Sequence record: PZ386969.1
DNA from: a phage
Length of the DNA: 64,000 nucleotides
Direction: 5' to 3' (one strand)
Shown one piece after another: positions 1 to 64,000 of this stretch. The position numbers were made by a program, and so were the translations under genes. How positions within the stretch are numbered: position 1 is the first letter of the stretch; every line of letters begins with the position of its first letter. Below the pieces are notes generated by a model that saw only the letters and a list, made by a program, of their open reading frames with translations, made no database searches and was not told the origin of the DNA.

Positions 1-588
1 GGCGTCTTCGATGGTCTTCAGTAGATCACGGGAAGACCTGGCCTGTTTACCGACGTTGACCGTGGTTGTGCCATCAGGGGACGTGGTGACCTCGACGGTT
101 GTTTCATCTCCAGGAGGTGGCTCTCTGTCGCCCGTGACTGCCTTGATAGTTTTCTGGTTCTCCATCAGGTCTTTGTTCAGACCGCGCATGAGTTCACCCA
201 ACTCTTTAAAGACTGTGAAGGCACGGGGTGCTTCAGTCGTCGTCGCAAGTTTGGCTGCCTGTCCCATCATGAACATCGTGGCTTCCTGCATGGCATAAGT
301 CGTGTCACGGATGCGTTTGTAGTCGGTGGTGGCATCAGTGTCTTCGAAGTCTGGAACCTTAGACTCCTTGGGCTTCAGCTCTTCTGGGTCCAATGAAGGA
401 GGAAACACCACAGGCTCATACCCCGCAGACTCATACCCCGCAGGCTTTTCACCCAACCATTCACCTGTATCCGGATCGTAATCTTTTCCAGCCACAGGCG
501 AGGTCTTCTCCATGACTTCTTGAGCGACCTCATCTCGCGCTTGGATAGCACTGAGGGTGGATAATAGGCGTTCTGACATAGCACTCAT
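1..588 (-). CDS. virion structural protein, N-terminal part (gene runs off the window start)
   Basis: ATG at 586-588 on minus strand with GGAG 8 nt upstream; frame hand-translated open to position 1 (MSAMSERLLSTLSAIQ...); absent from ORF track because no in-window stop. Confidence 0.5.
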   Translation of the reverse strand, partial: MSAMSERLLSTLSAIQARDEVAQEVMEKTSPVAGKDYDPDTGEWLGEKPAGYESAGYEPVVFPPSLDPEELKPKESKVPDFEDTDATTDYKRIRDTTYAMQEATMFMMGQAAKLATTTEAPRAFTVFKELGELMRGLNKDLMENQKTIKAVTGDREPPPGDETTVEVTTSPDGTTTVNVGKQARSSRDLLKTIEDA

Positions 589-590
589 AA

Positions 591-1286
591 TCAATCTCCA
601 GGATGATGTACACCGTCTTTGTCAACACGGAACCACTCTGGCAGTTCCGTCCACGGTGTTTTCAAATCATTAGACATTTCGATAATTATCTCTTTGATCC
701 CGTTAGGATCCCCACCTCCACCGTTGTCCACCCAATAGTCATACCCGTAGATGAAGCCACTCAGCTGGAACATGAAGGAGCAGTCGACGTGTGGTGAATC
801 AGAAGCATCCCCTTCCCAGTTATCGGACATCTGGTGGCTAACCAGTTGGATCTTGATCTTCTGGTCTTGCTGTAGTGTATCGTTGTCCTTGATACCACAG
901 TCTAGAGAGGGAGTGAATACCGAATAAACCTGCTCTAGCACCTGTAACATCTCAACCAATTTCTTGGTTCGGATATTGTACTCAAAATCGATAATCAGGG
1001 GGATTCGCTGCTTCGCCCCTGCTGTTGGTGTCGATTGTCGATTGTGGTACGTCTTCGTCACCTGTTTGTTGATCTCAAACTGACCAAAAGAGAAAGTCGC
1101 AAATGGAAGCATGTTGGACGGCACGTTCCTGTTGAGGTCATTGCGTCTCCCGATGGCCATGTGTAATGGGACTTCCATAAGTCCACGCTCTGTGTTCACC
1201 TTCAGGTCAGACATAATGGTGGCAAACAGATTGATGTATTTCATCAATGAATCATGGTAGAAGTAATTTTCAAATGGTCTGGCCAT
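591..1286 (-). CDS. hypothetical virion/baseplate-associated protein (231 aa)
   Basis: ORF track; tightly packed in minus-strand structural operon; GGGGDPNG glycine-rich loop; no family recognised. Confidence 0.45.
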   Translation of the reverse strand: MARPFENYFYHDSLMKYINLFATIMSDLKVNTERGLMEVPLHMAIGRRNDLNRNVPSNMLPFATFSFGQFEINKQVTKTYHNRQSTPTAGAKQRIPLIIDFEYNIRTKKLVEMLQVLEQVYSVFTPSLDCGIKDNDTLQQDQKIKIQLVSHQMSDNWEGDASDSPHVDCSFMFQLSGFIYGYDYWVDNGGGGDPNGIKEIIIEMSNDLKTPWTELPEWFRVDKDGVHHPGD

Positions 1287-1288
1287 GA

Positions 1289-1939
1289 TTATTCTCCAAA
1301 GTCGATCTTCATCTTGTCTGTTGCAAGTCCCTTCTCAAGAACATCTGCTAAAGCATTGTCGGTCTGTAGAGAAGAATCCTTGTACACGTCCGGTTCGTTC
1401 TCTTCGTCCAAGATGGACAGACGTTTGTCGATATCGTCGATCTCCGGAACGCCCGTATCGAAGTTTTCGTTGCCGTACTGGAACAACGTGCACGGTAGAG
1501 AGAACGTATACCATTTGCCAAATTGCATGAAGTCTTCATCGTTGTTCGGGTTGTTGACCTTGAAGATCTTGTTCGCCAGTGGTAGATAGATCAGGTCACC
1601 TTCCTGAGGTTGTTGTTCAAACCCAACACCGTTGCCTATCACCTCAGCAAATCGGCGGCGCGAGATAGAGAACGTCACTTCGTCTTGCAATTGGATACCC
1701 CCAAACTTCTCCCACATCTGGGTGTTGAAGCCCTGGTAATCCTGCATGTATGCTTCGATGTCGAACGCCTGGTCGAATCTGTGGTTAGCATCGTTGGTGA
1801 TAGGAAATTTTTCAACGATGGAACGGGGTATATACTTGATGTCTATCCCGCGCAACTCAATCATTTCCTGTACCAAATCTTCAATCAGCTTCTGTGTGCC
1901 TTGGTGATTGGTGGCGTTGAAATATTTAGAAGTGGCCAT
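1289..1939 (-). CDS. hypothetical structural protein (216 aa)
   Basis: ORF track; ATG start confirmed; late-promoter-like motif and ribosome-site hairpin directly upstream. Confidence 0.5.
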   Translation of the reverse strand: MATSKYFNATNHQGTQKLIEDLVQEMIELRGIDIKYIPRSIVEKFPITNDANHRFDQAFDIEAYMQDYQGFNTQMWEKFGGIQLQDEVTFSISRRRFAEVIGNGVGFEQQPQEGDLIYLPLANKIFKVNNPNNDEDFMQFGKWYTFSLPCTLFQYGNENFDTGVPEIDDIDKRLSILDEENEPDVYKDSSLQTDNALADVLEKGLATDKMKIDFGE

Positions 1940-1972
1940 ATCGATACCCTCAATTTTGAAGGTATTTAGTCG
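1940..1972 (-). promoter_or_regulatory. late-promoter-like CTAAATACC plus inverted copy overlapping the ribosome site (GAGGGTAT) of gene 1289..1939
   Basis: minus-strand reading CTAAATACCTTCAAAATTGAGGGTATCGAT-ATG; resembles T4 late promoter TATAAATA. Confidence 0.45.
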
Positions 1973-1998
1973 AAGTTTATTCTTTTGAGGAATAGCTC

Positions 1999-2211
1999 AT
2001 GCAAGTGGAAGACATCAAAGAAGTTCGCAGCGGTCGTCGCGTCCGAATCATCTGTGTAGACGCCAAGATTGGAGGTGGTGATTACGACATCGTCGGTCTG
2101 GTGAAAGAAGTAGATGGCACAGACTTCATTGAGTGGTGGAACTCCAAAGACAAGACAGAAGACGGTCTGCTGCGTGGTAGTGGCAACGGAAACCTGGATT
2201 TGAAAATCTAA
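1999..2211 (+). CDS. small hypothetical protein (70 aa) on opposite strand inside the structural operon
   Basis: ORF track; GAGGA 10 nt upstream of ATG; followed by GC-rich hairpin. Confidence 0.3.
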   Translation: MQVEDIKEVRSGRRVRIICVDAKIGGGDYDIVGLVKEVDGTDFIEWWNSKDKTEDGLLRGSGNGNLDLKI

Positions 2212-2212
2212 A

Positions 2213-2240
2213 AGAAGGGCGGGTAATCCCGCCTTTCCTT
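2213..2240. terminator. bidirectional rho-independent terminator-like hairpin
   Basis: AAGGGCGGG-TAAT-CCCGCCTTT flanked by A-run and T-rich tail. Confidence 0.5.
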
Positions 2241-2997
2241 ATCCCATGTAGAAGTCGATAGGGTACTGCTGACCAGTACGCAATTCTTCCTCTAAACGCT
2301 CGATCTCCGCTTCAGCCTCACTGAACATACTATCGCCATCCAGCTCGATACCGCCAGGGAGACGGATGCCTCTTGCCTTCTTGAGCACTTCTGCCCAGCG
2401 GCGCTTGACCAACGCAGTTGCATATGCCTTCAGCCACATATCATTCCATGCTTCTTCATTACCCTCAACCTCTGGGTCGATGTTCTGGAAGCATTTGAAC
2501 GCCAACACCTCGTCCTTTATCAGGGCGAATTGTGGGTAGAGTTTGCGCTGGAATTTCTTGTAAACGAAGGTGCGCTTCACGTTCAGCACACTGGTTATGT
2601 CAGACAAACGCTGTTGCATTGAAACATAGTCGACCAAGCGGATGGAAACGAGGGCGGCCTTTGGTACCAACATGGCTTGGGCCATCTGCCATTGAGGGGT
2701 TGCCCAGTTACCGATCGATTCAATCGGAGGGCCAACGATGACTTCAACCACGTCGTCGATGTCTTTGGGGAATTCGATGTAACCGTTGGTGATAGTTTCT
2801 TCAGTCACCTGGTGAACAAAGAATGCGTCCTGACTGCCATCACGATGATACTCCCAAAACTTCTGTAGAGCATCGTCTACAGCATCCGAAACTTGCGTTG
2901 GGTCAAGGTTGATCTGAATTACAGGTGCCCCCAATTTCTTGAGAATGTAATTCATAAATCCTTTACGATCAACAATAGAATTAACGGCCATTGCCAT
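2239..2997 (-). CDS. hypothetical structural protein (252 aa)
   Basis: ORF track; ATG start; 17-nt overlap with next gene suggests translational coupling. Confidence 0.5.
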   Translation of the reverse strand: MAMAVNSIVDRKGFMNYILKKLGAPVIQINLDPTQVSDAVDDALQKFWEYHRDGSQDAFFVHQVTEETITNGYIEFPKDIDDVVEVIVGPPIESIGNWATPQWQMAQAMLVPKAALVSIRLVDYVSMQQRLSDITSVLNVKRTFVYKKFQRKLYPQFALIKDEVLAFKCFQNIDPEVEGNEEAWNDMWLKAYATALVKRRWAEVLKKARGIRLPGGIELDGDSMFSEAEAEIERLEEELRTGQQYPIDFYMG

Positions 2998-3319
2998 TCC
3001 CCTTGTTGCTCTGGATATCAGCGACGGTGATACGTAAAGTGCGAACGTCGTCAGATAGACTGTTGCTATTGAGTTTCAACTCAGCAACGTTCTGCTTAAC
3101 GTAGTTGACGTCTGTGTTTAACACAGCAATCTTCTCATTCATATCGTTCACCTTGGTGAGGATTAGGTCGACCTTGTTGGAGTCACGCTCAACCACATCA
3201 AGGCGATTCTCAAATTTACCCATCATCCAAACAACCGAGCCAACAGAGACTATCGTCGCCGTCAGCACCCCGGTGAGGATCGCTTTCACATCGATCACAG
3301 TGTCAGTTTGGGTTGCCAT
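2981..3319 (-). CDS. membrane-anchored coiled-coil protein (112 aa from ATG at 3319)
   Basis: track start replaced by ATG preceded by CAGGAGG; hydrophobic N-terminal segment then heptad-like region. Confidence 0.45.
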   Translation of the reverse strand: MATQTDTVIDVKAILTGVLTATIVSVGSVVWMMGKFENRLDVVERDSNKVDLILTKVNDMNEKIAVLNTDVNYVKQNVAELKLNSNSLSDDVRTLRITVADIQSNKGNGNGR

Positions 3320-3551
3320 CTTGGCCTCCTGACGGGAGTTCAATCCCGAGGTGTTCTGCCATGAGTTGTACCATCGCTGTCAGTTGATCTATTTGCGCTG
3401 CCTGCGCTGCAATAGTTCTGTCCTTTTCTTCCTGATTTCGACGAGCGTTCAATGCTGCCAAACCGGCAGCATTGTCTGTGCAGATGATAGCCCCAGGGCA
3501 AGAGCTACTTCTCATCATCGATGCATGCCCTTGTACTTTTACACCACGCAT
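3303..3551 (-). CDS. small hypothetical protein (82 aa)
   Basis: ORF track; ATG with GAGGA upstream. Confidence 0.45.
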   Translation of the reverse strand: MRGVKVQGHASMMRSSSCPGAIICTDNAAGLAALNARRNQEEKDRTIAAQAAQIDQLTAMVQLMAEHLGIELPSGGQDGNPN

Positions 3552-3600
3552 GATAATATCCTCTGTTAATGGCGGGGCAACCCCGCCTTGTTAATACTAC

Positions 3601-6600
3601 TTATGCCAGAGCAATCAAACGGAAATCTTTGAATGACGGCGGTGCTATGCGGTTGCCTCTGACCAGCAGGCGGATCTTCAGGCCAACGAAAGGATTGGTG
3701 CTGTCTACAGTCTTGTCATACTCATATTCGAAGAATGTAGAACCGTCATTGACCAGAGGGGATGTCGGTGCCACAGTTTCCCATGCCACATTATCCATCT
3801 CCTGGCCTGCGCGCAGCAGTTTAACCTGCACAGTCATTGAAGACTGAGAAGGTAGCATCGCGCCGAAGTATTGCTTCAGAGTGGTGCAAGGGTTATCGAA
3901 TCCGATATCCTTGGTCACATAGCTGAACACATCTTCAAACGGATCCACACCGTAGGTGTTGAAGATGATAGTGAAATCATCACCGTCGATCATTGGAGCC
4001 GTGTAGACATTACTCTCGTTGCGAGTCATGGTTGCACGAACCTGGAAGTCGCCCACCTGACGATAGATACCTTCTGTCTCCAGAGACACGTCCGTGTCGG
4101 ATTCGAACTCAACCCAATCAGAGAATGAGTTGGAGGTCGCATCGCGATAGCGGTATTCCAGTTTCAATACAGATCCTTCTAGGGCTGAATTGGTGACGCT
4201 TGCGTAGAACATGTCTACCAAGTAGTTGCCTAGGAAAGAAGCCGCTTCACCACCAATCTGACCGTCGGAGTCGGCGTTGGAACTCAGAACGAATTTGAAC
4301 GTCGTGAACGTCGCATCAGTCACAGTGTGTTGAGCGTTCAGTTGCTCAGGAGTGAAACCGCAACCACCCGTCAACCCAGACAGAGTAACACTTTCACCCG
4401 CAGTCAGGCCATGCCCCGGAGCGTACACAGTAACAGTTGAAGAACCGTTGACACATTTCACGGTGTTCAGACCCAGAGGGCGGATCTTCGGACCGACTTT
4501 AGCATCGAAGGTCACGATGTTTGAACCAGCGGAGAAGTTACAGCGATACACACGGAACTTCATATCGGCAGTCTGGTTTGGAGTCCAGGTCGTACCATTT
4601 GAAGATGTGAAGAACACGCCAGTGTACGGCTGTTTGGCAATGAACTCGTTGGTCAGCAAGTTCTTCTTACCCATCTCTGCGATGTATGCGTTGTAGTCCT
4701 GAGTGTTGGCCAAGAGAACAATCGCGAACTCAGTCTGCGCCTGCAGATACACAGGATAATCAAACTTGAACATCGTCGGCACAGAAGAGTCTGTGGAGAT
4801 GGAAACTTCTGATGGATTCAGAGTCTTACGAGTGACGACAGTCGTCGCTGGCAGACCATTGCTCATCTCACGGATTTCCAGAGTGATCGGGATATCACGG
4901 GACTTGGTAGAGAAGAACACTTCAATACCTTCGATGTATTCGCCGCCGATATTGGTGGCAACCATGAAGGACTGGGCGATAGGATCTTTCCACTTCGCGA
5001 CTTCAACCGTCTCTGTTTTGTTTTCCGTAGACTTGGTCGCAGTGTATCCCAGGACGCGAGTGTTGACATAAGTCTTCTGGATGCCCTGTTTCTTGCCGAA
5101 GGACTTATGAACAGCCTCGGCATTGGTCAGGGTATCATCAGCAGACTTGCTATCCACAGGACTGTCAGTCAGACGGAAGACGTTGTCGCCCGTGTTAAAC
5201 TTGATAGTCTCGTTCTGAGGAACCGCAAACACACCTTTGATGTTGCCGTTGGCATCAGTGTTCAACGCACCACCCAGTACACCACCGTTTGGGGTACAGT
5301 ACGCGCTCACATCACGTCCAGAGAAGAACGGATACACACGAGTGAACGGACGTAGACCTGTGGCTTCGAAGTTGATATTCGTTTTGCGCATGTATGGGAT
5401 TACCTGCGTTTCAACGATCTGCTCGCCAGTCAGGGTAGTGGTCGTCTTGTCGGTGTACGTGTACGTGGTGACGTCACGGGTAGACACAGTCGTGCGGTAG
5501 CGATAGCCCCACCATACACCACCTGCACCATGCGGTTCCCACACACGCTCAGACACAGACACAGTACGCCATGTGCCATACACAGAACCTTCTTTGATCG
5601 CACCACGGGTGTTGATCGTTTCGTTGATCACACGTGGGGTGACATAGTAGTTCTCAAACCAGTAATCAGTAGTCGGGTTCAGCTTCAAGAAGCCTTCCCA
5701 GTTGAACACCGCATACGGGTTCACGTTGATGGTCGTGGTTGCATAGTCCTGGCGGACAGAGATCTCACGGGTGTAGTTGCATACAACCATGCCATCCTGA
5801 ACGTTGTTCCAACCGACTGGCGTCAGGTCAATCGCGTTCTGCTGAACAAACGGGCGTAGGCGACCATTGTCAGTGTCGATTGAACCCACCCAGTCTGCAG
5901 ACAAATCGTCGATCAGACGGAAGTCTTTGAACGGGTCTGCTGCGATACCGTTCTTGAAGCGCGGGTTACCAGTAATTGGATCGAACACCTGTTGTGACAT
6001 CGCCGAGGATTCCAGCTGAGACAGTGAGGTGTAATATTCGACATTGGAGATACGGGTCTCCAGTTTACCGATATCGCGCATCGTGTAGCGGCGGTTGTCG
6101 ATAGTACGAATCTGGATGTCGTCAATGTTGGCCGTGTATGGTGGGATCATCAATTCATACAGGCGCATGCCGTTGTCTGGGATCGCAGGGGAAGCCAGGT
6201 TGTTGGAACTCACACCACGAGCAACGTTGAACACGCCGTTGTCTGCCAGATACACAGCATCAATACGAGGCAGATAGTACTCTGCATCTAGGATGATCGC
6301 GGTGTTCGGACGAACCATGTCCGTGTCAGACGCTCCGCTGGTGATCTTGGGACGGAAATCCAGACTGTCGGCCAATCCATACACAGTACCAGAACTGGAT
6401 GAAACATAGTTCGGGATGTCTGGGTAGTTGATGGACGAATAGGAGTCCGCTGTGAAGAAATCACCAGAGCTGTGAGCGAAATACTGATACACCACCGTGA
6501 ACGTCCCTGAAATGGCTCCTGTGGACGATATGAGGTTAGAAAGGTAGTATGCCGCATCGCGTTGACCACCGTCCAGAGTGAAGTTCGAGGTGACGTCAGC

Positions 6601-8439
6601 GCCATTTGCGTTCTTCACGCTGATCAGCTTGTAACCATCATGGTTCCCAAGTTGTGCGCTGGCCGCCGCAGTAAACGTCACAGTCTCGGTGGCTTCGGTA
6701 ACAGTCTTGGTCTTGATCGTCGCTGTGGTGCGGACCATCAATGCCAACAGGTTGATAGACTGGTTGGCATACCCCGCACCCAGGGAAATCTGCAGTGCTG
6801 AACCAACCGGAGTACCAGCCAGGGACAGTCCCGAAGAGATATCAAACTGAGCTGCAGTGCCATCTGCCTTCGCTGCGGAGTACAGTGAAAACTCAGGGCT
6901 GAAGCTGTAACCCAGAGGAGCAGAGATTGAGCCTGCACCAGCGGCGTTCAACGTGATCTTGTTTGACCGCAGGACGGTGTAGTTGATGTCGATGGTGCCT
7001 GTAGGTGCTAGAGTCTTCACACCAAATACAGGCAGAGGGAAGATCAGGTCAATTGCTGAACTCTGGCTGAACTGATTGGACTCCAGTTCGCAGGAGAACA
7101 TGGTTGTGCCGCTTTCTTCGTATGCAACTTTGGTAACAGTACCCATGTCCCCAGTCACAACCAGGTCGCGCATATACAGACGGAATTCAGTACCGGAGCG
7201 CTCTGCCGAAATCAGCAGGGCGGTGGCCTGCACATCGCTGGATGCGTTCAGGAACTTGTAGCGGATTGTGCGGGAGACAACCGGAACCCCTTTGGAGTTC
7301 TTGGACACCAGATAGTTGCCAGTCGAAACAGCCACAGGGTTGTTGTTCAGGATATCAGTGTCACGGGCTTTGTCAATTATGACCAGCTCTTCGCCGAGGT
7401 TTTCGATACGACGACCACGAACGTAGGAAATGCCTGGCTTCATAACAGCCACGAATTTGCTTTCATCACCACCTTCAGCCGGAGTGTATACGCCACCGTT
7501 GTTGTTCTGTTTCAGATGTTCGCGTAGGTCGATCTGGTGAGTAGAGACGTTGTAGTCACCATTGGTCTCATAGGTACGCTGAGCCATGGCGTCTTCGAGG
7601 ATGTTGTATGTTGACTGGGTGACCATGGACTGAATGCGACCGTCTTTCACCTTCGCCAGTTCGACGAAGTCGGCCACTTCTTCATCATAACCGTAGCGAG
7701 ACAACACGAGGTCGACGCGCAGGCGATGCGCACCAGGGGCTTTAGAGTTCGGAGTACCCTGAGCATTGGAGAACAGACTTTCATCTTCTGCTTCAGTCAC
7801 GATTGTTTCTGTAACTTTGAAGCCAATGCGGTGAGATGTAGAGTTCGATGCGTTGTCTACGATCAAAGTGGTTGGTTCAACATCCAGGAACATACCACGA
7901 ACGAAATAAACACCCTTTGTCATGCGAGCGACAATCGAACCGCCAACAGTATCGGCCACACCATAGCCGACACGGATGAAGTTATCGTTCACGTCATAGG
8001 TGTTGAAGTATAGATTGTCACCAGCTTCGAAACCGTCTGAACTACCACTCTCAGTCATCTCTAAGATGGCATACATTGTATCCGGCTCAGCTGGATAACG
8101 TTCCAAGGACAGGACGCGTGCTTTCGCATTGTTGTCCTTGCCCAGAACATAGAGTTCGGAGATACCTTCCAGATCAGTGAACTCACTACCGCCAGCCAGA
8201 GTGAACTTCATGGACACAGCAGTGTTGGTGATCGTTAGGCCGCCGGGGATAACCATTGAACCGTCTTTGAACAGATGGTTGCCAAGTTTCTCCAGTTGAT
8301 CCTGGAAGATGGTCTGCATCTGGTTCAGTTCACGCGTCTGAACTTTGATAGGTGCCGGACGGAATAGGATGCGCGAAAAACGCTTCTCTGGATTCCAGTC
8401 ATCCCAATATGGGCGGCGGTTGAGGTTCATTTCTTGCAT
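3601..8439 (-). CDS. very large virion structural protein (~1612 aa), Thr/Ser/Gly-rich, likely baseplate or fibre component
   Basis: track start 8487 is TTG; first ATG at 8439 has GGAG 7 nt upstream; composition and position in structural operon. Confidence 0.6.
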   Translation of the reverse strand: MQEMNLNRRPYWDDWNPEKRFSRILFRPAPIKVQTRELNQMQTIFQDQLEKLGNHLFKDGSMVIPGGLTITNTAVSMKFTLAGGSEFTDLEGISELYVLGKDNNAKARVLSLERYPAEPDTMYAILEMTESGSSDGFEAGDNLYFNTYDVNDNFIRVGYGVADTVGGSIVARMTKGVYFVRGMFLDVEPTTLIVDNASNSTSHRIGFKVTETIVTEAEDESLFSNAQGTPNSKAPGAHRLRVDLVLSRYGYDEEVADFVELAKVKDGRIQSMVTQSTYNILEDAMAQRTYETNGDYNVSTHQIDLREHLKQNNNGGVYTPAEGGDESKFVAVMKPGISYVRGRRIENLGEELVIIDKARDTDILNNNPVAVSTGNYLVSKNSKGVPVVSRTIRYKFLNASSDVQATALLISAERSGTEFRLYMRDLVVTGDMGTVTKVAYEESGTTMFSCELESNQFSQSSAIDLIFPLPVFGVKTLAPTGTIDINYTVLRSNKITLNAAGAGSISAPLGYSFSPEFSLYSAAKADGTAAQFDISSGLSLAGTPVGSALQISLGAGYANQSINLLALMVRTTATIKTKTVTEATETVTFTAAASAQLGNHDGYKLISVKNANGADVTSNFTLDGGQRDAAYYLSNLISSTGAISGTFTVVYQYFAHSSGDFFTADSYSSINYPDIPNYVSSSSGTVYGLADSLDFRPKITSGASDTDMVRPNTAIILDAEYYLPRIDAVYLADNGVFNVARGVSSNNLASPAIPDNGMRLYELMIPPYTANIDDIQIRTIDNRRYTMRDIGKLETRISNVEYYTSLSQLESSAMSQQVFDPITGNPRFKNGIAADPFKDFRLIDDLSADWVGSIDTDNGRLRPFVQQNAIDLTPVGWNNVQDGMVVCNYTREISVRQDYATTTINVNPYAVFNWEGFLKLNPTTDYWFENYYVTPRVINETINTRGAIKEGSVYGTWRTVSVSERVWEPHGAGGVWWGYRYRTTVSTRDVTTYTYTDKTTTTLTGEQIVETQVIPYMRKTNINFEATGLRPFTRVYPFFSGRDVSAYCTPNGGVLGGALNTDANGNIKGVFAVPQNETIKFNTGDNVFRLTDSPVDSKSADDTLTNAEAVHKSFGKKQGIQKTYVNTRVLGYTATKSTENKTETVEVAKWKDPIAQSFMVATNIGGEYIEGIEVFFSTKSRDIPITLEIREMSNGLPATTVVTRKTLNPSEVSISTDSSVPTMFKFDYPVYLQAQTEFAIVLLANTQDYNAYIAEMGKKNLLTNEFIAKQPYTGVFFTSSNGTTWTPNQTADMKFRVYRCNFSAGSNIVTFDAKVGPKIRPLGLNTVKCVNGSSTVTVYAPGHGLTAGESVTLSGLTGGCGFTPEQLNAQHTVTDATFTTFKFVLSSNADSDGQIGGEAASFLGNYLVDMFYASVTNSALEGSVLKLEYRYRDATSNSFSDWVEFESDTDVSLETEGIYRQVGDFQVRATMTRNESNVYTAPMIDGDDFTIIFNTYGVDPFEDVFSYVTKDIGFDNPCTTLKQYFGAMLPSQSSMTVQVKLLRAGQEMDNVAWETVAPTSPLVNDGSTFFEYEYDKTVDSTNPFVGLKIRLLVRGNRIAPPSFKDFRLIALA

Positions 8440-8469
8440 TTTGATGCTCCATCGATAGGTGCCATTATA

Positions 8470-8482
8470 GAGATATTTAGTA
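8470..8482 (-). promoter_or_regulatory. late-promoter-like CTAAATATCT upstream of the large structural gene
   Basis: minus-strand CTAAATATCTCTATAATGG about 35 nt before the ATG. Confidence 0.4.
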
Positions 8483-8647
8483 TACAACCAACCGAGGAAT
8501 AGAAAGAAATAAGCCCGAAGGGGCTTTGATTATCTTTCTGTGGTTATGGTCATGGATTCGAGACCTCTGCCATTCATGGTAGATGGTATTCAATTAGGTA
8601 TGTTTAATATATCAGGTCAGACTATTACCTTAACTGCTGTATCGATT

Positions 8648-8680
8648 AGGGTAATGCAAACAGTAAACTCTATATAAAAA
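8648..8680. repeat. ~35-nt conserved element downstream of a tailspike gene (copy 1; copy 2 at 13505..13540)
   Basis: AGGGTAATG(C/A)AAACAGTAAACTCTATATAA shared at both loci, each just 3-prime of a tailspike stop. Confidence 0.6.
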
Positions 8681-8695
8681 GTATTATTAATAAGT

Positions 8696-8728
8696 AAAAA
8701 CAACCCCATAGAAGTGGGGTTGTTTTTA
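8696..8728. terminator. bidirectional rho-independent terminator
   Basis: AAAAACAACCCCAT-AGAA-GTGGGGTTGTTTTT. Confidence 0.6.
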
Positions 8729-8740
8729 AGTGATTATTAC

Positions 8741-10657
8741 TTACATAACAACTGCGGCAGATATGTATCCTGAATCTTGATACGATCCAGAAAGGTCAAA
8801 AACTTCTAAGTTAAAAGAGTCAGGGGATGTACTTACGACATTAATTACTAATTTCCCTCCGCTAGTGGTATTGCCAACACTGCATAAAACAGCATAAGCA
8901 GAGGAGGGCATAGTATTAGATAGGTTGACGGTATATTTACCGGTCCCGGTTTTAGTTACAGTTGCTCCATCCGCATACACTGACGACCCCGAAATTCCAT
9001 TAAAATTGATCATTGCCCGTGTACATGCACTCGACCTTTTTGCGACGGTAGACCCAATAAATGCGTATTCTTGGGCCTTGTTAATATAAATCTTATTAAC
9101 AGAAGTGTCAGGTACTTGTAAGACGTTATCTATAACAACATTACAGGCTGTTGCTCCAGATACGGTAGAGCATCTATCTATCTCATAATTGTCGATATTA
9201 ATAGCCCTTACAAAACCTATACCCCCAAATGCTGACCAGTTTTGTTTAACAAGAACACCGGAAATACCGGACAGGAAAATAAGATCGCCTGTCGTATCTT
9301 TGCTAAACGTGTTGTTGGTTATTGAAACAGAAGAAGAACGCGGTGAGTGACTATCATCTGCAACATATACCCTGGCTAAAGAAGAAGCAGTATTCTCTTC
9401 AAAGTAGTTACCATCTACCAGTAACTGCTGTGCACCCCCGGCGACAACACCTACGTCATAGCCCGTGTTTGCTTCAAATAGAGAGTCTCTGACTATGAAA
9501 TTTCGTACACTACTTGCAGTACCTGAGTCTCCGATAAGAACACCGTTAACACCATCAAAGAAAGTACAATTATCAACTTTAACTACGTTGATATCTACTT
9601 TTGACGTTTTTACACCATTTGCACATTTAGCGAAATAGCATGAAGTTAGCTCAGCCACCCCGGAAAAATAGTCTGGGGCGTCGTAATGTAAATAAACACC
9701 GTACCGGGCGTTTCTGACAACGCAATCTTGAAGTTTTAGGTACCAAGCCCCTCCGAAATCAAAACCATCAGACGATGAGTCCTGAATATCCAAGAAAAGT
9801 CCAGAAATCTTAGCTCCTATCGCACCACCTTGAACCCGAATGGCGGGTGACGCTAACCCGGTAAACTTAATTACTGAACCTGTTGTTTGGTCATTAACAT
9901 GTCCAAAACTATTACCAACAATACATAGACTATCAGTGGCAGTTATGATTAAAGTAGAGCTTATAAGATAAATACCATCCGGTATGTATAAACTCTTTTT
10001 CGAATCTATTGCTGCCTGAAACGCGGCGGTATCATCGGTCACACCGTCGCCAACAGCCCCGAAGTCCTTGACTGACACCAGGTCTTTATTTTTATCATGT
10101 AGTGTTCGCTTAATGGAGTTGGCCAGAGGTGACTTAAATCCGACCAGACCAGCGCCATCATCAGATGCAAGATTGATTCTCAAGGCTGCATCACCAACAC
10201 TAACCCACTTGTCTAACCCAGTACCTCCAGCACTTTCAGGAGTTGAGCCAGAAGAAACGGTTTTAGGTAACTCACCATCCCAGCGATACTTACCTGTTGT
10301 ATGGGTAAGCAATTCATTTTTAACATTAAGTGTAGCACCATTGTCAAACGACCCAGACAATGTAACGTATTCTTCACGAGATACGGCTAATTCCCCAAGA
10401 TCTACGGAACCAGCTGAATGTACAAGTACGGCATTAGTACCAAGACTTACAGCAGTCACCCCCGAACCAATGTCAGCAGGCAAGGAATAGGCACGCTGAG
10501 TAGCCTTATCATAAATTACTTTGTAACCACCTAAGTCTACACCTACAGCAAAGTAGACTACCTCATTCTGTTTAACACCAAACTTACGGGCAATGGCTTG
10601 CTTATTGGTAAGAATACCAGTAGAGCCTTTACCACCTTGTGAGAACATTTCGTTCAT
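8741..10657 (-). CDS. tailspike protein (638 aa), conserved N-terminal region plus beta-helix-like body
   Basis: N-terminal block VVYFAVG..GYKVIYDK..VLVHSAGSVDLG..REEYVTL..RWDG shared with the two neighbouring genes; repetitive C-terminal body; AAGAGG ribosome site. Confidence 0.75.
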   Translation of the reverse strand: MNEMFSQGGKGSTGILTNKQAIARKFGVKQNEVVYFAVGVDLGGYKVIYDKATQRAYSLPADIGSGVTAVSLGTNAVLVHSAGSVDLGELAVSREEYVTLSGSFDNGATLNVKNELLTHTTGKYRWDGELPKTVSSGSTPESAGGTGLDKWVSVGDAALRINLASDDGAGLVGFKSPLANSIKRTLHDKNKDLVSVKDFGAVGDGVTDDTAAFQAAIDSKKSLYIPDGIYLISSTLIITATDSLCIVGNSFGHVNDQTTGSVIKFTGLASPAIRVQGGAIGAKISGLFLDIQDSSSDGFDFGGAWYLKLQDCVVRNARYGVYLHYDAPDYFSGVAELTSCYFAKCANGVKTSKVDINVVKVDNCTFFDGVNGVLIGDSGTASSVRNFIVRDSLFEANTGYDVGVVAGGAQQLLVDGNYFEENTASSLARVYVADDSHSPRSSSVSITNNTFSKDTTGDLIFLSGISGVLVKQNWSAFGGIGFVRAINIDNYEIDRCSTVSGATACNVVIDNVLQVPDTSVNKIYINKAQEYAFIGSTVAKRSSACTRAMINFNGISGSSVYADGATVTKTGTGKYTVNLSNTMPSSAYAVLCSVGNTTSGGKLVINVVSTSPDSFNLEVFDLSGSYQDSGYISAAVVM

Positions 10658-10678
10658 AACGACCTCTTTGTTTTTCTA

Positions 10679-10701
10679 AGAAACCCCGCCGAAGCGGGGT
10701 T
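10679..10701 (-). terminator. GC hairpin with CTTCGG-type loop between tailspike genes
   Basis: AACCCCGC-TTCG-GCGGGGTT on minus strand after stop of gene 10706..13210. Confidence 0.5.
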
Positions 10702-10705
10702 AGTT

Positions 10706-13210
10706 TTACGAGTAAGCACTCTCGAACTTACAAAACCAGGTTGCTCCTTCATCAGTTGTTGACAACCTAAAAACTTGTGTTCCAGCTGCTGTCAAAGATG
10801 GGGTATTGCTTGCTAATTTAACATTTGCACCAAATGTTATTGTTTTAGATGTTGTTGAACAGACAGCCAAAAGAACCTCAACATAACCAATTAGTGTATT
10901 TGTTAATACTGCTGGAGTTATTGTTACATCTCCTGTAACTGTAGCTGCGATGTAAGATGCGTCTGAAAAGTCAGGCGCATAACTTGCTGTTGGCGTCTCG
11001 AACTTTGGATTTCTTACCAATACAGGAACTCCAACATTTTTCCTGAAAATTGTACTATTGCAAACCATATCATACTCTATACCAACAAAATTCTTAGCTG
11101 CAAGTATGTTAGTAAATGTCTGGTCCGCAGAGTAAATATGAGTTATCAGCCTTGCCACCCATGCTGGTGAGTTTGAGTTTTCACACTCAATGAATGAACA
11201 GTTGATACTACCAACGGCGAATGGCATTAGTGATGCCGTATATGAAGATAGCCCTGCGTCATTAAACGCATTCATATTCACAAACGTCTGGCATTGAGAG
11301 AACGTATTACCGGTGGCTCCACCATCAATAAAAAAGCCAATCCCGCCGTTAATATAACCATCTACAGGATCTAAATTAGCTTTCGCGTAGTCCCATTTTG
11401 ATGGAGAATCTGCAAAACATTGATTGAAGGAATTGTTTATTGAGTTCTGTACAACAAAGCAGCATTTCATCCTTGAGTTCTGGTCAGTGACTGTATCGTC
11501 ATACATGCCCCAGTTGTGCACCTTACTAATTCTGTTATTGCCACCACCACGAACCCAGGTACCAAATCGGAAATAACGACCTTCACCCATACTAACCTGA
11601 TGATCGCTACCTTCAACAATGTGGGCTGTGCTGAGTGGATTAGTTGGTTTTAATACACCAACAGCATAAAACTTCAATAGGTGCACACCCATACCGCCAG
11701 CAATATGGATGCCATGACCATCAATATTGGCTACGTAAATGCCATCTAACTTGTTGGCATAACCATCAGATATTTTAAATCCATTAACAGTTTTTGCACG
11801 GGCATCAATTAAAAGATTGCTAATGTGCCCAGCGTATTGATTACCTGTACCTTTATCACACTTTACAGCATAACCAGATGAGTCTGCTATGAAGTCATCT
11901 GTCAGGTATACCCCACCGAAACCAGCATCAATGCTAACATCTCCGTGAATGTGTAGTGTCGTACTGATAGGATATTTCTTCCCATTCAGCCTGATAACTT
12001 TGCTTACAGTGTTAGGTTGTAGCCAGTCAGGATGGTTAGCAGCACTACTTGGTGCATGTTCTAAACCTGTTAAAGCTGCCGCAGCATCAATCGCATCCTG
12101 TAATGATGGATACATATCCGGGTTGACATTTATAATTTTCTTAAGCGCATTGCCAACAGTACCAGTTTCGTAATCAATTGACTTATCAAAACCTGAAAAA
12201 CCTGCTCCTGTAGGTTTAGCCAATTCTGACTTCAATGAAGCATCACCAACACTAACCCATGCACCTGTTCCAACACCACCGGTTGATGTAGTGGTTGAGT
12301 CAGCGGGGACAACTTTAGGTAGTGCACCCTCCCACGTATAGCACTGACCACCAGCGATGTGCCAAACAGCATCCGTTTCACTATTAACTGTTGCACCTTC
12401 TTCAAAGCTACCAGCAACGAGAGATAAACCTGCTTCTGCAAGTAAACGTCTCCACAATTCTCTGGTATTCGACTCTTGATGAGTAGGTAACAAAGTAACA
12501 GTAATATTACCTGGATTGTACGTTAACTGCCCATTACTAACGGATGAGATGTATATGTTAGAGGGTAATGAAGGTAACCCATATGACTTCTGCTCACTAA
12601 CAGAGTAGACAATCTTTTTACCATTCAATAATTGCGTAGTGTCAGTGCTAAGAATTACTTCACTGTCCTTAACGTTAGTTGCACGAGCGATTTCTTGAAT
12701 ACTTCGGTCAAACAACGGACTGATATTCGGTTGTTTAACAGACATTTCAGCGACTACCCAAACGCCTGCAGTCAGCGCAGTTTGTAAAGACACTTTCCCT
12801 GTCGTGCTGTCATAGGAATATTCAATTTCGGGTGTTTTGTACTCACCACCGATATAAAGAGATTGGACTCCATAATATGTGTAATCAGGAGTGAACTCGG
12901 TTTCACCTCCTATAGCCTGAAACTTATAGATTCGAACCCCGGTTTTATAATCTTCTGGAGACAGAATCTTATCAAACAGACAGAACACAACGTCACCTTT
13001 GGATAATGCGCGTCCGAGATTCAACGTATTTCCATCGATTTCAAAGTTGTCTAACGGAACTTGCATGCCACCGTTGATTGTGACTATACCAGTGACAGGG
13101 TAGAAAGGGAGGGAGATAAACTTCTCTCCACCCGTTGCTGTGTAAGTGTATGGAATCTGGTGCGGAGCTGTTACGACCGCTCCAAAGATGCTCTCGACGT
13201 TTCTGGTCAT
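10706..13210 (-). CDS. tailspike protein (~834 aa from second ATG)
   Basis: shares N-terminal conserved block with neighbours; second ATG at 13210 has GGGG ribosome site while ATG at 13225 lies inside the hairpin. Confidence 0.75.
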   Translation of the reverse strand: MTRNVESIFGAVVTAPHQIPYTYTATGGEKFISLPFYPVTGIVTINGGMQVPLDNFEIDGNTLNLGRALSKGDVVFCLFDKILSPEDYKTGVRIYKFQAIGGETEFTPDYTYYGVQSLYIGGEYKTPEIEYSYDSTTGKVSLQTALTAGVWVVAEMSVKQPNISPLFDRSIQEIARATNVKDSEVILSTDTTQLLNGKKIVYSVSEQKSYGLPSLPSNIYISSVSNGQLTYNPGNITVTLLPTHQESNTRELWRRLLAEAGLSLVAGSFEEGATVNSETDAVWHIAGGQCYTWEGALPKVVPADSTTTSTGGVGTGAWVSVGDASLKSELAKPTGAGFSGFDKSIDYETGTVGNALKKIINVNPDMYPSLQDAIDAAAALTGLEHAPSSAANHPDWLQPNTVSKVIRLNGKKYPISTTLHIHGDVSIDAGFGGVYLTDDFIADSSGYAVKCDKGTGNQYAGHISNLLIDARAKTVNGFKISDGYANKLDGIYVANIDGHGIHIAGGMGVHLLKFYAVGVLKPTNPLSTAHIVEGSDHQVSMGEGRYFRFGTWVRGGGNNRISKVHNWGMYDDTVTDQNSRMKCCFVVQNSINNSFNQCFADSPSKWDYAKANLDPVDGYINGGIGFFIDGGATGNTFSQCQTFVNMNAFNDAGLSSYTASLMPFAVGSINCSFIECENSNSPAWVARLITHIYSADQTFTNILAAKNFVGIEYDMVCNSTIFRKNVGVPVLVRNPKFETPTASYAPDFSDASYIAATVTGDVTITPAVLTNTLIGYVEVLLAVCSTTSKTITFGANVKLASNTPSLTAAGTQVFRLSTTDEGATWFCKFESAYS

Positions 13211-13215
13211 TTGAA

Positions 13216-13255
13216 GATACCCCATAGAGGATTTGCCAATATGGGGTATTTAGTC
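13216..13255 (-). promoter_or_regulatory. late-promoter-like CTAAATACCCC with inverted copy GGGGTAT covering the translation start
   Basis: perfect 10-bp inverted repeat ATACCCCATA/TATGGGGTAT. Confidence 0.5.
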
Positions 13256-13290
13256 TGAACTAATAAATTTATGAACAAAGGTATAACAAG

Positions 13291-13310
13291 AACCCCGCCA
13301 AAGCGGGGTT
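13291..13310. terminator. GC-rich hairpin
   Basis: AACCCCGC-CAAA-GCGGGGTT. Confidence 0.4.
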
Positions 13311-13318
13311 TGACACTC

Positions 13319-13492
13319 CTATTCCAGACACATTTCAAAATGTATACCAACATCACCCCACCCATCATAAACAGACGACCCCGATATTCTTGATCCATCT
13401 ATGTTGGCGAAATAAAAATACGCTGACCCATCATTGATATCACCTATAAAGTTCTTATACCCGTTTGATGACAACCCGAGAGAGAGCCAACA
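13319..13492 (-). pseudogene. possible relic of a tailspike C-terminal segment (no start codon)
   Basis: minus-strand frame gives ...ANIDGSRISGSSVYDGWG...; the heptapeptide ISGSSVY also occurs near the C-terminus of tailspike 8741..10657 (NFNGISGSSVYADG). Confidence 0.3.
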
Positions 13493-13504
13493 GCATTATC
13501 AATC

Positions 13505-13540
13505 AGGGTAATGAAAACAGTAAACTCTATATAATAAAAG
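13505..13540. repeat. conserved element downstream of tailspike gene (copy 2)
   Basis: see 8648..8680. Confidence 0.6.
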
Positions 13541-13562
13541 CCCCCAAAATTGGGGGCTTTTT
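13537..13562. terminator. bidirectional rho-independent terminator
   Basis: AAAGCCCCC-AAAATT-GGGGGCTTTTT. Confidence 0.6.
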
Positions 13563-13568
13563 ATTATA

Positions 13569-16500
13569 CTACCAGTAATACCAATCACCTTTTTTACTTC
13601 TGACTAGAATAGAACAATCGGTAACAGCTACTGTAGACACCCCACCAATCCTTATCTCATACAGTTTACTAGGCAATCTTTTCTTAGTTAGAGAGACTTT
13701 AAAATCTGTACCAGTTACAGTGATATATTCCGTCCCATCCTCACTATCTATCTGTAAATCTAGGCCGCTGGGACTTGCTGGGAGCTTAACATAAAGCTGT
13801 TGTTCTGCTGTACTACCAGCAAAATGACCGATAACTGTAGATGTCCACTCACTTAAAGTCAACCCTGAACGCACAAAGTCTACATTGAGCGGTTCCTTAA
13901 TAAGTGCAGCAGGTGCATTGTAATTATGCCCGTTAAGTACATAGTAGTTGCTGCTACCAACCTCTACTGTGTCTGCTGTGCAGTAAGAGTGGAAGGTTTT
14001 TGCGTTATCAAAGCGATATAGACTTCTGATTAGCACACGCTCTTGATTGCTTCTGGTTAAAATGCCACAACCTGCGGAAAGGTGGAGTGTGGAGATGGTA
14101 AGCGTATGACTTTCACTGTTGGCCTTGGATGACAGCAATGACACCTTGGGTTCACCCTCTTGAGTAAAGTCTTTACTATTACCCTCACAGTACATGACCC
14201 CAATGTCCCACGCAGCAGGGTCCATTGTTACTACCCCAGCACCTGCCGTATTCTCAGAGCAAATCACACCAACACTGGTAGACAAACCACGACCTAAGAT
14301 AATACCAGCACCTATTGTATATTTACTCGCATCATCCGTGATTGGGTCATAACCTAGTCCCGTAGACTTATCAGTACCCCATGCACTAATGTGAGGGAAG
14401 TGTGTAGCATTCACATAGGTATCCCCTTGCTCACCTTCTGTTGAATAACCTAATGCCATACCCCTTGCACAGTTGTTTGCATGGAGAGTGCCCATTTGAA
14501 AATACCAGCAAGCAAACATTACAATGCCATATCTATTAGCATTATATGCATAGATGCTACCCATCTCAGATTCTGCACACAGAAGACGTGCATAAAAACC
14601 ATATGATGCAATATCTGCACAGTCTACGTTTAAGCTACCGATTAAGCGTAATCCTCGCACTTGATTCTCTGTATTAGCCACATCCACTGTTGCTGTACCG
14701 ACAGGAAATTTACTAACGCGTACAACAGCTTTTAACGTAGGCCATACGGAGCCAATTGCTTTAATTGTTGCCCCGTTTAGATTCCCACGTAAGTAAGAAG
14801 GTATAACAACCTCATCCGTTACGTGGTAGGTAGAATTCCCATTCAGATTTAATGTACCTGTGGCTATAGCTAGTTTTATAGCAGGTAAACAGTCAAAACT
14901 AGGGTCATTGGGGATTGCACCAAAATTCTCAGGTGAGTGTTCATTAAACCCTGTTAGCTTACCAACGTTAGTCCAAGAAGAGTCTGGGGCAGCACCATAA
15001 CTAACAGGTAGTGTCCCATTGTACTTGTACCAGAACCCATCTGAATGTAGAACAACCTGATATTTATCGGATACATTCCCACCATCACCGAATACACCGC
15101 TCTTTTTGTAAAGAGACAGACTACCGGAATCAATAAGAGAAGAACCTTTCCAGGAGGCTAAACGTTGCTCTAATCCAACAACACCAACTACAAGCCATGC
15201 CCCTGGACCAACACCTCCTGTACCCAATGGGGTAGATTCTGGAGGGACTACTTTGGGTACAGAACCATCCCAACGATATTTAATATCGTTACTCACAACC
15301 AACTCATTCTTGGTATTAACAGTTACACCTGTATCGAATGAACCAGGTAAGGTCACATACTCCTCACGAGATACGGCTAATGCGCCCAGATCAACACTAC
15401 CAGCAGAATGCACAAGTACAGCCGAAGAACTAAGGCTGACTGCCGTGGTTCCAGTCGGTAGCTCTGGAATAAAATATGATCTCTGTGTTACTTTATCATA
15501 GATAACTTTATACCCGCTTAGCACAGCACCAACACTAAAATAAACGACCTCTGTATCTTTAACATTGGTTACACGAGCCACTTCCCGCAAAGTATGATCA
15601 ATTTGATTATAGATGTTTGGTGTTCCATTGATAATTACAACAACTTCATCTTCTGGTTCCAGTTCTTGCGCCAGAGTGATTTTACTGGTTAATGGATCGA
15701 ATGTGAATCCCAGATTTTTATACTGACGACTTCCGTTTATATCAATGGCCGGAACATCATCAACAACGACGTCCAACGTGATTTCGGTTTCACCGCCAAT
15801 CGCTGAACCCCCATTATAGACCCAAGTAATCGTAGAAGAACTAGAACCACCGCCATTACCCAATTGAATAGGAGTATATTCAATCACCTGAAGTTCTGTG
15901 CTGGCTGGCAAAGAAGGACTGAAAGTGATTACATTCCCATCTAGTGAATATTTGGATTCCGCAAGGCGTTTTCCGTCAGCATACACGTCCACGATTGTTG
16001 GTGGAGTATTGAGAGTGACAGTACTTGTTTCAGACGCCAAAATTTTTGTAAAGATTTCACGACTGTAGACACGGCCTTGGCCAAGACCGACGCCGGATGT
16101 AATAATCCAACCTTGTTCAGGTCCAGACCAAGTGAACGTTGCTGATACGTTATCAGTTGTTATAGCCATGTCTTCAGTGGAGCCATACAAATTATTTCCA
16201 GAAGGAGACACGGTCAATGGGTAAGTGGCAAATTTCCCATAAGCATCACAAATAGTAACGGAATCCCCAATACGCGTAGGGGAAGGGAGAACCACTGTAG
16301 ATGCCCCTGTGGTATTATTAATGAGATAGCCTCGCCCTTCAGTGAGCGTTGCCGTAGAGGCATGCGGAAGGACTTCCCAGCGGATGCCACCGCCACCCAG
16401 CGGCAACCAACCACCATTTTCGTAATAACCTTCGAATTCGTCGGAGTCGGCATTGTAGCGAACGGAAGACGGGAGTCCTGCGCTGGCATTACCCTCGGGT

Positions 16501-16622
16501 AAAGTCAGGACAGCATCTGGTCCATGCTCAATCGTACCCGTGTTGAGGACACCAGCCAAAGTAGACTGCTCTTCAGCCGCCAGACCGAGAGGGAAAACAG
16601 GCTGTGTTGGTTTATTAGCCAT
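13569..16622 (-). CDS. tailspike protein (~1017 aa from second ATG)
   Basis: N-terminal conserved block (VVYFSVG..GYKVIYDK..VLVHSAGSVDLG..); long repetitive body; start chosen at ATG 16622 after GGGGTATTTGAA. Confidence 0.75.
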   Translation of the reverse strand: MANKPTQPVFPLGLAAEEQSTLAGVLNTGTIEHGPDAVLTLPEGNASAGLPSSVRYNADSDEFEGYYENGGWLPLGGGGIRWEVLPHASTATLTEGRGYLINNTTGASTVVLPSPTRIGDSVTICDAYGKFATYPLTVSPSGNNLYGSTEDMAITTDNVSATFTWSGPEQGWIITSGVGLGQGRVYSREIFTKILASETSTVTLNTPPTIVDVYADGKRLAESKYSLDGNVITFSPSLPASTELQVIEYTPIQLGNGGGSSSSTITWVYNGGSAIGGETEITLDVVVDDVPAIDINGSRQYKNLGFTFDPLTSKITLAQELEPEDEVVVIINGTPNIYNQIDHTLREVARVTNVKDTEVVYFSVGAVLSGYKVIYDKVTQRSYFIPELPTGTTAVSLSSSAVLVHSAGSVDLGALAVSREEYVTLPGSFDTGVTVNTKNELVVSNDIKYRWDGSVPKVVPPESTPLGTGGVGPGAWLVVGVVGLEQRLASWKGSSLIDSGSLSLYKKSGVFGDGGNVSDKYQVVLHSDGFWYKYNGTLPVSYGAAPDSSWTNVGKLTGFNEHSPENFGAIPNDPSFDCLPAIKLAIATGTLNLNGNSTYHVTDEVVIPSYLRGNLNGATIKAIGSVWPTLKAVVRVSKFPVGTATVDVANTENQVRGLRLIGSLNVDCADIASYGFYARLLCAESEMGSIYAYNANRYGIVMFACWYFQMGTLHANNCARGMALGYSTEGEQGDTYVNATHFPHISAWGTDKSTGLGYDPITDDASKYTIGAGIILGRGLSTSVGVICSENTAGAGVVTMDPAAWDIGVMYCEGNSKDFTQEGEPKVSLLSSKANSESHTLTISTLHLSAGCGILTRSNQERVLIRSLYRFDNAKTFHSYCTADTVEVGSSNYYVLNGHNYNAPAALIKEPLNVDFVRSGLTLSEWTSTVIGHFAGSTAEQQLYVKLPASPSGLDLQIDSEDGTEYITVTGTDFKVSLTKKRLPSKLYEIRIGGVSTVAVTDCSILVRSKKGDWYYW

Positions 16623-16624
16623 TT

Positions 16625-16666
16625 CAAATACCCCTAAATGTGTTCGTTTCATCTAGGGGTATTTAG
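16625..16666 (-). promoter_or_regulatory. late-promoter-like CTAAATACCCC with inverted copy immediately before the ATG
   Basis: perfect 11-bp inverted repeat AAATACCCCTA/TAGGGGTATTT. Confidence 0.5.
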
Positions 16667-16668
16667 TT

Positions 16669-17859
16669 TTAGAAAGAAGCTACAATAGAATAATCGACCG
16701 AACAAGCAGTTGTTGTATTCGCATTAACAACGGAAACTCTCAATTTACCACCCACCACAGCCCCTGTGAACGTCACTGTACCGCTCGTACTTTTCTGAAC
16801 CAACAACTCCGACTTGATAGTTCCGTCGCGAGTTATGGTTACTCGATATGTATCAACAACGTTACCTGTTCCCCATTGCGCGGTCACCAGTATTTGACAA
16901 AGGTTCACCAAATCAAAATCTGGAAGAGCCGTCGTCCCAGAAGCCGAAACCGTGTAAGAAGACAAATTCGTTTTGGTACGATAAACGGCGTTCCCTAAAC
17001 TATTGTCGACAGAGGTCATCTTGGCATTATACGTTGATACGCTAACTTTATCACTGGAAAGAGAACTGATGCTGTTATCCAGAGATGACATCTTCGTGTT
17101 GTACGTGCTAACCTCGACTTTATTACCCAGAGACGTATTGATATTGGAGATACTCAAATCCAATGACGCCATCTTCGTGTTGTAAGTCGAGGTGTTAACT
17201 TTCCCGTTTAACGATGTGTTGATGTTATTGATTCGGGACTCTAGACTCAGCATATCTGCGTCATACGCTGTCGTTGTCACATATCCATTAAATCGGTTAT
17301 CTGCAAACAACGCATCAAAAAATGCAGTCATTGTCCAATAACGCGCTCCAGAATCTGTTTGTACTGGAATTGAAGTTGGCATCGTTGATCCGGTATACGC
17401 AGACAATCTGGTGAAATCCAAATTGAATTTGTAATATCCGGATGTCAACAACTCCCCAGCCAAACCAGAACCAGGTGGGGTAGTGTCTTCACTGACACCA
17501 TGCTTTCTCAACATGCTCAGGTTAACACCATCTGTCGCTATCGTAGGCTCATCCACGATAGACAGTTTCTTCCCAGCCGGAACAGTCAGGCCGCCGTTGG
17601 CGGTCAACAACGCAACAAAAGTCTTGCTCCCATTGATCGTTTGTTCACCACCGTCGGTGCGGATCACTTTGTTTTTCAGTGTGTCGTAGATATTATCCAC
17701 AGAACGCTTCAGCTCGTATGTCAGATGAGCTGAAGGAGGGAACAACGGATCATCAACAGCGAAATCGTTGACAACATCAGTCTTGCTTATTTTATCGTCA
17801 ACAGAAGAAAGGATTGCATCAATCTGCTGACCTGTGTATCGACTCAGAAAATCGGCCAT
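16669..17859 (-). CDS. tail fibre protein with three tandem ~21-aa repeats (396 aa)
   Basis: repeat units INNINTSLNGKVNTSTYNTKMASLD / ISNINTSLGNKVEVSTYNTKMSSLD / SDKVSVSTYNAKMTSVD; sits between baseplate and tailspike genes. Confidence 0.6.
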   Translation of the reverse strand: MADFLSRYTGQQIDAILSSVDDKISKTDVVNDFAVDDPLFPPSAHLTYELKRSVDNIYDTLKNKVIRTDGGEQTINGSKTFVALLTANGGLTVPAGKKLSIVDEPTIATDGVNLSMLRKHGVSEDTTPPGSGLAGELLTSGYYKFNLDFTRLSAYTGSTMPTSIPVQTDSGARYWTMTAFFDALFADNRFNGYVTTTAYDADMLSLESRINNINTSLNGKVNTSTYNTKMASLDLSISNINTSLGNKVEVSTYNTKMSSLDNSISSLSSDKVSVSTYNAKMTSVDNSLGNAVYRTKTNLSSYTVSASGTTALPDFDLVNLCQILVTAQWGTGNVVDTYRVTITRDGTIKSELLVQKSTSGTVTFTGAVVGGKLRVSVVNANTTTACSVDYSIVASF

Positions 17860-17860
17860 T

Positions 17861-18715
17861 TTAACTCCTTGAACTTTCTAGGAATACAGTAAACCCAGCA
17901 GGATGGAAATGCTGACGGAAGACGCGATCAAACACACCTTCAAAATCAGATACGTTGCCAGGAACTCTTATCACATACGTGAATTCATCATAGTAGTAAT
18001 CGTCACGCATTCCTGTCGCGCCGTCACATTCAAAGTTGTCATCCAGGCCACCAATTTCTTCCTTGGGATAATACACACTCACTGGGCAACCAAAGTAAAT
18101 CCAGAAGAACAATTCAATCGCTTTCTTCGTCCCGCGAATGCGATAAATGTGTTTAAGTAACTTCAACCAGCGTACATGGTCCAGTGTCCGGCGTTCAGTT
18201 CCCTCGACATACACAGAGAGAGTGTCTCCGTCTGAAGTCACCAAACTGTCCGAACCAACTGGCACAAACTTCCCGAACTCCAGGAAGGACTTATCAACCG
18301 TTCTCTGGAATCCAAAATCAGCATACCAATCGTCGATGCGTTCGTTCTTGTCTTCCATTGAGATTAATGGCCGACCGTCCACGTCCAGCAAATCTTCGAA
18401 GTCTAGCGCCATCATGTTCTCAAACGTGCGCGTCAGGAACTTGTCTTCCAAGAAGTCTTTGGCCTCAGTACCTGGCGTCTTGCGCTTCTTGATGTCAATC
18501 AACTGCTCAATAGGAGACTGATCCGTATTTGGGTTCACCCAGCCACCAGTGTCTGCCAGATACGCCAAGATCTCCTCTTCGGTGAATCCCTGCTGGCGGT
18601 ACAACCAGTTGAAGAACGTATCCATAAACTCGATGAATACTGGGAATTCATTCTGGTAAAACAATGGGGTTTCATATTTCACCCCATTGTGTCCGTTATT
18701 AAGATCTTTGGACAT
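17861..18715 (-). CDS. baseplate protein, putative (284 aa)
   Basis: position between a large J-like gene and the fibre gene matches the common myovirus J-I-fibre order; no motif confirmation. Confidence 0.35.
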   Translation of the reverse strand: MSKDLNNGHNGVKYETPLFYQNEFPVFIEFMDTFFNWLYRQQGFTEEEILAYLADTGGWVNPNTDQSPIEQLIDIKKRKTPGTEAKDFLEDKFLTRTFENMMALDFEDLLDVDGRPLISMEDKNERIDDWYADFGFQRTVDKSFLEFGKFVPVGSDSLVTSDGDTLSVYVEGTERRTLDHVRWLKLLKHIYRIRGTKKAIELFFWIYFGCPVSVYYPKEEIGGLDDNFECDGATGMRDDYYYDEFTYVIRVPGNVSDFEGVFDRVFRQHFHPAGFTVFLESSRS

Positions 18716-27744: not shown

Positions 27745-28305
27745 TTAAAGGCGGGAATCCAGCCAGGCGTTCTTTTCGTTCTGCCACTCCCAAGCGGCCT
27801 GACCGCCTGCCATGATCACTTCCAGGGAAGGAGTATTGTCATCCTCGCCACCGTGAAGGTCAGGGTCGAAGCCGTCATCTTCAGGATCGTCTTCGCATTC
27901 ATTCTGATAAGCGGAATATTCGATGTAATGGGCTTCAGCATCGCAATCCATGTCACCCAGAGCAGCCTCAAGAGTCATTTTACCTTCGGCAATCAGCTCG
28001 GCAGTCGCATCGTCCAGGCCTGCGTCTTTCGCTTCAACGAACAGTTCGTGACGTTTCTGGAAAAGGAAGAAGTTCATGGCTTCAATGCGTGAGTCGAAGT
28101 ACTCTTTGCGGGGAATCATGATTTCACGACCATCGACTTTGCTTACCATCAGCAGGCATGAACCGTATTCAACCAGGTAGCGACCGCCTTTCACTGGGTT
28201 GGAACCGTCAATTGTTCCCAGAGTGGTGATTGCGCGGCCTTCTTCAGTTCCGTACATTACAGTTTTACCAGATTTGGATTGAGTGATAATTTCGATTGCC
28301 ATGAT
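27745..28305 (-). CDS. hypothetical protein (186 aa from ATG at 28305), acidic C-terminal half
   Basis: track start moved to ATG with AGAAGGAAA upstream. Confidence 0.45.
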   Translation of the reverse strand: MMAIEIITQSKSGKTVMYGTEEGRAITTLGTIDGSNPVKGGRYLVEYGSCLLMVSKVDGREIMIPRKEYFDSRIEAMNFFLFQKRHELFVEAKDAGLDDATAELIAEGKMTLEAALGDMDCDAEAHYIEYSAYQNECEDDPEDDGFDPDLHGGEDDNTPSLEVIMAGGQAAWEWQNEKNAWLDSRL

Positions 28306-28397
28306 GTATTTCCTTCTCTTCAGATTGTTGTTTGTTCGTACTACAATTAGAAGTATACGCCAGTTATTGAAGAAGTAAACTTTATTCAATAAATATT

Positions 28398-28610
28398 TTA
28401 ATAAATTTTGAACTCTGCTCCCCTGTACGTCGCCTTCCCTCGTTCTATGAGGCCGTCAGGGACAATTACCTTTGTCGGCCAACCACCATCTGGAGCCTTA
28501 ACAGTCAGGCGCGTCTTGTGATCGCCTAGCTGTGTTTGTTCATAAATCCTTCCGCGCACTATCGTCGCCCCGCCTTGGGTGACAAGCAATCTCTTGTTTA
28601 CCACATTCAT
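28398..28610 (-). CDS. small hypothetical protein (70 aa)
   Basis: ORF track. Confidence 0.35.
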   Translation of the reverse strand: MNVVNKRLLVTQGGATIVRGRIYEQTQLGDHKTRLTVKAPDGGWPTKVIVPDGLIERGKATYRGAEFKIY

Positions 28611-28630
28611 TCCCTAAACACCAAAAGAAA

Positions 28631-28646
28631 GGGGAGTTTCCTCCCC
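28631..28646. repeat. palindromic hairpin GGGGAGTTTCCTCCCC (identical copy at 48255..48270)
   Basis: exact 16-mer at two loci, both just downstream of a stop codon. Confidence 0.6.
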
Positions 28647-28652
28647 TTGAAC

Positions 28653-29225
28653 TTATTTCTTCAGATCAGGCCACGCACCAGAGGTCGCAGTAGACCCAGC
28701 TGGGGGAGCAGACTCAAGATCGGGAGCACCCGACTGAGTAACAACAGTGGGATCTTTCTGTACGACCCGAACCCCAAATTGCTTGAGAGCATCCATAGCT
28801 TGGGCTTTTCGCCTGTTGCTTTTGTAGTGGTTGTAGCCTTTGATACCGAATGATGCACTAATTGCTGTCAATAACGAATAGGTATACCATTCAGGTGCGG
28901 TATCTAGTGCCTGAAGGCCACCGATTACTGCTTTGATGAAATCCCCTTTATGATACTCACCAGGGAACAGAAACAGTTCCACAACCGGAGCAGTCATGAC
29001 GAGGATGGCGGGTATGGCCAACACGATAGTCCAGAATTCGTCTTTCCAAGACCCGCCGACTTCGGTAATCTTAGACAGCTCCCAATCTGAGGAGGACTTG
29101 ATGGCCTCCAGCTTGACGTCGTGTTTGGCCTGTACAACTTCCCGCTTATATTGGATCAAATCAGTCCCGAGGTTCCAGAGTTGCTTGAGCGCCCCTGGGA
29201 TCATACCAACGAGGGGGATTGCCAT
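28653..29225 (-). CDS. membrane protein (190 aa from ATG at 29225)
   Basis: track start 29243 is TTG; ATG 29225 has AAGGAG upstream; two hydrophobic segments. Confidence 0.5.
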   Translation of the reverse strand: MAIPLVGMIPGALKQLWNLGTDLIQYKREVVQAKHDVKLEAIKSSSDWELSKITEVGGSWKDEFWTIVLAIPAILVMTAPVVELFLFPGEYHKGDFIKAVIGGLQALDTAPEWYTYSLLTAISASFGIKGYNHYKSNRRKAQAMDALKQFGVRVVQKDPTVVTQSGAPDLESAPPAGSTATSGAWPDLKK

Positions 29226-29304
29226 AATAAACTCCTTGGTCAATGAATGGCTCTATGGTTAAATATGCCCACGTGCTAACGGCACGGATAACCTGGAGAA
29301 TTAC

Positions 29305-32304
29305 ATGACCGTTTTCTATACGAACGTTGCCCGCAGGGGCAATGACCTGTTGATTCGAATTGCAGATGACATGGGTAATCGCCGTCTGTTGAAAAAGAAA
29401 TTCGAACCCACTCTCTATTTACCCACGGCTGACTATTCAAATGTTGAAAAGGTCGGCCTTCTCAATGAACCCCTGGTAGCCAAGCAGTTCCCTTCCATGC
29501 GTGACGCTGATAACTATCTTGAAGAGTACAAGGAAGTCCAGGGTGCTGCCATTTACGGGCAGACCGATTATGCATACCAGTTCATCGCCCATAGCTTTCC
29601 TGGAAAGATTGAGCCGGATTATTCCAACATCCATATTGCTAACCTCGATATCGAAGTGTTCTCCGCCGGGTGGAAAGATGGAAAGATGACCAAAGGTCCA
29701 TTCCCTCACCCAACCATTGAGCAGCAGACGTTCAAAGGGAATGAGGCGCGCATTCGCCGCTTCCATCAGCAGGTACTGGCCAACCATGACTTCATCCGTG
29801 AGCACTTTCCCAGTTCCTTTATCAGCAACAACGTCACTGATAAGTTCCCTATCATTGACAGCAACGGCAAGATCACCCAAGACATGAATGCGGCGTTCCC
29901 CATTACCCTGATCCAGCTTCAGGACATGGCGACCAATAAGTTCATGGTGTGGGGTATGCCGTGCGCGAAGGATCGTGCGAAGTTCAGATACGATCCAGAA
30001 GACGCGGAGATCGGTGGACTTGAGGTGGAGTACAAGGAGTTTGTCACCGAGCAGGATCTGCTGCGATCTTTCCTTGACTTCTGGTCACAGCGTCAGTTCG
30101 ACGGCTGGACAGGTTGGAACATTGAGACGTTTGATAGTCCTTATCTTGTTGAGCGCATGAATCAGGTTCTGGGTGAGGCTGAAACGTCGCGCCTCAGTCC
30201 TTGGGGCATCATTAAGAAGCGCATCATCCGTGATAAGAAGGGTGACATCACGACGTATCAGTTCGTGGGTTGCCCTATGCTCGATTATATGCAGATCTAC
30301 AAGAAGCACACGTACACCACCCGTGAACGCTACTCTCTTGACTGGATTGCTTACTGTGAGCTGGGTGAGAAGAAGATGGACTACAGTGAGAGCAAGTCGC
30401 TCTTTGATCTGTACTTCAACGACTACTGCAAACACACCCGATATGGTATCAAAGACGTTAAGCTGGTATGGCGACTTGAACAGAAGCTGCGCCTGCTCCA
30501 GCTGATGTTCGTCCTGGCCTACCGCACCAAGTCCAACTATGAAGACGGTCTGGGCACTGTGGCTCCGTGGCTGGCCATGTGCTACTATCGCCTGTACGAG
30601 AAGGGGATAGTGCCTAAGATCCAGCGTGTATACGATGGTCCGACCGAATTTGAGGGTGCATACGTCATGGATGTGACACCAGGAATCTACTTCTGGGTCT
30701 TCTCGGAAGATTTGAACTCCCTGTATCCTCACATCATTCAGCAGTACAACCTCGGTCCTGAGACTATCGTTGGCGACAAACACCAGCGCCGTGAGATCAT
30801 TGAGGCTATGTGTGAAGAGCTTGCTGCTCAGATGAATAACATGGCAACGCCGATGCACAAACGTCGGTTGATGAAAGCCCTTCACGACAAGCTGTTGCGT
30901 GCGGTTGACGAACGCCTGCAGGTTGTTGATGAGTTGGTTGCCCTGGGTGAGTTCCACTTTGAAACCCTGCGCCGCTACAACGTGTCGTTCACGCCGAACG
31001 TTCAATTCTTCAGCAACGAGAAGATGTCGTTCCTGTCTGAAATCATGCGTGGTATCTACAGCGACCGTAAAGTAGAGAAAGCCAAGGGTCTGAAGTATGA
31101 GCAGTGGGCTGGTTGGTGTAAAGAGATGTCGAAGGGCGACTTCCATCTTGAGTCTGCCATGAAGTCTCGCTACTATGACCCAGAGTGGTATGAAGAGCAC
31201 AAGAACATTGATCTTGATGCCCTGACCGAAGTGATGAAGAAGTGGGAAGATCTGGGTGTTGCTCAAGATACCCTTCAGCAAGGTCTGAAGATCTTGATGA
31301 ACGCAGGTTATGGCGCGATCTCAAACGTCTGGTTCAAAGAGTACTTCAACCTCAACATTGCCGAAGCCATCACCACATCCGGTCAGCTGATCAACAAGTG
31401 GAACAAGCGTTACACTGATGACTATCTGAACAAGCTGTGTGGTACAACAGGCCAGGACTTCGTCATCGCAGGGGATACCGACTCCAACTACATCTGTATT
31501 GAGCGTCTTGTCAAGCAGTTGTGGCCTGATGTTACTGACCATCATGCTATGGTTGATAATATCGACCAATGGATCAAAGACAACTACCAGCCGAAGACCA
31601 ATGAGTGGGCACAGCTTCTGTGTAACACCATGAACGGATTTGAACAGCGTATGGTATGGGAGCGTGAGGTCATTGCGTCAGCCGCTGTCTGGCGAGCCAA
31701 GAAGATGTATGCCATGGCCGTGTACGACAGTGAGGGTATCAAGTATGAGAAGCCGAAGATCAAGTTCAAAGGTCTGGAAGCCCGCAAGTCCACCACGCCG
31801 GAATGGTGTCGTGAGCGCCTTGTCAAGTGCTATGAGAAGATCCTACTCGGCACCGAAGAGGAAGTACAGACGCTCATCTCCCAGTACAAAGAGGAGTATA
31901 TGAAACTCTCTGTAGACGATATCGCCAAGGCGTCAGGCGTGTCCGACATAGAGAAGTGTGTGGCTGCTGACGGATCGTTTATATCTGGTGCTCATTTTGC
32001 CGCCAAGGCGTGTGTGGGCTACAACCGTCTGGTTGAGAAGAACGAAGATCTGGGTCTACCGATGATCGAGTCGGGTGATAAGGTACAGATGGTGTTGTTG
32101 AAGCCGGGCAACCCGTTTGGGCAGAACTACTTTGCATATCCTGAGTTCTTCCCTGAGGAGCTTGGTCTGGGCAAATGGGTGGATTATCAGGCGGCCTTTG
32201 AGAAGTCCTTCATTGATCCGATTCAGTCTATCCTCGACGTGGTCGGCTGGTCACACAAGCGCCGTGTGAACCTTCTTGCCATGATGCAAAAGAAGAAAGG
32301 TTGA
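29305..32304 (+). CDS. DNA polymerase, family B (T4 gp43-like)
   Basis: exonuclease motif LDIEVF, polymerase motif A DLNSLYP, motif B KILMNAGYG, motif C AGDTDS; 999 aa. Confidence 0.9.
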   Translation: MTVFYTNVARRGNDLLIRIADDMGNRRLLKKKFEPTLYLPTADYSNVEKVGLLNEPLVAKQFPSMRDADNYLEEYKEVQGAAIYGQTDYAYQFIAHSFPGKIEPDYSNIHIANLDIEVFSAGWKDGKMTKGPFPHPTIEQQTFKGNEARIRRFHQQVLANHDFIREHFPSSFISNNVTDKFPIIDSNGKITQDMNAAFPITLIQLQDMATNKFMVWGMPCAKDRAKFRYDPEDAEIGGLEVEYKEFVTEQDLLRSFLDFWSQRQFDGWTGWNIETFDSPYLVERMNQVLGEAETSRLSPWGIIKKRIIRDKKGDITTYQFVGCPMLDYMQIYKKHTYTTRERYSLDWIAYCELGEKKMDYSESKSLFDLYFNDYCKHTRYGIKDVKLVWRLEQKLRLLQLMFVLAYRTKSNYEDGLGTVAPWLAMCYYRLYEKGIVPKIQRVYDGPTEFEGAYVMDVTPGIYFWVFSEDLNSLYPHIIQQYNLGPETIVGDKHQRREIIEAMCEELAAQMNNMATPMHKRRLMKALHDKLLRAVDERLQVVDELVALGEFHFETLRRYNVSFTPNVQFFSNEKMSFLSEIMRGIYSDRKVEKAKGLKYEQWAGWCKEMSKGDFHLESAMKSRYYDPEWYEEHKNIDLDALTEVMKKWEDLGVAQDTLQQGLKILMNAGYGAISNVWFKEYFNLNIAEAITTSGQLINKWNKRYTDDYLNKLCGTTGQDFVIAGDTDSNYICIERLVKQLWPDVTDHHAMVDNIDQWIKDNYQPKTNEWAQLLCNTMNGFEQRMVWEREVIASAAVWRAKKMYAMAVYDSEGIKYEKPKIKFKGLEARKSTTPEWCRERLVKCYEKILLGTEEEVQTLISQYKEEYMKLSVDDIAKASGVSDIEKCVAADGSFISGAHFAAKACVGYNRLVEKNEDLGLPMIESGDKVQMVLLKPGNPFGQNYFAYPEFFPEELGLGKWVDYQAAFEKSFIDPIQSILDVVGWSHKRRVNLLAMMQKKKG

Positions 32305-32315
32305 TTCAATAAACC

Positions 32316-32340
32316 AAAGGGGGATATAATTCCCCCTGTT
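32316..32340 (+). terminator. hairpin after polymerase gene, preceded by TTGATTCAATAAA
   Basis: AAAGGGGGA-TATAAT-TCCCCCTGTT. Confidence 0.5.
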
Positions 32341-32366
32341 AACCCTTTGACAAACAGGTGATTGAA

Positions 32367-32708
32367 ATGAAACTCAATAAGATTCTTCTGGTGTGCGCTC
32401 TGGCTTTCTCTACCACTGCGTGTTCCACCCTTCTGGACGTTGCGTCTACTGTAGACCTTGACGCGCCGACGTTCACCAATGAGCAGGCTGTGTCCAAGAT
32501 GGAAGACACCATTAAGGCGCATGCGGCGTTGGATAACGCCACCCCAGGTCCGCTCCAAACTGTCTGCAACTATGACGATTCCATCCAGGAAGACGAAACT
32601 TACCACTGCATCACCTACGTGAAGCAGGCCTCCGTCGTTCTGTATGCAGATTGTACCGAAGAACAGTGTGTTGCTACAGGCTACGATAAAGTTGAGGAAG
32701 ACAAATGA
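32367..32708 (+). CDS. putative secreted or lipoprotein (113 aa from ATG)
   Basis: track start is GTG; ATG 32367 with AGGTG upstream; N-terminal KLNKILLVCALAFSTTAC signal-like sequence with Cys. Confidence 0.45.
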   Translation: MKLNKILLVCALAFSTTACSTLLDVASTVDLDAPTFTNEQAVSKMEDTIKAHAALDNATPGPLQTVCNYDDSIQEDETYHCITYVKQASVVLYADCTEEQCVATGYDKVEEDK

Positions 32709-33484
32709 ACAACCTGGTTTGTATCTATGATATGAAATCAAAGGTCGGTGGCCTGTATCGCGTCCTCGTGGATGTTGACCTGACGTTGGTCGACAGCCTC
32801 TCCCCTTGGGTGCAGTGGTTTAACGAAGAGAACATCGCCGCCGCTGCTATCGCTACGGGGGAACATAAGTCATACCAGTTCCAGCCGATTACCAAAGAGT
32901 GTTATATGTCCCATGCTGGCGACCTGGCTATTCTGATGCGTGAACGTGCGCATCCGGCGTGGCTATACCATGAAGTCCAATTGGGGATGCACAAACAACG
33001 TGTGCCAAGCGGTAACGATCCTATGGACTGGTGGCGTCGCCCTGACTTGTACGCCAAGATGAACCCGCTCCCCGGCGCTTACGAGTTCCTGGTAAATCTG
33101 AAGGATATCTTGCTTGAAGATTTCGACAATGTTGAATTCATCGCAGTGTCCAAGTGCGAGCCGGAACACGAGCGCAGCAAGCGTCAGTTTGTCTATGACA
33201 AGTTCCCTGGTATCTTCAACGGGTTTGTCAGCACCGACGAAAAGCATCTGCTGGCTGGCGATGTCCTGATTGATGACAATCCGAAGTATGTCGAGCCGTG
33301 CGGCCTGAACAACATCTTTGTCATCTTTGTTCCTCAGGGCAATTATGAAAAACTGGATCTTTCGAATTCGGAAGACATGCTTTATATTAAACCAGTAGAA
33401 GGCCAGAATCACTTCGACTTCCTGAATTACAATATTGTTGAAGTGGTTAACCGCCTGATTAGTCATTATCAATACGTCCGATAG
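32705..33484 (+). CDS. HAD-superfamily hydrolase, possibly a nucleotidase
   Basis: HAD motif I VLVDVDLTLVD near N-terminus; overlaps previous stop. Confidence 0.45.
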   Translation: MNNLVCIYDMKSKVGGLYRVLVDVDLTLVDSLSPWVQWFNEENIAAAAIATGEHKSYQFQPITKECYMSHAGDLAILMRERAHPAWLYHEVQLGMHKQRVPSGNDPMDWWRRPDLYAKMNPLPGAYEFLVNLKDILLEDFDNVEFIAVSKCEPEHERSKRQFVYDKFPGIFNGFVSTDEKHLLAGDVLIDDNPKYVEPCGLNNIFVIFVPQGNYEKLDLSNSEDMLYIKPVEGQNHFDFLNYNIVEVVNRLISHYQYVR

Positions 33485-33493
33485 GAGGACATC

Positions 33494-33799
33494 GTGCAAG
33501 AACAATCCAAGTTTGGGGAAACCCCAGACAAGCGTTCCGGTGATAGCGACATGGATAGCGTGATTAACCATGTGAACAACTTCATTCGCCAGCAGGAGAC
33601 TCCAACTCCTATCGGTGCAGCCAAGGCTCTTCATGATGTACTGGTGAAGATCGGCCAGCGCTCTGAAGCGGATGAAATCTTCTATAACTTTGACGACCAG
33701 TATAAAGTTAAGTTTGAAGAGAATGGCCGCCCACAGGTTGCTGTGTTCTGGGCACCTTGGTTGGGCGGCGTGAGCTGGCGTATTGAGGATGCTGTGTAA
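33494..33799 (+). CDS. hypothetical protein (101 aa), probable GTG start
   Basis: AGGAGG 5 nt upstream of GTG; abuts next gene. Confidence 0.4.
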   Translation: MQEQSKFGETPDKRSGDSDMDSVINHVNNFIRQQETPTPIGAAKALHDVLVKIGQRSEADEIFYNFDDQYKVKFEENGRPQVAVFWAPWLGGVSWRIEDAV

Positions 33800-34704
33800 T
33801 GGCAAAAATTATCGTAGTGAAAGGAACCAGCGGTACGGGTAAGGGCACCCGTGTTGTCCAGTTCATCGAATGGCTGCGCACTAAGCTGGAGCCTACCGAA
33901 CTGACCTACACCGTTGGTGACAAGACTCGCCCGTTTGGCCTGAAGTTCGGAGAGCTGAAGTTAATCTTCGTTGGGCAGTACACCGTGTCTAACAAATCCG
34001 GTCTGGCTTCTTGGACGTCGATGGACGCCATTCATGCTGCTACAGGCTCAGGCGATATTGCTCGTGATCTAATCAAGTGCTGGTTGGTTCAGGGATACAC
34101 TCTGGTGTGTGAGGGCGAACCTCTCATGCTATCGGACAAATGGCGTCCTGAATGGATGTTCAAGAACTATCCGATTGAATCATTGGCGCTGCTGTACTTT
34201 GCGTACCCCGACCGCTATCAGTACGATGCTCGTATCCGTGGTCGATCTGGTAAAGAAGCAGGGAACTCCGGCTGGTCGCGCAACGAATCTTACTACAAGG
34301 AGTTTGAGAAGTCGAAGGCCGAAATGCTGGCACTGGGGTGGAACGTTTTGGCAGATGTGTACAGCGGACAGGATGTTGAGTACATGAAACCTTCTCCAAA
34401 TGAGTGGGAAATGGACCCACGCAGCGAGCTGGCAGTCATGCCGTTTGATGCCCCTCTTTGGGTTGTTGGGGATGCTATCGCTTATCAGATGGATATCGGT
34501 GTGGTCGACCTTGACATCAAAGACTTCTATGCTTTCTGTGAAACCAATCCGATGACTCGTGAAATCGGCGGCCAAGATCCTTTGGCGCACAGAGTCCCTG
34601 AGAAGCCGCAGAAGGCATCCAAAACTAAAACCAAGGCGAGCGCCCAGCCAGAAGCAACGAAGGCAGCGTCGCGCTCTCTCCTTGACCTGATGAAGAAGGG
34701 GTGA
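33799..34704 (+). CDS. P-loop kinase-like protein; candidate nucleotide or DNA-base kinase
   Basis: Walker A GTSGTGKGT at residues 9-17; start overlaps previous stop (TAATG). Confidence 0.45.
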   Translation: MAKIIVVKGTSGTGKGTRVVQFIEWLRTKLEPTELTYTVGDKTRPFGLKFGELKLIFVGQYTVSNKSGLASWTSMDAIHAATGSGDIARDLIKCWLVQGYTLVCEGEPLMLSDKWRPEWMFKNYPIESLALLYFAYPDRYQYDARIRGRSGKEAGNSGWSRNESYYKEFEKSKAEMLALGWNVLADVYSGQDVEYMKPSPNEWEMDPRSELAVMPFDAPLWVVGDAIAYQMDIGVVDLDIKDFYAFCETNPMTREIGGQDPLAHRVPEKPQKASKTKTKASAQPEATKAASRSLLDLMKKG

Positions 34705-34904
34705 TCATGAAACGGTTGTCTAATTATCTGTTGTTCATTGGTCTGGTTATGGCAGCCGTTTCAATGTGTACTGCCCTAGCCTATCATTTCACCCCTCTGG
34801 ACTTAACAACCTCAGAGAAGTTGAACGTGACTGTGATGTACTGTATTGGCGCGGTGATGTCTATCGGCGCTGCTGGTTACAAAATATTCAAGGAACCAAA
34901 ATGA
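34701..34904 (+). CDS. small membrane protein (67 aa)
   Basis: ORF track; hydrophobic helices; ATGA overlap with next gene. Confidence 0.4.
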   Translation: MIMKRLSNYLLFIGLVMAAVSMCTALAYHFTPLDLTTSEKLNVTVMYCIGAVMSIGAAGYKIFKEPK

Positions 34905-35278
34905 AAATTCAAATCCCTCGCGATGCTGTGGCTGTTGCGATTGACTACACCGGAAACGCCAAGCACATTACTGCCGTGCGCCTGATTCCTGAAAAGAACT
35001 GCGTCATCCCTCAGTTCCAGCTGAATGCCAATCCGTCGTCCAAAGACTTCGGTAAGTGGTTGCAGGCTGCTCCGTTCCGTACCCAGACGAATGCCCAGAT
35101 GTTCATCTCGGGTAAGACCCACACTGTAGCCCGTCTTTGGTTTGTGACCGCCGACCGCCGCTTCATCGATATGTGGGAACGTCCGATGGGGTTCGTGAAG
35201 CCGGAAGATATTCAGCTGGCTCCTGAGCCTGAAGCTGTGGCTCCTGAAGAGGAAGCGAAAGATGCATCATTTATCTAA
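34901..35278 (+). CDS. hypothetical protein (125 aa)
   Basis: ATG 34901 with AGGAACC upstream; track ORF 34766 trimmed. Confidence 0.45.
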   Translation: MKIQIPRDAVAVAIDYTGNAKHITAVRLIPEKNCVIPQFQLNANPSSKDFGKWLQAAPFRTQTNAQMFISGKTHTVARLWFVTADRRFIDMWERPMGFVKPEDIQLAPEPEAVAPEEEAKDASFI

Positions 35279-36500
35279 AATGCCGACGGGTTATACGCCT
35301 CCGGCTGAATGGAAGTACCCGATTGACCTGGCTGTTGATTATCGCAAGCCTGAGAATCGCATGTACCTGCTCAAGGCTTGGGTGGAGGCGCTGTCCTACA
35401 CAGAAGAGCACAACCAGCAGATGCGTCTGATGGACTATGCGATCGAAGTCACTGAAGGCATCAGCCTCGAACAGAAAGTCGAGCGCAAGATCTGGATGGC
35501 ATTCCTGTGGGGTTGTTGCTATAACGCCGTCGGACCGTGGACGATCTACAGTGAGTTCCCTGTGCCGCCTCAGTCTAAGGAAGAGATGCAGCGCTTCTCT
35601 GATTGGTATAATCTGAACTTTGAACGCATGCGATTCGATACCGACTGTCGCTACCGCAAGTCCAAGATGATTCCGTGTGTTCAGTCCTATATTGACTGGC
35701 TGGCTGGCCGTACTCAATATGACGCTTTCCGTGGGATGTTGGTGTGCATCGATAAGACAGAACAATTCACCCAGCTGTGGGACACGGCGATGTCCTGGAA
35801 ATACTTCGGTCGCCTGAGCGCCTGGAACTTCCTGGAAGCCCTGAACATGGTCTTCGGGAACGAATACACCATTGACGTCCCTGGCTTCATGCTGCGTGAT
35901 CGTGATGGAAGCGAGTCCAACCGTAATGGCGCGGCGTTCTTGTCCAACCGTGACGATTGGGTGACTAAACACGGGAAGAAAAAGATCAACGGTTGTCCTA
36001 TCACGGATGAAGAGTGTGACATCCTTGAGGCCGACCTTGAGCAGGCGTTCCAGGATTGTGTGGCTGAGTTCGGGCACCTGACGTTCATCAACCGCCTGAA
36101 CTTTGAAACCTCCGGTGCTTGTTGGCTGAAGAAATTCTTCCGACTGAAGAATACCCGTTACATCGGGTGGGACGCAGAGCGTACCTGGGATGAGATAGAC
36201 TACATGGAACGCGTCTGGCCTGAATACTCCTGCGCAGCGCTCTGGGAAGCCCGTTCGCTCTGGCTGCCAGATACCCTGTTATGTGAAAAGGCTCCTGCAG
36301 GGCACGTTCCAGGCGTCCAGAAGTGGAAGATGCCTGTATTCTTTGAGACTGGTGTTCCTCTGCATATCTGGCACCTGCAAAAGGGTACGCGCTGGGAACC
36401 ATCCGAGGTATGTACGAACCTGAAGATGCCTGTGCGCAAGGTTGAGGACAAGCAGCCGCGCAAACATAGCGTCAACCTCATGACACTCTTGAAACGCTGA
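35262..36500 (+). CDS. hypothetical protein (412 aa); possible DNA-modification enzyme by context
   Basis: ORF track; GAGGAAG ribosome site; sits with kinase, HAD and PLP genes beside the polymerase; no motif confirmed. Confidence 0.3.
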   Translation: MHHLSKMPTGYTPPAEWKYPIDLAVDYRKPENRMYLLKAWVEALSYTEEHNQQMRLMDYAIEVTEGISLEQKVERKIWMAFLWGCCYNAVGPWTIYSEFPVPPQSKEEMQRFSDWYNLNFERMRFDTDCRYRKSKMIPCVQSYIDWLAGRTQYDAFRGMLVCIDKTEQFTQLWDTAMSWKYFGRLSAWNFLEALNMVFGNEYTIDVPGFMLRDRDGSESNRNGAAFLSNRDDWVTKHGKKKINGCPITDEECDILEADLEQAFQDCVAEFGHLTFINRLNFETSGACWLKKFFRLKNTRYIGWDAERTWDEIDYMERVWPEYSCAALWEARSLWLPDTLLCEKAPAGHVPGVQKWKMPVFFETGVPLHIWHLQKGTRWEPSEVCTNLKMPVRKVEDKQPRKHSVNLMTLLKR

Positions 36501-36536
36501 TATAAATATCCTCGCCTATAAAGTGAGGATATTATC

Positions 36537-36704
36537 ATGTTACAAGATCTGTTGGTGTACGCGCTTCCTGGCGTTGTTGTCGGTTTCGTAGCTGGTGCTC
36601 TGGTCTTCCGTAAACACGCGCAAGACGGTGAAGTGATTGTTCAGAAGGGTAAGGACATCCTGGAACAAATCGAAGCCAAGCTGGAAGAGCTGAAGAAAAA
36701 GTAA
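36537..36704 (+). CDS. small membrane protein (55 aa), not in ORF track
   Basis: ATG with GAGGA upstream; hydrophobic core LVYALPGVVVGFVAGALVF. Confidence 0.4.
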   Translation: MLQDLLVYALPGVVVGFVAGALVFRKHAQDGEVIVQKGKDILEQIEAKLEELKKK

Positions 36705-36721
36705 TCTGACTGCGGATTGCG

Positions 36722-36772
36722 TTCTTCAATAAAGGGGAATGGGTTAATATTAGCCCGTTCCCCTTTCTTTTT
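36722..36772 (+). terminator. terminator hairpin preceded by TTCTTCAATAAA
   Basis: AAAGGGGAATGGG-TTAATATTAG-CCCGTTCCCCTTT followed by CTTTTT. Confidence 0.55.
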
Positions 36773-36786
36773 GCAAGGATTGATTT

Positions 36787-36978
36787 ATGACACCTCAATA
36801 CAAAATATTGGTCACCAGCCGTTGTTATGCTTATGGACAGGGTGAAGCAATATCAGTACACACAGTTGTAGTTGATTTTGAAAACAAAGAACAAGCAGAT
36901 TTGGCATTCTATAATATGCAGCAGAGCACAGCTCCTGCCGATATTGGCGTTAAACAAGTTTATACGAAATTATACTGA
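36787..36978 (+). CDS. small hypothetical protein (63 aa)
   Basis: ORF track; AAGGA upstream. Confidence 0.35.
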   Translation: MTPQYKILVTSRCYAYGQGEAISVHTVVVDFENKEQADLAFYNMQQSTAPADIGVKQVYTKLY

Positions 36979-36989
36979 GGTCCTATATC

Positions 36990-37202
36990 ATGGCAATGCA
37001 ACGAATTGAAGACATGTCTGCGCTCGATATGGAAGCGACTTTTGGTGATTACTTTGAGTCCACCCCAAAACAAAAAGAACCTCTGGTTGGTCGTTTGGTT
37101 GTTTCTGAAGCGTTCGCCCAGAAGGTTCGCGAAGGTCTTCCTGCAGAATATAGTTGTTTCCGTAATGGCGCTCCTGTTATCGTCATGGGAGAATCTAAAT
37201 GA
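36990..37202 (+). CDS. small hypothetical protein (70 aa)
   Basis: ORF track. Confidence 0.35.
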   Translation: MAMQRIEDMSALDMEATFGDYFESTPKQKEPLVGRLVVSEAFAQKVREGLPAEYSCFRNGAPVIVMGESK

Positions 37203-37585
37203 CACAGTCCGAATACAAACAGTACCTGTACGATCTGTTCATGAAAGAAACGGATGGTACACTCCACCCTAAGAAAGCCACTATCGTCGCGTTGCATTCT
37301 GAAGGTAATTTGTCTATAGCATATATCCGAAAAGAACTCGATTTGTTGGGAATCGAATACGAAGACCACATCACGGATACACGTGCTTTAAAAAGAGCAA
37401 CAGCAATCGTTCTTCACACCGTTGCAACAATTATGCATCGCCACCATGTTTCTTTTGACGATGCAATAACTCCACAGTACCATGAAGAGCGTTGGGATTT
37501 GTTGTTAAAGAACGGTGCTAATCCTGAGCATAAAGATCAACTCCTTGGTATGACCAAGGCGCAGCTCGTCGGTGAATCCAAATGA
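37199..37585 (+). CDS. hypothetical protein (128 aa)
   Basis: ORF track; ATGA overlap with neighbours. Confidence 0.45.
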   Translation: MTQSEYKQYLYDLFMKETDGTLHPKKATIVALHSEGNLSIAYIRKELDLLGIEYEDHITDTRALKRATAIVLHTVATIMHRHHVSFDDAITPQYHEERWDLLLKNGANPEHKDQLLGMTKAQLVGESK

Positions 37586-38697
37586 TCTACCTCCTGTTTG
37601 GTGTGCCATTGGTACTGGCTATCCTCTTTGTGACCTACCACCGCAAGACCCATGAGCCGAAAGAGACTCTGATTGCGACGGCGATTGTGGTGGTGCTGTC
37701 CTGTCTGATTCAGGTCGGGGCTTATGCTGCGTTCTCCCTCGGCAGTTCAGGGGACGTTGAGATCCTGAACGGGTACGTCACTGCAAAGGAGCGGAATAAG
37801 GTGAGCTGTGAGCATTCATATGAATGTATGTGCTATTACACAACATCTTGTACAGGTTCAGGAAATAACCGATCTTGTACACAAACGCGTCATTGCAGCA
37901 CATGCTATGAGCACTCTTATGACGTTGATTGGGATGTATTAACAACCGTCGGCGATCTGAGCATTGACCGTATTGATCGTCAGGGTACTACAGAGCCTCC
38001 GCGTTGGACACAAGTTAAAATCGGGGAACCTGTGGCACGTGAACATTCATATATGAATTATGTGCTGGGTAACAAAGACTCTCTGTTCTCTCGTTCAGAC
38101 CAGCAGTTTGCTGAGCGCTTCAAAGACAAGATTCCGAAGTATCCCGAAGTCTATGACTACTATCGCGTCACTCGTGTACTGAATGTGTCTGGTCTGGCGT
38201 TACCGACCACATACTGGAACGATTATCTGAATGATGCCCTGAAGAAGCTGGGCGCAGCCAAGCAGGTGAACATCGTCTGGGTTGTGACTTCCGGGCAGCC
38301 AGTTGAATACTTCCAGGGCTTGGTCTATGCTTGGGATGGTGGTAAAAAGAACGACGTTATCGTCGTGACCGACATCAACAAAGACCTGAAGATCAACTGG
38401 GGTAAGAGCACTTCGTTCGCTGATGGTATGCACAACCGTGAACTCCATTCTCGCAATGGCATGGCTCTCACAGGCCACGACATGGGTGTCGGTGTCATGG
38501 CTGATGTTGTCACTAACATCACCAAAGGCTACAACCGCGTTGAGATGAAGGAAATGGAGTACCTGAAGTGGCGGGAACTCAAGACCTGGGAAGTTGTGGT
38601 TGTTGTTCTGCTGGGCTGCTTACCATTCACCGCAATTTTCATATTACAGCGAATGGAGTACAATGGTGGCCGTCGTCGTTATCCGTTTAATTTTTAA
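37582..38697 (+). CDS. membrane protein with N- and C-terminal hydrophobic helices and Cys-rich ectodomain (371 aa)
   Basis: hydrophobic segments at both ends; cysteine cluster CEHSYECMCYYTTSCTGSGNNRSCTQTRHCSTCYEHSY. Confidence 0.5.
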   Translation: MIYLLFGVPLVLAILFVTYHRKTHEPKETLIATAIVVVLSCLIQVGAYAAFSLGSSGDVEILNGYVTAKERNKVSCEHSYECMCYYTTSCTGSGNNRSCTQTRHCSTCYEHSYDVDWDVLTTVGDLSIDRIDRQGTTEPPRWTQVKIGEPVAREHSYMNYVLGNKDSLFSRSDQQFAERFKDKIPKYPEVYDYYRVTRVLNVSGLALPTTYWNDYLNDALKKLGAAKQVNIVWVVTSGQPVEYFQGLVYAWDGGKKNDVIVVTDINKDLKINWGKSTSFADGMHNRELHSRNGMALTGHDMGVGVMADVVTNITKGYNRVEMKEMEYLKWRELKTWEVVVVVLLGCLPFTAIFILQRMEYNGGRRRYPFNF

Positions 38698-38715
38698 TCA
38701 AAAGAGGAAGTAAGA

Positions 38716-39285
38716 ATGTCTCAATCTAAGGGTATCGCAACAGGTTGGATAGTTGGTTTGGCTTTGCTGGGTATAGTGATTCTCGGCATCAGTACAGTCA
38801 TCAGCTACTTCAACGACTTCAACCGCACTGAGCAGCAGGTCAAGAAGTTCAACAAAGACTCCGAGAACTACCTGAGCAACTACACGCTCAAAGTTCAGGA
38901 GACGGCGCAGATTCCTGACATGTATAAAGACGGCCTGAAGGAAGTGATCAAAGGCACGTTCGAAGGGCGTTATGGTGCTGATGGTTCCAAGGCCGTCATG
39001 CAGTGGATCCAGGAGCAGAATATTCAGTTCGATTCCAGCCTGTACAAAGAGATCCAGGTGGTGATCAGTTCTGGGCGTGATGAATTCCGCATCAGCCAGA
39101 CCAAGAAGCTGGATATCTGCACAATATACGAAACCAAGCTGGCTCAGTTCCCTGGTTCGTTGATTGCTGGCATGTTCGGCTACCCGCGCATCGACCTTGA
39201 CAAGACCTGCCAGGTGGTGAGTGATACCCGTACCCAGGCCGCGTTCGACGCTGGTATTCAGAAACCGATTAACTTCAAAGGCTGA
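38716..39285 (+). CDS. membrane-anchored protein, possibly LemA-like
   Basis: single N-terminal hydrophobic helix then soluble domain; weak resemblance to LemA-type proteins. Confidence 0.35.
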   Translation: MSQSKGIATGWIVGLALLGIVILGISTVISYFNDFNRTEQQVKKFNKDSENYLSNYTLKVQETAQIPDMYKDGLKEVIKGTFEGRYGADGSKAVMQWIQEQNIQFDSSLYKEIQVVISSGRDEFRISQTKKLDICTIYETKLAQFPGSLIAGMFGYPRIDLDKTCQVVSDTRTQAAFDAGIQKPINFKG

Positions 39286-39289
39286 TGTC

Positions 39290-39703
39290 ATGAGCGTGAA
39301 ACTCACTGAATCCCTGACACTGGACCAACAGCAGGCTCTGTTGGATGAAGTGGTGATCTCTGCTATCAAGCAAGGGATTATCAAAGACGACATGTTGATT
39401 GACCGCCCCGAGATGATCCATCATCTGGTGGTGTGCCTGGGTGAGGCCAGCAACCCTCGCAAGAAGATCGTGCTGTTTACTGATGGTGTGATCCTTCCGA
39501 GCGGGAAATGTGCGTTCTTGGATGTGGTTGAACATCCGAACACGAAAGGCAAAGAGGTCAAGACTTCTGTTCCGGTGACCCCATACACCGAGGGTGTTGA
39601 CCAGCTGTCTTGGTTTGAGACAATCAACACCATTTATGTGATGGCACCGGACGGTAAACCAGTTCGGGATCTACGAGGCGGCAAAGTAGAATCTGAAGAC
39701 TAA
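39290..39703 (+). CDS. hypothetical protein (137 aa from ATG 39290)
   Basis: in-frame ATG inside track ORF 39221..39703. Confidence 0.4.
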   Translation: MSVKLTESLTLDQQQALLDEVVISAIKQGIIKDDMLIDRPEMIHHLVVCLGEASNPRKKIVLFTDGVILPSGKCAFLDVVEHPNTKGKEVKTSVPVTPYTEGVDQLSWFETINTIYVMAPDGKPVRDLRGGKVESED

Positions 39704-39705
39704 TC

Positions 39706-39752
39706 GTTCTTCAATAAAAGGGGATAGGGTATTATTGCTCTATCCCTTTTTC
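39706..39752 (+). terminator. terminator hairpin preceded by TTCTTCAATAAA
   Basis: AAAAGGGGATAGGG-TATTATTGCT-CTATCCCTTTTT. Confidence 0.55.
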
Positions 39753-39814
39753 GTGGACAGGAACATGACAGACAAGCCAAGAAAGATGAAGAACAAACGC
39801 CGGAGCAAACGCTG

Positions 39815-40282
39815 ATGACTACCAAACCAACTTATGAAGAACTGGCGCAGACCGTTCTGACCTTCGACAGCACCCTGAAGAATCTGTACAAGGTGCTGGG
39901 AAAGAACCCGACTTCAGAGTCAGGAGAAACAGTTAATCTTCTGTTACTGCTGAACCCTCTGTGGGATATTGATGCCACTGTTGCTGCCACTGTTGCTGCC
40001 CTGAAAGATCCTGGGGAACAGGAACCGGAGCCAACCCCTGTATCCACTGGGATTCAGAAATACCTGGAGAACTTTGACGAGTACTCCTTCACCGATCTGC
40101 TCCTGCGTGATATGATCAACACAGAACGCCGTCGCCAGGGGAAGAACTGTCCTGTGGTCCAGTCTGATGAAGAAATCGAGCAGAGTGTTCGAGAAGATCT
40201 GAACAGCACCTACTCGCCGATCGATCTGGCTGTAATGATTGTTCAGGCACTGTCCTATGCTGCCAAGGGGGAAACGAAATGA
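39815..40282 (+). CDS. hypothetical protein (155 aa)
   Basis: ORF track. Confidence 0.45.
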   Translation: MTTKPTYEELAQTVLTFDSTLKNLYKVLGKNPTSESGETVNLLLLLNPLWDIDATVAATVAALKDPGEQEPEPTPVSTGIQKYLENFDEYSFTDLLLRDMINTERRRQGKNCPVVQSDEEIEQSVREDLNSTYSPIDLAVMIVQALSYAAKGETK

Positions 40283-40479
40283 AGAAATCATCTGCGGCTG
40301 TTGCTGCTATGCTAGCGCTGTCAGAAATGGAAATCGTCGCCGCGCATCGTGGTGATGATATGTGGGGGCGTCGTTACACTCAGGGTGGCACACCCGGCGA
40401 ACCGGGACATGGTCGTCCATCTGTAACCCGCAAGAAGAAGGCGAAGACCTATGGAAAGAACAAGCGCAAACGTAAGTGA
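40279..40479 (+). CDS. small basic protein (66 aa)
   Basis: ORF track; Lys/Arg-rich C-terminus. Confidence 0.35.
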   Translation: MKKSSAAVAAMLALSEMEIVAAHRGDDMWGRRYTQGGTPGEPGHGRPSVTRKKKAKTYGKNKRKRK

Positions 40480-40620
40480 GGAGCGCCTGAAGGATCTTTC
40501 TGTAGGCAATCCAAAGTTGGCCAGATCATGGGTGATGTTTGATGACCGACGAGATAATCTTCCTTCGAGCAGAGGTCGCTCGATTAAGTAAAACCGAACC
40601 CAAAAAGTAGAGGATATGTT

Positions 40621-40968
40621 ATGAGTTCTATTGAACAGCTGATCACCCCACAGTATGTGTACTCCAACATTGTTGAGCACCTGCGCTCACAGTTGAACGT
40701 GGGAACCCTGAGCAGCACTGAACTGAAAGATCTCCAGATCACCAAAGTGGAAGTGGCAGCGTTCGGTAGCCGTTATCATTTCAACGTGGATTATACCCGC
40801 ATTGAAGAAGAGAAGGCATCTATCATCGCACTGGCTACTCCAGTCAACCCACGCAAAGAGCCTGTGTCGGTCACTCGCACCATCATCGGCTATCTGGAAG
40901 AGAAGTTGGAACCTGGTGCCCAGCGCCCAACATTCGACTTCCAGGCGCGATTTGCCACCGAAGATTGA
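40621..40968 (+). CDS. hypothetical protein (115 aa)
   Basis: ORF track. Confidence 0.45.
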   Translation: MSSIEQLITPQYVYSNIVEHLRSQLNVGTLSSTELKDLQITKVEVAAFGSRYHFNVDYTRIEEEKASIIALATPVNPRKEPVSVTRTIIGYLEEKLEPGAQRPTFDFQARFATED

Positions 40969-40973
40969 TCTGA

Positions 40974-40997
40974 ACAAAGCCCTCAGCCGAGGGCTTT
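40974..40997 (+). terminator. rho-independent terminator
   Basis: AAAGCCCTC-AGCC-GAGGGCTTTTT. Confidence 0.65.
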
Positions 40998-41074
40998 TTC
41001 AATTGAAGACACCCACCGTATTATACCCACTCAACCAATATGTTCCCCTTTGACATTGATAGGATTTCTATACT

Positions 41075-43831
41075 ATGAAAATGCGCAAGTCCGAGCACTT
41101 TATCCGCTCGTCGTCTTCCATTCAGGGGCAGGCGTTCAACGTGAAGATGAACGATAAGATGTTTGAGACTCTGTTCTCATCATTGTATCGTTACAAAGAG
41201 GCTGCAGCCCTGCGCGAAACCGTCTGTAACGCCATCGACTCCCATGGCATGCGTGATCGTATGCACCGTGTGATGGCATCCCACTACGCGCCTCTCACTC
41301 CGCCTCCTGCCCGCCATAGCAAATACCTTGCACCGAAGGGTAAGCAGGTTGTTGTGCATCTACCTGATGACTTTGAACCATGGCTGGAAATACGTGATTA
41401 CGGCATCGGTCTGCCACTTGAGAAGATCATTGGCGAGCCTATCCCAGCGCAGGAAGATGAGGTGCTGCTGGAAGGCAACATGGTGGTTAAGGAAGATGAG
41501 ATCCCTGACTCAGCTGAGGTCATCGGCGTGCCTGCGTTCTATAATGGTGGTCTAGTGTTCCGTCGCGAAGATGGTGAAATCATTCGTACGCCTGGGTTGT
41601 ATACCACTCTCTTCCACAGTACGAAGGAAGAAGATGATGATCAGATTGGGGCATTCGGTCTTGGCTCCAAATCACCATTTGCGGTATCGGATTCGTTCAC
41701 AGTGGAAAGCCGCATGGACGGTAAACTCCATCGCTTCCTGATGTACCTGAATGCCAAGCGCATCCCGACTGTTGATCTGATCACCAAAGATCTTGAAACC
41801 CGTGATCCTAAGCCGGAAGACACCGATGAGTTCAACGGCATGACGGTGAAGATCCCGGTGAAGAACGCTCGCTTCTCCGCATTCTCTGATGAACTGGTCC
41901 GTCTTGGTCGTGTTATGCGCCCTGAACAACGTCCAATTGTTGAGAACGCTTCATACCGCTTCAGCTGGGAAGATATCAGTTATGATTTCAAGGTCAACAA
42001 CACGTACATCCAGCCGAAAGGCCAGGGGAACACCCACTACGCTGTGATGGGCGGCGTGTCATACCCGATTGACCTGGACCAGCTGGACCCGGACACTGCT
42101 TCCATCATGAGCAAGTTCCCGTCGTCTTATACATTCTTTGAACTCGGTTCCCTGAACGTACCGCCGTCGCGTGAAGACCTGTCGTATGACGAATTCACCC
42201 GTGAGACGCTCTCTGAGGAGTTTAAGGGCACCGCCAATGCAATCTTGACAGAAAAGATGCGTGACCTGGAGCTGGCGTGTAAGCGCGGTCCTCTTGCCCT
42301 GTATATGGAGAAGGTAAAACTGAGTGAAATGTTCGGCAGTGGGTTCCGCAAGATGGTTGAAAAGGAATACCCGGCAGACAAGCGCTTTCATGATTCATAT
42401 TACCGTTACCCGCTGCCTGTTGAGATCGACCGTGACTATGACCACACCGCGCCGTTCAATGAATTGTCGTCGCCGTTCTCTATGGAGATCTTCTATGACT
42501 GGGGTGAGTCCAGTAATTTGACCATTTCAGAAATCCAGAAGTGGATTGATCGCGGCCAGCATGTTACTGTGGTGATCGAAGATAGTGTTCGTGCACGTAA
42601 TCTGAAGATCAAGCAGCTGAAAGATACAGGGACGATAGTCATCGTGGCCAAGCCGAACACATCCTATGTCACCAAGCGCAACCAATCTAAGGACAACCCT
42701 GCGTTCAAGAATTCTCAGGCTCTCTATGATTTCTTTGAAACTTGGATTGGTAAAGAAGAAACGACGGTTGATTATCTGTGCTTCGCTGACAAGTTCGTCG
42801 ATTGGCTGAGTGCGGTGCTGGAGCCTGCTGAAGTTAAGTTCATGAACGAACTGACGTATGTCACGCCCCCGGTCACCAAAGACCCTGGCCTGTTTCCGTT
42901 CACGCGCAGCAACTTCGACATATACCAGTATGAAGAACTGACGGGCGACCAGATCTCAGATATCATCAACAAGGGCGAGCGCATCGTCTATATTGAGGTG
43001 TCTGGCCATGCGTGTATCCATCAGGTGATGGACAGAACGTTGACGACTGCGGCGGCGCGGGGTATTCGTAAATCTCTGTATGAGCACGCAGTCAGTGTCG
43101 ACGATGAAGGCAAGCCAGTGTACATCAGCGATATGTTGAACGTTCACAACCGAATCTTCTTGGCTCGTCGTAAATCCGTGCCAATGATGAAGAAGTTCCC
43201 AGAGGTCTTCATACCGATCGATGAAATCCTGAAGATCATGTTGGAAAACGTGAAGCCTATGATGGAGCGCGATAGCGCCAGGCGCATACTGGAATCATAC
43301 CGCCGCATGCGCCTTGGGGCGGATCGATTAAAATACGGGAGTCATCTGGTTCATCAGGCGTTTGGTGATGTTGAAGACGATCGTTATGGCAAATTGGTCA
43401 GCCGTTACAACAAGTTAATGAAAGTTGTGGACGATATCTTGGATGAGCAGACTGTACGTCATTACCAAAGCCTGGCGAAAGCCCCGGTTTCAATCAATGA
43501 CAAGCGTCGATTTAGCCATTTCCAGGACACAATACATTCTCTTAACGTGAATTTGTACGCCAACGAGCGTGACGAAAAGATCTTCCGTTCAGAACATCAG
43601 ATGCTACAGATCTTTGAATACGCTTCGGATGTGTTGCTGTCTCATGGATTTACACCGTTTGATATATCGAGGACTCCGTCATTGAAAGCAAGGCGGGAAA
43701 ACCGATTGACCATCGAGCGTCATCGTGTTGTCCGGTTCTTGAAAGAGAATTACAAACCAAGCGCCCTGAACCCGATTGAAAAATCTTCGGATTACTTGGA
43801 CGTTATTTCAAATTCCATTATCAGGGCATAA
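41075..43831 (+). CDS. rIIA: rIIA-like protein with N-terminal GHKL-type ATPase motif (918 aa)
   Basis: N-terminal AALRETVCNAIDSH resembles the N-box of the GHKL ATPase fold found in rIIA; size and early-region position. Confidence 0.5.
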   Translation: MKMRKSEHFIRSSSSIQGQAFNVKMNDKMFETLFSSLYRYKEAAALRETVCNAIDSHGMRDRMHRVMASHYAPLTPPPARHSKYLAPKGKQVVVHLPDDFEPWLEIRDYGIGLPLEKIIGEPIPAQEDEVLLEGNMVVKEDEIPDSAEVIGVPAFYNGGLVFRREDGEIIRTPGLYTTLFHSTKEEDDDQIGAFGLGSKSPFAVSDSFTVESRMDGKLHRFLMYLNAKRIPTVDLITKDLETRDPKPEDTDEFNGMTVKIPVKNARFSAFSDELVRLGRVMRPEQRPIVENASYRFSWEDISYDFKVNNTYIQPKGQGNTHYAVMGGVSYPIDLDQLDPDTASIMSKFPSSYTFFELGSLNVPPSREDLSYDEFTRETLSEEFKGTANAILTEKMRDLELACKRGPLALYMEKVKLSEMFGSGFRKMVEKEYPADKRFHDSYYRYPLPVEIDRDYDHTAPFNELSSPFSMEIFYDWGESSNLTISEIQKWIDRGQHVTVVIEDSVRARNLKIKQLKDTGTIVIVAKPNTSYVTKRNQSKDNPAFKNSQALYDFFETWIGKEETTVDYLCFADKFVDWLSAVLEPAEVKFMNELTYVTPPVTKDPGLFPFTRSNFDIYQYEELTGDQISDIINKGERIVYIEVSGHACIHQVMDRTLTTAAARGIRKSLYEHAVSVDDEGKPVYISDMLNVHNRIFLARRKSVPMMKKFPEVFIPIDEILKIMLENVKPMMERDSARRILESYRRMRLGADRLKYGSHLVHQAFGDVEDDRYGKLVSRYNKLMKVVDDILDEQTVRHYQSLAKAPVSINDKRRFSHFQDTIHSLNVNLYANERDEKIFRSEHQMLQIFEYASDVLLSHGFTPFDISRTPSLKARRENRLTIERHRVVRFLKENYKPSALNPIEKSSDYLDVISNSIIRA

Positions 43832-43862
43832 TAGTCCTGTTAACCAACGTGGGAACTACAAG

Positions 43863-45428
43863 ATGAACAAGATTGACGAAAAGATCCTGAAGTATTTGAA
43901 GGAAGGCAAAAGCCAGAGCGCAATTGCTACTCTGTTGGGCATACCCCGCTCGACTGTACAACGTGTTTCCGACACGGAAATTGGTGTTGACCCTACTTCG
44001 CTGAAATCCCTGACAACAGATCAGATCGCCAATATCCAAAGGGATTCGGCGGCAGGTAATGTCAGCAATGCATTCTTGGCCAAGGTGTACGGTGTGTCCG
44101 CCAAGACCATTGCTCGCGCTCTGTTGGTCCGGATTACCGAGGAGAAAAACAAGGTAACTGTGATCTCTCCTATCAAGCCGGAAGAACAAGAAGTATTCGA
44201 GGTCCAACCGGGCGGCACGGCCAAAGACAAAGATGGCACAGAATGGTATGTTGGGGCATATCTGCCGAACCACAACAAGTATCTGTGTCTCACTAACGAC
44301 GGCAATTTCAAAGGGGCTTTCTTTGAAAAGTCTGAATTGACTCCTGTGGAAGGTGATAGTTGCGCTTTCGATGTTGAAGCTATCGGCGAGATGGCAGAAA
44401 TTTCTGTGGCACTGTCAGAAGGTGCGGACAAAGTTCCGAGCAACGTTGAAATCAGCGTTGTGGTTGACGGGGAAACCTATCCTATCCGTGGATCCTTGGA
44501 TGCCCGTCGCCGTGTTGGTTACTTTGATGGCATCCTCGGTCGCACCCTGCGTCTGGCTCTGTCTTCTGTAGAATTCGCCGTCGCTGTCAAAGACGTTGAA
44601 GAAGTGGCTGATGATAAGAAGACCAAGCAGGACTTCGGCGCGAAAGACCTGGACGTGTTCCTGAACGAACACCAGATCCTGATTCTGCCTGACAGCGTTG
44701 TTATCGCGATTGACGGCAAGCCGGAAACGATCACCACTTCACACCCGGCCTATGACCGCATCGTACAGGCGATCAAAGACAAAGACGTGAAGCTGGCATA
44801 CTCGCTGATGCGTCCTCGTGAAGCCATCGCGAAGTACGCTGCTGGTCTGGTAGACGTGTCTGACAACCGTGTCCGCTGGTCCGGTCATGACATCACAGGC
44901 ACATCCATCGCCAAGCGTGTACTGGCGCTGATGCTGAAGGGTGACTTCCACAACCTGGACCGCATGGCGAAGTTTATGGACAAAATGTTCCAGAACCCGT
45001 CAGCTTCTCTGGTTCAGTCTGGGCGCATCTATGAGTTCATGGCGTACTCTGACATCGAAATTGACGACGATGGTGACATCATCCTCTACAAATCGGTGCG
45101 CGGCAACTACATGGACAAGCACAGCAACACGATCAGCAACGCCCCAGGCACTATCGTGCGGATGGCTCGCTCATTCGTGAACGACAACAACTCTGATCTG
45201 TGTTCATACGGTCTGCACGTTTGCTCCCTGGCCTATCTGAAACAGTGCTTCGGTTCTGTTGGCCAGCGCGTTGTTCGTTGTAAGCTGAACCCGCGCGACA
45301 TCGTGTCTATCACCAACGATTACGGCTCCAGCAAGATCCGCTGCTGTGAATATCTGGTGTTGGATGATTACACGGCTGAGTACAATCGCCAGCACAAGTC
45401 TATTGACGTCACTGGTCTGTACAAGTAA
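43863..45428 (+). CDS. rIIB-like protein, putative (N-terminal helix-turn-helix-like segment)
   Basis: immediately follows the rIIA-like gene; track start is TTG, ATG at 43863; KSQSAIATLLGIPRSTVQRV helix-turn-helix-like. Confidence 0.3.
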   Translation: MNKIDEKILKYLKEGKSQSAIATLLGIPRSTVQRVSDTEIGVDPTSLKSLTTDQIANIQRDSAAGNVSNAFLAKVYGVSAKTIARALLVRITEEKNKVTVISPIKPEEQEVFEVQPGGTAKDKDGTEWYVGAYLPNHNKYLCLTNDGNFKGAFFEKSELTPVEGDSCAFDVEAIGEMAEISVALSEGADKVPSNVEISVVVDGETYPIRGSLDARRRVGYFDGILGRTLRLALSSVEFAVAVKDVEEVADDKKTKQDFGAKDLDVFLNEHQILILPDSVVIAIDGKPETITTSHPAYDRIVQAIKDKDVKLAYSLMRPREAIAKYAAGLVDVSDNRVRWSGHDITGTSIAKRVLALMLKGDFHNLDRMAKFMDKMFQNPSASLVQSGRIYEFMAYSDIEIDDDGDIILYKSVRGNYMDKHSNTISNAPGTIVRMARSFVNDNNSDLCSYGLHVCSLAYLKQCFGSVGQRVVRCKLNPRDIVSITNDYGSSKIRCCEYLVLDDYTAEYNRQHKSIDVTGLYK

Positions 45429-45444
45429 CCAAACCCCATCCACC

Positions 45445-45470
45445 AAGGAGGCCGGAGCCTCCTTTCTTTT
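45445..45470 (+). terminator. rho-independent terminator
   Basis: AAGGAGGC-CGGA-GCCTCCTTTCTTTT. Confidence 0.6.
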
Positions 45471-45479
45471 GAGGTCGAT

Positions 45480-45785
45480 ATGTTAACCAACGACGTCTAC
45501 TTCAAATATGCAAGGCAGACATACGGCTCGCACCGCGTGACAGACAAGTTCCTGATTGACTCCTTCCAGTTTGAAGGGGAGATGAGGGAATACTCACACA
45601 AACAATTCCCACCCCGTGAAGTGCATGGTGACCAGTTCGTGAAATTGTTCTGTCGCTGTGGTGGATGTGATTTCACGGATGATGGTTACGCAATGCACGT
45701 GTACTGCTGTAATTGCTGTGGTAAATACGTAACAGTCTATAGGAGAACCGAACATGGCCAAGAAACCAGAAGTCAAGAAAGTTGA
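45480..45785 (+). CDS. Cys-rich zinc-ribbon-like protein (101 aa)
   Basis: CRCGGCDF...CCNCCGKY cysteine pairs. Confidence 0.4.
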   Translation: MLTNDVYFKYARQTYGSHRVTDKFLIDSFQFEGEMREYSHKQFPPREVHGDQFVKLFCRCGGCDFTDDGYAMHVYCCNCCGKYVTVYRRTEHGQETRSQES

Positions 45786-46179
45786 AATTAAAACCGAAGC
45801 CCCAGTCGATGACATCCAGGCGAAGGAGGAAGGTGTGTTGCCTACCTACCTACAACGCGCCATCGATAACATCCCTCCAGGGGGAGACGGAGGCGTCGTC
45901 TACGCTGGCGGGTACGGTTGGGTGTGCGAATACCAAGACGGCACGAAGGAACTCCTCCAGGAGCTTCCAGGGCTGGCTGCGACCCTCAAGCGTTATGGTC
46001 GCGACAAGTTCGGCAAGCCGTTTGAAACCGGGGCTGTGATTGAAACCAACATCACAGTCGAGACTCTGAACCTGCTGGGTGAAGATGATCTCAAGTTGTT
46101 GGCTGCGCCGCTGGGTATCACAGAAGAAGATCGCATTCAGCTGATTGCGAAGCTGATCGAAAAATTGCAGATTAAATAA
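45754..46179 (+). CDS. hypothetical protein (141 aa)
   Basis: ATG with AGGAG upstream. Confidence 0.45.
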   Translation: MAKKPEVKKVEIKTEAPVDDIQAKEEGVLPTYLQRAIDNIPPGGDGGVVYAGGYGWVCEYQDGTKELLQELPGLAATLKRYGRDKFGKPFETGAVIETNITVETLNLLGEDDLKLLAAPLGITEEDRIQLIAKLIEKLQIK

Positions 46180-46209
46180 GCCGGTGTACAACAGCTGAAC
46201 TTATTCAAT

Positions 46210-46602
46210 ATGCCTATCGTTGACGAAAGCAACTTGATGGATTATGCACTGAGGCATTATATTGTAGATTCTGTCTCGTGGGATGAACTGCTGGTAGACA
46301 TTCAGCGGATTTCGCTAATTAATCAATCATTGAAGAGATTTGTCCCTGGTAAGAGTCCTCGGTTGATTCTCAATCAATTGATTACTGTCTTCAATACGTT
46401 CGAAACAGAGGCTGCTTGTCGCATGCTCGTTTTGAAGGTGGATAAGCCCCAGTTGCCACGCCTCAAGGCTGCTTTGTTGACATTAGGCGTATGGCGCGAT
46501 GATTTATGTTCCGGTTCATACGAACCAGATAATGAGCTGATGATGGCTCTGAACAACGATTTGGATGAGTGGAGGAAACCATGCCAACGATCACTGTATT
46601 AG
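46210..46602 (+). CDS. hypothetical protein (130 aa)
   Basis: ORF track. Confidence 0.4.
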   Translation: MPIVDESNLMDYALRHYIVDSVSWDELLVDIQRISLINQSLKRFVPGKSPRLILNQLITVFNTFETEAACRMLVLKVDKPQLPRLKAALLTLGVWRDDLCSGSYEPDNELMMALNNDLDEWRKPCQRSLY

Positions 46603-47390
46603 TAGCACCGGAAGTTGTTCGCAACAAACCGGAAACTGAGCGTCTTCACACTGTAACAGGTACTGCTCGTGGTTGGGAAAAGACCAGTCTTAACCAAGAC
46701 CCAGACGAGATCCTGACTGAGTGTAAAGGTCTGGATGCACTGCTGACCAAGAGCAATTTGCAGGCCGATGGCGTCACCAAAGTGGATCCAACCAAGCCCG
46801 TTGGCTTCCAGCTGTCTTATGAAATCCACGACCCAAGCGCTGTGCTGACCACTGGCCTGACCATCACCCCTGAAACTGCTAATGGTGAAGTCGGTCAGGT
46901 TGTTGAACTGAAGGCGGTCGTCGCTCCGGAGAACGCGACCTACCAGGGTGTCAACTGGTACTCTGGCGATCTGACCAAAGCTGTGCACATCGGTGGTGGT
47001 AAATTCAAGCTGCTGGCACCGGGTTCAGTGACTGTTTACGGTGTAACCATCGAAGGTGACCACACCGACTCTACCGTCATCACAGTGGCTGGCGCTCTGT
47101 CTCTGTCTACCGATCTGGCCGCTTCTCAGGATGTAACAACAGGTGAATCCGCAACCTTCACCATCGCTGCTACAGGCGGCACTACCCCATACACACATAC
47201 TTGGTACTTCTCTGATGTCCCTGGTGGTGAAGGTGAGGTGATCGATGCTGGCACTAACCCCACTGCTGCAACTGCGAGCCTGGTTATCACTACAGTTGCT
47301 GCCGAAAACGAGGGTGAGTACTGGTGTGTTGTTGAAGACGCTGACGGCCACTCTGTGACCTCTACTCGTTGCGAAATGGCTGCGGTCTAA
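46581..47390 (+). CDS. Ig-like domain protein
   Basis: ATG 46581 with GGAGGAAACC upstream; two Ig-like segments, second ending EGEYWCVVEDADGHSVTSTRCEM. Confidence 0.45.
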   Translation: MPTITVLVAPEVVRNKPETERLHTVTGTARGWEKTSLNQDPDEILTECKGLDALLTKSNLQADGVTKVDPTKPVGFQLSYEIHDPSAVLTTGLTITPETANGEVGQVVELKAVVAPENATYQGVNWYSGDLTKAVHIGGGKFKLLAPGSVTVYGVTIEGDHTDSTVITVAGALSLSTDLAASQDVTTGESATFTIAATGGTTPYTHTWYFSDVPGGEGEVIDAGTNPTAATASLVITTVAAENEGEYWCVVEDADGHSVTSTRCEMAAV

Positions 47391-47626
47391 TCATGAAAGG
47401 CTTCCAGGACTTCCTTGAAGACTCAGCAGCCCCTGGAACCACGACCGCCGATGTGGGGAAACCCGAAGGCGGTATGGTGAAAGAGCCTGTCAAGAAGCCC
47501 AAGGATCTTGAGGAAGAACAAGAGCAGACCTCCTTCCAAAAGATCTTTGGAAACATCTTCAAAGACCTCGACCTGAAGAATGCGCGAAAGTGGAACTTCA
47601 GGACAGGCAAATATGAAGAGGAATGA
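47369..47626 (+). CDS. small hypothetical protein (85 aa)
   Basis: ORF track. Confidence 0.35.
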   Translation: MRNGCGLIMKGFQDFLEDSAAPGTTTADVGKPEGGMVKEPVKKPKDLEEEQEQTSFQKIFGNIFKDLDLKNARKWNFRTGKYEEE

Positions 47627-47654
47627 GCCATGAACGCGATGATCATGGGTTAAC

Positions 47655-47677
47655 AAAAGAGGCTCCGGCCTCTTTTT
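47655..47677 (+). terminator. rho-independent terminator
   Basis: AAAAGAGGC-TCCG-GCCTCTTTTT. Confidence 0.6.
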
Positions 47678-47744
47678 CATTTCCAGCATTTGGTGTATAA
47701 TGGAACCGTTCCCCATGAGCGGAACCTATCTGAGGATACACCAA

Positions 47745-48245
47745 ATGAAATCCATGGTCAAACGTAAAGTCGAAATCTCCCTGACTGCCCATATTGAAAT
47801 GGTCCAACAACTTATCCTGGATGCGTATGAAATCCAGAAAGATCGCCAATCGAGGGGAGGTGTGACGGACCCCACCTGTCCTGGAAACATACTGTACTAT
47901 CGCATGCTGCGCCAGACTGGGCACACCGCCGCGCTGAAGAAGATTCTGTCCTATGATTTCCAGACAGAGAACAACCTCAACATCATGGGTGTCTTCCATA
48001 GCGTTAGTGAACGCGATTCTTTCTTCCGCTCCCGAGCAGGCGCGGATGTATCATTGCCCGATGTAGACAAGAAACAGCACACGACAACCATCTCCCATTA
48101 CATGGGCACGGGCATCGATAAAGCAAATATCATCGTGTTCTCTGATACGTTGCATGACCCCAAGCGCCTTGCATCTGCGCATGAAATGCTGCGGGAAGGT
48201 CGCAGCGCCCTCACTAATTTGACTTTAGTAGTGTTTCTGGGCTAG
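47745..48245 (+). CDS. hypothetical protein (166 aa from ATG 47745)
   Basis: GAGGA 9 nt upstream of ATG 47745; TATAAT at 47692 lies too close to track start 47700. Confidence 0.45.
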   Translation: MKSMVKRKVEISLTAHIEMVQQLILDAYEIQKDRQSRGGVTDPTCPGNILYYRMLRQTGHTAALKKILSYDFQTENNLNIMGVFHSVSERDSFFRSRAGADVSLPDVDKKQHTTTISHYMGTGIDKANIIVFSDTLHDPKRLASAHEMLREGRSALTNLTLVVFLG

Positions 48246-48254
48246 ATAGTTACA

Positions 48255-48270
48255 GGGGAGTTTCCTCCCC
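48255..48270. repeat. palindromic hairpin GGGGAGTTTCCTCCCC (copy 2)
   Basis: identical to 28631..28646. Confidence 0.6.
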
Positions 48271-48294
48271 TATTTCCCTAACAGGAGGTGCGCA

Positions 48295-48492
48295 ATGTAT
48301 AAGTTCAGAATTAACAGAGAACGTAATTCGTTCAAATTCGGTGTAATCGCTGGGGTGTGTTTGTTCCTGGCGCTCGAAAGCGTTATCGGCCTGCTTACAA
48401 CACCACAAATGCAGGTGACTCGTTACCTTCTTGCCATTATATTTTCTGTTGTCGGTTTACTCTGCTCCTATTTGGGGTGTGTGAAGAAATAA
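48295..48492 (+). CDS. small membrane protein (65 aa)
   Basis: AGGAGG upstream; two hydrophobic segments. Confidence 0.45.
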   Translation: MYKFRINRERNSFKFGVIAGVCLFLALESVIGLLTTPQMQVTRYLLAIIFSVVGLLCSYLGCVKK

Positions 48493-48534
48493 ACTGGCTA
48501 CACACAGCAATACTTTGATTTGAGAAACTACATC

Positions 48535-49023
48535 ATGATGCTGTTAATGAGCGTTCCACAGAACAAGATGACCCCTGCAACAGAGGGTAAGAATCACTTC
48601 AACATCTATAGCCGGAGCCAGACGGAACTCGGGCGCTTCCTCTCGCATTTTACCCATCATCCAATGACTACCCATGAACATGGTGTGTTTAACTCCATGG
48701 AGGGGTACTGGTATTGGCTGAAGTATAGGGATGACAACCTGCGCCTGCTCGACGGTTATGAGGCCAAGCAATATGGACAGGGATTGGCGGCTTCCCGCGT
48801 GATTGTCCTGGACCCGTCTACCGAAGAATTCAAGCGCGATATCCTATTTGCAACTAGTATGAAACTCCAGACAATGCCTGAACGTCTGAAGATCAGATTG
48901 GCGTACAGTCGCCTACCCCTGATCCATGCATATGTTCAGAACGGGAAATACAGTTTTCAAAACTCTATGGACTATATCATTGCCCACATTAATCGTCTCC
49001 GCATACAAGGAACTTTGAAATGA
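48535..49023 (+). CDS. hypothetical protein (162 aa from ATG)
   Basis: track start is TTG; first ATG 48535. Confidence 0.4.
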   Translation: MMLLMSVPQNKMTPATEGKNHFNIYSRSQTELGRFLSHFTHHPMTTHEHGVFNSMEGYWYWLKYRDDNLRLLDGYEAKQYGQGLAASRVIVLDPSTEEFKRDILFATSMKLQTMPERLKIRLAYSRLPLIHAYVQNGKYSFQNSMDYIIAHINRLRIQGTLK

Positions 49024-49601
49024 AATTTCTACACACTATCGTCGACACTTCTTATGACTGCACTGCTCATACCCCAGACCGTTCGCCTGTGTTTGTTCTG
49101 AACAAACTAGGTGAAGAGATCTGTGAACTGTCTGATGTGTTTCATGGCATAGTATCTTCCGAGCCGTTGAATGGCGAAGTTGCTGATGTCATTATCTCTG
49201 CTATTGACCTTCTGTACGTCATGGATTATGACGACGTCCAAATGCGCGGCTCTCTGAACAAGGCCGAAATGATCGACTCTGTCATCAACCACATGGCGAC
49301 AGTGAACGATATTTCTTCTAATCTGTTGGAAGAAGACTGGTTCCGTCTGATTGATCGTGATCCTCAAAAGCATCTGAATCTTATCCATCATTATCATGGC
49401 CGGATTATCCGGTTGTGCAACCAGCCTTATCGCAGTCAAGACAGATTGGATCATCTTGTCAATGACCTAATCAAGCATGTTGCGCGCATGGGGTGTGGGG
49501 AAGGGGCGATCCGTGGATCCTCTTTGACGGCCACTCGCATTAAAGTGGAGCACGCTATTGAACACAAGGTTGAAAAGTGGCGTAGCAAATTTGGTCTATA
49601 A
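49020..49601 (+). CDS. MazG-like nucleotide pyrophosphohydrolase, putative
   Basis: paired acidic helices EEICELSDV ... EVADVIISAIDL typical of the all-alpha pyrophosphohydrolase fold; AAGGAA ribosome site. Confidence 0.4.
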   Translation: MKFLHTIVDTSYDCTAHTPDRSPVFVLNKLGEEICELSDVFHGIVSSEPLNGEVADVIISAIDLLYVMDYDDVQMRGSLNKAEMIDSVINHMATVNDISSNLLEEDWFRLIDRDPQKHLNLIHHYHGRIIRLCNQPYRSQDRLDHLVNDLIKHVARMGCGEGAIRGSSLTATRIKVEHAIEHKVEKWRSKFGL

Positions 49602-49650
49602 GCCGACCCCATACATAATCTTGTGTGTTTACCATTGACGGGATAGGCCG

Positions 49651-51561
49651 ATGTCCAACAAAATTGATATTGAACGCAAGTACAAGAAGCTCACTCACGT
49701 TGAGCATATCCTACTCCGCCCAGAGCGTCATCTGGGCAGTATTCGTTCGTCTGTGGGGACGGTGTGGGTGTATGACCCAACTAAGGACAAAGTCATCTTC
49801 CGTGACAACTTTGAGTACTCCCCCGCGCTGATCAAACAGTTTGATGAAATCATCACCAACTGTGTTGACCACAGCAAGACCCCTGAGGGCAAATCCCTGA
49901 CGGAAATCACCGTCACAGTTTCCCCTATGAACGGTCAAATCATCGTTGCTGACAACGGGGGTATCCCTGTGGTCAAGCATGGCGTCACCAACGAGTGGCT
50001 TCCTGAAATGTTGTTCGGCTCTCTATATGCGGGATCGAACTTCAACGACGAAGACGAAGAGTACAACAACCAGAAGTCCGGTGGTCAGAATGGCGAAGGG
50101 GCGTCCCTCGTCAACGTGTTCTCCAAATGGTTCCGCGTCACGACTAATGACGGCAAGAAGTCTTATACTCAGACGTTTGAAGACAACATGAGCAAGAAAT
50201 CTAACCCAGTCATCAGCAACGTGAACAGTCCTGGCACATCCATCGCCTGGATCCCTGACTATGCTCGTCTGGGCGTCAAAGGACTTGACCAGAACAACCT
50301 GCTGATGATCTATCGCCGCGCGTTTGAAGTGGCTGCGTGTAACCCGCGCCTGAAGATTGTTCTCAACGGGAAGCAAATCCGGATTGACCGCTTTGGCCAC
50401 TTCGTTGATTACTTCCATGCTGGCTCGGCTGTTGACGAAACCGGGGATTGGTCTGTTGCTGTAGCCCCTTCATCCGGTACGTTCATGCACGCATCATACG
50501 TGAACTCTATTGCCACCCACATCGGTGGTCCTCACGTTGATTATGTTGCTGACCAGATCGTGGCAGCGATTCGTCCCCAGCTGGTGAAGAAGTTCAAGAC
50601 CGAACTGAAGCCAGCAATGATCAAGAACCACATGTCCTTGTTCATCGCTGCCGACATCAACAACCCGCGCTTTGACAGCCAGACCAAGGAGCGCATGACC
50701 ACTCCTGTCAGCCAGTTCGGTACGTCGTACAAGCCCAGTGATAAACTGATCCGCAAGGCGCTTGAGTTCGTTACGGCTGGTCTGAGCAAAGAACTGGCTT
50801 CCCTGCGCAATGAGCAGGATGATGCTGAGTTTGAAAAGGCCAAGAAGGACATCAGCAAGCGGGATTATCGTGAGATTGAGAAGTATTACCCGGCGACCGC
50901 CCGTGGTGACCGCAGCGGATGCTCCCTGTTGCTGACAGAGGGTGATAGTGCCTCCAATCCTATCCTGAACGCCCGCGACACCAAGAAGATCGGGTTGTTC
51001 CCGCTTCGTGGTAAGTTCATCAACTGCCTGAACGCCCCGCGCTCAAAGGTGATGAACAATGAAGAGTTCAAGAACCTGTGTACGATCCATGGCGGCGCAG
51101 TGCCAGGCCAGCCCCTTGATATCACCCGTTACCCACAGACTGTTGTGGCTACCGATGCGGACGATGACGGCATCCACATCCGTGGGTTGTTGATCACCCT
51201 GTATTGCACCTACTGGCCGGAGTATGTCCGTCAGGGCAGGCTGAAGCTCCTGCGCACCCCTTACATGCGTGTGTGGTGTGGTAAGGTGATGCATGAGTTC
51301 ATGAACAACGCCGAGTATGAGGAGTTCCTGAAGACGCCTGATGCCAAGAAGATCACGAAGAAGAAATATCTGAAAGGTCTTGGTGGTAACAGCACTGAAG
51401 ACTTCAAACGTATTCTAAACAACCTAGATGCGTATACTACGACGGTCACGCTGGACGATGGCTACCAACAGTCACTGAAGAATGGCTTCGGTGATGAGGC
51501 TGCCGATTACCGTAAAACCTGGTTTAGCGATGTTTGCCTGTTTGAAACTGAGGATGAATAA
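49651..51561 (+). CDS. DNA topoisomerase II large subunit (GyrB-like ATPase, T4 gp39 plus gp60 equivalent fused)
   Basis: GHKL N-box EIITNCVDH, G1 box ADNGGIP; 636 aa. Confidence 0.8.
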   Translation: MSNKIDIERKYKKLTHVEHILLRPERHLGSIRSSVGTVWVYDPTKDKVIFRDNFEYSPALIKQFDEIITNCVDHSKTPEGKSLTEITVTVSPMNGQIIVADNGGIPVVKHGVTNEWLPEMLFGSLYAGSNFNDEDEEYNNQKSGGQNGEGASLVNVFSKWFRVTTNDGKKSYTQTFEDNMSKKSNPVISNVNSPGTSIAWIPDYARLGVKGLDQNNLLMIYRRAFEVAACNPRLKIVLNGKQIRIDRFGHFVDYFHAGSAVDETGDWSVAVAPSSGTFMHASYVNSIATHIGGPHVDYVADQIVAAIRPQLVKKFKTELKPAMIKNHMSLFIAADINNPRFDSQTKERMTTPVSQFGTSYKPSDKLIRKALEFVTAGLSKELASLRNEQDDAEFEKAKKDISKRDYREIEKYYPATARGDRSGCSLLLTEGDSASNPILNARDTKKIGLFPLRGKFINCLNAPRSKVMNNEEFKNLCTIHGGAVPGQPLDITRYPQTVVATDADDDGIHIRGLLITLYCTYWPEYVRQGRLKLLRTPYMRVWCGKVMHEFMNNAEYEEFLKTPDAKKITKKKYLKGLGGNSTEDFKRILNNLDAYTTTVTLDDGYQQSLKNGFGDEAADYRKTWFSDVCLFETEDE

Positions 51562-51562
51562 G

Positions 51563-52894
51563 ATGGTTGCTAAGAGCATTACTGTAACGGACTTTGTCAA
51601 CACTGACCATAAGCAGTTTTCTGTGGTCAACAGCATCCGTCAAATCCCTCAGCTGATCGACAGCCTCAAGCCAAGCCAGCGCAAGATCCTTTTCGCTGCT
51701 CTTGAGTACAACAAGGAGGAGATTGTTGACCGCCTTGGTATGTTCGCCGCCGCTCGCACCAACTACAAGTCTGGTGGTGAGAACATGAGCGGCACTATCG
51801 TGAACATGGCTCAGGGGTTCCCAGGCACGAACAACATCCCGTACTTTGACCGCGATGGCCAGTTTGGTTCTATCATGGGGCGTGATGCTTCATCTGCCCG
51901 ATACATATCCGTCGCTGTATCTGACGTTATCCGCAAGATCTTCCGCAAGGAGGATGAGGGTATTTTGGAATACAACTACCTTGGTGAAGAAAGACTGGAG
52001 CCGAAGTTCTTTCTGCCCATCCTACCCATGTTCCTGGTGAATGGGATCAATGGTATCGGCACCGGATATTCCACCGACACCCCGTGTCATTGCGTTAAGT
52101 CCGTGCTGAATGCCCTGAGAGCGCTTCTCCGTGGCGAAGACCCGAAAGACTTAAAACCGTACTGGAACGGCTTCAAAGGAGAGACAGGCTATACTGAGGA
52201 AGGAAGAGCATACAGTCGCGGCATCTTCCGTCGCGTCAATGCCACGACCCTGCATATCACCGAAGTCCCAGTGGGTTGGTTTGCCAAGACCTATGAGACC
52301 AAGGTGTTGCTGCCTCTGTACAAGGCAGGTATCCTCACCGAGTACGCCAACGACACGACGGAAGATGGCTGGGATATCACGGTTGTGTTTAAGCGCGGCG
52401 AACTGTCCAAGCTGGATGATAATCAGGTTGAGCAGATGTTCAAGTTGTATTCAGCCAACAAGCCTGTTTGGACGGCCTGGGATGAAGACGGGGTCATTCA
52501 TCGTTATTCTGGTTGGCGGGATATGCTGCTGCCGTTCTTCAATTATCGCCTGTCACGGTATGAAGACCGTCGCCAGTATCTGTTGAAGGACATGGCAGAC
52601 AGGATCCGCAAGCTGGGTGACCGGGCGGTGTTCATTGAATGGGCGACGCGTGTTGATCTCCGCCAAAAGATTGACGTGCTGAAGTCTCTGTTCATGCAGG
52701 ACTACCCGGACTTTGGTGGTGATCTTGACGAGTTGTTCAAGATGCCTCTGTCGTCTATTACTCTGGATGCCCGTGAGCGCCTACTCAAGCAGATTGAGAA
52801 CCTTGAAGCACAGCACAAGGAATTAAGTAAGAAAGAGGACATCGATCTTTACACTGAAGACCTTGATGACCTTGAAAAGGCTCTTGGCCTATAA
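51563..52894 (+). CDS. DNA topoisomerase II medium subunit (GyrA-like, T4 gp52 equivalent)
   Basis: N-terminal IRQIPQLIDSLKPSQRKILFA matches the GyrA-type motif; ATG 51563 with GAGGA upstream. Confidence 0.75.
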   Translation: MVAKSITVTDFVNTDHKQFSVVNSIRQIPQLIDSLKPSQRKILFAALEYNKEEIVDRLGMFAAARTNYKSGGENMSGTIVNMAQGFPGTNNIPYFDRDGQFGSIMGRDASSARYISVAVSDVIRKIFRKEDEGILEYNYLGEERLEPKFFLPILPMFLVNGINGIGTGYSTDTPCHCVKSVLNALRALLRGEDPKDLKPYWNGFKGETGYTEEGRAYSRGIFRRVNATTLHITEVPVGWFAKTYETKVLLPLYKAGILTEYANDTTEDGWDITVVFKRGELSKLDDNQVEQMFKLYSANKPVWTAWDEDGVIHRYSGWRDMLLPFFNYRLSRYEDRRQYLLKDMADRIRKLGDRAVFIEWATRVDLRQKIDVLKSLFMQDYPDFGGDLDELFKMPLSSITLDARERLLKQIENLEAQHKELSKKEDIDLYTEDLDDLEKALGL

Positions 52895-52935
52895 CATCGG
52901 AGGGGTTCGCCCCTCCTCACCTGGAGGGTTGTGCT

Positions 52936-53223
52936 ATGTTCTATCTCCGTTCTGCAGCACCTGTGGTATTCATCATTATCCTATTTGATTTCTTGGTTCC
53001 TCGCTTTATCAAAGAAGAGGTAGCGTTTGGTCTCTATGGTGAGACGGAAGACCCAGAGGTCGATGAATATTACCCAATGTGCGCCCTGAAAGATATCGAG
53101 GAAGGGGAAGATGTTGCAATGGTCGGCACTATGCGTTCTTTCAACCTGTTCGGGCTTGCACTCTTTCCGAAACTGGTTGGTGAACTGCGCCCCTACGATC
53201 CTGAAGCCACTGTAGATGGTTGA
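52936..53223 (+). CDS. hypothetical protein (95 aa)
   Basis: GGAGGG ribosome site; preceded by hairpin GGAGGGGTTCGCCCCTCC. Confidence 0.45.
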   Translation: MFYLRSAAPVVFIIILFDFLVPRFIKEEVAFGLYGETEDPEVDEYYPMCALKDIEEGEDVAMVGTMRSFNLFGLALFPKLVGELRPYDPEATVDG

Positions 53224-53258
53224 TCATAACATAGCTTCTGAGCCCTAAACTTCTGTCT

Positions 53259-53480
53259 ATGGATGATTCCTTGTATTTTCATTGTCCTAGGTGTGATATG
53301 CTTCATCTATATCACATTAAGGGCGAAACCCAAGGTCCGATGTGGTCGTGGAACAACAATGTTATTGAGCCTACGTTCACACCGAGCCTGCTGGTGAATG
53401 CATCTGATCCAGCATCACGTTGCCATCTGTTCCTGACCGACGGCAAATACAATTCCTCGGCGACTGTTTCCACGATCTGA
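53259..53480 (+). CDS. small Cys-containing protein (73 aa)
   Basis: ORF track; CPRC motif. Confidence 0.3.
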   Translation: MDDSLYFHCPRCDMLHLYHIKGETQGPMWSWNNNVIEPTFTPSLLVNASDPASRCHLFLTDGKYNSSATVSTI

Positions 53481-53539
53481 AGAACCAGACAGTGGGTATG
53501 GTCGACATCCATGAACCTGAAATTTGGATTGAATAGATT

Positions 53540-53950
53540 ATGAAATTACTGGGATATTTTCGTGAACTCCCAACGGGAACTGAAGGCAAGTTGTTCTCAC
53601 AGGTGAAGGGGGATGACATCGGCGATACGATGATTCCATTGTACACTCGTGAACTTCCTGCCGAAGGTGCCTGGGAGCGCCGTGTGGTCGCTGCCGCCAA
53701 CAAATATGGTGACGTGATTGTCGTTGCTGACCGTCACCACAGCCGATTCATGAACAGCCAGCTCAAGATCCTGAAAGAAGCAGGCGTCATTAAATCCACC
53801 CATACCCGCGAACAGGGCTTCATCGACAACCAGGGCAACTTCCTCACTCGTGAAGAGGCGTGCATCGTAGCCCGTGAAGCTGGACAGATTAATCAGGTGC
53901 GCCTGAAGACAACCCCTTTCCGAGAACTCTTTTCCGAAGACCTCTATTGA
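53540..53950 (+). CDS. hypothetical protein (136 aa)
   Basis: ORF track; followed by hairpin AAGGCGGTATTATTACCGCCT. Confidence 0.45.
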   Translation: MKLLGYFRELPTGTEGKLFSQVKGDDIGDTMIPLYTRELPAEGAWERRVVAAANKYGDVIVVADRHHSRFMNSQLKILKEAGVIKSTHTREQGFIDNQGNFLTREEACIVAREAGQINQVRLKTTPFRELFSEDLY

Positions 53951-54000
53951 AGAAAAAGGCGGTATTATTACCGCCTCGACCTCTTGTTTGGTAACATCAA

Positions 54001-54243
54001 ATGAGCCCAGAATTTGAAAACCTGTTCGAGCGATGCTTCGAACCAGGTTCTGTGTCCGGTTACATGGACCGCCTTTGCACTGCCATTGTAATACGCCTTG
54101 CTGCCAAGGGTATCGTTGTCAACACCATTATCCGCAATGGGAACAACTTTATCATGCAGATGACTGATTATCACCACCGCACAGGCATCATCCAGGTGTC
54201 ATGTGTTGACAACAGCATTATTGAATGGAGACAGTACGCATGA
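54001..54243 (+). CDS. small hypothetical protein (80 aa)
   Basis: ORF track. Confidence 0.35.
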   Translation: MSPEFENLFERCFEPGSVSGYMDRLCTAIVIRLAAKGIVVNTIIRNGNNFIMQMTDYHHRTGIIQVSCVDNSIIEWRQYA

Positions 54244-54839
54244 CAACTTATGTAATCAATGGCGGCGATCTACTGAAAGCCGCCTGTAGCTTCAATCTGA
54301 TCGACATCTTTGCCCACGGTGCCAACTGTTGGTCTACCATGGGCGCGGGTATTGCCCTGCACATCGGCAACAACTTCCCAGCGCTGCGCGAAGTCGATGC
54401 GAACGACCCTCGTGGTCCAGAGCAACGCCTGGGTGGCATGTCCTATGCATTTGACCACAGCACTGGTGTCTGGGGTGCGAACCTCTACACTCAGTTTTAT
54501 CCAGGTCCGAACGCTCGCATGCCGTCTGTCATCAGTTCTGTTCAGATGTTATTCGAGCAGGTTCACGAAATTGTGGAAGCAACTAAAGACGAAACTGTCT
54601 ATGTCGGCCTGCCTGCTATCGGCTGTGGTATTGGTGGCCTGAACCTCTACAGTGTAGTGCGCCATATCAATCGAATCTCTGAAAGCGTGTATGAAGAGAC
54701 CCGCCGTCGTGTCGTCCCAGTCTTCTATATCAGGGAAGGAGACGGATTCGATGATGATCTGATGGAACTTTCTCATCTGGGCACAGAAGGTATCATGATT
54801 GTCGAAGATGAGCAAGAAATCATCGACGAGGAGGGGTGA
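54240..54839 (+). CDS. macro-domain protein (ADP-ribose binding/processing), putative
   Basis: HGANCWSTMGAGIALHI and LPAIGCGIGG resemble the two glycine-rich macro-domain motifs; ATG 54240 with GGAG 9 nt upstream. Confidence 0.45.
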   Translation: MTTYVINGGDLLKAACSFNLIDIFAHGANCWSTMGAGIALHIGNNFPALREVDANDPRGPEQRLGGMSYAFDHSTGVWGANLYTQFYPGPNARMPSVISSVQMLFEQVHEIVEATKDETVYVGLPAIGCGIGGLNLYSVVRHINRISESVYEETRRRVVPVFYIREGDGFDDDLMELSHLGTEGIMIVEDEQEIIDEEG

Positions 54840-54842
54840 ATA

Positions 54843-55094
54843 ATGATATGTGCGTTTGATCAAGAATTTTATAAAAAGGTCAATATTCTAAAACTTGTCA
54901 TGTCTGGAACTAGTTCGAAAGAAGTATCAGAAATTTATTGTATTTCACAGGCCAGGGTGAGCCAGATTTTGAGGGAAACTATAGGGTTACTTTGCCCAGA
55001 GATAGAAATTAAGCGCGTCAACAAAAAGTTCATTGATGAAAATTATTATACAGTAAAAGCCAAAATAAAGTGTTGGGAGAATAAACATGTATAA
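54843..55094 (+). CDS. small helix-turn-helix protein in a low-GC island
   Basis: KEVSEIYCISQARVSQILRE resembles sigma region-4/LuxR-type helix-turn-helix; local GC visibly lower than flanks. Confidence 0.4.
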   Translation: MICAFDQEFYKKVNILKLVMSGTSSKEVSEIYCISQARVSQILRETIGLLCPEIEIKRVNKKFIDENYYTVKAKIKCWENKHV

Positions 55095-55719
55095 ATCAAA
55101 TTTTTTGGCTGTGGCCGACAGTGAAACCTTGGGGCGCTGGGATGATGCAGTCATGCTGTCTTGGGCGCACACCATCGCCGACCTGACCAAGCGTTATACT
55201 CTTCAGCAGCTGGTTGAGGAGCGCACGACGTTCATTAAGCTGAATGTCAAAGAGCAGCTCGAACTTGGTCGCGTGAAGGACACTGGGACAGTTGAATGGT
55301 GGCTGGGCACGGGCAAGCGCAACCCGTGTGATGCGGCTCGCGCCGTCAGTCTGTACCCGACCGAGCAGGACATCTCTATCTTCCAGCTGGCCGATGAAAT
55401 CCGCAAAGGTTGTCATCGTCTTGGGGTAGACCCGCGCTCGGTTGACTGGTGTGACCGTAACTTGTTCGATCTGCGCAAGGCTCAGCACATCATTGAGGTG
55501 ACATGTAAGCAGGACTCCAACGAGCCTTGGGACTACCACCACACCTTCGACATCGTGAGTTGGCTGAAGGGTGTTGGACAGCAGGATCGGTATGCTGGTA
55601 TCAAGGCGTGGGAACTGGAAGGTATGGTCTATCATGACCCTCGTTATGACGCTGCGCTTGACTGGCTGCGTATTCAGAAGACCATGGAAGATCTGATGGG
55701 TCTGGAGGTTGTGGGATGA
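55087..55719 (+). CDS. DnaQ-like 3-prime to 5-prime exonuclease (DEDDh), T4 DexA-like
   Basis: Exo I motif LAVADSETLG and downstream YHHTFD motif; 210 aa. Confidence 0.45.
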   Translation: MYKSNFLAVADSETLGRWDDAVMLSWAHTIADLTKRYTLQQLVEERTTFIKLNVKEQLELGRVKDTGTVEWWLGTGKRNPCDAARAVSLYPTEQDISIFQLADEIRKGCHRLGVDPRSVDWCDRNLFDLRKAQHIIEVTCKQDSNEPWDYHHTFDIVSWLKGVGQQDRYAGIKAWELEGMVYHDPRYDAALDWLRIQKTMEDLMGLEVVG

Positions 55720-56018
55720 TTGTATTCACTGTCATCGGTGTGATCGTAACAGCTGGGGTATTCACAGCCATATTGGGCTACCTGTACTTCATGTTCCTTC
55801 ATCCGTTATTTCAGGCGTTCAGTCTCACGAATTGGTACTTGGCCTGCCTAAAGGCCGACGGCGGCGTGAACACGGCCTCTCTTCCTTACTGGCGGCTGGT
55901 GGCGCATTACTACTCGGTCGGTGGCTGGCCTGGGGAAAGGACATGGAACTCTATCGGTGAGTGGTATGGAATAGGTCGATGGCGTATATTCCCTGATGAA
56001 GACGATCAAGCCCCGTGA
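55716..56018 (+). CDS. small membrane protein (100 aa)
   Basis: GGAGG ribosome site; two hydrophobic helices. Confidence 0.45.
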   Translation: MIVFTVIGVIVTAGVFTAILGYLYFMFLHPLFQAFSLTNWYLACLKADGGVNTASLPYWRLVAHYYSVGGWPGERTWNSIGEWYGIGRWRIFPDEDDQAP

Positions 56019-56082
56019 GGGGCTTTTCTATATCCGGGATAGAGTATCATTGGTTCACCAACGAATCCTCGGGAGAGGCGAT

Positions 56083-56424
56083 ATGAAACGTTCGGTTGTT
56101 GTAAATGACATCACGAGATTGATAAACCTTGTCAAAGATGTGTTTCCACAACAGGTGGATGTCGAGTACGTGGGGAAGAACGGGAAGTGTTACCAGGTCG
56201 CTCTGTTGTTGAAGCACGTGTACCCTCAAGCAGAGATCCATTACAGTCAGACCGAAGGTCATGTGTATACTCTGATTGATGGGCATTACTACGACATCGA
56301 AGGCATCCACTTCAGTGTCCCACCGGATACGTGTTTGCTCGAACACAACAGAGGCCATAAACCCCATCGCTGGCATAAAGGGTTTGTGAACGTACCGATT
56401 TTAGAATGGTTGAGGAGACCATAA
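56083..56424 (+). CDS. hypothetical protein (113 aa from ATG 56083)
   Basis: GGGAGAGG upstream of ATG. Confidence 0.4.
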
Positions 56425-56984
56425 TGGCAGGAATTGTAAAGTATCTGGGCGACACTCACCTCGGACACAAGAAGATCTTCAAGCCCCGTGGGTTCGACAC
56501 GCAGGAAGCCCACGACGCTGTGGTCATCGACAGTATCTTTCAGGGGCTGAAGTCTCGAGACGTCCTTGAACTTGCAGGCGACATCTGCTTCATCGGGGCT
56601 GAGGGGTTCATTCGCCTGATGCGCGAGGGTGCCAAGCGGAATATTGATGAGTTCAAGCGCCGCCCCGTCCCTGATGACTGGCGTCCGAACTTTATCATCA
56701 GGGTGGCGCAAGGCAACCATGACAGATTCAAGATGTTGATTCAGCTGTATCAAGAGGGATGGATTAGCTCCTTTGGTGCGATGTATGAGCGTGATACTCC
56801 GGTTGGTCGTGTACTGACCACTCACGTTCCTTATCAATTAGACCGCTGGGCGTATAATATCCATGGCCATCTTCACGAAAATATTCGCGAAGAGCGCGAA
56901 TACCTGAACTGCAGCTGGGAACAATTCAAGCGTCCTGTAACCCTGTCTGAGTTGTTATACACCAATCTGGGGATTGAAATATGA
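56424..56984 (+). CDS. metallophosphoesterase (calcineurin-like phosphatase fold)
   Basis: GDTHLGH, LAGDICF and GNHD motifs; GAGGAG ribosome site. Confidence 0.55.
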
Positions 56985-57298
56985 AAATTTATTTTCCTGG
57001 CCAAAAAGTGCCTTCTGAAGTGCAGAAGGTCACAATCACAGGCTACCGGAAAGGGGATCCGTATCTGCGCTTCTCCTCTCCATGTATCGTGAAGCGAACT
57101 AAAACGGGTTATTATATCAGGCCGATTGTGTTGATGGGCTGTGTAACGACGTTCAGAGCTTCCTGTGAACACGTTCTTATACAAGGAAGTCCGAACATCG
57201 AAGGTGGAGAAACCCACATGAACTGCAAGCCGATTATCCCGACATGGTTGATTATTGGTGTGCTTTCCGTTTTAGCTCTGAAAGGAGTATTTTCATGA
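56981..57298 (+). CDS. hypothetical protein (105 aa)
   Basis: ORF track; overlapping stops and starts with neighbours. Confidence 0.4.
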
Positions 57299-57624
57299 AA
57301 AAGCCGCGCATCACAGGACATCAACTCTGCGTCCTTTTAGGAATGTTGAACTTTGAGAAAGGTCATTGCCGTTATGGTGAATGGTACTTTCATCCCAAAT
57401 CCTGGACCAATGACAAGGGCAACACCGTCTGGACGTTCCAGGTATGCCCGAACGCTGGTGGTTTCACCTCCGTCAAAGGCAACCCCCGCACTGGGGCTTC
57501 CCTGCTCGCCAAGGGGTTGATCGAACCAGCTGGCTCAATGGTTCATGACGGTTCTTACGTGAACTGGCCGAACGCTGAGGTGACGTTCTATCGCCTGACC
57601 GAACTCGGTAAATCTTACCTCTGA
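57295..57624 (+). CDS. hypothetical protein (109 aa)
   Basis: ATG 57295 with GGAG upstream. Confidence 0.4.
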   Translation: MKKPRITGHQLCVLLGMLNFEKGHCRYGEWYFHPKSWTNDKGNTVWTFQVCPNAGGFTSVKGNPRTGASLLAKGLIEPAGSMVHDGSYVNWPNAEVTFYRLTELGKSYL

Positions 57625-57693
57625 ATAAAGATTCAGCGGTTATTGAAGAAGGGGGAGTATATACTTCCCTTCGTTTATTAAGAGGAACCGGAA

Positions 57694-64000: not shown

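Follow-up and report, generated by a model that had tools for sequence, protein, structure and literature searches.

The baseplate tripod of Staphylococcus phage 812, a Kayvirus (gp119; PDB 9EUF, 9EUI, 9EUJ, 9TIC and others; PMC13433997) is the relative of VriC for which a structure has been solved. It is present as 12 trimers, which rotate and refold upon cell binding (PMC13433997). In that baseplate, tripods and receptor-binding proteins each have their own attachment to the arm scaffold protein, and the tripods themselves carry nothing (PMC13433997). A counterpart in Listeria phage A511, gp106, is a VrlC homologue which is reported to form the 'pyramids' of a double-layered baseplate and to reorient towards the cell wall on attachment. 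A511 gp106 has about 1150 aa and lacks three modules found in VriC, and its gene is followed by a small 'putative chaperone' gene (gp107), just as vriC is followed by a small ORF. Listeria phages were also among our tblastn matches to the vriC product.

The family extends to the VrlC proteins of T4-like cyanophages, pelagiphages and rhizophages (e.g., HTVC008M gp057 and VrlC of PhiM12 and PhiM9), which are abundant virion proteins and whose genes adjoin gp8-like or wedge genes and are then followed by a homologous small ORF. Cyanophage VrlC is larger than VriC, at about 2000-2400 aa, with further insertions, whereas Vibrio VP-1, Ralstonia RSP15 and Delftia PhiW-14 belong to a clade of about 1600 aa that shares all three extra modules with VriC. 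The short tail fibre gp12 of T4, together with gp11, is a functional analogue of VriC and not a homologue, likeness in sequence and fold being absent. In the T4 gene order gp11 and gp12 lie between gp10 and gp13, and vriC takes the same position in a T4-like order, past the gp10-like proteins and ahead of gp13. T4 gp11/gp12 and VriC are both proposed to be peripheral baseplate trimers that turn to the cell and bind irreversibly, a role that for VriC we infer. The literature likens the Ackermannviridae baseplate to that of T4, with prongs and spikes arranged as a star, in contrast to the double-layered baseplate of A511. Reviews treat vriC as a conserved gene flanking the tailspike (tsp) cluster and use it as a marker beside the tailspikes, and the hypothesis that VriC forms the prongs was already voiced in a 2024 review.

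The vriC gene and its surroundings

The window, a 64,000-nucleotide stretch of DNA, comes from an Agtrevirus-like phage of the Ackermannviridae. On its minus strand, an uninterrupted ORF (3601-8439) leads from an ATG at 8439 to a stop codon at 3601-3603 and encodes 1612 aa, with a mass of 177.3 kDa and a pI of 4.9 as predicted from the translation. The chance of meeting 1612 stop-free codons is about (61/64)^1612, or roughly 1e-34, and the ORF is a real gene. While the longest reading opens at a TTG at 8487, the ATG at 8439 is the likely start, since it is preceded by a GGAG ribosome-binding site (8447..8450, minus strand) with a 7-nt spacer and yields the same 4839-nt length as in annotated orthologues. 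At the nucleotide level, the gene shares 98.7% identity with its RPN242 counterpart, 97% with that of AV101 (annotated as 'virulence-associated VriC protein') and 92% with orf206 of Ag3; across VriC/VrlC-annotated genes of Agtrevirus, Limestonevirus and other Ackermannviridae the range is 98.7-88%. By these identities, the gene is the Ackermannviridae orthologue of VriC/VrlC, an already described virion protein; its coding sequence (3601..8439, minus strand) is defined by the ORF, by orthologue identity and by a match to Pfam DUF4815 (205.8 bits, cut-off 30). The 'virulence-associated' label derives from the vrl locus of Dichelobacter nodosus, and we treat it as a name only. A genome scan returned mostly metagenome bins, probably containing phage contigs, and has no bearing on that label.

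Upstream of the gene, the late-promoter-like motif CTAAATATCT lies on the minus strand at 8471..8480, 34 nt before the ATG, and is followed by a TATAAT-like hexamer (8469-8464, minus strand). CTAAATA occurs nine times in the window against 4.5 expected, a raw count that is unremarkable and non-significant alone; for eight of the nine copies, though, an ORF on the same strand starts 7-34 nt further downstream, and for seven the distance to such a start is 15-60 nt (binomial P ~1e-8 for the seven). We infer from this placement that CTAAATATCT may act as a promoter for vriC. Between the last tailspike gene and this motif, a consensus scan picked out a terminator-like GC-rich hairpin with a T-run (8511..8526, minus strand) and a second, longer hairpin (8695-8728). 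At the other end, a 7-bp all-GC hairpin lacking a minus-strand T-run (3571..3587, minus strand) is situated 14 nt past the vriC stop, before the next gene. The overall order is gp6-like, two wedge proteins, tailspikes, vriC, small ORFs, gp13, gp14 and gp15. Each of the three tailspike genes upstream of vriC (8741-10657, 10706-13225 and 13569-16652) carries a Tail_spike_N domain, and the genes downstream encode small virion and neck proteins, namely products of 82 aa and about 112 aa followed by gp13-, gp14- and gp15-like proteins.

Several statements in the earlier note can be set against these data. Its product of about 1612 aa is indeed encoded by one uninterrupted minus-strand ORF (3601-8439), the gene does lie between tailspikes and smaller structural genes, and the late-promoter-like motif it reported is present, the CTAAATA copies of the window being placed non-randomly. 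Its description of the product as Thr/Ser/Gly-rich needs tempering: T+S+G make up 25.5% of the residues, mildly above the 19.1 +/- 5.1% of 42 ORFs in the window and below the 27-29% of the tailspikes. The note had further taken the product for a structural protein, naming absence from virions as the contrary outcome and virion mass spectrometry as one means of finding out. Such data are published for orthologues, and they place the protein in the particle: in Ag3, ORF206 (177.2 kDa) was covered to 39.6% by 36 peptides and was among the six most intense virion bands, and in Sajous1, gp140 (VriC) gave 311 spectra and was among the five most represented virion proteins. VriC orthologues are thus abundant proteins of purified virions, and the reading of VriC as a large tail-tip protein of the virion, non-enzymatic and expressed late, holds.

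Homology to the 812 tripod and domain architecture

The segment-wise domain prediction and modelling that the earlier note had proposed returned DUF4815 as the domain and the 812 tripod as the first match of both AF2 segments. Pfam PF16075 (DUF4815) scores 205.8 bits in the vriC product (E 1.3e-60), and it is carried by 120/120 homologues among the matches listed. Against the 1152-aa DUF4815 chain in the baseplate entries of phage 812, phmmer gives an E-value of 3.9e-53 and the family profile one of 3.6e-121. Four colinear blocks are aligned (VriC 4-59, 171-371, 712-1309 and 1410-1608 with tripod 3-58, 73-252, 384-948 and 958-1145), with about 22-32% identity in the aligned core. We established which protein this PDB chain represents via other entry codes and by a sequence match to gp104 of Kayvirus RODI: fragments of the tripod are identical to RODI gp104, whose gene comes after those of a 1021-aa arm scaffold and a 173-aa arm segment, the same order as 812 gp117-gp119. 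Neither sequence nor profile searches found a PDB sequence closer to VriC than the 812 tripod.

The structural models point the same way. For the AF2 segment models of VriC (pLDDT 85 and 76), 812 tripod chains were the top PDB match in both cases, 9euf_0 and 9eui_Q being matched with Foldseek E-values of 1e-20 and 3.3e-20; the domains are placed differently relative to one another, which keeps the TM-scores low (0.25-0.48). No other fold match of the models fell below E 1e-3 in the PDB, and in BFVD likewise the tripod/VrlC family alone was significant. Fold matches to CBM22, an endosialidase, a botulinum-toxin binding domain and an Sdr adhesin were set aside, with E > 1e-3 or low probability. 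The AF2 helices at aa 32-56, 281-292 and 787-815 correspond to the three 'spine' helices described for the tripod, so that three long helices interleaved with beta-sandwich domains occur in both VriC and 812 gp119. As judged from these alignments, VriC is homologous over its whole length to the Herelleviridae baseplate tripod (812 gp119, A511 gp106). VriC and 812 gp119 also have DUF4815 in common, and both are encoded in a baseplate gene block next to a small ORF, neither of them with a catalytic domain.

The match to the tripod has to be weighed against a different placement of VriC within the baseplate, namely as an oversized inner wedge protein equivalent to gp7 of T4. VriC is of the same order of size as gp7 (1032 aa) and its gene sits within the baseplate block; T4 gp7 or other wedge proteins are nevertheless not matched in the PDB by VriC models or profile, and the full-length homologue, the 812 tripod, is a peripheral protein. 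Moreover, the locus has its own, separate wedge set upstream, consisting of a gp6-like protein, a PF23786 'baseplate wedge subunit' and a 396-aa protein, which leaves the gp7 reading extremely improbable. Searched against PDB sequences, the 284-aa and 396-aa wedge proteins gave no match.

The comparison with the tripod also delimits the domains of VriC, although the domain names transferred from 812 are approximate, since tripod residue ranges are absent from the main text of that paper. The conserved N-terminus (aa 1-60; 8260..8439, minus strand), aligned by HMM at 4-59 with tripod 3-58, includes 'spine helix 1', which is the first of the long helices in the AF2 model (aa 32-56). It is followed by the beta-rich module A (aa 61-170; 7930..8259, minus strand), delimited by the HMM map and AF2 strands, in which about 95 residues lack a counterpart in the Staphylococcus tripod protein; it is found throughout the clade of about 1600 aa (gap fraction 0.04), though poorly conserved in sequence. 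Next comes a region homologous to tripod residues 73-252 (aa 171-371; 7327..7929, minus strand; HMM map and AF2) with the short second helix at aa 281-292, and then the beta-rich module B (aa 372-711; 6307..7326, minus strand), which spans 340 aa compared with 131 aa in the tripod protein and is modelled with a pLDDT of about 85-93.

The conserved DUF4815 core (aa 712-1312; 4504..6306, minus strand) contains 'spine helix 3', a long helix spanning aa 787-815, and further on beta-sandwich domains; the PDB alignment pairs 712-1307 with 393-948 and the profile pairs 712-1312 with 384-948. Residues of about 800-1000, ahead of the beta-sandwich domains, are poorly modelled by AF2 as a monomer, which would fit a part that takes its fold in the oligomer but does not count as evidence for trimers. 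The best-conserved domain, aa 1151-1312, is aligned to tripod residues of about 789-951, which may represent the lectin-like 'leg' of the tripod, by analogy with the lectin-like match of Deep-Blue Gp176 (811-959). The small beta module C (aa 1313-1409; 4213..4503, minus strand) is absent from the tripod protein according to the HMM map. Here, Pfam Phage_spike_2 matches aa 1351-1421 below its cut-off (E 1.3e-3), and a profile match leads to residues 192-257 of the phi92 endosialidase (E 1.1e-3), which gives module C a weak likeness to a small trimeric domain found in phage spikes and endosialidases. The protein ends in two C-terminal beta-sandwich domains (aa 1410-1612; 3604..4212, minus strand; AF2 pLDDT of about 85-94), closing with a conserved ...KDFRLIALA tail. 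They show weak colinearity with the 'anchor' and 'hook' region of the tripod (residues 958-1145; HMM domain 4, 18.3 bits), and a CBM22 tandem is the next-best PDB fold match of the segment (E 2e-3); we regard them as candidate cell-surface-binding domains.

In sum, VriC is 460 residues longer than 812 gp119, with the surplus in aa 61-170, 372-711 and 1313-1409; about 400 of its residues sit in these three modules (A, B and C), which the solved tripod lacks and which are common to the clade of about 1600 aa. Another difference concerns the hook, for which LysM-like similarity has been reported in 812; in VriC, Pfam gives no LysM counterpart, and the C-terminal match reaches only 18 bits. Unlike phage 812, the VriC phage has a Gram-negative host, and therefore any VriC ligand must differ from that of 812.

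Host specificity and tailspike docking

Conservation along VriC is even, and a hypervariable domain is absent. The 98.5% identity with RPN242 spans vriC and ends about 135 nt upstream of the gene, where the tailspike cassettes diverge; on this comparison VriC is not a specificity determinant, its conservation being independent of the tailspike cassette. This bears directly on the suggestion that VriC is an additional host-range fibre or spike, possibly a depolymerase or sialidase. Some VriC records do carry the annotation 'tail fiber protein', sialidase activity has been 'speculated' in the literature for VrlC-like domains, and there are the weak fold and profile matches to phage endosialidases as well as a single Asp-box-like TSSNGTTW at aa 1278. 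However, VriC keeps 98% identity between phages of E. coli, Enterobacter and Salmonella even though their tailspikes differ, the endosialidase likeness is limited to a non-catalytic module of about 70 residues, and no beta-helix, Tail_spike_N domain or glycosidase family is found by Pfam or NCBIfam. A scan for sialidase motifs found no FRIP and only that one degenerate Asp-box, whereas sialidases have several, and the VriC models show beta-sandwiches and not the six-bladed beta-propeller of sialidases. Searches for enzyme families returned none in Pfam (DUF4815 and the sub-threshold Phage_spike_2 only), NCBIfam (nothing) or PHROGs. The absence of an enzymatic motif asserted in the earlier note is hence upheld by Pfam, NCBIfam and the FRIP/Asp-box scan, while its idea of an additional fibre falls away for lack of a beta-helix, a Tail_spike_N domain or a host-variable domain; we consider the fibre reading very improbable.

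The earlier note had also offered VriC as a scaffold for the branched spike complex. This is not the best fit, given that its full-length homologue, the 812 tripod, is itself a passenger on the arm scaffold. A related proposal would make VriC an adaptor for the branched tailspike complex, with the anchor domain of TSP4 docking on VriC trimers. It draws on the fact that vriC adjoins the tsp cluster in all classified Ackermannviridae, 30 unclassified genomes lacking both loci, and on an older immunolocalisation in A511, read as showing the receptor-binding protein gp108 bound to the VrlC homologue; in addition, the literature gives the docking site of the TSP4 anchor merely as 'the baseplate'. 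Yet the 812 tripods dock on the arm scaffold beside the receptor-binding proteins and carry none of them (PMC13433997), and family members occur in about 1700 phage genomes without such a tailspike complex (cyanophages, Herelleviridae, pelagiphages and rhizophages). The XD domains of the tailspikes are, furthermore, likened in the literature to gp10, which in T4 binds to wedge proteins. An adaptor function is consequently unlikely, and VriC is probably neither a tailspike scaffold nor a fibre.

As for the partners of the tripod in Herelleviridae, phmmer searches of Kayvirus gp102 and gp103 against the ORFs of the window gave no match, and no PHROG is shared; when the Kayvirus arm scaffold, arm segment, RBP1, coupler and RBP2 were searched in the window, the only match found was that of the tripod. 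Our literature search found no cryo-EM study of an Ackermannviridae baseplate, and location is known for the A511 and 812 homologues only.

A small downstream gene and the proposed role of VriC

Directly downstream of vriC lies an 82-aa ORF (3303..3551, minus strand), which belongs to a family of small proteins encoded behind vrlC-type genes in widely differing phages. In 28/28 other loci, an ORF of 54-94 aa occurs within -22 to +67 nt of the stop of the vrlC-like gene, and jackhmmer started from the 82-aa protein recovers 26 of these 28. Small ORFs behind vrlC-type genes are also seen in Kayvirus, Listeria, Bacillus, cyanophage and pelagiphage records. The 82-aa protein falls into PHROG 4322/473 ('virion structural protein'), and the HMM of its family matches gp058 of Pelagibacter phage HTVC008M, again a 'virion structural protein', and CPRG_00205 of Syn30; a wide protein search with the 82-aa protein returned close Ackermannviridae relatives only. 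Between the Herelleviridae small ORFs and the 82-aa family there was no HMM match, and hhalign gave a probability of 61% over 19 columns, which is suggestive of a relationship. The 82-aa protein is probably an assembly chaperone or bound subunit of VriC.

Taken as a whole, VriC is a late-expressed, multi-copy virion protein of the tripod family, and we think it probable that it forms trimers at the baseplate rim, the 'prongs'. By homology with the tripod, VriC homotrimers would be held together by three spine helices and would dock at the baseplate periphery, appearing as the prongs beneath Ackermannviridae baseplates. During attachment, the tailspikes would first bind and cut the O-antigen or capsule; the tripods, if they behave like their homologues, would then turn or unfold so that their distal beta-sandwich domains, which are carbohydrate-binding-module-like, touch the cell envelope. 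This contact might lock the baseplate in its post-attachment conformation and help to release sheath contraction, again as extrapolated from the tripod, which would put VriC functionally in the slot of the T4 gp11/gp12 short tail fibres.

More tentatively, and with the odds somewhat against it, VriC and its small partner could constitute a 'second receptor' device of the Ackermannviridae. After removal of the O-antigen or capsule by the exchangeable tailspikes, the conserved tripods would recognise a feature of the envelope that does not vary, either the LPS core or a component of the outer membrane, and by flipping they would signal the release of sheath contraction. The modules at aa 61-170, 372-711 and 1313-1409 would represent an adaptation to the Gram-negative envelope, and VrlC with its small partner would be an ancient, portable, two-gene baseplate module that Ackermannviridae have in common with cyanophages, pelagiphages, rhizophages and possibly Herelleviridae.

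Earlier publications already cover the gene, how well it is conserved, the occurrence of its product in virions and the likeness to the A511 and 812 baseplate proteins. Work on Ackermannviridae for biocontrol and diagnostics centres on tailspike swapping, and the role of VriC, the abundant neighbour of the tailspikes, has only been guessed at ('prongs'). The full-length match to the solved 812 tripod turns this into a concrete structural model, with a trimer at the baseplate rim, reorientation on attachment and a conserved envelope ligand. If the tripods do provide a conserved second binding step, this would set a limit on what tailspike engineering alone can achieve and would offer bacteria a second route to phage resistance.

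The VriC protein and its solved homologue

VriC belongs to the VrlC/tripod family of virion proteins. Its gene is one uninterrupted minus-strand frame of 1612 aa running from the ATG at 8439 to the stop codon end at 3601, as the earlier note had placed and sized it without giving a strand, and by our own arithmetic the chance probability of an ORF of this length is ~1e-34. While the longest possible frame begins at TTG 8487, the sequence makes ATG 8439 the likelier start because GGAG at 8450-8447 lies ahead of it at a spacing of 7 nt, and because annotated orthologues measure exactly 4839 nt. The predicted product (177.3 kDa, pI 4.9) had been described as Thr/Ser/Gly-rich, which is only mildly true: these residues make up 25.5% of VriC versus 19.1 +/- 5.1% across window ORFs, below the tailspikes and typical for beta-rich tail proteins.

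The gene matches 107 phage records, among them Escherichia phage vB_EcoM-RPN242 (98.7% identity), AV101 (97%) and Shigella phage Ag3 (92%), all Ackermannviridae of the Agtrevirus/Aglimvirinae type. Where named, the matches are called 'virulence-associated protein VriC/VrlC', a label that goes back to the vrl locus of Dichelobacter nodosus and says nothing about function. Domain searches returned Pfam DUF4815 (205.8 bits, cut-off 30), a sub-threshold Phage_spike_2 at aa 1351-1421 and PHROGs families of unknown function, with no match in NCBIfam.

Among PDB sequences there was one significant match, the 1152-aa 'DUF4815 domain-containing protein / ORF65' which recurs in 15 baseplate entries of Staphylococcus phage 812 (E 3.9e-53 for VriC alone, 3.6e-121 for a profile built from 45 family members). 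The codes of these entries are those of the structural study of 812 (EMBO J 2026, PMC13433997), which describes gp117 as arm scaffold, gp118 as arm segment, gp119 as tripod, gp121 as RBP1, gp122 as coupler and gp123 as RBP2. The gene order of Kayvirus phiIPLA-RODI (1021 aa, 173 aa, the 1152-aa DUF4815 gene, a 52-aa ORF, then 639, 123 and 458 aa) agrees with this series, and the stretches printed in the PDB alignment equal RODI gp104 position for position. This identifies the solved homologue as the tripod protein.

Homology between the two proteins is colinear over their full length, with VriC residues 4-59, 171-371, 712-1309 and 1410-1608 corresponding to tripod residues 3-58, 73-252, 384-948 and 958-1145, respectively. 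The last block is weak (18 bits), and neither Pfam nor the family profile gave a LysM-like signal at this C-terminus. VriC differs from the tripod by 460 additional residues, most of which fall into three modules (aa 61-170, 372-711 and 1313-1409) that are always there in the ~1600-aa clade (gap fraction about 0). Conservation is highest in the domain at aa 1151-1312 (32% identity), and the tripod segment aligned to it is probably the 'leg', judging by the residue range of Deep-Blue Gp176.

AlphaFold2 models of two segments, built from a 45-sequence alignment, point to the same relationship. The model of aa 1001-1612 (pLDDT 85) is all-beta with a single disordered linker at ~aa 1119-1148, and that of aa 1-1200 (pLDDT 76) is confident up to ~aa 790 and poor at ~aa 800-1000. 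Predicted helices, long at aa 32-56 and 787-815 and short at 281-292, fit the three 'spine' helices reported for the 812 tripod. The best PDB fold matches of both models were 812 tripod chains (E 1e-20 and 3.3e-20), with TM-scores that are modest because relative domain positions differ; nothing else fell below 1e-3, the next being a CBM22 tandem and phage endosialidases. A search of predicted viral structures returned VrlC/DUF4815 proteins alone.

Enzyme signatures, conservation and distribution

The base, fin and leg domains of the 812 tripod are carbohydrate-binding-module-like or lectin-like sandwiches, and VrlC-like domains have been speculated in print to be sialidases. That reading is unsupported for VriC, since a search for catalytic signatures found none: VriC lacks a FRIP motif and has a single degenerate Asp-box (TSSNGTTW, aa 1278), so that the description of a protein with no recognisable enzymatic motif holds. 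Conservation among close relatives is even along the length (0.59-0.87 identity), the profile containing no hypervariable distal domain, and the gene is 98% identical across phages of E. coli, Enterobacter and Salmonella. This evenness, together with the identity across hosts, argues against a strain-specific receptor-binding role. An additional fibre, spike or depolymerase, the first of which had been proposed for this gene, is rejected because VriC has neither spike architecture nor enzyme signature nor variability.

The family comprises 638 proteins at E < 1e-5, with full-length members of ~1600 aa in Vibrio phage VP-1, Ralstonia RSP15 and Delftia PhiW-14. A tblastn search places its conserved core in 1692 records of phages, including 377 for Synechococcus, 342 for Staphylococcus, 246 for Bacillus and 164 for Salmonella; Vibrio, Enterococcus, Listeria, Klebsiella, pelagiphage and rhizophages are represented as well. 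VrlC-type genes are found beyond metagenome bins too, on large contigs from bacterial isolates (Nonlabens xiamenensis, Desulfosporosinus acididurans), where they presumably belong to prophages or phage-derived elements.

Gene neighbourhood and the tailspike cassette

In T4 the genes run 6-7-8-(9-10-11-12-wac)-13-14-15. The minus strand of the window follows the same order: a gp6-like wedge (18699-20528), a 284-aa 'baseplate wedge subunit' (17861-18715, Pfam PF23786), a 396-aa protein of the unknown-function family PHROG 3838 (16669-17859), three tailspikes (13569-16652, 10706-13225, 8741-10657), vriC in the slot of gp11 and gp12, an 82-aa ORF directly 3' of it (3303-3551), a coiled-coil ORF of about 112-120 aa overlapping the end of the latter (2981-3343) and, beyond, gp13-, gp14- and gp15-like neck and tail-completion genes. 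The coiled-coil ORF, with only weak coiled-coil-type matches (PHROG 3961, unknown function), takes the place of wac (fibritin) immediately before gp13. The 396-aa and 284-aa proteins, which had no relative in a PDB sequence search, are evident candidates for docking VriC, the TSP4 anchor or both. Given its size, VriC might have been a giant wedge of the gp7 type, a reading we reject because PDB sequence and fold searches showed no similarity to such wedges and the window encodes a separate wedge set.

By local BLAST, RPN242 is 98.5% identical over window positions 1-8575, spanning vriC and its putative promoter, beyond which identity is lost and tailspike N-terminal modules alone are in common; vriC is therefore part of the conserved structural backbone, bordering an exchangeable tailspike cassette. 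The boundary is sharp, ~135 nt 5' of the vriC start and between two terminator-like hairpins (8695-8728 and 8511-8526) that separate the last tailspike gene from vriC. There are three tailspike ORFs here (638, 839 and 1027 aa) versus four in RPN242 and AV101, the closest phages by vriC, and the N-terminal modules shared with these lie at 10189-10699, 12509-13308 and 15178 onward. G+C content drops to 42-43% in the tailspike region (8001-16000) versus 48-52% in flanking structural genes, consistent with imported receptor-binding modules.

The late-promoter-like motif noted earlier, CTAAATATCT (8480-8471, minus strand), lies 34 nt 5' of the vriC ATG. Its heptamer CTAAATA is not over-represented in the window (9 copies vs 4.5 expected). 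Its placement is far from random: eight of nine copies precede a same-strand ORF start by 7-34 nt, and seven do so by 15-60 nt (~4.5% of positions by chance, P ~1e-8). The motif is therefore a genuine upstream signal that resembles T4-type late promoters, with a putative promoter function. The copies serve, among others, the gp6-like wedge gene, two tailspike genes, vriC and gp14, those 5' of ORF starts being at 1963-1969, 8474-8480, 13247-13253, 16660-16666 and 20518-20524 (minus) and 26714-26720, 27209-27215 and 59777-59783 (plus); CTAAATA(C/T)C(C/T) is a candidate late-promoter consensus of this phage on both strands. The copy at 1923-1929, within the gp14-like ORF, is probably due to chance. 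A perfect 7-bp G+C hairpin (GGCGGGG-TTG-CCCCGCC, 3571-3587) follows the vriC stop ahead of the next gene; as its coding strand lacks a T-run, it may play a part in RNA stability or attenuation.

The 82-aa ORF starts 49 nt past vriC, and an ORF of 54-94 aa followed the vrlC-like ORF, within -22 to +67 nt of its stop, in all 28 diverse loci compared, drawn from bacterial-genome and MAG assemblies; 26 of these were recovered by jackhmmer seeded with the window protein. Members of this small-protein family have V-x-G-x3-L-x-R-D-x2-S-G-A-I-I-N-T as their N-terminal motif and an amphipathic helix at the C-terminus, and a family HMM matches gp058 of Pelagibacter phage HTVC008M ('virion structural protein', 1.4e-21) and CPRG_00205 of cyanophage Syn30 (1.3e-16). 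Herelleviridae carry a 52-73-aa ORF with an R-D-x2-S-G-A-like motif at the corresponding place (RODI gp105, LMSP-25 gp143, BigBertha_103 and A511 gp107, a 'putative chaperone'), and a profile-profile probability of 61% is no more than suggestive of relatedness; the 812 paper (EMBO J 2026) does not mention gp120. The 82-aa protein probably acts as a chaperone in assembly or as a subunit bound to the tripod.

Virion evidence and proposed role

The gene is already known in the literature, with reviews and comparative papers treating vriC as a well-conserved flank of the tsp cluster and a search handle for it. In Ag3 virions the orthologue ORF206 (band A, 177.2 kDa, 36 peptides, 39.6% coverage) is among the six strongest bands, and in Sajous1 it is among the five most represented proteins (311 spectra), so that the earlier claim of a structural protein is borne out. 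VrlC was reported from cyanophages, ViI-like phages and Gram-positive phages and linked with large double-ringed baseplates, and its homologue in Listeria phage A511 was localised to the baseplate. This A511 protein, gp106, forms pyramids turning towards the cell wall. In 812, twelve tripod trimers sit on loops of the arm scaffold protein, and upon attachment they rotate (the outer ones by ~170 degrees) and refold, contributing to central spike release. A 2024 review noted that VriC resembles the A511 and phi812 baseplate proteins and may form the prong-like structures below the baseplate; no structural work on the baseplate of any Ackermannviridae phage turned up in the literature searched.

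These data bear on the suggestion that VriC is a scaffold for the tailspike complex. While the adjacency and co-occurrence of vriC and tailspike loci, together with the old interpretation of A511 immunolabelling, favour such a role, it is opposed by the 812 structure and by the many phages that carry the family without branched tailspike complexes. What stands of the original proposal is a structural protein of the baseplate region, with neither spike scaffold nor fibre as its best reading. A tripod-like role is weakened by the fact that no homologue of the arm scaffold or arm segment was detectable in the window, and by the faint C-terminal match with its missing LysM-like signal.

Our analysis adds a residue-level map of VriC onto the solved tripod protein, its three clade-specific modules, a negative enzyme test, positional statistics for the promoter motif and a conserved small partner gene 3' of vrlC-type genes. 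By homology, VriC would trimerise on the baseplate periphery and constitute the prongs, and its distal beta-sandwich domains would touch the envelope after the tailspikes process O-antigen or capsule. Its reorientation would then stabilise the post-attachment baseplate and help trigger contraction, a role resembling that of the T4 short tail fibres, whose genomic slot vriC occupies.

Follow-up and report, generated by a model that had tools for sequence, protein, structure and literature searches.

The presence of three tandem genes for tailspike-like proteins in a phage genome raises the question of whether they encode independent spikes or the members of a single branched receptor-binding complex, and, in the latter case, how many of its docks are in use. 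This question is addressed here for a stretch of phage DNA of 64,000 nucleotides (PZ386969.1; hereafter, the window), which makes visible 64 kb of a genome of roughly 155 kb. Between positions 17000 and 40000, the window shares 96–97% nucleotide identity, with a coverage of 87–93%, with the phages RPN242, fGh-Ecl02, vB_CECAV_050, A221, and YX22, and about 90% identity with Shigella phage Ag3. Among them, vB_CECAV_050 is a classified Agtrevirus, and the source phage, with a GC content of about 50%, is an Agtrevirus-like myovirus (Ackermannviridae, Aglimvirinae). Its spike cluster very probably encodes a three-membered branched receptor-binding complex of the type known from phage CBA120.

Three tandem tailspike genes had been claimed from the sequence alone, and three tandem ORFs were indeed found on the minus strand, at 13569..16652 (gene A, 1027 aa), 10706..13225 (gene B, 839 aa), and 8741..10657 (gene C, 638 aa). 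The three proteins match PHROG tail-spike families, with E-values from 0 to 1e-111, and, as judged by position and sequence, they are orthologues of the CBA120-type spikes TSP4, TSP2, and TSP1, respectively. The cluster is flanked by VriC and baseplate genes (Table 1), the canonical context described for the spikes of Ackermannviridae (PMC11721090), and the proposal of a branched multi-tailspike architecture is supported by these orthologous scaffolds in that context. The true start of tsp4 is probably 16622 rather than 16652, the annotated TSP4 proteins of YX22, A221, LHE287, and AV101 starting with MANKPTQ; that of tsp2 is probably 13210 rather than 13225. Exact-sequence look-ups of genes A, B (with both starts), and C returned no identical record.

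Table 1. Features of the spike cluster and its surroundings (positions in the window; AD, anchor domain).
Feature	Position	Strand	Remarks
DUF4815/VriC-like gene	3601..8487		Downstream of the spike cluster
Bidirectional terminator hairpin 3' of tsp1	8695..8728	-	From a scan; 14–15 bp stem
tsp1, peripheral spike	8741..10657	-	D1 aa 1–95, D2 aa 96–172, body aa 173–638
Hairpin between tsp2 and tsp1	10683..10700	-	Fold -15.1 kcal/mol, z -3.6
tsp2, second branching spike	10706..13210	-	Probable start M6; ORF to 13225
TSP2 receptor-binding body, aa 344–839	10709..12196	-	Predicted beta-helix
TSP2 shared block: D1 (TSP2-type) and D2 module	12197..12697	-	Recombination junction near aa 243–297
TSP2 XD2 (about aa 22–88) and XD3 (about aa 97–163)	12737..13162	-	6W4Q match; approximate boundaries
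Conserved cassette (roughly 75 nt) upstream of tsp2	13226..13310	-	Scan-detected terminator hairpin 13291–13310, CTAAATACCCC motif 13243–13253, leader hairpin
Terminator-like hairpin directly 3' of the tsp4 stop codon	13537..13560	-	RNA fold -21.3 kcal/mol, z -3.9
tsp4	13569..16622	-	Probable start M11; mechanical ORF to 16652
TSP4 receptor-binding body, aa 508–1027	13572..15131	-	Window 13570–14989 common to Kayfunavirus gp17
TSP4 D1-D2 head, aa 356–507	15132..15587	-	Internal; tblastn match 15587–15132
TSP4 gp10-like XD1 (about aa 90–191), XD2 (about aa 197–262), and XD3 (about aa 274–346)	15615..16385	-	7REJ/7RFO/7RFV match
TSP4 baseplate AD, aa 11–85	16398..16622	-	Putative boundaries
tsp4 leader	16617..16668	-	CTAAATACCCC motif 16656–16666 forms an arm of the 16-bp hairpin
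Baseplate genes (three)	16669..17859, 17861..18715, 18699..20528		Upstream of the spike cluster; a gp6-like wedge gene among them

Residues 11–348 of TSP4 match the CBA120 TSP4-N structures 7REJ (E = 5e-198) and 7RFO (E = 3.7e-197) through the anchor and XD1–XD3, and residues 353–524 match TSP4dN (5W6H). Residues 11–350 are 97–99% identical to TSP4 of YX22, A221, LHE287, and AV101, a level at which the N-terminus is conserved in five relatives. The AD is in residue-for-residue register with that of CBA120, with an offset of +10, and is followed by a GGGG linker at residues 86–89; the CBA120 linker is Gly76–Gly79 (PMC8825819). The limits of the XD domains were set from the CBA120 constructs N181, N250, and N335 (PMC8825819) together with Gly/Ser linkers in the translation.

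Similarly, residues 6–249 of TSP2 match residues 1–245 of CBA120 TSP2 (6W4Q, E = 1.6e-127) in the order XD2-XD3-D1, and residues 6–250 are 90–95% identical to TSP2 of AV101, A221, CECAV_050, LHE287, and YX22; residues 104–163 align with XD3 of TSP4 (residues 284–342). TSP1 holds D1-D2 at its true N-terminus, as expected for a D1-first spike, and its residues 1–217 match residues 1–209 of CBA120 TSP1 (4OJ5, E = 2.3e-86), the match to CBA120 TSP3 (5W6F, E = 2.3e-72) being weaker. By sequence, the D1 of gene C is clearly of the TSP1 type and not of the TSP3 type, since it shows 83–88% identity to the TSP1 of relatives versus 65–68% to their TSP3.

The comparison with characterised multi-tailspike phages, proposed at the outset as a check, supports the branched interpretation through the CBA120 matches 7REJ, 6W4Q, and 4OJ5. 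The scaffold domains and their order are alike in Escherichia phage CBA120 (Kuttervirus; 4OJ5, 6W4Q/5W6P, 5W6F/6NW9, 5W6H, 7REJ) and in the window, namely AD-XD1-XD2-XD3-D1-D2 in TSP4, XD2-XD3-D1 in TSP2, and D1-D2 in TSP1, as are the flanking genes and the beta-helix nature of the bodies, which is only predicted for that of TSP2. However, CBA120 holds four spikes instead of three, all three bodies differ, TSP2 of the window carries an extra D2 module, and the phage belongs to another subfamily, Aglimvirinae. A likeness is also found in the two-spike complex of G7C (gp66/gp63.1) and in gp10 of T4, which share the XD2/XD3 jellyroll docking principle and the PF18668 head, while using another particle anchor and having two partners rather than three; T4 gp10 binds gp11 and gp12, not tailspikes (PMC8825819).

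The region common to the three proteins corresponds, as judged by profile matches, to the D1-D2 head (TD1-TD2, PF18668). In BLASTP, TSP4 residues 356–507 share 59% identity with TSP1 residues 20–172 (E = 1e-48), TSP4 residues 284–506 share 34% with TSP2 residues 104–343 (E = 1e-25), and TSP2 residues 177–500 share 29% with TSP1 residues 20–316 (E = 1e-22). All three spikes exceed the gathering threshold of 25 bits for PF18668 (Tail_spike_N, the TSP1/Gp66 head domain), with 79.7 bits in TSP4 (residues 426–490, E = 1.8e-22), 74.0 bits in TSP2 (residues 272–328, E = 1.1e-20), and 72.4 bits in TSP1 (residues 91–156). A homologous block, far beyond chance, had therefore been rightly noticed in the sequence-only reading, but its description as N-terminal holds for TSP1 alone: the block starts at about residue 356 in TSP4 and 177 in TSP2, where 170–350 residues of other domains precede it. 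Likewise, the motif string given for it (VVYF.VG..GYKVIYDK, VLVHSAGSVDLG, REEYVTL, RWDG) occurs in TSP4 and TSP1, but not in TSP2, which carries a diverged version (IVYS, YTWEG).

This position bears on how the spikes are attached. If the block were a common attachment domain, the three proteins could be independent tailspikes, each fixed to the baseplate or tail through it. The presence of PF18668 and D1 in all three proteins is compatible with such an arrangement, and the D1 part of the block does attach in homologues, D1 of TSP1 docking on XD3 of TSP4 (PMC11414711, PMC8825819). This docking role has been demonstrated for the TSP1-type D1, not for the internal head of TSP4 and TSP2, and CBA120 TSP1 binds TSP4 and not the baseplate (PMC8825819). 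Besides, the domains responsible for baseplate attachment and spike–spike binding in CBA120, namely the anchor and the XD domains, are intact in TSP4 and TSP2. Independent attachment is thus extremely improbable. The block is not a common N-terminal attachment domain but, in TSP4 and TSP2, an internal head, and by analogy with CBA120 branching would be accomplished by the anchor and the gp10-like XD2/XD3 domains that precede it.

In CBA120, XD2 of TSP4 docks with TSP2, and XD3 of TSP2 docks TSP3 (PMC11414711, PMC8825819). Given the orthology and domain order observed here, and with docking partners and trimer formation transferred from CBA120, TSP4 would form the trunk, with its N-terminal anchor domain fixing the complex to the baseplate; its XD2 would bind XD2 of TSP2, and its XD3 the N-terminal D1 of TSP1. 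Each spike would consist of a D1-D2 head, a neck, and a distinct trimeric beta-helix body. Each body would bind one surface polysaccharide (O-antigen or capsule) and, if the glycanase activity of CBA120 extends to it, probably cleave it, so that the three bodies could allow one virion to use three receptors.

Contrary to the type example, which has TSP1–4, the cluster lacks tsp3, and therefore the XD3 dock of TSP2 is most likely empty. The 343-nt gap between tsp4 and tsp2 (13226–13568) holds no tsp3 remnant, every frame being interrupted by stops and none giving a translation that resembles a spike, and is homologous to the tsp4-tsp3 intergenic region of AV101 (95% identity for the stretch after tsp4) and to the 3' flanks of G7C-like spike genes. 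The missing fourth spike is not disqualifying, because three-spike members have been documented: the Escherichia phages LHE287 (PP761450) and A221 (ON862890), both Agtrevirus-like, show the same order (baseplate, tsp4, tsp2, tsp1, VriC), the same absence of tsp3, the same tsp2 cassette, and scaffolds 88–99% identical to those of the window, differing in all three bodies, and so in specificities, and in a TSP2 that lacks the D2 module. Three-spike clusters also occur in other genera (PMC8432352).

Alternatively, XD3 of TSP2 might be occupied by a second TSP1 trimer or by a spike encoded outside the window, which would result in a four-armed complex with three or four specificities. This XD3 is apparently intact, with 34% identity to that of TSP4, and the TSP2 N-terminus is 90–95% identical to those of four-spike relatives. 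The similarity of the gene C D1 to that of TSP3 makes cross-docking conceivable, and the view of the genome extends to 64 kb. Nevertheless, this D1 is nearer to TSP1, docking in CBA120 is selective, proposedly via differently charged binding surfaces (PMC8825819), no D1-D2-like locus beyond these three is found within the 64-kb window, and relatives keep all their spike genes in one cluster. An occupied dock is consequently considered unlikely, and the three-armed complex is retained.

Regarding the receptor-binding portions, the divergence of the bodies stated in the sequence-only reading was confirmed, with no significant HSP outside the block between TSP4 and either TSP1 or TSP2; that between TSP2 and TSP1 reaches beyond the block to cover about the first 150 residues of each body, at 29% identity. 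Aligned with hhalign, the profiles of the TSP4 and TSP2 bodies reveal no relationship (probability 0.2%); an earlier probability of 98.6% was due to the head region in full-length homologues and was discounted. The bodies are not repetitive at the sequence level, contrary to what had been stated, as Tandem Repeats Finder detects no arrays, and any repetition is structural, in the form of beta-helix rungs. A beta-helix fold, whose lack would have spoken against tailspikes, has direct evidence in TSP4 and TSP1 and indirect evidence in TSP2. In the TSP4 body, a small D2-like module is followed by a right-handed beta-helix, with a beta domain at the C-terminus. The TSP1 body is pectate-lyase-like, with PF12708 at residues 194–258 (E = 2.7e-14) and similarity to the Sf6 tailspike (E = 7e-12), and it is 99.1% identical to that of YX22 TSP1.

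For TSP2, a beta-helix is suggested by transitive homology: in distant homologues of its body (E = 1e-40 to 1e-17), the aligned region contains PF12708 or PF13229 (Beta_helix), and the family profile matches the Sf6 tailspike (E = 7e-15), as well as GH55 and phi29 gp12. An AF2 model from a 23-sequence alignment reached a pLDDT of 53, and Foldseek found no significant match for this poor model (best E = 0.017), which was therefore set aside. When the PDB was searched with a profile from a shallow TSP2 alignment, the matches were limited to the head domain that homologues carry. Pfam scans of the TSP4 and TSP2 bodies at E-values up to 10 yielded no meaningful family. Conservation alone, outside any validated active site, points to D677, E694, E741, E800, E847, E871, and D882 in TSP4, and D541 and D606 in TSP2, as candidate catalytic residues. 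No receptor serotype emerges from the hosts of body-sharing phages, which are heterogeneous or undefined, and AV101 spikes of known specificity (PMC11414711) match none of the three bodies.

The cluster is a recombinational mosaic of receptor-binding modules known in other phages, in which the conserved scaffolds (anchor, XD, and D1) remain 90–99% identical to those of relatives and the junctions place crossovers within D2 or the neck, as well as at the conserved promoter/terminator cassette. The TSP4 body is 87–89% identical to the C-terminal portion (roughly 510 residues) of gp17 from Kayfunavirus (T7-like Autographiviridae), such as Escherichia phage TM1 (OM908436), with 88–90% DNA identity along 1420 nt as far as the stop codon. 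These are podoviruses with a single fibre type, and their gp17 N-terminus is the T7 gp17 adaptor (PF03906) instead of the anchor/XD/D1 domains. The four-spike phages YX22 (an Escherichia phage, OR776998) and vB_CECAV_050 (a Salmonella phage, PQ306799), with a backbone 96–97% identical, and AV101 (an Escherichia phage, OQ973471), tied to the window by the intergenic stretch between tsp4 and tsp3 and by its TSP scaffolds, differ in carrying tsp3 and lacking this TSP4 body.

The body that YX22 and CECAV_050 hold on TSP4 is found here on TSP2, with 97.8% amino acid identity to residues 500–992 of YX22 TSP4 and 96.8% to CECAV_050 TSP4; at the DNA level, positions 10682–12334 share 95% identity with the 3' portion of tsp4 in YX22. 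Residues 250–345 share 59% identity with D2 of YX22 TSP4, match no TSP2 of any relative, and have no equivalent in CBA120 TSP2, which has D1 only (PMC8825819). The D1-D2 DNA shares 71–74% identity with gp66-type genes from G7C-like phages. TSP2 is an unusual chimera, in which a TSP2 scaffold has gained a D2 and bears a body of the TSP4 type.

Correct folding and assembly of this chimera are assumed here. A recent recombinant that misfolds or is not assembled, leaving the phage effectively two-spiked, would also join a scaffold to a D2 and a body otherwise carried by TSP4, with the junction inside the head. AF2 failed to model the body, and the phage collection holds no full-length counterpart, nor the assembly index an exact copy. 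Such a defect is nonetheless very improbable: the 834-aa ORF is intact, with a conserved upstream cassette and leader, the body is 96–98% identical to those of four isolated, viable phages, XD2-XD3-D1-D2-body is the natural order in G7C gp66-type spikes, and engineered TSP chimeras with head/neck junctions are functional (PMC11414711, PMC9965104).

The cluster is an ordinary member of the well-known and well-studied TSP4/TSP2/TSP1 branched system; its practical value is modest and it opens no new biological question. It adds, at the gene level, a natural example of a three-spike cluster, and another of Ackermannviridae scaffolds accepting bodies that elsewhere occupy a different scaffold position or belong to unrelated podoviruses. 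Its natural crossover points, D2/neck and the intergenic cassette, could guide the host-range engineering already under way in this family with CBA120, S117, and AV101.

The cassette upstream of tsp2 is nearly invariant in seven aligned sequences: YX22 and AV101 have it ahead of tsp3 as well as tsp2, and LHE287 and A221 ahead of tsp2. As a whole it occurs once in the window. It may serve as a joint for deleting or inserting whole spike genes, crossovers in the head domain may shift a receptor-binding body from the trunk TSP4 to the branch TSP2, and the orphan XD3 of TSP2 may be re-used, for instance, by a second TSP1 trimer. Taken together as a natural rewiring route, leading to a re-usable dock on a TSP2 whose D1-D2 head is non-canonical, these steps form an unlikely proposal; if true, the stoichiometry of spikes, beyond their identity alone, would be evolvable.

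A scan for sigma-70 promoters found 19 versus 20 expected, and is uninformative because this count is at background. The CTAAATACCCC motif has been reported for Vi01-like phages (PMC7283392). The leader hairpin of the tsp2 cassette (-17 kcal/mol, z -3.1) ends just before the start codon, and that of tsp4 (-21 kcal/mol, z -8.6) stops 6 nt before the ATG at 16622, whereas the hairpin preceding tsp1 is followed by an AAGAGG Shine-Dalgarno sequence and then by the ATG.

The three minus-strand spike genes can be assigned unambiguously, by sequence matches, to the branched tailspike complex characterized experimentally in Escherichia phage CBA120, as tsp4, tsp2, and tsp1. In PDB sequence searches, residues 11–348 of the first protein match the N-terminal fragment of CBA120 TSP4 (7REJ/7RFO; E 5e-198) and residues 353–524 match the TSP4 head (5W6H); residues 6–249 of the second match TSP2 (6W4Q; E 1.6e-127), and residues 1–217 of the third match TSP1 (4OJ5; E 2.3e-86), ahead of TSP3 (E 2.3e-72). 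Comparison with annotated relatives agrees with these assignments. The first 340 residues of TSP4 are 97–99% identical to their TSP4, the first 245 residues of TSP2 are 90–95% identical to their TSP2, and the D1 domain of TSP1 shares 83–88% identity with TSP1 of LHE287, A221, and AV101 and 69% with that of vB_CECAV_050, versus 65–68% with the relatives' TSP3. Because of these CBA120 and relative matches, together with a conserved leader, the true starts are probably M11 of tsp4 (16622) and M6 of tsp2 (13210).

Similarity places the window among Agtrevirus-like phages of the Ackermannviridae: its positions 17000–40000 are 96–97% identical (coverage 87–93%) to RPN242, fGh-Ecl02, vB_CECAV_050, A221, and YX22, and ~90% identical to Shigella phage Ag3. 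The product of the gene directly upstream of tsp4 (16669–17859; 396 aa; phrog_3838, function unknown) is a baseplate wedge tail fibre connector according to one relative's annotation, and holds three to four imperfect ~20-aa repeats (…STYNTKMxSLDxSIS…).

In CBA120, TSP4 runs from a baseplate anchor domain through the gp10-like XD1–XD3 domains and a D1–D2 head to a neck and a body; TSP2 has XD2–XD3 and D1, and TSP1 and TSP3 start with D1–D2. TSP4 and TSP2 dock through their XD2 domains, while D1 of TSP1 docks on XD3 of TSP4 and D1 of TSP3 on XD3 of TSP2 (PMC11414711, PMC8825819). The register of CBA120 TSP4 is preserved in the window's protein, including the GGGG linker at residues 86–89 (Gly76–79 in CBA120) and a Gly/Ser linker that separates XD2 from XD3. 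The branched multi-tailspike organelle proposed by the sequence-only reading is supported by orthology to CBA120 TSP4, TSP2, and TSP1. All findings here fit that thoroughly characterized system; the specific novelties are limited to the way in which known modules are combined and to the extra D2 of TSP2.

The same reading had described a conserved N-terminal block followed by unrelated, repetitive bodies. The sharing is far above chance: residues 356–507 of TSP4 and 20–172 of TSP1 are 59% identical (E 1e-48), residues 284–506 of TSP4 and 104–343 of TSP2 are 34% identical (E 1e-25), and residues 177–500 of TSP2 and 20–316 of TSP1 are 29% identical (E 1e-22), and Pfam finds PF18668 (Tail_spike_N) in all three at 72–80 bits (cut-off 25 bits). 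The block is N-terminal in TSP1, but begins near residue 356 in TSP4 and near residue 177 in TSP2, and the proposed motif string occurs in TSP4 (residues 369–463) and TSP1 (residues 33–128), whereas TSP2 carries a diverged version. In Agtrevirus EspM4VN, the same 'VIYD' stretch had already been noticed as common to all four spike genes (PMC7283392). By the domain order and docking scheme of CBA120, the block corresponds to the D1–D2 head and would be an attachment domain in the peripheral TSP1 alone; in TSP4 and TSP2, where it is internal, branching is predicted to be the work of the domains preceding it. This corrects the sequence-only reading as to both the place and the function of the block. 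Pairwise comparisons confirm that the bodies are mutually unrelated (hhalign probability 0.2% for TSP4 versus TSP2), but they contain no tandem repeats at the sequence level.

The body of TSP1 matches PF12708 (pectate-lyase-like) directly (E 2.7e-14), and it also matches the Sf6 tailspike over that protein's first rungs. The structure model of the TSP2 body has a pLDDT of 53, and a fold search with it gave no significant match. An exhaustive HMMER search retrieved 40 relatives of this body; PF12708 is present in 13 of the 32 aligned members and PF13229 in one, overlapping the TSP2-aligned segment in every homologue whose coordinates were checked, and the family profile matches a GH55 glucanase, the Sf6 tailspike (E 7e-15), phi29 gp12, and AlgE epimerases, from which we infer a beta-helix for the TSP2 body. 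Of the 32 sequences in that alignment (TSP2 plus 31 distant relatives), eight have a Peptidase_S74 intramolecular chaperone domain at their C-terminus; TSP2 itself has none.

The spike cluster is mosaic in origin. TSP1 is an orthologue of YX22 TSP1, with bodies 99.1% identical. Alignments indicate that TSP2 is a chimera: YX22 tsp2 matches positions 12498–13290 (91% nucleotide identity) and the 3' part of YX22 tsp4 matches 10682–12334 (95%). At the amino-acid level, the body shares 97.8% identity with that of YX22 TSP4 and 96.8% with that of vB_CECAV_050 TSP4. The two parts meet within the head, at residues 243–297. The D2 module of this protein is absent from TSP2 of the relatives and of CBA120, and its D1–D2 DNA is 71–74% identical to gp66-type genes of G7C-like podoviruses. 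The TSP4 scaffold, as judged from its matches, is native, and positions 13570–14989 are 88–90% identical to the 3' end of T7-like Kayfunavirus gp17, the match stopping at the stop codon. Two Kayfunavirus (T7-like coliphage-type) genomes, MT350292.1 and MT350293.1, are deposited as 'Enterococcus phage EFA-1/EFA-2' and flagged UNVERIFIED_ORG; this host label is probably wrong. A near-identical tsp4 occurs in a 157.6-kb Ackermannviridae-like contig (ABJPJW010000008.1) of a Salmonella enterica assembly (GCA_026553415.1), which is 96–99% identical to the window over 13217–16200 (tsp4 and downstream spacer), but only 70–82% in the flanking baseplate genes; in its record, tsp4 is annotated as truncated (866 aa). 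That receptor-binding domains move from one spike position or genus to another, and are exchanged with distant phages, is established for this family (PMC8432352, PMC11721090). The GC content of the spike region (8001–16000) is 42–43% versus ~50% in the remainder of the window, consistent with module import from lower-GC phages.

YX22, vB_CECAV_050, AV101, and the Salmonella contig hold four spike genes, whereas the three-gene order of LHE287 and A221 is identical to that of the window, and three-spike clusters are documented in Kuttervirus and Limestonevirus (PMC8432352). The 64-kb window holds no fourth D1–D2-like locus, tblastn with the TSP1 head returning only the three spike loci. TSP2 keeps an intact XD3 in a window without tsp3, so the docking site for TSP3 is probably unoccupied; that this XD3 is re-used is a minor alternative.

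Coordinates of the spike cluster and associated elements
Feature	Position	Strand	Remark
tsp4 ORF	13569–16652	-	1027 aa
tsp2 ORF	10706–13225	-	839 aa
tsp1 ORF	8741–10657	-	638 aa
DUF4815/VriC-like gene	3601–8487		1628 aa; downstream of spike genes
Baseplate gene	16669–17859	-	upstream of spikes
Baseplate gene	17861–18715		upstream of spikes
Baseplate gene	18699–20528		upstream of spikes; gp6-like
Hairpin	13537–13560		after tsp4
Hairpin	10683–10700		after tsp2
Hairpin	8695–8728		after tsp1
Cassette	13226–13310		last 85 nt upstream of tsp2
Cassette copies, four-spike relative L001	3809–3888, 7192–7285
Cassette copies, four-spike relative L008	~9150–9257, ~11640–11743
CTAAATACCCC	13243–13253	-
CTAAATACCCC	16656–16666	-
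CTAAATACCCC	26714–26724	+
CTAAATACCCC	26739–26749	-
CTAAATACCCC	27209–27219	+

In four-spike phages, a nearly invariant cassette of ~75–85 nt precedes tsp3 as well as tsp2; three-spike phages have it before tsp2. This duplication, and the fact that the high-identity block common to the Salmonella contig and the window ends inside the cassette, suggest it as a plausible joint at which recombination between the direct repeats could insert or delete tsp3. The cassette contains CTAAATACCCC, reported as a regulatory motif in Vi01-like phages (PMC7283392) and found five times in the window (0.65 expected). A strong hairpin (-17 to -22 kcal/mol; z -3.1 to -8.6) with the motif as one arm precedes tsp4, tsp2, and the ORF at 26748–27212. 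As the other arm, GGGGTAT, sits 1–9 nt upstream of the ATG of these genes, the motif may act as an RNA leader structure, alongside or in place of a promoter role.

Downstream of tsp4, two terminators enclose a 225-nt spacer (13312–13536), one frame of which resembles a C-terminal protein remnant (…DGWGDVGIHFEMCLE*), for which no homologue was found. The spacer is 95% identical to the tsp4–tsp3 intergenic region of AV101, and over its first 82 nt it is similar to sequence that flanks spike genes of G7C-like podoviruses on the 3' side.

Follow-up and report, generated by a model that had tools for sequence, protein, structure and literature searches.

Gene stubs beside tailspike terminators as probable scars of cassette exchange between phage families

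The 64,000-nt stretch of phage DNA analysed here (sequence record PZ386969.1, hereafter the window) raises the question of why a short element should recur immediately downstream of two of its tailspike genes, and what an open frame without a start codon in one of the two spacers used to be. An earlier note on this DNA had taken both as footprints of tailspike module exchange. We consider it quite probable that the two spacers are scars of recombination and consist of dead gene fragments brought in with imported tailspike cassettes. Judging from the similarity of the fragments, these cassettes appear to have been borrowed from N4-like and P22-like phages.

The tailspike locus and its repeat

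Sequence similarity places the window in an E. coli phage of the Aglimvirinae (Agtrevirus-like, Ackermannviridae), whose tailspike cluster it contains. Its G+C content is 48.8%, and megablast of the locus returned Ackermannviridae of the Aglimvirinae, with the E. coli phages YX22, LHE287, A221, AV101, and PC3/PH4 nearest. No single record in the phage collection covered more than 43% of positions 8000-17000, so the window's combination of tailspikes is absent from that collection. The large genes around the two spacers, four in number, all lie on the minus strand: a TSP4-type tailspike gene (13569..16652, 1027 aa, stop codon 13569-13571) is followed by a TSP2-type tailspike gene (10706..13225, 839 aa), a short tailspike gene in the TSP1 position (8741..10657, 638 aa, stop codon 8741-8743), and a gene for a 1628-aa protein that matches VriC-like families (3601-8487). 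All three tailspike proteins matched the Pfam Tail_spike_N domain and PHROG tailspike families, and their N-terminal domains are also repeated inside the window (family D1). The N-terminal anchor of the TSP4-type protein is conserved across Aglimvirinae, with the receptor-binding part starting at about residue 356, and the receptor-binding domain of the 638-aa protein is pectate-lyase-like. LHE287 and A221 likewise have three tailspike genes, while AV101 and YX22 have four.

The window contains exactly two occurrences of a 30-nt core (AGGGTAATGNAAACAGTAAACTCTATATAA), at 8648-8677 and 13505-13534, and 100 shuffles gave none. Extended, the repeat measures 49 nt at 86% identity (8632-8680 and 13489-13537), which bears out the observation in the earlier note of an element repeated after two tailspike genes. 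Both copies lie just beyond a strong terminator hairpin 3' of a tailspike stop codon, and because the genes run on the minus strand, each copy is downstream of that stop.

The convergent knob gene and its fragments

Sensitive blastn with both spacers led to N4-like Gamaleyavirus podophages of about 72 kb (pSb-1, UE-S5a/b, Bp4, PD38, ECBP1, EC1-UPM, ZQ2, and St11Ph5), and the matches in these genomes fell without exception just downstream of the tailspike gene gp63.1. At the matched position, pSb-1 and UE-S5b carry an ORF of 208 aa that runs on the opposite strand towards the tailspike gene and ends ...FMVDGIQLGMLNISGQVITLTAVSVRVMQTVNSI*. Since the plus-strand reading of both window copies corresponds to the end of the pSb-1 ORF, the repeat is the antisense 3' end (the last 14 or 35 codons and the stop) of a 208-aa TNF-like knob gene, which belongs to family phrog_17779 and is gp17 in pSb-1. 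The 35-nt element is thus a gene remnant, not a free-standing non-coding signal.

The first copy, together with 62 nt further left, spans 8570..8677 on the plus strand and encodes the last 35 codons (PFMVDGIQLGMFNISGQTITLTAVSIRVMQTVNSI) plus the stop; the final 3 nt of the repeat (8678-8680) fall outside these coordinates. By tblastn, 8570-8674 is 91% identical to residues 174-208 of pSb-1 gp17 (E = 7e-15). The second copy, at 13489..13537 on the plus strand (coding 13490-13534), retains the last 14 codons (TALSIRVMKTVNSI) plus the stop, and its match to residues 195-208 over 13490-13531 (79% identity, E = 0.13) is weak alone; the assignment is supported because the copy shares the 49-nt DNA repeat and the stop codon with the first. 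With 14 and 35 of 208 codons and no credible start, neither fragment is an intact gene. A mechanically called 45-codon ORF at 8540-8677 on the plus strand overlaps the first copy, and no similarity was found that would mark the plus strand of 13313-13488 as further degraded knob gene.

The knob gene itself is real, as it has its own PHROG, 40 clusters, a pN/pS of 0.09, and a predicted TNF-like fold. The clusters, taken at 90% identity from a large protein collection, are mostly 201-225 aa, and 12 of the 40 come from contigs of 71-75 kb; the pN/pS value is for one pair of full-length genes. AlphaFold predicts, with a mean pLDDT of 78, a TNF-like jelly roll at the C-terminus, for which the best Foldseek matches were the tail-needle knobs of Sf6 and HS1 and the TNF-like lectin PLTL; a Pfam search with the protein gave no match. 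Members of phrog_17779 are annotated as 'tail needle knob' in UE-S5b and as 'protease' in Salmonella N4-like phages.

In the N4-like podophages, the knob gene converges on gp63.1 and the two share a bidirectional terminator. The layout of tailspike, terminator, and then knob gene or stub is found in pSb-1, UE-S5b, ZQ2, St11Ph5, and metagenomic contig L017, and the layout in the window is the same. The hairpin after the TSP4-type gene (13536..13562, both strands, type B, GCCCCCAAAATTGGGGGC with A- and T-runs) was found by folding, with energies of -23.5 kcal/mol on one strand and -21.7 kcal/mol on the other and z near -5. After the 638-aa tailspike gene there is a bidirectional type A variant (8695..8728, detected on both strands by pattern scan); these two hairpins range from -19 to -23.5 kcal/mol with z of about -5 to -6. 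A further type A hairpin on the minus strand (AACCCCGCTTTGGCGGGGTT, 13291..13310), also returned by the pattern scan (13310-13291), recurs after TSP2 (10682-10701) and in pSb-1. Type A has the form AACCCCGCCGAAGCGGGGTT with a conserved AT-rich tract before the hairpin, and type B is a G/C-run hairpin directly after the stop codon of the knob gene; the window's type B terminator is also present in St11Ph5 and in the Logan contig L009, and each type occurs in both phage families. The predicted terminators are G+C-rich hairpins followed by a T-run and are more stable than shuffled sequence (folding energies between -15 and -23.5 kcal/mol, z between -3.1 and -5.9), as expected for intrinsic (rho-independent) termination.

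Both spacers can be read as ordered composites of such parts. On the minus strand, 13226-13568 runs from the TSP4 stop through the type B terminator, the knob stub, a 12-nt junction (13477..13488, a CT run that differs in length by 2 nt in L009), a second gene fragment (discussed below), and the type A terminator to the TSP2 leader, a conserved segment with the ribosome-binding region (13226..13290, minus strand) that is 91-100% identical in AV101, LHE287, A221, and YX22. The interval 8488-8740 is simpler, with the terminator (8728-8695), the knob stub (8677-8570), and, from 8569, Aglimvirinae backbone upstream of the VriC-like gene (8488..8569, minus strand), which has its own hairpin at 8511-8526; similarity to Gamaleyavirus ends at 8570.

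Alignment with related tailspike loci, as the earlier note had proposed, recovered the element in at least 10 Aglimvirinae phages and in many Gamaleyavirus genomes. By tblastn against the phage collection, the intact knob gene is confined to N4-like genomes of about 70 kb, and Ackermannviridae have only 3' fragments of it. The Aglimvirinae fragments are nested and truncated at the 5' end, retaining 14 to 85 codons, and in the loci examined in detail every fragment terminates at the stop codon beside a tailspike terminator. Knob residues 129-208 are kept in A221 and LHE287 (after the TSP1-position gene) and in RPN242, PC3, PH4, and SKML-39, residues 139-208 in fGh-Ecl02, and residues 135-208 in YX22 after TSP3. 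Residues 174-208 remain after the TSP1-position gene of YX22 and of the window and in CAU_YEP3, and residues 195-208 after TSP4 in the window and AV101. Some Gamaleyaviruses (ZQ2, EC1-UPM, PE007, and contig L017) also have only about 33-37 knob codons. Exact-pattern scans of IMG/VR with the core gave no match and then one, a contig matching the pSb-1 genome, and scans of JGI metagenomes gave two, one 73-kb N4-like contig and one 1-kb contig.

Differences between the fragments are overwhelmingly synonymous in the plus-strand frame (pN/pS 0.04-0.18, pS 0.3-0.6), with ratios of 0.13 for A221 against LHE287, 0.11 for A221 against the copy after TSP3 in YX22, and 0.04 between the two YX22 copies. 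Decay in place as non-coding DNA predicts a ratio of about 1, so the divergence arose within intact genes, and divergence of this coding type in turn implies separate captures from different donor alleles. The pattern points to fragments captured independently and several times, with the direction and number of transfers inferred from about 11 copies only.

The start-less frame and rival readings

The start-less frame that the earlier note had pointed out is present as a 58-codon open frame (...ISGSSVYDGWG...) at 13322-13495 on the minus strand; a 51-codon ORF at 13319-13474 on the same strand lies in the same spacer. A tblastn search of 50,697 phage records with the 58-aa frame found the AV101 spacer only and no tailspike, a scan of IMG/VR with its back-translated pattern found no match, and a word-indexed search of 5.8 billion proteins returned only P0001, a 69-aa ORF that reads through the L009 copy of this spacer. 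The sole search to find a parent family was an exhaustive HMMER search of 1.8 billion representatives, which recovered the 336-aa protein P0043 (E = 2.7e-8). BLASTP then aligned residues 8-54 of the relic with residues 202-249 of P0043 (31 of 48 identical), and at the DNA level blastn aligned it with the P0050 gene of L012 (82% over 100 nt) and with L013-L015 (68% over 159 nt). Protein identity to the family is 65-75%, the upper figure being our own count against P0050, the nearest member, which reads LSSNGYENFIGDINDGPAYFYFADIDDGSRTSEPSVYDEQDDVARYFE. The frame is thus an internal fragment (codons ~202-250) of a CBM-like family of 336-aa proteins that includes P0043 and P0050, and we assign 13325..13476 on the minus strand as a pseudogene fragment of this family from protein and DNA similarity and from the broken frame in its relatives.

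Members of the P0043 family (P0046-P0056) come from genomes of E. coli, Citrobacter, and E. albertii and from short metagenomic contigs. Their genes begin at the stop codon of an esterase-type (SASA) tailspike; in P22-like prophages this tailspike consists of Head_binding and SASA domains, and in other contigs the P0043-family gene is followed by a lysis cassette. In L012, an HNH endonuclease gene adjoins the P0043-family gene. The family model is a CBM4/CBM11-like beta-sandwich of lower confidence (mean pLDDT 67), of which the relic spans the last predicted strands and a linker; about 85 further codons are missing, and roughly 15% of the gene is retained. Indels of 2 nt break the frame in the L009 copy, and a 64-nt deletion (window 13404-13467, with CAT microhomology at its flanks) breaks it in AV101, so the frame is not conserved, and the relic is decaying.

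If the repeat were instead a conserved functional DNA or RNA signal (a post-terminator promoter, for example, or a site for a nuclease or recombinase), it would resemble a gene end only secondarily. When 11 copies, drawn from two phage families, are aligned, the core (the final 30 nt of the knob gene) is almost invariant and the preceding 60 nt are more variable, and this low variation could reflect a function at the sequence level or repeated homogenisation. A terminator-like stem-loop at the swap boundaries of G7C-like phages has also been proposed as a nuclease site or a limit to branch migration (Babenko et al.), the HNH endonuclease gene of L012 would fit a nuclease, and a weak sigma-70-like match (TTTACT-18-GATAAT, 9/12) lies at 13524-13495. 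Part of the invariance is ascertainment, because the truncated copies were found through the core, and in full-length knob genes conservation is no higher over the final 46 nt than elsewhere (a count by eye on the alignment gave 5 differences in these 46 nt, and divergence across the whole gene is about 9%). Substitutions between copies also track the plus-strand reading frame (pN/pS ~0.1). Under a sigma-70 criterion that required -35 and -10 hexamers with 16-18 nt spacing in both copies, the promoter was rejected, as the single weak match is lost in the other copy (GATACA instead of GATAAT) and promoter-like sites in the region are rarer than in shuffles (9 observed against 14.7 expected). 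A structured RNA was likewise rejected: no Rfam family reached its gathering threshold (the best hits did not exceed 34 bits, where 41 to 57 bits were required), and the terminator hairpins accounted for most of these weak hits. A signal of this kind is therefore unlikely to be what the repeat represents.

A duplication within the genome, by which one spacer received its copy from the other, has in its favour that the copies lie 4.9 kb apart in one locus known for internal recombination, in which the tailspike N-terminal domains are repeated too. We find this origin quite unlikely, as 7 of the 49 nt are not shared by the copies (over their short common stretch of 14 codons, 4 changes are synonymous and 2 non-synonymous), the copies are truncated at different codons (174 and 195) and adjoin terminators of different types (A and B), and the copy at 13489-13537 travels with its receptor-binding module in L009. 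The reading of the start-less frame as a C-terminal remnant of a tailspike like the 638-aa protein, whose receptor-binding module was replaced, fares worse and seems to us extremely improbable. The shared heptapeptide ISGSSVY is literally present and matches in 21 of 24 nt (13366-13389 against 8974-8997), an exact 7-mer arose in just 0.02% of shuffles against the 638-aa protein (a fraction of 0.0002, against 0.008 for the six-frame window), and the frame ends 9 nt before the terminator, as intact tailspike genes do. The heptapeptide is not C-terminal, since it occupies residues 555-561 of the tailspike, about 80 residues short of the C-terminus, and its flanks do not align: BLASTP joins the two proteins over these 7 residues only (7/7, E = 0.23), and the search of 50,697 phage records described above returned no tailspike. 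The frame aligns with the P0043 family over 48 residues and ~150 nt, and there the heptapeptide stands opposite TSEPSVY, where the relic has G, S, and S for the family-invariant E, P, and S. ISGSSVY results from 5 substitutions clustered within 8 nt, which might be a micro-conversion tract from the tailspike gene or chance in a neutrally decaying fragment; the sample is too small to tell the two apart. An internal fragment of an unrelated CBM-like accessory protein, rather than the tail end of a tailspike, is the origin that the alignments favour.

Cassette boundaries and what they mean

Breakpoints at the repeat, which the earlier note had suggested looking for, were found. On the far side of the core, AV101 and the window agree at 13217-13403 (95%) and at 13468-13537, which ends in the core (91%), with flank identity overall of 91-97%; on the other side they have different terminators and unrelated receptor-binding modules. 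This pattern locates a crossover at the core's end. Conversely, the Logan contig L009 encodes a short tailspike of 693 aa, and its receptor-binding part shares 88% identity with the window's TSP4-type protein (residues 356-1027). Downstream of this gene, the terminator, core, relic, and second terminator recur in the order seen in the window (93% identity over 330 nt) before the sequence turns into unrelated DNA, so that the TSP4 module and its ~300-nt flank stand on a different scaffold there. The window's TSP2 module, which here includes the terminator (10682-12334), shares 95% identity with the TSP4 module of YX22. The 5' limits of the shared blocks (12334 and ~15200-15560) lie at or just upstream of the Tail_spike_N region and agree with the recombination zone published for Ackermannviridae. 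For the 638-aa tailspike, tblastn with the receptor-binding part found no Gamaleyavirus donor, the module being carried by YX22 and dw-ec only, and no donor combining this module with an intact knob gene was found.

The same flank after different modules, and the same module and flank on another scaffold, support in outline the module swapping at conserved flanks that had been proposed, though the specific evidence offered for it was wrong. A piece of a displaced host-recognition gene is indeed present in the spacer, but this gene did not resemble the 638-aa tailspike. We suggest that a receptor-binding module would move with its terminator and a stub of the donor's 3' neighbour gene, and that the 5' crossover would take place in the conserved N-terminal tailspike domains. 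The 3' junction may be illegitimate, which would leave stubs of variable length, or may fall in a stub or terminator that the recipient already carries and that acts as a short homology arm, a role that we infer from the positions of the breakpoints. Repeated rounds would then produce nested, decaying fragments. The P0043-family fragment may be what remains of an earlier two-gene esterase-tailspike module that was overwritten; the composite flank of knob stub and relic is already present in L009 and AV101. The fragments probably have no function beyond that of the adjacent terminators. It is possible, though we think it doubtful, that the knob stub and the bidirectional terminator form a maintained, portable 3' homology arm, with the invariant core kept for exchange, possibly via a nuclease. 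If this were true, the 3' arm and the N-terminal 5' arm would make up a cassette system that repeatedly moves receptor-binding modules between N4-like podophages and Ackermannviridae myophages.

Ackermannviridae tailspikes have been shown to combine conserved N-terminal domains with swapped C-terminal modules, with recombination placed in the conserved 5' XD/TD domains, and module sharing with G7C-like phages has already been reported (Sorensen et al. 2021 PMC8432352; 2023 PMC10791037; 2024 PMC11414711). The window contains the same cluster (vriC, tsp genes, and baseplate wedge), and its sharing of a module between TSP2 and the TSP4 of YX22 is of the same kind; the difference is that here the 3' boundary is resolved to terminators and foreign gene stubs. 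These papers do not discuss intergenic or 3' boundaries, and where they mention downstream or flanking sequence it concerns cloning arms and gene order. In the G7C set, a conserved terminator-like stem-loop limits C-terminal swaps of gp66, and a role in recombination was suggested (Babenko et al., bioRxiv 10.1101/542787). That element is likewise short, conserved, and immediately 3' of a tailspike gene at the limit of the swapped module, but it separates gene 63.1 from gene 66 and belongs to a single podophage lineage, whereas the marker in the window is a convergent knob-gene stub with a terminator, lies 3' of gp63.1-type genes, and is common to two phage families.

Compared with pSb-1 gp17 and phrog_17779, the repeat has 79-91% protein identity to the C-terminus, the same stop, and the same adjoining terminator, and differs in keeping 14 and 35 of the 208 codons of a protein whose TNF-like fold is predicted. 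The relic differs from the P0043 family in lying in a myophage, away from an esterase tailspike, with frame-breaking changes between its copies. The promoter-early stem-loop (PeSL) cassettes of T4-type phages, reportedly described by Arbiol and colleagues in 2010, are short repeated regulatory stem-loops that flank variable genes and may be recombination sites for shuffling; they reportedly consist of promoter and stem-loop units of early genes, while the window's repeats belong to a late structural locus and are made up of terminators and gene stubs. Neither the knob-gene stub nor the P0043-family relic was described in the literature searched.

The feature is a clear footprint of cross-family tailspike cassette exchange, an instance of a well-known class of phenomenon and not a new kind of system. 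Tailspike swapping determines the host range of phages and is used in phage engineering. In Ackermannviridae, the 5' crossover zone is well described, and this locus shows the 3' boundary as a terminator with a short stub of a neighbour gene. The stubs serve as provenance tags, one pointing to N4-like Gamaleyavirus-type donors and the other to a two-gene module of esterase tailspike and CBM-like protein as in P22-like prophages. They provide concrete sequences for testing as natural homology arms, and a simple marker for tailspike traffic across phage families.

Receptor-binding modules and their positions

The window carries three tailspike genes, as do its relatives LHE287 and A221, and comparison of window 13226-16652 places the 343-nt spacer where AV101 and YX22, two further relatives, have a TSP3 gene. 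Over a block that takes in the terminator too, the TSP2-type gene of the window (10682-12334) and the TSP4 gene of YX22 (13672-15325) have receptor-binding parts that are 95% identical; one module is found at two different scaffold positions. A 150-nt direct repeat (10307-10456 and 15297-15446, 72% identity) links the genes for the 638-aa and 1027-aa tailspikes, falling in the conserved N-terminal regions of both, which correspond to the published 5' recombination zone.

The receptor-binding module of the window's TSP4 (13569-15563) was also detected in a Logan contig (SRR33701177, 36-2117), borne there at 88% amino-acid identity by a short tailspike of 693 aa. The central part of this short tailspike shares 81-83% nucleotide identity with tail-fibre genes of ~40-kb podophages: Escherichia phage TM1 and the 'Enterococcus phages' EFA-1 and EFA-2. 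For a module known elsewhere from coliphages, the Enterococcus host label of the latter two looks doubtful.

Small-scale traces at tailspike 3' ends

A near-identical 20-nt terminator hairpin (AACCCCGCC-AAG-CGGGGTT) stands after several tailspike genes of the window (13291-13310 and 10682-10701) and its relatives, and was also found in a Gamaleyavirus, pSb-1 (4134-4154). This predicted terminator is a second short element common to both phage families at tailspike 3' ends. In another Gamaleyavirus, St11Ph5, the remnant of the TNF-like knob gene resembles an internal deletion (~3970-4035), with residues ~121-135 (...TVREWG) apparently fused straight onto the seven codons at the gene's 3' end (MQTVNSI*). 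We suggest this deletion only tentatively, given how weakly the upstream part matches (tblastn E = 8.8).

The ISGSSVY match, at 13366-13389 in the start-less relic frame and at 8974-8997 in the 638-aa tailspike gene, is due to ~5 substitutions clustered within 8 nt that set the relic apart from the P0043-family consensus and make it identical to the tailspike sequence CGGGGTCG. Either chance or a very small conversion tract could account for this cluster.

Neighbours of P0043-family genes

In contigs L010, L011 and L013-L015, viewed upstream of P0043 and P0052, the start of the P0043-family gene coincides with the stop codon of the gene before it. The preceding gene encodes a tailspike with Head_binding and SASA domains in L010 and L011, and the preceding ORFs of L012, L013 and L015 have a common conserved C-terminal motif (...LHPWCVIF...). 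This arrangement suggests that a P0043-family gene and its predecessor form a fixed two-gene host-recognition module. Directly downstream of the P0050 gene, the family member closest to the relic, L012 encodes an HNH_3 endonuclease (1375-1815), which may be a homing nuclease within a host-recognition module.

Follow-up and report, generated by a model that had tools for sequence, protein, structure and literature searches.

Hairpins joining a presumed late-promoter motif to ribosome sites at tailspike and other genes of an Ackermannviridae phage

Presumed late promoters and hairpins in the window

We analyzed a 64,000-nucleotide stretch of phage DNA (sequence record PZ386969.1), referred to here as the window. 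Its closest matches are the Agtrevirus phages LHE287, YX22, and vB_CECAV_050 (Ackermannviridae), with 96 to 98% identity; more distant matches lie in Kuttervirus, Limestonevirus, and Taipeivirus. Gene names were taken from annotated relatives together with the open reading frames (ORFs) of the window. The genes around the sites described here are as follows.

1289-1939, minus strand: gp14 neck/head-closure protein gene
10706-13210, minus strand: tailspike gene, TSP2 type (second tailspike; product begins MTRNVE)
13569-16622, minus strand: tailspike gene, TSP4 type (first tailspike)
16669-17859, minus strand: baseplate/tailspike connector gene
18699-20477, minus strand: gp6 baseplate wedge gene
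25514-26707, plus strand: PLP-dependent enzyme gene
26748-27212, plus strand: gene for a 154-amino-acid protein with an ART-PolyVal ADP-ribosyltransferase (ART) domain

A preliminary description of the window had listed the gene starting at 1939 among the tailspikes; annotated relatives identify it instead as gp14. The "PARP-like" label given there to the gene at 26748 is a fair one, given the match of its product to ART-PolyVal (PF18760; E = 2.7e-10). The JA15 orthologue of this gene is annotated as a structural protein. The PLP-dependent enzyme encoded upstream of it is the orthologue of ViI gp226, which belongs to the thymidine-hypermodification pathway. Homologues of gp55, gp33, and gp45 are encoded in the related phages CBA120, ViI, and AG3 (PMC3184105, PMC3121705).

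The preliminary description had also reported, at genes starting at 1939, 13210, 16622, and 26748, a late-promoter motif followed by an inverted copy of itself at the Shine-Dalgarno (SD) sequence and AUG. We found both elements at all four genes. The 3′ arms cover the SD (GGGGU or GAGGGU) and end 0 to 6 nt before the AUG or on it. At the two tailspike genes, the features are as follows.

16660..16666, minus strand: presumed late promoter core CTAAATA of the TSP4-type tailspike gene (family motif CTAAATAcCcc)
16650..16665, minus strand: 5′ arm of the 16622 hairpin, UAAAUACCCCUAGAUG, with a perfect core at 16654-16664
16625..16640, minus strand: 3′ arm of the 16622 hairpin, CAUUUAGGGGUAUUUG, with SD GGGGU at 16630-16634 and AUG at 16620-16622
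13247..13253, minus strand: presumed late promoter core CTAAATA of the TSP2-type tailspike gene
13240..13249, minus strand: 5′ arm of the 13210 hairpin, AUACCCCAUA
13217..13226, minus strand: 3′ arm of the 13210 hairpin, UAUGGGGUAU, over the SD, with AUG at 13208-13210
13291..13310, minus strand: hairpin resembling an intrinsic terminator, located upstream of the 13253 promoter within a repeated intergenic cassette

At 16622, the stem AAATACCCCTA / TAGGGGTATTT is perfect over 11 bp (16654-16664 with 16626-16636) and extends to 16 bp with two G·U pairs (dG, -21.0 kcal/mol; z, -8.1). The stem at 13210, ATACCCCATA / TATGGGGTAT, is perfect over 10 bp and does not extend (dG, -16.3 kcal/mol; z, -5.2). 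A third tailspike gene (start, 10657) has neither promoter nor hairpin. The features at the ART and neck genes are as follows.

26714..26720, plus strand: presumed late promoter core CTAAATA of the ART-PolyVal gene, 7 nt past the stop codon of the PLP-enzyme gene
26715..26728, plus strand: 5′ arm of the 26748 hairpin, UAAAUACCCCAUAC
26735..26748, plus strand: 3′ arm of the 26748 hairpin, GUGUGGGGUAUUUA, over the SD and the A of the AUG (26748-26750)
1963..1969, minus strand: presumed late promoter core CTAAATA of the gp14 gene
1957..1965, minus strand: 5′ arm of the 1939 hairpin, AUACCUUCA
1944..1952, minus strand: 3′ arm of the 1939 hairpin, UGAGGGUAU (SD GAGGGU, one U·G), with AUG at 1937-1939
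2218..2233, minus strand: terminator-like hairpin past gp13, upstream of the 1969 promoter

The 26748 stem, TAAATACCCCA / TGGGGTATTTA, is perfect over 11 bp and reaches 14 bp with one G·U pair when extended (dG, -20.7 kcal/mol; z, -5.8). Perfect stems of 8 to 11 bp, as first described, are thus present at 13210 (10 bp), 16622 (11 bp), and 26748 (11 bp). The stem at 1939, ATACCTTCA / TGAGGGTAT, departs from that description: it has 9 bp including one U·G and does not extend (dG, -10.2 kcal/mol; z, -4.5), and its 3′ arm reads GAGGGTAT instead of GGGGTAT.

A TAAATA scan of the window added two sites, upstream of gp6 (20477) and of a gene for a 55-amino-acid membrane protein (36537); the phenomenon is wider than the four genes first described.

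36501..36508, plus strand: T4-type late box TATAAATA, right after the stop codon of a 412-amino-acid ORF (35262-36500)
36505..36515, plus strand: 5′ arm of the 36537 hairpin, AAUAUCCUCGC
36523..36533, plus strand: 3′ arm of the 36537 hairpin, GUGAGGAUAUU, over SD GAGGA, with AUG at 36537-36539
20518..20524, minus strand: presumed late promoter core CTAAATA of the gp6 baseplate wedge gene
20512..20518, minus strand: 5′ arm of the gp6 hairpin, AUCUUCA
20482..20488, minus strand: 3′ arm of the gp6 hairpin, UGGAGAU (SD GGAG), with AUG at 20475-20477
20576-20597: separate terminator, likewise upstream of the hairpin
27209..27215, plus strand: CTAAATA(CCCCC) without a promoter-to-ribosome-site hairpin, an internal negative example

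The box at 36501 is the sole T4-type box in the window, and the product of the 36537 gene is a one-TM protein. Hairpin energies were -14.0 kcal/mol at 36537 (z, -6.0) and -11.6 kcal/mol at 20477 (z, -2.7). Two CTAAATA sites that also precede genes, at 27209 and 8480, have no significant hairpin; the 27209 site is the fifth exact CTAAATACC of the window and lacks an inverted copy, and its orthologue in phiEa2809 has a 12-bp hairpin. An Rfam 15 scan of the window at the gathering score returned four tRNAs alone, and no family matched the hairpins.

The position of these hairpins at cistron boundaries, where three of them abut an upstream stop codon (16666, 26714, and 36501), and the U-rich spacers past some 3′ arms (for example, GGGGUAUUUU) are consistent with elements that set RNA 3′ ends or direct processing, such as weak terminators, exonuclease barriers, or cistron cleavage sites, at which masking of the ribosome site would be incidental. 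We consider this unlikely. A terminator scan flagged none of the hairpins, their loops are mostly 9 to 17 nt, which is atypical of terminators, and no U-tract is conserved past the stem (UAUCUUC, UAUUAAC, UCAUCAA, and UAAAGUC). Real terminators lie separately, upstream (13291-13310, 2218-2233, and 20576-20597). RNase III sites comprise about two helical turns (roughly 20 bp) of double-stranded RNA, for which stems of 9 to 16 bp are short. Nor would a role in forming RNA ends explain why the 3′ arm is always the SD or AUG of the next gene.

Individual classifications gave the same result. As intrinsic terminators the hairpins were rejected because no U-tract is conserved across orthologues, and they were unflagged in the scans; as RNase III processing sites they were rejected on stem length (9 to 16 bp).

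Excess over chance, conservation, and covariation

Shuffling each translation-initiation region gave p values of 0.007, 5e-5, 1e-4, and 1e-4 for the four sites first described. With loops of 3 to 22 nt allowed, the window has 21 perfect inverted repeats of 9 bp or more, versus 3.9 expected; 4 of the 21 sit on TAAATA in the sense of the downstream gene, and most of the others look like terminators. A motif search of the window found nine copies of CTAAATA; for eight of them, in sense orientation, a start codon follows within 50 nt. The ninth is inside the gp14 coding sequence, where it encodes part of a conserved peptide, MATSKYFN. Exact CTAAATACC occurs five times in the window, four of these being CTAAATACCCC.

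The hairpins are associated with the promoter motif. A strong start-masking hairpin was found for 6 of the 8 genes with (C/A)TAAATA no more than 60 nt upstream, compared to 9 of 65 others (Fisher p = 6e-4), and (C/A)TAAATA forms or adjoins the 5′ arm at every hairpin site. At six genes, the MFE hairpin joins the promoter flank to the SD (z, -2.7 to -8.1). When each promoter flank was paired with its own ribosome site, the pairing score was 90.8; noncognate pairings scored 64.0 +/- 4.4, and 0 of 20,000 reached 90.8.

These numbers bear on whether the pairing merely reflects two independent constraints, a C-run required by the promoter and a chance G-richness of the ribosome sites. By its sequence alone, ACCCC can pair with a GGGGU SD, and promoter and ribosome site each constrain one arm. 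However, cognate pairing is far above noncognate pairing and continues beyond either end of the SD, as with the CTAG, CATA, and GTGT that precede GGGG. Where a flank lacks a C-run, it still matches its own ribosome site, and the downstream sequence is variable at CTAAATA sites that have no hairpin. The covariation described below also speaks against coincidence. A coincidence is therefore extremely improbable.

We compared the window with the homologous ~44-kb regions of AG3, CBA120, Vi01, JA15, 0507-KN2-1, IME250, phiEa2809, and one Vibrio relative, and with IMG/VR loci for gp14, the ADP-ribosyltransferase, and gp6. A promoter and inverted arm precede orthologous genes in Agtrevirus, Kuttervirus, Limestonevirus, Taipeivirus, and Nezavisimistyvirus; the phages concerned include AG3, CBA120, Vi01, JA15, 0507-KN2-1, IME250, and phiEa2809. 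Per region compared, roughly 60% of candidate late promoters have a strong hairpin. Stems are kept while loops vary in sequence and length (9 to 16 nt at the TSP4 site). The preliminary description had made its reading depend on conservation of the inverted arm in related phages; the arm proved to be conserved, with covariation. Relatives of gp14 in IMG/VR at or below ~40% identity have no intergenic TAAATA, and they are uninformative because the gene there is translationally abutted to the upstream ORF. A pattern scan of viral contigs for CTAAATACCCC...GGGGTA gave, among the matches listed, one further site type in the closest relative, mixed with ordinary terminators of unrelated phages; because of this contamination among the matches listed, the scan gives no distribution.

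Across 25 distinct tailspike and ART leaders, 91.6% of cells were paired, compared to 37 to 58% with the partners slid, and two pairs switch from AU to UA between classes. For the gp6 leaders, the corresponding values were 96.3% and 32 to 61%. The first pair of the gp6 helix after TAAATA is U-A, A-U, or G·U depending on the genus, and a U·G of this helix is turned into C-G in Taipeivirus. Strict two-sided compensatory changes are few because the promoter constrains the 5′ arm and the ribosome site constrains the 3′ arm. The arms are gene specific and yet match: CCTTCA:TGAGGG, TCCTC:GAGGA, TCTTCA:TGGAGA, CTCTTT:AAGGAG, CCCCTAG:CTAGGGG, and CCCCATA:TATGGGG.

On the sense strand, the MFE stems of 22 hairpins include 21 G·U pairs, and the sense RNA folds better than the antisense RNA by a mean of 1.8 kcal/mol. 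We concluded from these two properties that selection acts on the mRNA and not on the DNA. A DNA-level element, either an operator for a dimeric regulator of the late promoter or a cruciform modulating promoter opening, is accordingly very unlikely. In its favor, the repeat overlaps the promoter, the opposite strand at 26748 regains ATAAATACCCC through the repeat, and a palindrome at 59777/59805 is formed from two divergent late promoters. However, G·U positions are mismatches in DNA, and the 3′ arm always follows the SD. An operator is further disfavored because the arm spacing varies, from 4 to 23 nt, which together with the gene-specific arms misfits one DNA-binding protein. Divergent promoters as the origin of the inverted copy were rejected as a general explanation: this origin holds only at 59777/59805, and formally at 26748, and it fails at 16622 and 13210, the sequence on the opposite strand being CAAATA and AGATAC.

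The regions upstream of TSP2 and TSP3 in CECAV_050 are copies of one ~75-nt cassette (terminator, spacer, CTAAATACCCCATATTGG... promoter, and hairpin); the window, which is without TSP3, has a single copy. This repetition, and the fact that tailspike genes are known to be exchanged (PMC8432352), would fit a mobile or recombinogenic intergenic cassette of promoter plus inverted repeat that serves the exchange, gain, and loss of tailspikes, in the manner of the promoter stem-loop cassettes in T4-type hyperplastic regions. As the explanation of the hairpins, we regard such a cassette as distinctly unlikely. Unrelated arms follow the same logic at gp14, gp6, the ADP-ribosyltransferase gene, the gene for the 55-amino-acid protein, and an intron ORF; recombination relies on direct repeats and has no need of an inverted arm over the SD; and covariation and tolerance of G·U indicate RNA pairing. 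At tailspikes, a recombination role may exist in addition to translational gating, not instead of it.

Proposed translational gating and transcriptional context

Translational gating of the type known from T4 gene e is, in our judgment, probably the best explanation of the hairpins. CTAAATA would be a gp55-type late promoter, the T4 equivalent being TATAAATA; the 5′ arm would consist of the 5 to 10 nt past CTAAATA, and the 3′ arm would consist of the SD region of the gene, sometimes with the AUG. RNA entering from upstream, by early or middle read-through, by escape from a terminator, or as long late polycistronic RNA, would hold both arms and fold at -10 to -21 kcal/mol, hiding the ribosome site. 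RNA begun at the proximal late promoter, ~6 to 8 nt past TAAATA, would be without the 5′ arm and have a short, open leader. From the alignment of CTAAATA to TATAAATA, the start is placed ~6 to 8 nt past the box. Leaders cut at +6 to +8 after TAAATA have lost the 5′ arm and fold at just -2.9 to -8.4 kcal/mol, and there is a purine 6 to 7 nt past TAAATA at nearly all sites. What we infer from these features is that the promoter is active, where its start site lies, and that translation is repressed on long RNAs. The literature searched contained no transcript 5′ ends or expression data for Ackermannviridae; promoter identity and start site rest on the analogy to T4.

The variable tails of CTAAATA suggest that the C-tail of CTAAATAcCcc is an anti-SD arm for GGGGU sites and not a general promoter requirement. 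The tail is different at CTAAATA sites that lack a GGGG-type ribosome site, it matches the ribosome site of its own gene in each case, and T4 prefers AT-rich sequence at that position. In T4, the late promoter is an 8-bp box lying roughly one turn of the helix ahead of the start, with AT-rich sequence just downstream (PMC2988020). The T4 counterparts being AT rich there, a CCCC run might weaken the promoter, which is a counterpoint to gating.

All parts of the gene e analogy that the sequence can address, as drawn in the preliminary description, were borne out: the presumed box is in the 5′ arm, the SD or AUG is in the 3′ arm, a leader cut at the predicted start is weakly structured, and the inverted arm is conserved in related phages. 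The transcriptional context of gene e is recognizable with clarity only at 26748. Terminator scanning of the interval between the PLP-enzyme gene and 26748 found none, and it is plausible that this is a classical late gene behind an earlier gene, the ART gene lying downstream of a hypermodification enzyme with no terminator between them. The 36537 gene abuts its upstream ORF in the same layout, and there too it is plausible that longer transcripts run into the gene. The context differs at the tailspike and neck genes, where the upstream genes are late or a terminator intervenes: at 16622, the upstream codirectional genes are late, and at 1939, 13210, and 20477, a terminator-like hairpin lies 50 to 250 nt upstream. 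The tailspike and neck hairpins would hence insulate against late or terminator read-through, not against early transcripts. At the tailspike, neck, and gp6 genes, the hairpin would be a second layer of insulation, and its benefit is therefore less obvious.

A further counterpoint to gating is that the only obvious upstream codirectional transcription at the tailspike, neck, and gp6 genes is late or preceded by a terminator. The CTAAATA sites without a significant hairpin (27209 and 8480) and the third tailspike gene, with neither promoter nor hairpin, likewise count against it.

The spacing to upstream stop codons raises translational coupling, in which the hairpin would stay closed on polycistronic RNA until a ribosome ending the upstream ORF melted it, tying tailspike or ART synthesis to the upstream gene. 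The upstream stop lies 0 to 8 nt before the core at 16666, 26714, and 36501; CTAAATA at 16666, for example, starts 2 nt past the stop codon of the late baseplate gene (16669-17859), and at the TSP4 site the stop is 1 to 3 nt before the core in all genera. A terminating ribosome reaches about 6 to 9 nt past the stop codon. However, that reach would open the outer A/U pairs and not the CCCC:GGGG core, and no ORF adjoins the sites at 1969, 13253, and 20524 on the upstream side. We consider coupling improbable; a DNA-level element or coincidence is less probable still.

Beyond gating at single genes, we tentatively suggest a two-part module, consisting of a late promoter and a built-in anti-SD arm, that would be used family-wide at ~60% of late promoters and at those tailspike genes examined that carry a promoter. 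Each such gene would thereby be a doubly insulated cassette (terminator, promoter, translational lock, ribosome site, and conserved N-terminal anchor) with its output set by its own promoter, and tailspikes could be swapped, gained, or lost without disturbing their neighbors. This wider proposal is less likely than not. Ackermannviridae tailspike genes are being re-engineered for host range (PMC11414711, PMC9965104), and a transplanted tailspike gene that keeps the 3′ arm without its own promoter, or that is read only from upstream, is predicted to be silent.

Comparison with known systems

CTAAATAcCcc has been named a "unique regulatory motif" of Viunalikevirus/Ackermannviridae (Adriaenssens et al. 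2012, as cited in PMC7283392). As cited there, it was reported as a conserved sequence; here it corresponds to the 5′ arm. In the literature searched, we found no description of hairpins in Ackermannviridae, of pairing between C-tail and ribosome site, or of variable CTAAATA tails, and a prior mention in the 2012 genus paper is possible. The pairing offers a mechanistic account of the conserved C-tail in a motif that helps define a phage family. It sharpens the late-promoter consensus to (C/A)TAAATA followed by a tail specific to each gene and contributes a conserved leader structure, with covariation, that Rfam lacks.

Two kinds of intergenic element resemble these hairpins in part. Rho-independent terminators share the G+C-cored intergenic hairpin, but the hairpins described here have no conserved U-tract, have long loops, and use the SD of the next gene as the 3′ arm. 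The PeSL cassettes of T4-type phages, reportedly described by Arbiol, Comeau, and Krisch in 2010 as an early sigma-70 promoter with a stem-loop and a proposed role in recombination, are likewise repeated intergenic modules of promoter and stem-loop beside exchangeable genes; in contrast, the promoter here is late and the stem lies over the ribosome site.

The closest parallel is T4 itself. In the leader of gene e (lysozyme), as summarized in a review of the original work, the late promoter lies inside a hairpin that sequesters the ribosome-binding site (McPheeters et al. 1986, reviewed in PMC3014915). Both systems have the late box in or by the 5′ strand and the SD or AUG in the 3′ strand, and they share the logic, here predicted, that long RNAs fold and are poorly translated while late promoter-proximal RNAs are without the 5′ strand. 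They differ in the box, which here is CTAAATA with the arm immediately after it, often CCCC; in extent, which here is ~60% of the candidate late promoters of the region and in T4 a few genes; and in the upstream transcription, which here is late or terminated at most sites and in T4 e is early. In the present phages, the device is a prediction from sequence.

Documented cases of this arrangement are T4 e, soc, 49, I-TevI/II/III, and segB, together with Aeh1 mobE (PMC3014915, PMC2988022). I-TevI/II/III, segB, mobE, and soc/49 share the logic of a promoter within a hairpin, serving late genes inside earlier transcription units. In JA15, an intron ORF within the DNA polymerase gene (L005:36018) has such a hairpin, an exact analogue of the I-TevI situation. 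Unlike in the I-TevI, segB, and mobE group, most of the genes served here encode virion proteins (tailspikes, neck, baseplate, and an ADP-ribosyltransferase of packaged type). In a sister lineage, the T4 device of a promoter inside the lock would be applied as a general rule of design. Mechanistically, this is textbook T4; what these phages add is a wider usage at the level of a family and a reinterpretation of the motif.

Upstream regions of the tailspike genes

In phage vB_CECAV_050, a cassette of ~75 nt is present twice, once before TSP2 and once before TSP3 (two types of tailspike gene). Its components are a terminator, cttgttatacctttgttcataaatttattagttcag as spacer, CTAAATACCCCATATTGG, and a hairpin. 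The window has a single cassette copy and lacks TSP3, and this count fits gain or loss through recombination between cassettes.

Cassette copies and the third tailspike gene
Window 13200-13320: cassette copy
vB_CECAV_050 13760-13900: cassette copy
vB_CECAV_050 15985-16130: cassette copy
Window 8741-10657, minus strand: third tailspike gene

Directly upstream of the third tailspike gene (window 10658-10705) lies a terminator-like hairpin, aaccccgcttcggcggggttt. This region has neither CTAAATA, the presumed late promoter box, nor a hairpin across the ribosome site. Expression of the gene would thus rely on read-through of the terminator.

Divergent late genes and other features of the window

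A palindrome, TAAATAG...CTATTTA, makes up the 50-bp intergenic region between two divergent late genes at 59767-59818.

Genes flanking the palindrome
Minus strand, one flank: gp2-like DNA end protector, 204 aa
Plus strand, other flank: baseplate/tail-tube-type protein, 322 aa

A TAAATA box can be read on either strand here, so that this region appears to hold a pair of divergent late promoters, each the inverted copy of the other.

Upstream of the gene for a 55-aa protein (36537-36704) stand a strong hairpin and the window's sole T4-type TATAAATA; a terminator (36731-36766) comes after the gene. The product, which has a single N-terminal hydrophobic helix and a charged tail, may be a small lysis or membrane protein.

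The other motif of the family, TTCAAT-N14-TATAAT (presumed early promoter), is enriched in the window, with 17 matches against 5.1 expected when up to 2 mismatches are allowed. Most of these matches share TTCAATAAA.

Examples of TTCAAT-N14-TATAAT
20781-20806
32305-32330
28346-28371, minus strand
39710-39735

Four tRNA genes are clustered on the plus strand at 23445-24415. The tRNA region of relatives has a conserved 10-bp hairpin, CTAAATAAACCAGTTGTT-caata-AACAACTGGTG, preceding a small open reading frame (ORF) (L002, 27081; L003, 27592; L004, 27507; Dickeya phage JA15, 26464; L006, 28619; L009, 26567); none was seen in the window.

Promoter/hairpin sites in related contigs

Among the matches listed is a further type of site, CTAAATACCCCCATCATNCATGGGGGTATTTTCT(T)ATG, with a stem of ~12 bp in front of another gene. 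These sites are in L131, L163, and L211, IMG/VR contigs of close relatives, and lie outside the window's region; the promoter/hairpin device is therefore present elsewhere in the genome too.

On visual inspection of L029 and L030, IMG/VR contigs of more distant relatives (gp14 55 to 59% identical), a longer hairpin appears to hold the TAAATA of gp14 in its loop. The GGGGG ribosome site would then be on the 3′ arm; the geometry would differ from that of the window-type hairpins, and the predicted outcome would be unchanged.

Likeness to I-TevI and possible likeness to T4 Alt

JA15 has a split DNA polymerase gene, and the intron ORF within it carries CTAAATACTCTTT...AAGGAGTAT (36018-36056; dG, -9.9). 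This element is a presumed late promoter/hairpin of the same kind as that of I-TevI.

A 154-aa protein of the window (26748-27212) has an ART-PolyVal ADP-ribosyltransferase domain. Because the 3′ arm of the hairpin at this gene complements the entire TAAATA, the minus strand at 26741-26749 reads ATAAATACCCC, a late-promoter-like box directed antisense into the PLP-enzyme gene. The JA15 orthologue of the 154-aa protein is annotated as a structural protein. The window protein may be an ADP-ribosyltransferase that, in the manner of T4 Alt, is packaged in the virion.

Follow-up and report, generated by a model that had tools for sequence, protein, structure and literature searches.

The pattern TTCAAT[N14]TATAAT was reportedly first given for Viunalikevirus phages by Adriaenssens et al. 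2012 (Arch Virol 157:2035). In the part of PMC7283392 that deals with it, the pattern belongs to a pair of "unique regulatory motifs" quoted for ViI-like phages, and five exact full-length matches were counted in EspM4VN. A literature search for the motif found it in this source only; the papers on Ag3, CBA120, LIMEstone and PhiSH19 do not mention it. In the first ViI-like phage genome papers, early and middle promoters and their regulators were not identifiable, and no MotA or AsiA homologues were reported by Kutter et al. (PMC3184105). The middle promoters of phage T4 carry a box 12 ± 1 bp from the -10 hexamer and drive replication, nucleotide-metabolism and tRNA genes (PMC2988021).

We analysed a phage DNA window of 64,000 nucleotides (PZ386969.1), in which the original prediction had pointed to a recurrent motif abutting hairpins. 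Between positions 20000 and 40000, the window shares 96% identity with Escherichia phage vB_EcoM-RPN242, of the Aglimvirinae (Ackermannviridae), and 90% with Shigella phage Ag3. By these identities, the phage is an Ag3-like member of the Ackermannviridae.

Identity and abundance of the box

The recurrence of the motif is real: every coordinate previously listed coincides with a copy or has one a few bases away. The 9-mer TTCAATAAA occurs 7 times in the window as compared to 0.52 expected, and 7 occurrences were reached in 0 of 100 shuffles, showing that its frequency is above chance, one of the points by which the original prediction was to be judged. The exact copies, each on the + strand, lie at 20781, 21420, 23659, 28385, 32305, 36725 and 39710. 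The conserved core of the motif, the 8-mer TTCAATAA (hereafter the box), has 14 copies in the window versus 2.2 expected. The composite TTCAATAA-N12-TAnnnT was found 5 times versus 0.05 expected. Other details of the earlier description had to be adjusted. Its longer form TTCTCAATAAA, as written, has no exact occurrence in the window, and TTCTTCAATAAA fits 36722 and 39707 and no other listed site. The copy placed at 24717 is a degenerate TTCAATGA at 24721, and that at 57640 is an exact 8-mer on the - strand. The sequence CCTTTGACA, seen in two leaders, showed no enrichment.

TTCAAT followed by N14 is equivalent to TTCAATAA followed by N12. Therefore, the motif of the window is the published Ackermannviridae signature; judged from its sequence, it is already known as an in silico signature of ViI-like phages, and its presence in the window was to be expected. 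Full matches to TTCAAT-N14-TATAAT are found at 20781-20806 and 32305-32330, and a variant -10 hexamer is found in this pattern at 36725 (TAATAT) and 39710 (TATTAT). The published partner motif CTAAATAcCcc co-occurs with the box in the window, so that sequence, phage family and partner motif are all the same as in the published case. The published use of the motif, in the part of the source that describes it, consists of exact full-length counts, whereas each genome is here seen to hold about 20 copies in intergenic DNA, with -10 hexamers that vary (TATAAT, TATAGT, TAATAT and TATTAT at the window sites). Beyond those counts, the present data reveal that the box comes in two spacing classes, can have an inverted copy upstream and is often embedded in hairpins.

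Conservation of the box was surveyed in 22 related Ackermannviridae genomes or contigs, with RB43-like loci as an outgroup. Each of the 22 contigs carries 16-24 intergenic copies of TTCAATAA per ~100 kb, as compared to 0-1 in the outgroup loci. Of all intergenic 8-mers in the complete Ag3 genome, TTCAATAA shows the highest enrichment, with 22 intergenic versus 4 coding copies, intergenic DNA representing 7.4% of this genome. The survey yielded 126 non-redundant clusters of TTCAATAA, 88 of them co-oriented with the downstream gene and 38 anti-oriented.

Orientation and spacing with respect to the -10 hexamer

Gene directions were taken from the Ag3 annotation and from a codon-model caller recovering 207 of 216 genes; a length-greedy ORF caller, which put many small genes on the wrong strand, was replaced. 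In Ag3, 18 of the 22 intergenic copies share the direction of the downstream gene. A TAnnnT hexamer follows the box at an offset of 12 bp in 35 of the 88 co-oriented clusters and of 11-13 bp in 49, over a background of about 1-2 per offset. In a second group (19 of 88), TAnnnT lies 6-7 bp past the box and a TTTACT -35 hexamer stands ahead of it (the early-type arrangement, class I below). Overall, 68 of the 88 clusters have TAnnnT at a fixed offset, in keeping with the TATAAT-like -10 of a canonical sigma70 promoter. No offset peak was seen with the anti-oriented copies. The distance from box to -10 is bimodal (N12 and N6-7), with a few N10 sites in addition, a pattern that one rigid recognition mode does not account for. 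Some intergenic copies have no convincing -10 hexamer (28385 and 57640 in the window; 64928, 100573, 136781 and 78123 in Ag3). These sequence comparisons make it probable that TTCAATAA is the upstream recognition box of pre-late (early and middle) Ackermannviridae promoters.

The presence of the motif in both orientations had been taken as an argument against a simple oriented promoter. This argument fails because most reverse copies represent the inverted upstream element of an opposite-strand promoter, as at 28385. Indeed, among the 38 anti-oriented clusters, 20 correspond to TTATTGAA, the inverted copy that lies upstream in a TTTACT-box-TATAnT promoter of the opposite strand. Moreover, 7 of 7 exact window copies read on the + strand and fall inside or border runs of + strand genes, except that 28385 lies among - strand ORFs (27745-29243), and the Ag3 copies mostly follow the gene, as counted above. 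The idea of a phage-specific promoter-terminator composite is the one that the data support: the box is intergenic, co-oriented and 12 ± 1 bp from the -10, and the -10 is a hairpin loop in about 30% of cases. No evidence pointed to a recombination signal, another suggestion of the original prediction.

At the flagged sites, the box would occupy about -32 to -25, 12 ± 1 bp upstream of a sigma70-type -10 (TAtaaT). In the logo of the N12 class, information is confined to the box and the -10, apart from a weak TT located 2-3 nt ahead of the box, and none is found at the -35 position. The TT could be a remnant -35 reflecting some direct contact of sigma70 region 4. Only class I sites have a -35 hexamer 16-18 bp upstream of the -10 (TTTACT, 16-17 bp spacer). 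As the N12 sites have a good -10 but no -35 hexamer, host RNA polymerase with sigma70 would supply -10 recognition. The box would stand in for the -35, its most likely reader being a phage-encoded factor or a remodelled sigma region 4.

The N12 class resembles T4 middle promoters. In both cases, a box centred near -30 replaces the -35 hexamer, an excellent -10 lies 12 ± 1 bp downstream (here at offsets 11-13 with a peak at 12, in the 49 clusters mentioned above), and the genes behind are involved in replication, nucleotide metabolism and tRNA supply. As in T4, the same genome also has a separate, very strong early promoter class with extra conserved positions. However, the phage box TTCAATAA differs from the T4 MotA box, (a/t)(a/t)(a/t)TGCTTtA, the Ackermannviridae box is also found inside the spacer of early-type promoters, and no MotA/AsiA homologue is detectable in Ackermannviridae (PMC3184105; tblastn). 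Indeed, when T4 MotA, AsiA and MotB were compared by tblastn with the whole of Ag3, the window and 26 partial contigs, no match had an E value below 1, although remote or analogous proteins may be present. Since the geometry is that of a MotA box and no MotA or AsiA homologue was detected, the box is possibly read by some other factor.

The spacers of sigma70 promoters are 16-18 bp long, and this range was used in a sigma70 promoter scan of the window. It bears on the reading in which the sites are ordinary host sigma70 promoters working with no phage factor, TTCAAT being either a variant -35, as implied by the published notation TTCAAT[N14]TATAAT, or part of a -35-independent promoter with a strong -10 and A-rich upstream DNA. 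Such promoters could account for the very good match of the -10 hexamers to consensus, for the bases T1, T2 and A4 that TTCAAT has in common with TTGACA, for the weak TT ahead of the box and for the A-rich DNA upstream of several window sites. Class I is in itself a plausible canonical promoter (TTTACT, 16-17 bp, TATAnT), and a MotA/AsiA-like gene was not detectable. However, TTCAAT gives a 14 bp spacer, outside the 16-18 bp range, and a 17 bp spacer would make the hexamer nnnTTC, where no conservation is seen. Eight contiguous invariant bases also exceed the need of a -35 hexamer, the TGn extended -10 is not general among the sites, and class I has the same box 6 bp nearer the -10, together with a separate -35. 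We regard plain sigma70 promoters as rather unlikely.

Class I sites have an early-type layout, with an AT-rich region containing TTATTGAA, then N5, TTTACTTC, TTCAATAA, N6 and TATAnT, so that the box would sit in the spacer of a strong UP/-35/-10 promoter. In the window, the predicted class I promoter is at 28352..28392 on the - strand, with TTTACT at 28379-28374, the box TTCAATAA at 28371-28364, N6 and TATACT at 28357-28352. Its upstream part is AT-rich and contains the inverted box, read as TTCAATAAA on the + strand at 28385-28393 (the previously listed 28383). This promoter would drive the gene at 28302-27745. Class I recalls T4 early promoters ("uber" UP/-35/TGn/-10) by its AT-rich upstream DNA, its TTTAC-type -35, its 16-17 bp spacer, its TATAnT and its additional conserved positions over about 60 bp. 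It differs from them by the spacer element TTCAATAA and its inverted upstream copy, and TGn is not conserved.

A spacer position as in class I is typical of a repressor, and inverted box pairs flank class I promoters. The copies at 21420 and 28385 show a partial dyad symmetry, TTTATT-C-AATAAA. These features would suit an operator bound by a protein of phage or host origin, for instance an early-promoter repressor or a nucleoid protein, the proximity of the -10 being secondary. However, the symmetric left half is missing from most copies, the strand of the central C tracks gene direction, and the N12 class has nothing else to supply upstream promoter recognition. An operator of this kind appears improbable as the main function of the box. 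It is compatible with the promoter box favoured here, one factor then activating N12 promoters and repressing N6 promoters. In the same way, the protein-binding role offered by the original prediction agrees with a promoter function and does not compete with it.

Box sites in the window and their hairpins

In the following, predicted start sites were set 7 nt past the -10 hexamer. At 20781, 21420, 23659 and 28385, no hairpin was found directly after the box. The predicted N12 promoter at 20781..20806 (+) has its box TTCAATAA at 20781-20788, its -10 TATAAT at 20801-20806 and a predicted start near 20813; it lies in a divergent intergenic region, with the gene 20843-21412 downstream. The N10 site at 21420..21443 (+) has its box at 21420-21427 and a -10-like TAAAGT at 21438-21443. 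There, TTTA abuts the box upstream, making a -35-like hexamer TTTATT with a 17 bp spacer, and a small ORF follows; this layout matches the family clusters cTTTAC-TTCAATAA-N10-TATCAT. A site with one mismatch in the box, 22105..22130 (+), consists of ATCAATAA at 22105-22112, N12 and a -10 TATAGT at 22125-22130, and its ortholog is the exact Ag3 site at 136368. At 23659..23683 (+), a tRNA-Asn promoter is predicted, with the box at 23659-23666, N11 and a -10 TATAGT at 23678-23683. Its predicted start near 23690 is 3 nt before the mature tRNA-Asn at 23693, which makes this site a natural test.

Three further N12 promoters are predicted within hairpins. The one at 32305..32338 (+) begins immediately behind the stop codon of the DNA polymerase gene (32302-32304), with the box at 32305-32312, the -10 TATAAT at 32325-32330, a predicted start near 32337-32338 and an ATG at 32367 downstream. 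Its hairpin, with arms GGGGGAT/ATTCCCCC (32318-32337; -15.1 kcal/mol, z -2.6), holds the -10 in its loop and has no U-tract. At 36725..36772 (+), where the N12 promoter is predicted to lie in an intrinsic terminator, the box (36725-36732) and the -10 TAATAT (36745-36750) are combined with a hairpin of 16 pairs (36731-36766; -25.8 kcal/mol, z -6.1), the -10 again being in the loop. A U-tract follows (CTTTTT, CUUUUU in RNA), the predicted start, G36757, is in the 3' arm, and the gene 36787 is downstream. The site at 39710..39756 (+), also predicted to be an N12 promoter in an intrinsic terminator, has its box at 39710-39717 and its -10 TATTAT at 39730-39735, in the loop of a hairpin (-24.0 kcal/mol, z -6.5) followed by TTTTT (UUUUU). 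Its predicted start, A39742, is in the 3' arm and the gene 39815-40282 lies downstream. At these three sites, the upstream gene ends 0-21 nt before the box. The degenerate site 24721..24765 (+), with box TTCAATGA at 24721-24728, N13 and a -10-like TAAAAT at 24742-24747, has a hairpin with arms AGGGGGTT/AACCCCCT (-16 kcal/mol, z -3.4, no U-tract), TAAAAT within the loop and the gene 24788-25444 downstream. Five junctions of the box with a hairpin bearing a -10-like loop had been proposed; these four were recovered. At 57640, the hairpin is upstream of the - strand copy.

Across the family, embedding in hairpins was judged by a positional loop-occupancy profile in place of an arm-shuffle control, which is uninformative because G-rich and C-rich arms re-pair once shuffled. 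Loop occupancy peaks on the -10 hexamer, with 15 of 49 promoters versus 3-6 at other positions. In about 30% of N12 promoters, including 32305, 36725 and 39710, the -10 is the loop of the hairpin closing the upstream gene, and the predicted start falls in the 3' arm. This layout was found at about 12 independent loci with unrelated stem sequences. All 15 hairpin-bearing promoters lie behind a co-directional gene, the distance staying within 40 nt in 13 cases, and in 7 of the 15 the 8 nt that come next contain 5 or more T. Orthologous hairpin copies are nearly invariant in sequence.

At 36725 and 39710, a GC-rich hairpin plus U-tract directly behind a gene is what is seen in intrinsic terminators, and the upstream A-tract makes both look bidirectional. 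Unlike in such terminators, the loop is a -10 hexamer, the 5' arm doubles as promoter spacer, and a U-tract is absent from the sites at 32305 and 24721. The motif could also be part of a terminator, as a bidirectional A-tract or an RNA 3'-end or processing signal, and not of a promoter. Consistent with this, the stems at 36725 and 39710 are lengthened by pairing between the AAA of the box and the U-tract, the box adjoins hairpins at 4-5 window sites, and stop codons directly precede it at several sites. However, a hairpin behind the box is missing from about 70% of N12 sites and from every class I site, the fixed distance runs to the TAnnnT hexamer and not to the stem, and copies occur in a divergent region with no upstream transcript (20781) or directly before a tRNA gene (23659). 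A terminator element is very improbable, and the A-tract reading was rejected because most copies lack a hairpin. With the box as a promoter element, the spacer and discriminator at 32305, 36725 and 39710, as well as at the degenerate site 24721, would be the arms of the terminal hairpin of the upstream gene and the -10 its loop. Incoming transcripts would fold the hairpin and stop where a U-tract is next. Transcripts of the embedded promoter would begin in the 3' arm, without the 5' arm, and would therefore escape termination.

Genes downstream of the box and its possible reader

In line with a pre-late class, the box precedes tRNA genes, genes located after that for DNA polymerase, small ORFs, and genes concerned with nucleotides and DNA modification. 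No copy of TTCAATAA is found in the block of structural genes (102-134 kb in Ag3; in the window, the - strand block). Structural genes carry a different motif, CTAAATACC, just upstream; five exact copies lie just upstream of genes in the window, and in Ag3, 8-mers of the ACTAAATACCCC type number 8-10 in intergenic DNA and are absent from coding DNA. This distribution bears on the possibility that the box is a late promoter for a gp55-type late sigma factor. The AATAAA portion is loosely like the T4 late promoter TATAAATA, and Ackermannviridae phages encode gp55, gp33 and gp45 homologues. However, it is CTAAATACC and not the box that stands at structural genes, and the box is accompanied by a separate, well-spaced sigma70-type -10. 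The late-promoter reading has hardly any probability left and was rejected on the genomic distribution of the motif.

No box-binding candidate emerged when two annotated regulators and the first genes downstream of class I promoters were searched against Pfam and PHROGs. Tentatively, an early protein may read TTCAATAA at -30 and redirect sigma70 polymerase to about 10-15 middle promoters per genome that lack a -35, an independent analogue of T4 sigma appropriation. Bound in the spacer, the same protein could also shut off early-type promoters. The -10 in a terminator loop may have been selected, as it would couple termination of early transcripts to factor-dependent re-initiation. If true, such an activator would mean that T4-related phages have solved the early-to-middle switch a second time, independently, and it would be a useful part for engineering Ackermannviridae biocontrol phages. 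The resulting picture is testable: two promoter classes would have one common box, one of them with T4 middle geometry but with no -35, MotA or AsiA, and with promoters placed repeatedly inside terminator hairpins.

For annotation, the motif marks about ten predicted pre-late promoters in the window. A possible weak member at 40998..41024 (+), with TTCAATTG (2 mismatches), N13 and TATTAT, lies ahead of rIIA (41075). The antisense exact 8-mer TTCAATAA at 57640..57669 (-), TTCAATAAc at 57640-57647, is located between two + strand genes, with the hairpin GGGAAGTATATACTCCCCC directly upstream of the box on the - strand, and this copy is conserved in Ag3.

A recurrent intergenic box

Between 20 and 40 kb, the window shares 96% identity with Escherichia phage vB_EcoM-RPN242 and 90% with Shigella phage Ag3; the two phages belong to the Ackermannviridae. 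Positions 32301-32340 read ttgaTTCAATAAAccaaagggggaTATAATtccccct. The 9-mer TTCAATAAA was found seven times in the window as compared to 0.52 expected, a count reached by no shuffle. All seven copies are exact and lie on the + strand, at 20781, 21420, 23659, 28385, 32305, 36725 and 39710. The 8-mer TTCAATAA forms the invariant core, hereafter the box, and has 14 copies against 2.2 expected. An exact 8-mer is located on the - strand at 57640, and the + strand site placed at 24717 in the original prediction carries one mismatch and reads TTCAATGA, at 24721. The long form of the motif proposed there, TTCTCAATAAA, has no exact occurrence in the window. The recurrent motif is real and strongly non-random.

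The + strand block bearing the motif contains four tRNA genes, the DNA polymerase gene (29305-32304, one intact ORF of 999 codons), a deoxyribonucleotidase, a nucleotide kinase, a thymidine-hypermodification enzyme and many small ORFs. These functions are pre-late. In vB_EcoM-RPN242 and several other relatives, the polymerase gene is annotated as two pieces separated by a homing-endonuclease-type insert.

Whole-genome enumeration with positional statistics, one of the checks suggested in the original prediction, was performed on the complete Ag3 genome with its own annotation (92.6% coding). The box is the top enriched intergenic 8-mer, with 22 intergenic versus 4 coding copies, and is mostly co-oriented with the downstream gene (18/22). 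None of the 22 copies falls within the 102-134 kb structural block. The family sample was drawn from IMG/VR: for 19 further Ackermannviridae genomes it covered about 60% of the sequence of each, and for three more distant ones about half. The sampled relatives each have 16-24 intergenic copies of the box per ~100 kb, with coding copies numbering 0-7, as compared to 0-1 in RB43-like outgroup loci. Within the Ackermannviridae, the box is kept at orthologous positions while its flanks drift.

The motif as such is already known. One publication gives TTCAAT[N14]TATAAT as a regulatory motif of these phages, with five exact copies in EspM4VN as compared to about 20 copies of the box per genome here (PMC7283392). 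Because TTCAAT plus N14 equals TTCAATAA plus N12, the box corresponds to this published in silico signature of the Ackermannviridae. It is absent from the earlier papers on Ag3, CBA120, LIMEstone and PhiSH19, and no transcript mapping for Ackermannviridae was found in the literature searched. The motif was reportedly introduced by Adriaenssens et al. (2012, Arch Virol). Beyond the motif string, our analysis describes two spacing classes, a box copy lying inverted upstream, promoters that lack a -35 hexamer and a recurrent embedding in terminator hairpins; these details, and the higher copy number, may be new. The remaining interest lies in the manner in which the box is recognized.

Anatomy of the predicted promoters and proposed recognition of the box

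Clustering reduced the 485 intergenic box instances to 126 non-redundant sites. Of these, 88 share the orientation of the downstream gene (co-oriented) and 38 do not. Among the co-oriented sites, a TAnnnT hexamer follows the 8-mer by exactly 12 bp in 35 cases and by 11-13 bp in 49 (N12 class), and by 6-7 bp in 19 (class I), over a background of ~1-2 per offset. No such spacing peak was seen in the 38 anti-oriented sites. In the N12 logo, information is confined to the box and TAt.aT; a -35 hexamer is absent, the sole upstream signal being a weak TT 2-3 nt before the box. The class I consensus is longer: an AT-rich region with an inverted box (TTATTGAA), N5, cTTTACTTC, TTCAATAA, N6, TATAnT, in which TTTACT is the -35 hexamer with a 16-17 bp spacer.

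The original prediction took the occurrence of the motif in both orientations as an argument against an oriented promoter. This argument does not hold, since 20 of the 38 anti-oriented copies, with GTAAA 4-6 nt upstream, are inverted upstream elements of class I promoters on the other strand. The + strand copy at 28385 is the upstream element of a predicted - strand class I promoter (-35, 28379-28374; box, 28371-28364; -10 TATACT, 28357-28352) that would drive gene 28302-27745. The + strand box at 23659 offers a natural check on the promoter model: its -10 TATAGT ends at 23683, and the predicted start at ~23690 falls just ahead of mature tRNA-Asn, which begins at 23693.

The N12 class shares its geometry with T4 middle promoters, in which a box centred at -30, 12±1 bp from an excellent -10, substitutes for the -35; these promoters precede replication, nucleotide-metabolism and tRNA genes (PMC2988021). 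Class I sites resemble the very strong T4 early promoters with extra conserved positions (PMC2988021). However, the T4 box, TGCTTtA, differs from TTCAATAA, and whereas T4 encodes MotA, AsiA and MotB, tblastn with these proteins against Ag3, the window and other contigs detected no homologue (best E-value 1). The absence of MotA/AsiA homologues was likewise reported by Kutter et al. (PMC3184105). No candidate box-reading factor emerged among the first genes behind class I promoters, because these are of unassigned function. Middle-promoter geometry with neither homologue nor candidate leads us to propose that host sigma70 polymerase would recognize the -10 hexamer, the box being read by a putative factor or by a remodelled sigma region 4. 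The main rival, a factor-independent sigma70 promoter, is weakened: TTCAAT lies 14 bp from the -10, and no hexamer of any kind occupies the 17 bp position. We hold with high confidence that the box is a pre-late promoter element, and with only moderate confidence that its recognition needs a phage factor.

Predicted promoters embedded in hairpins

The observation of abutting hairpins is confirmed: at four sites in the window, the box is followed by a stable hairpin whose loop holds a -10-like hexamer. These + strand hairpins are at 36725 (-25.8 kcal/mol, z -6.1) and 39710 (-24 kcal/mol, z -6.5), both followed by a U-tract, and at 32305 (-15.1 kcal/mol) and 24721 (-16 kcal/mol). The box at 32305 begins at the base right after the polymerase stop codon.

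When the 49 N12 promoters were aligned on their -10 hexamers, loops of hairpins of at least 6 bp peaked on the hexamer (15/49, versus 3-6 at other positions), with 5′ arms from -10 to -2 and 3′ arms from +6 to +12 relative to its first base. The layout is seen at about 12 loci whose stem sequences are unrelated, and is therefore a recurrent design and not a single inherited copy. A co-directional gene precedes all 15 hairpin-bearing promoters, ending at most 40 nt away in 13; the corresponding figure for hairpin-free promoters is 19/34. A T-rich tail is present in seven of the 15. With its fixed box to -10 spacing and the hexamer as hairpin loop, the arrangement bears out the promoter-terminator composite first guessed from the sequence. 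The predicted starts G36757, A39742 and ~32337 fall within the 3′ arms. The hairpin may end or stabilize the transcript of the upstream gene, while the embedded promoter would initiate a new transcript devoid of the 5′ arm, which we propose therefore escapes termination.

At 57640-57690, a - strand TTCAATAA lies between two + strand genes and adjoins hairpin GGGGGAGTATATACTTCCC. Ahead of it, on the - strand, is CTTAATAA-N13-TATACT, with the -10 within the hairpin loop. This arrangement, which Ag3 retains at 16893-16900(-), may represent an antisense promoter or a relic. Ag3 also carries tandem boxes ~32 bp apart at 100541-100573(-) and 64900-64928(-), a small hairpin following the first box and the second being part of a class I promoter. 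At Ag3 137974-138010, the box itself forms the loop of a hairpin with a 7 bp stem (ccagttg / caactgg), and the N12 -10 hexamer TATGAT shares bases with the ATG annotated for gp184; either this start codon is misannotated or the promoter serves the downstream tRNAs.

A second motif upstream of structural genes

The second enriched intergenic word in Ag3 is ACTAAATACCCC (8-10 intergenic copies, none coding), found in the window immediately upstream of structural genes. Exact copies of CTAAATACC lie just upstream of genes at 1961-1969(-), 13245-13253(-), 16658-16666(-), 26714-26722(+) and 27209-27217(+); these genes are mostly structural and on the - strand. CTAAATACC corresponds to CTAAATAcCcc, the second of the published signature motifs, and is probably a late promoter read by a gp55 homologue. 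Another word, CCTTTGACA, has exact copies at 32344-32352 and 41047-41055. The first lies in the 5′ leader of the gene that follows the polymerase and the second in that of rIIA, each immediately ahead of the start codon. Allowing one mismatch, the word is not enriched overall (23 found versus 18 expected).

The - strand block at 0.6-20.5 kb encodes structural proteins (baseplate, tail spikes). Between 8000 and 16000, GC content falls to 0.42 as compared to ~0.50 elsewhere, across large - strand ORFs (8741-16652) that align with the Ag3 tail-spike region, which suggests that receptor-binding genes were exchanged horizontally.
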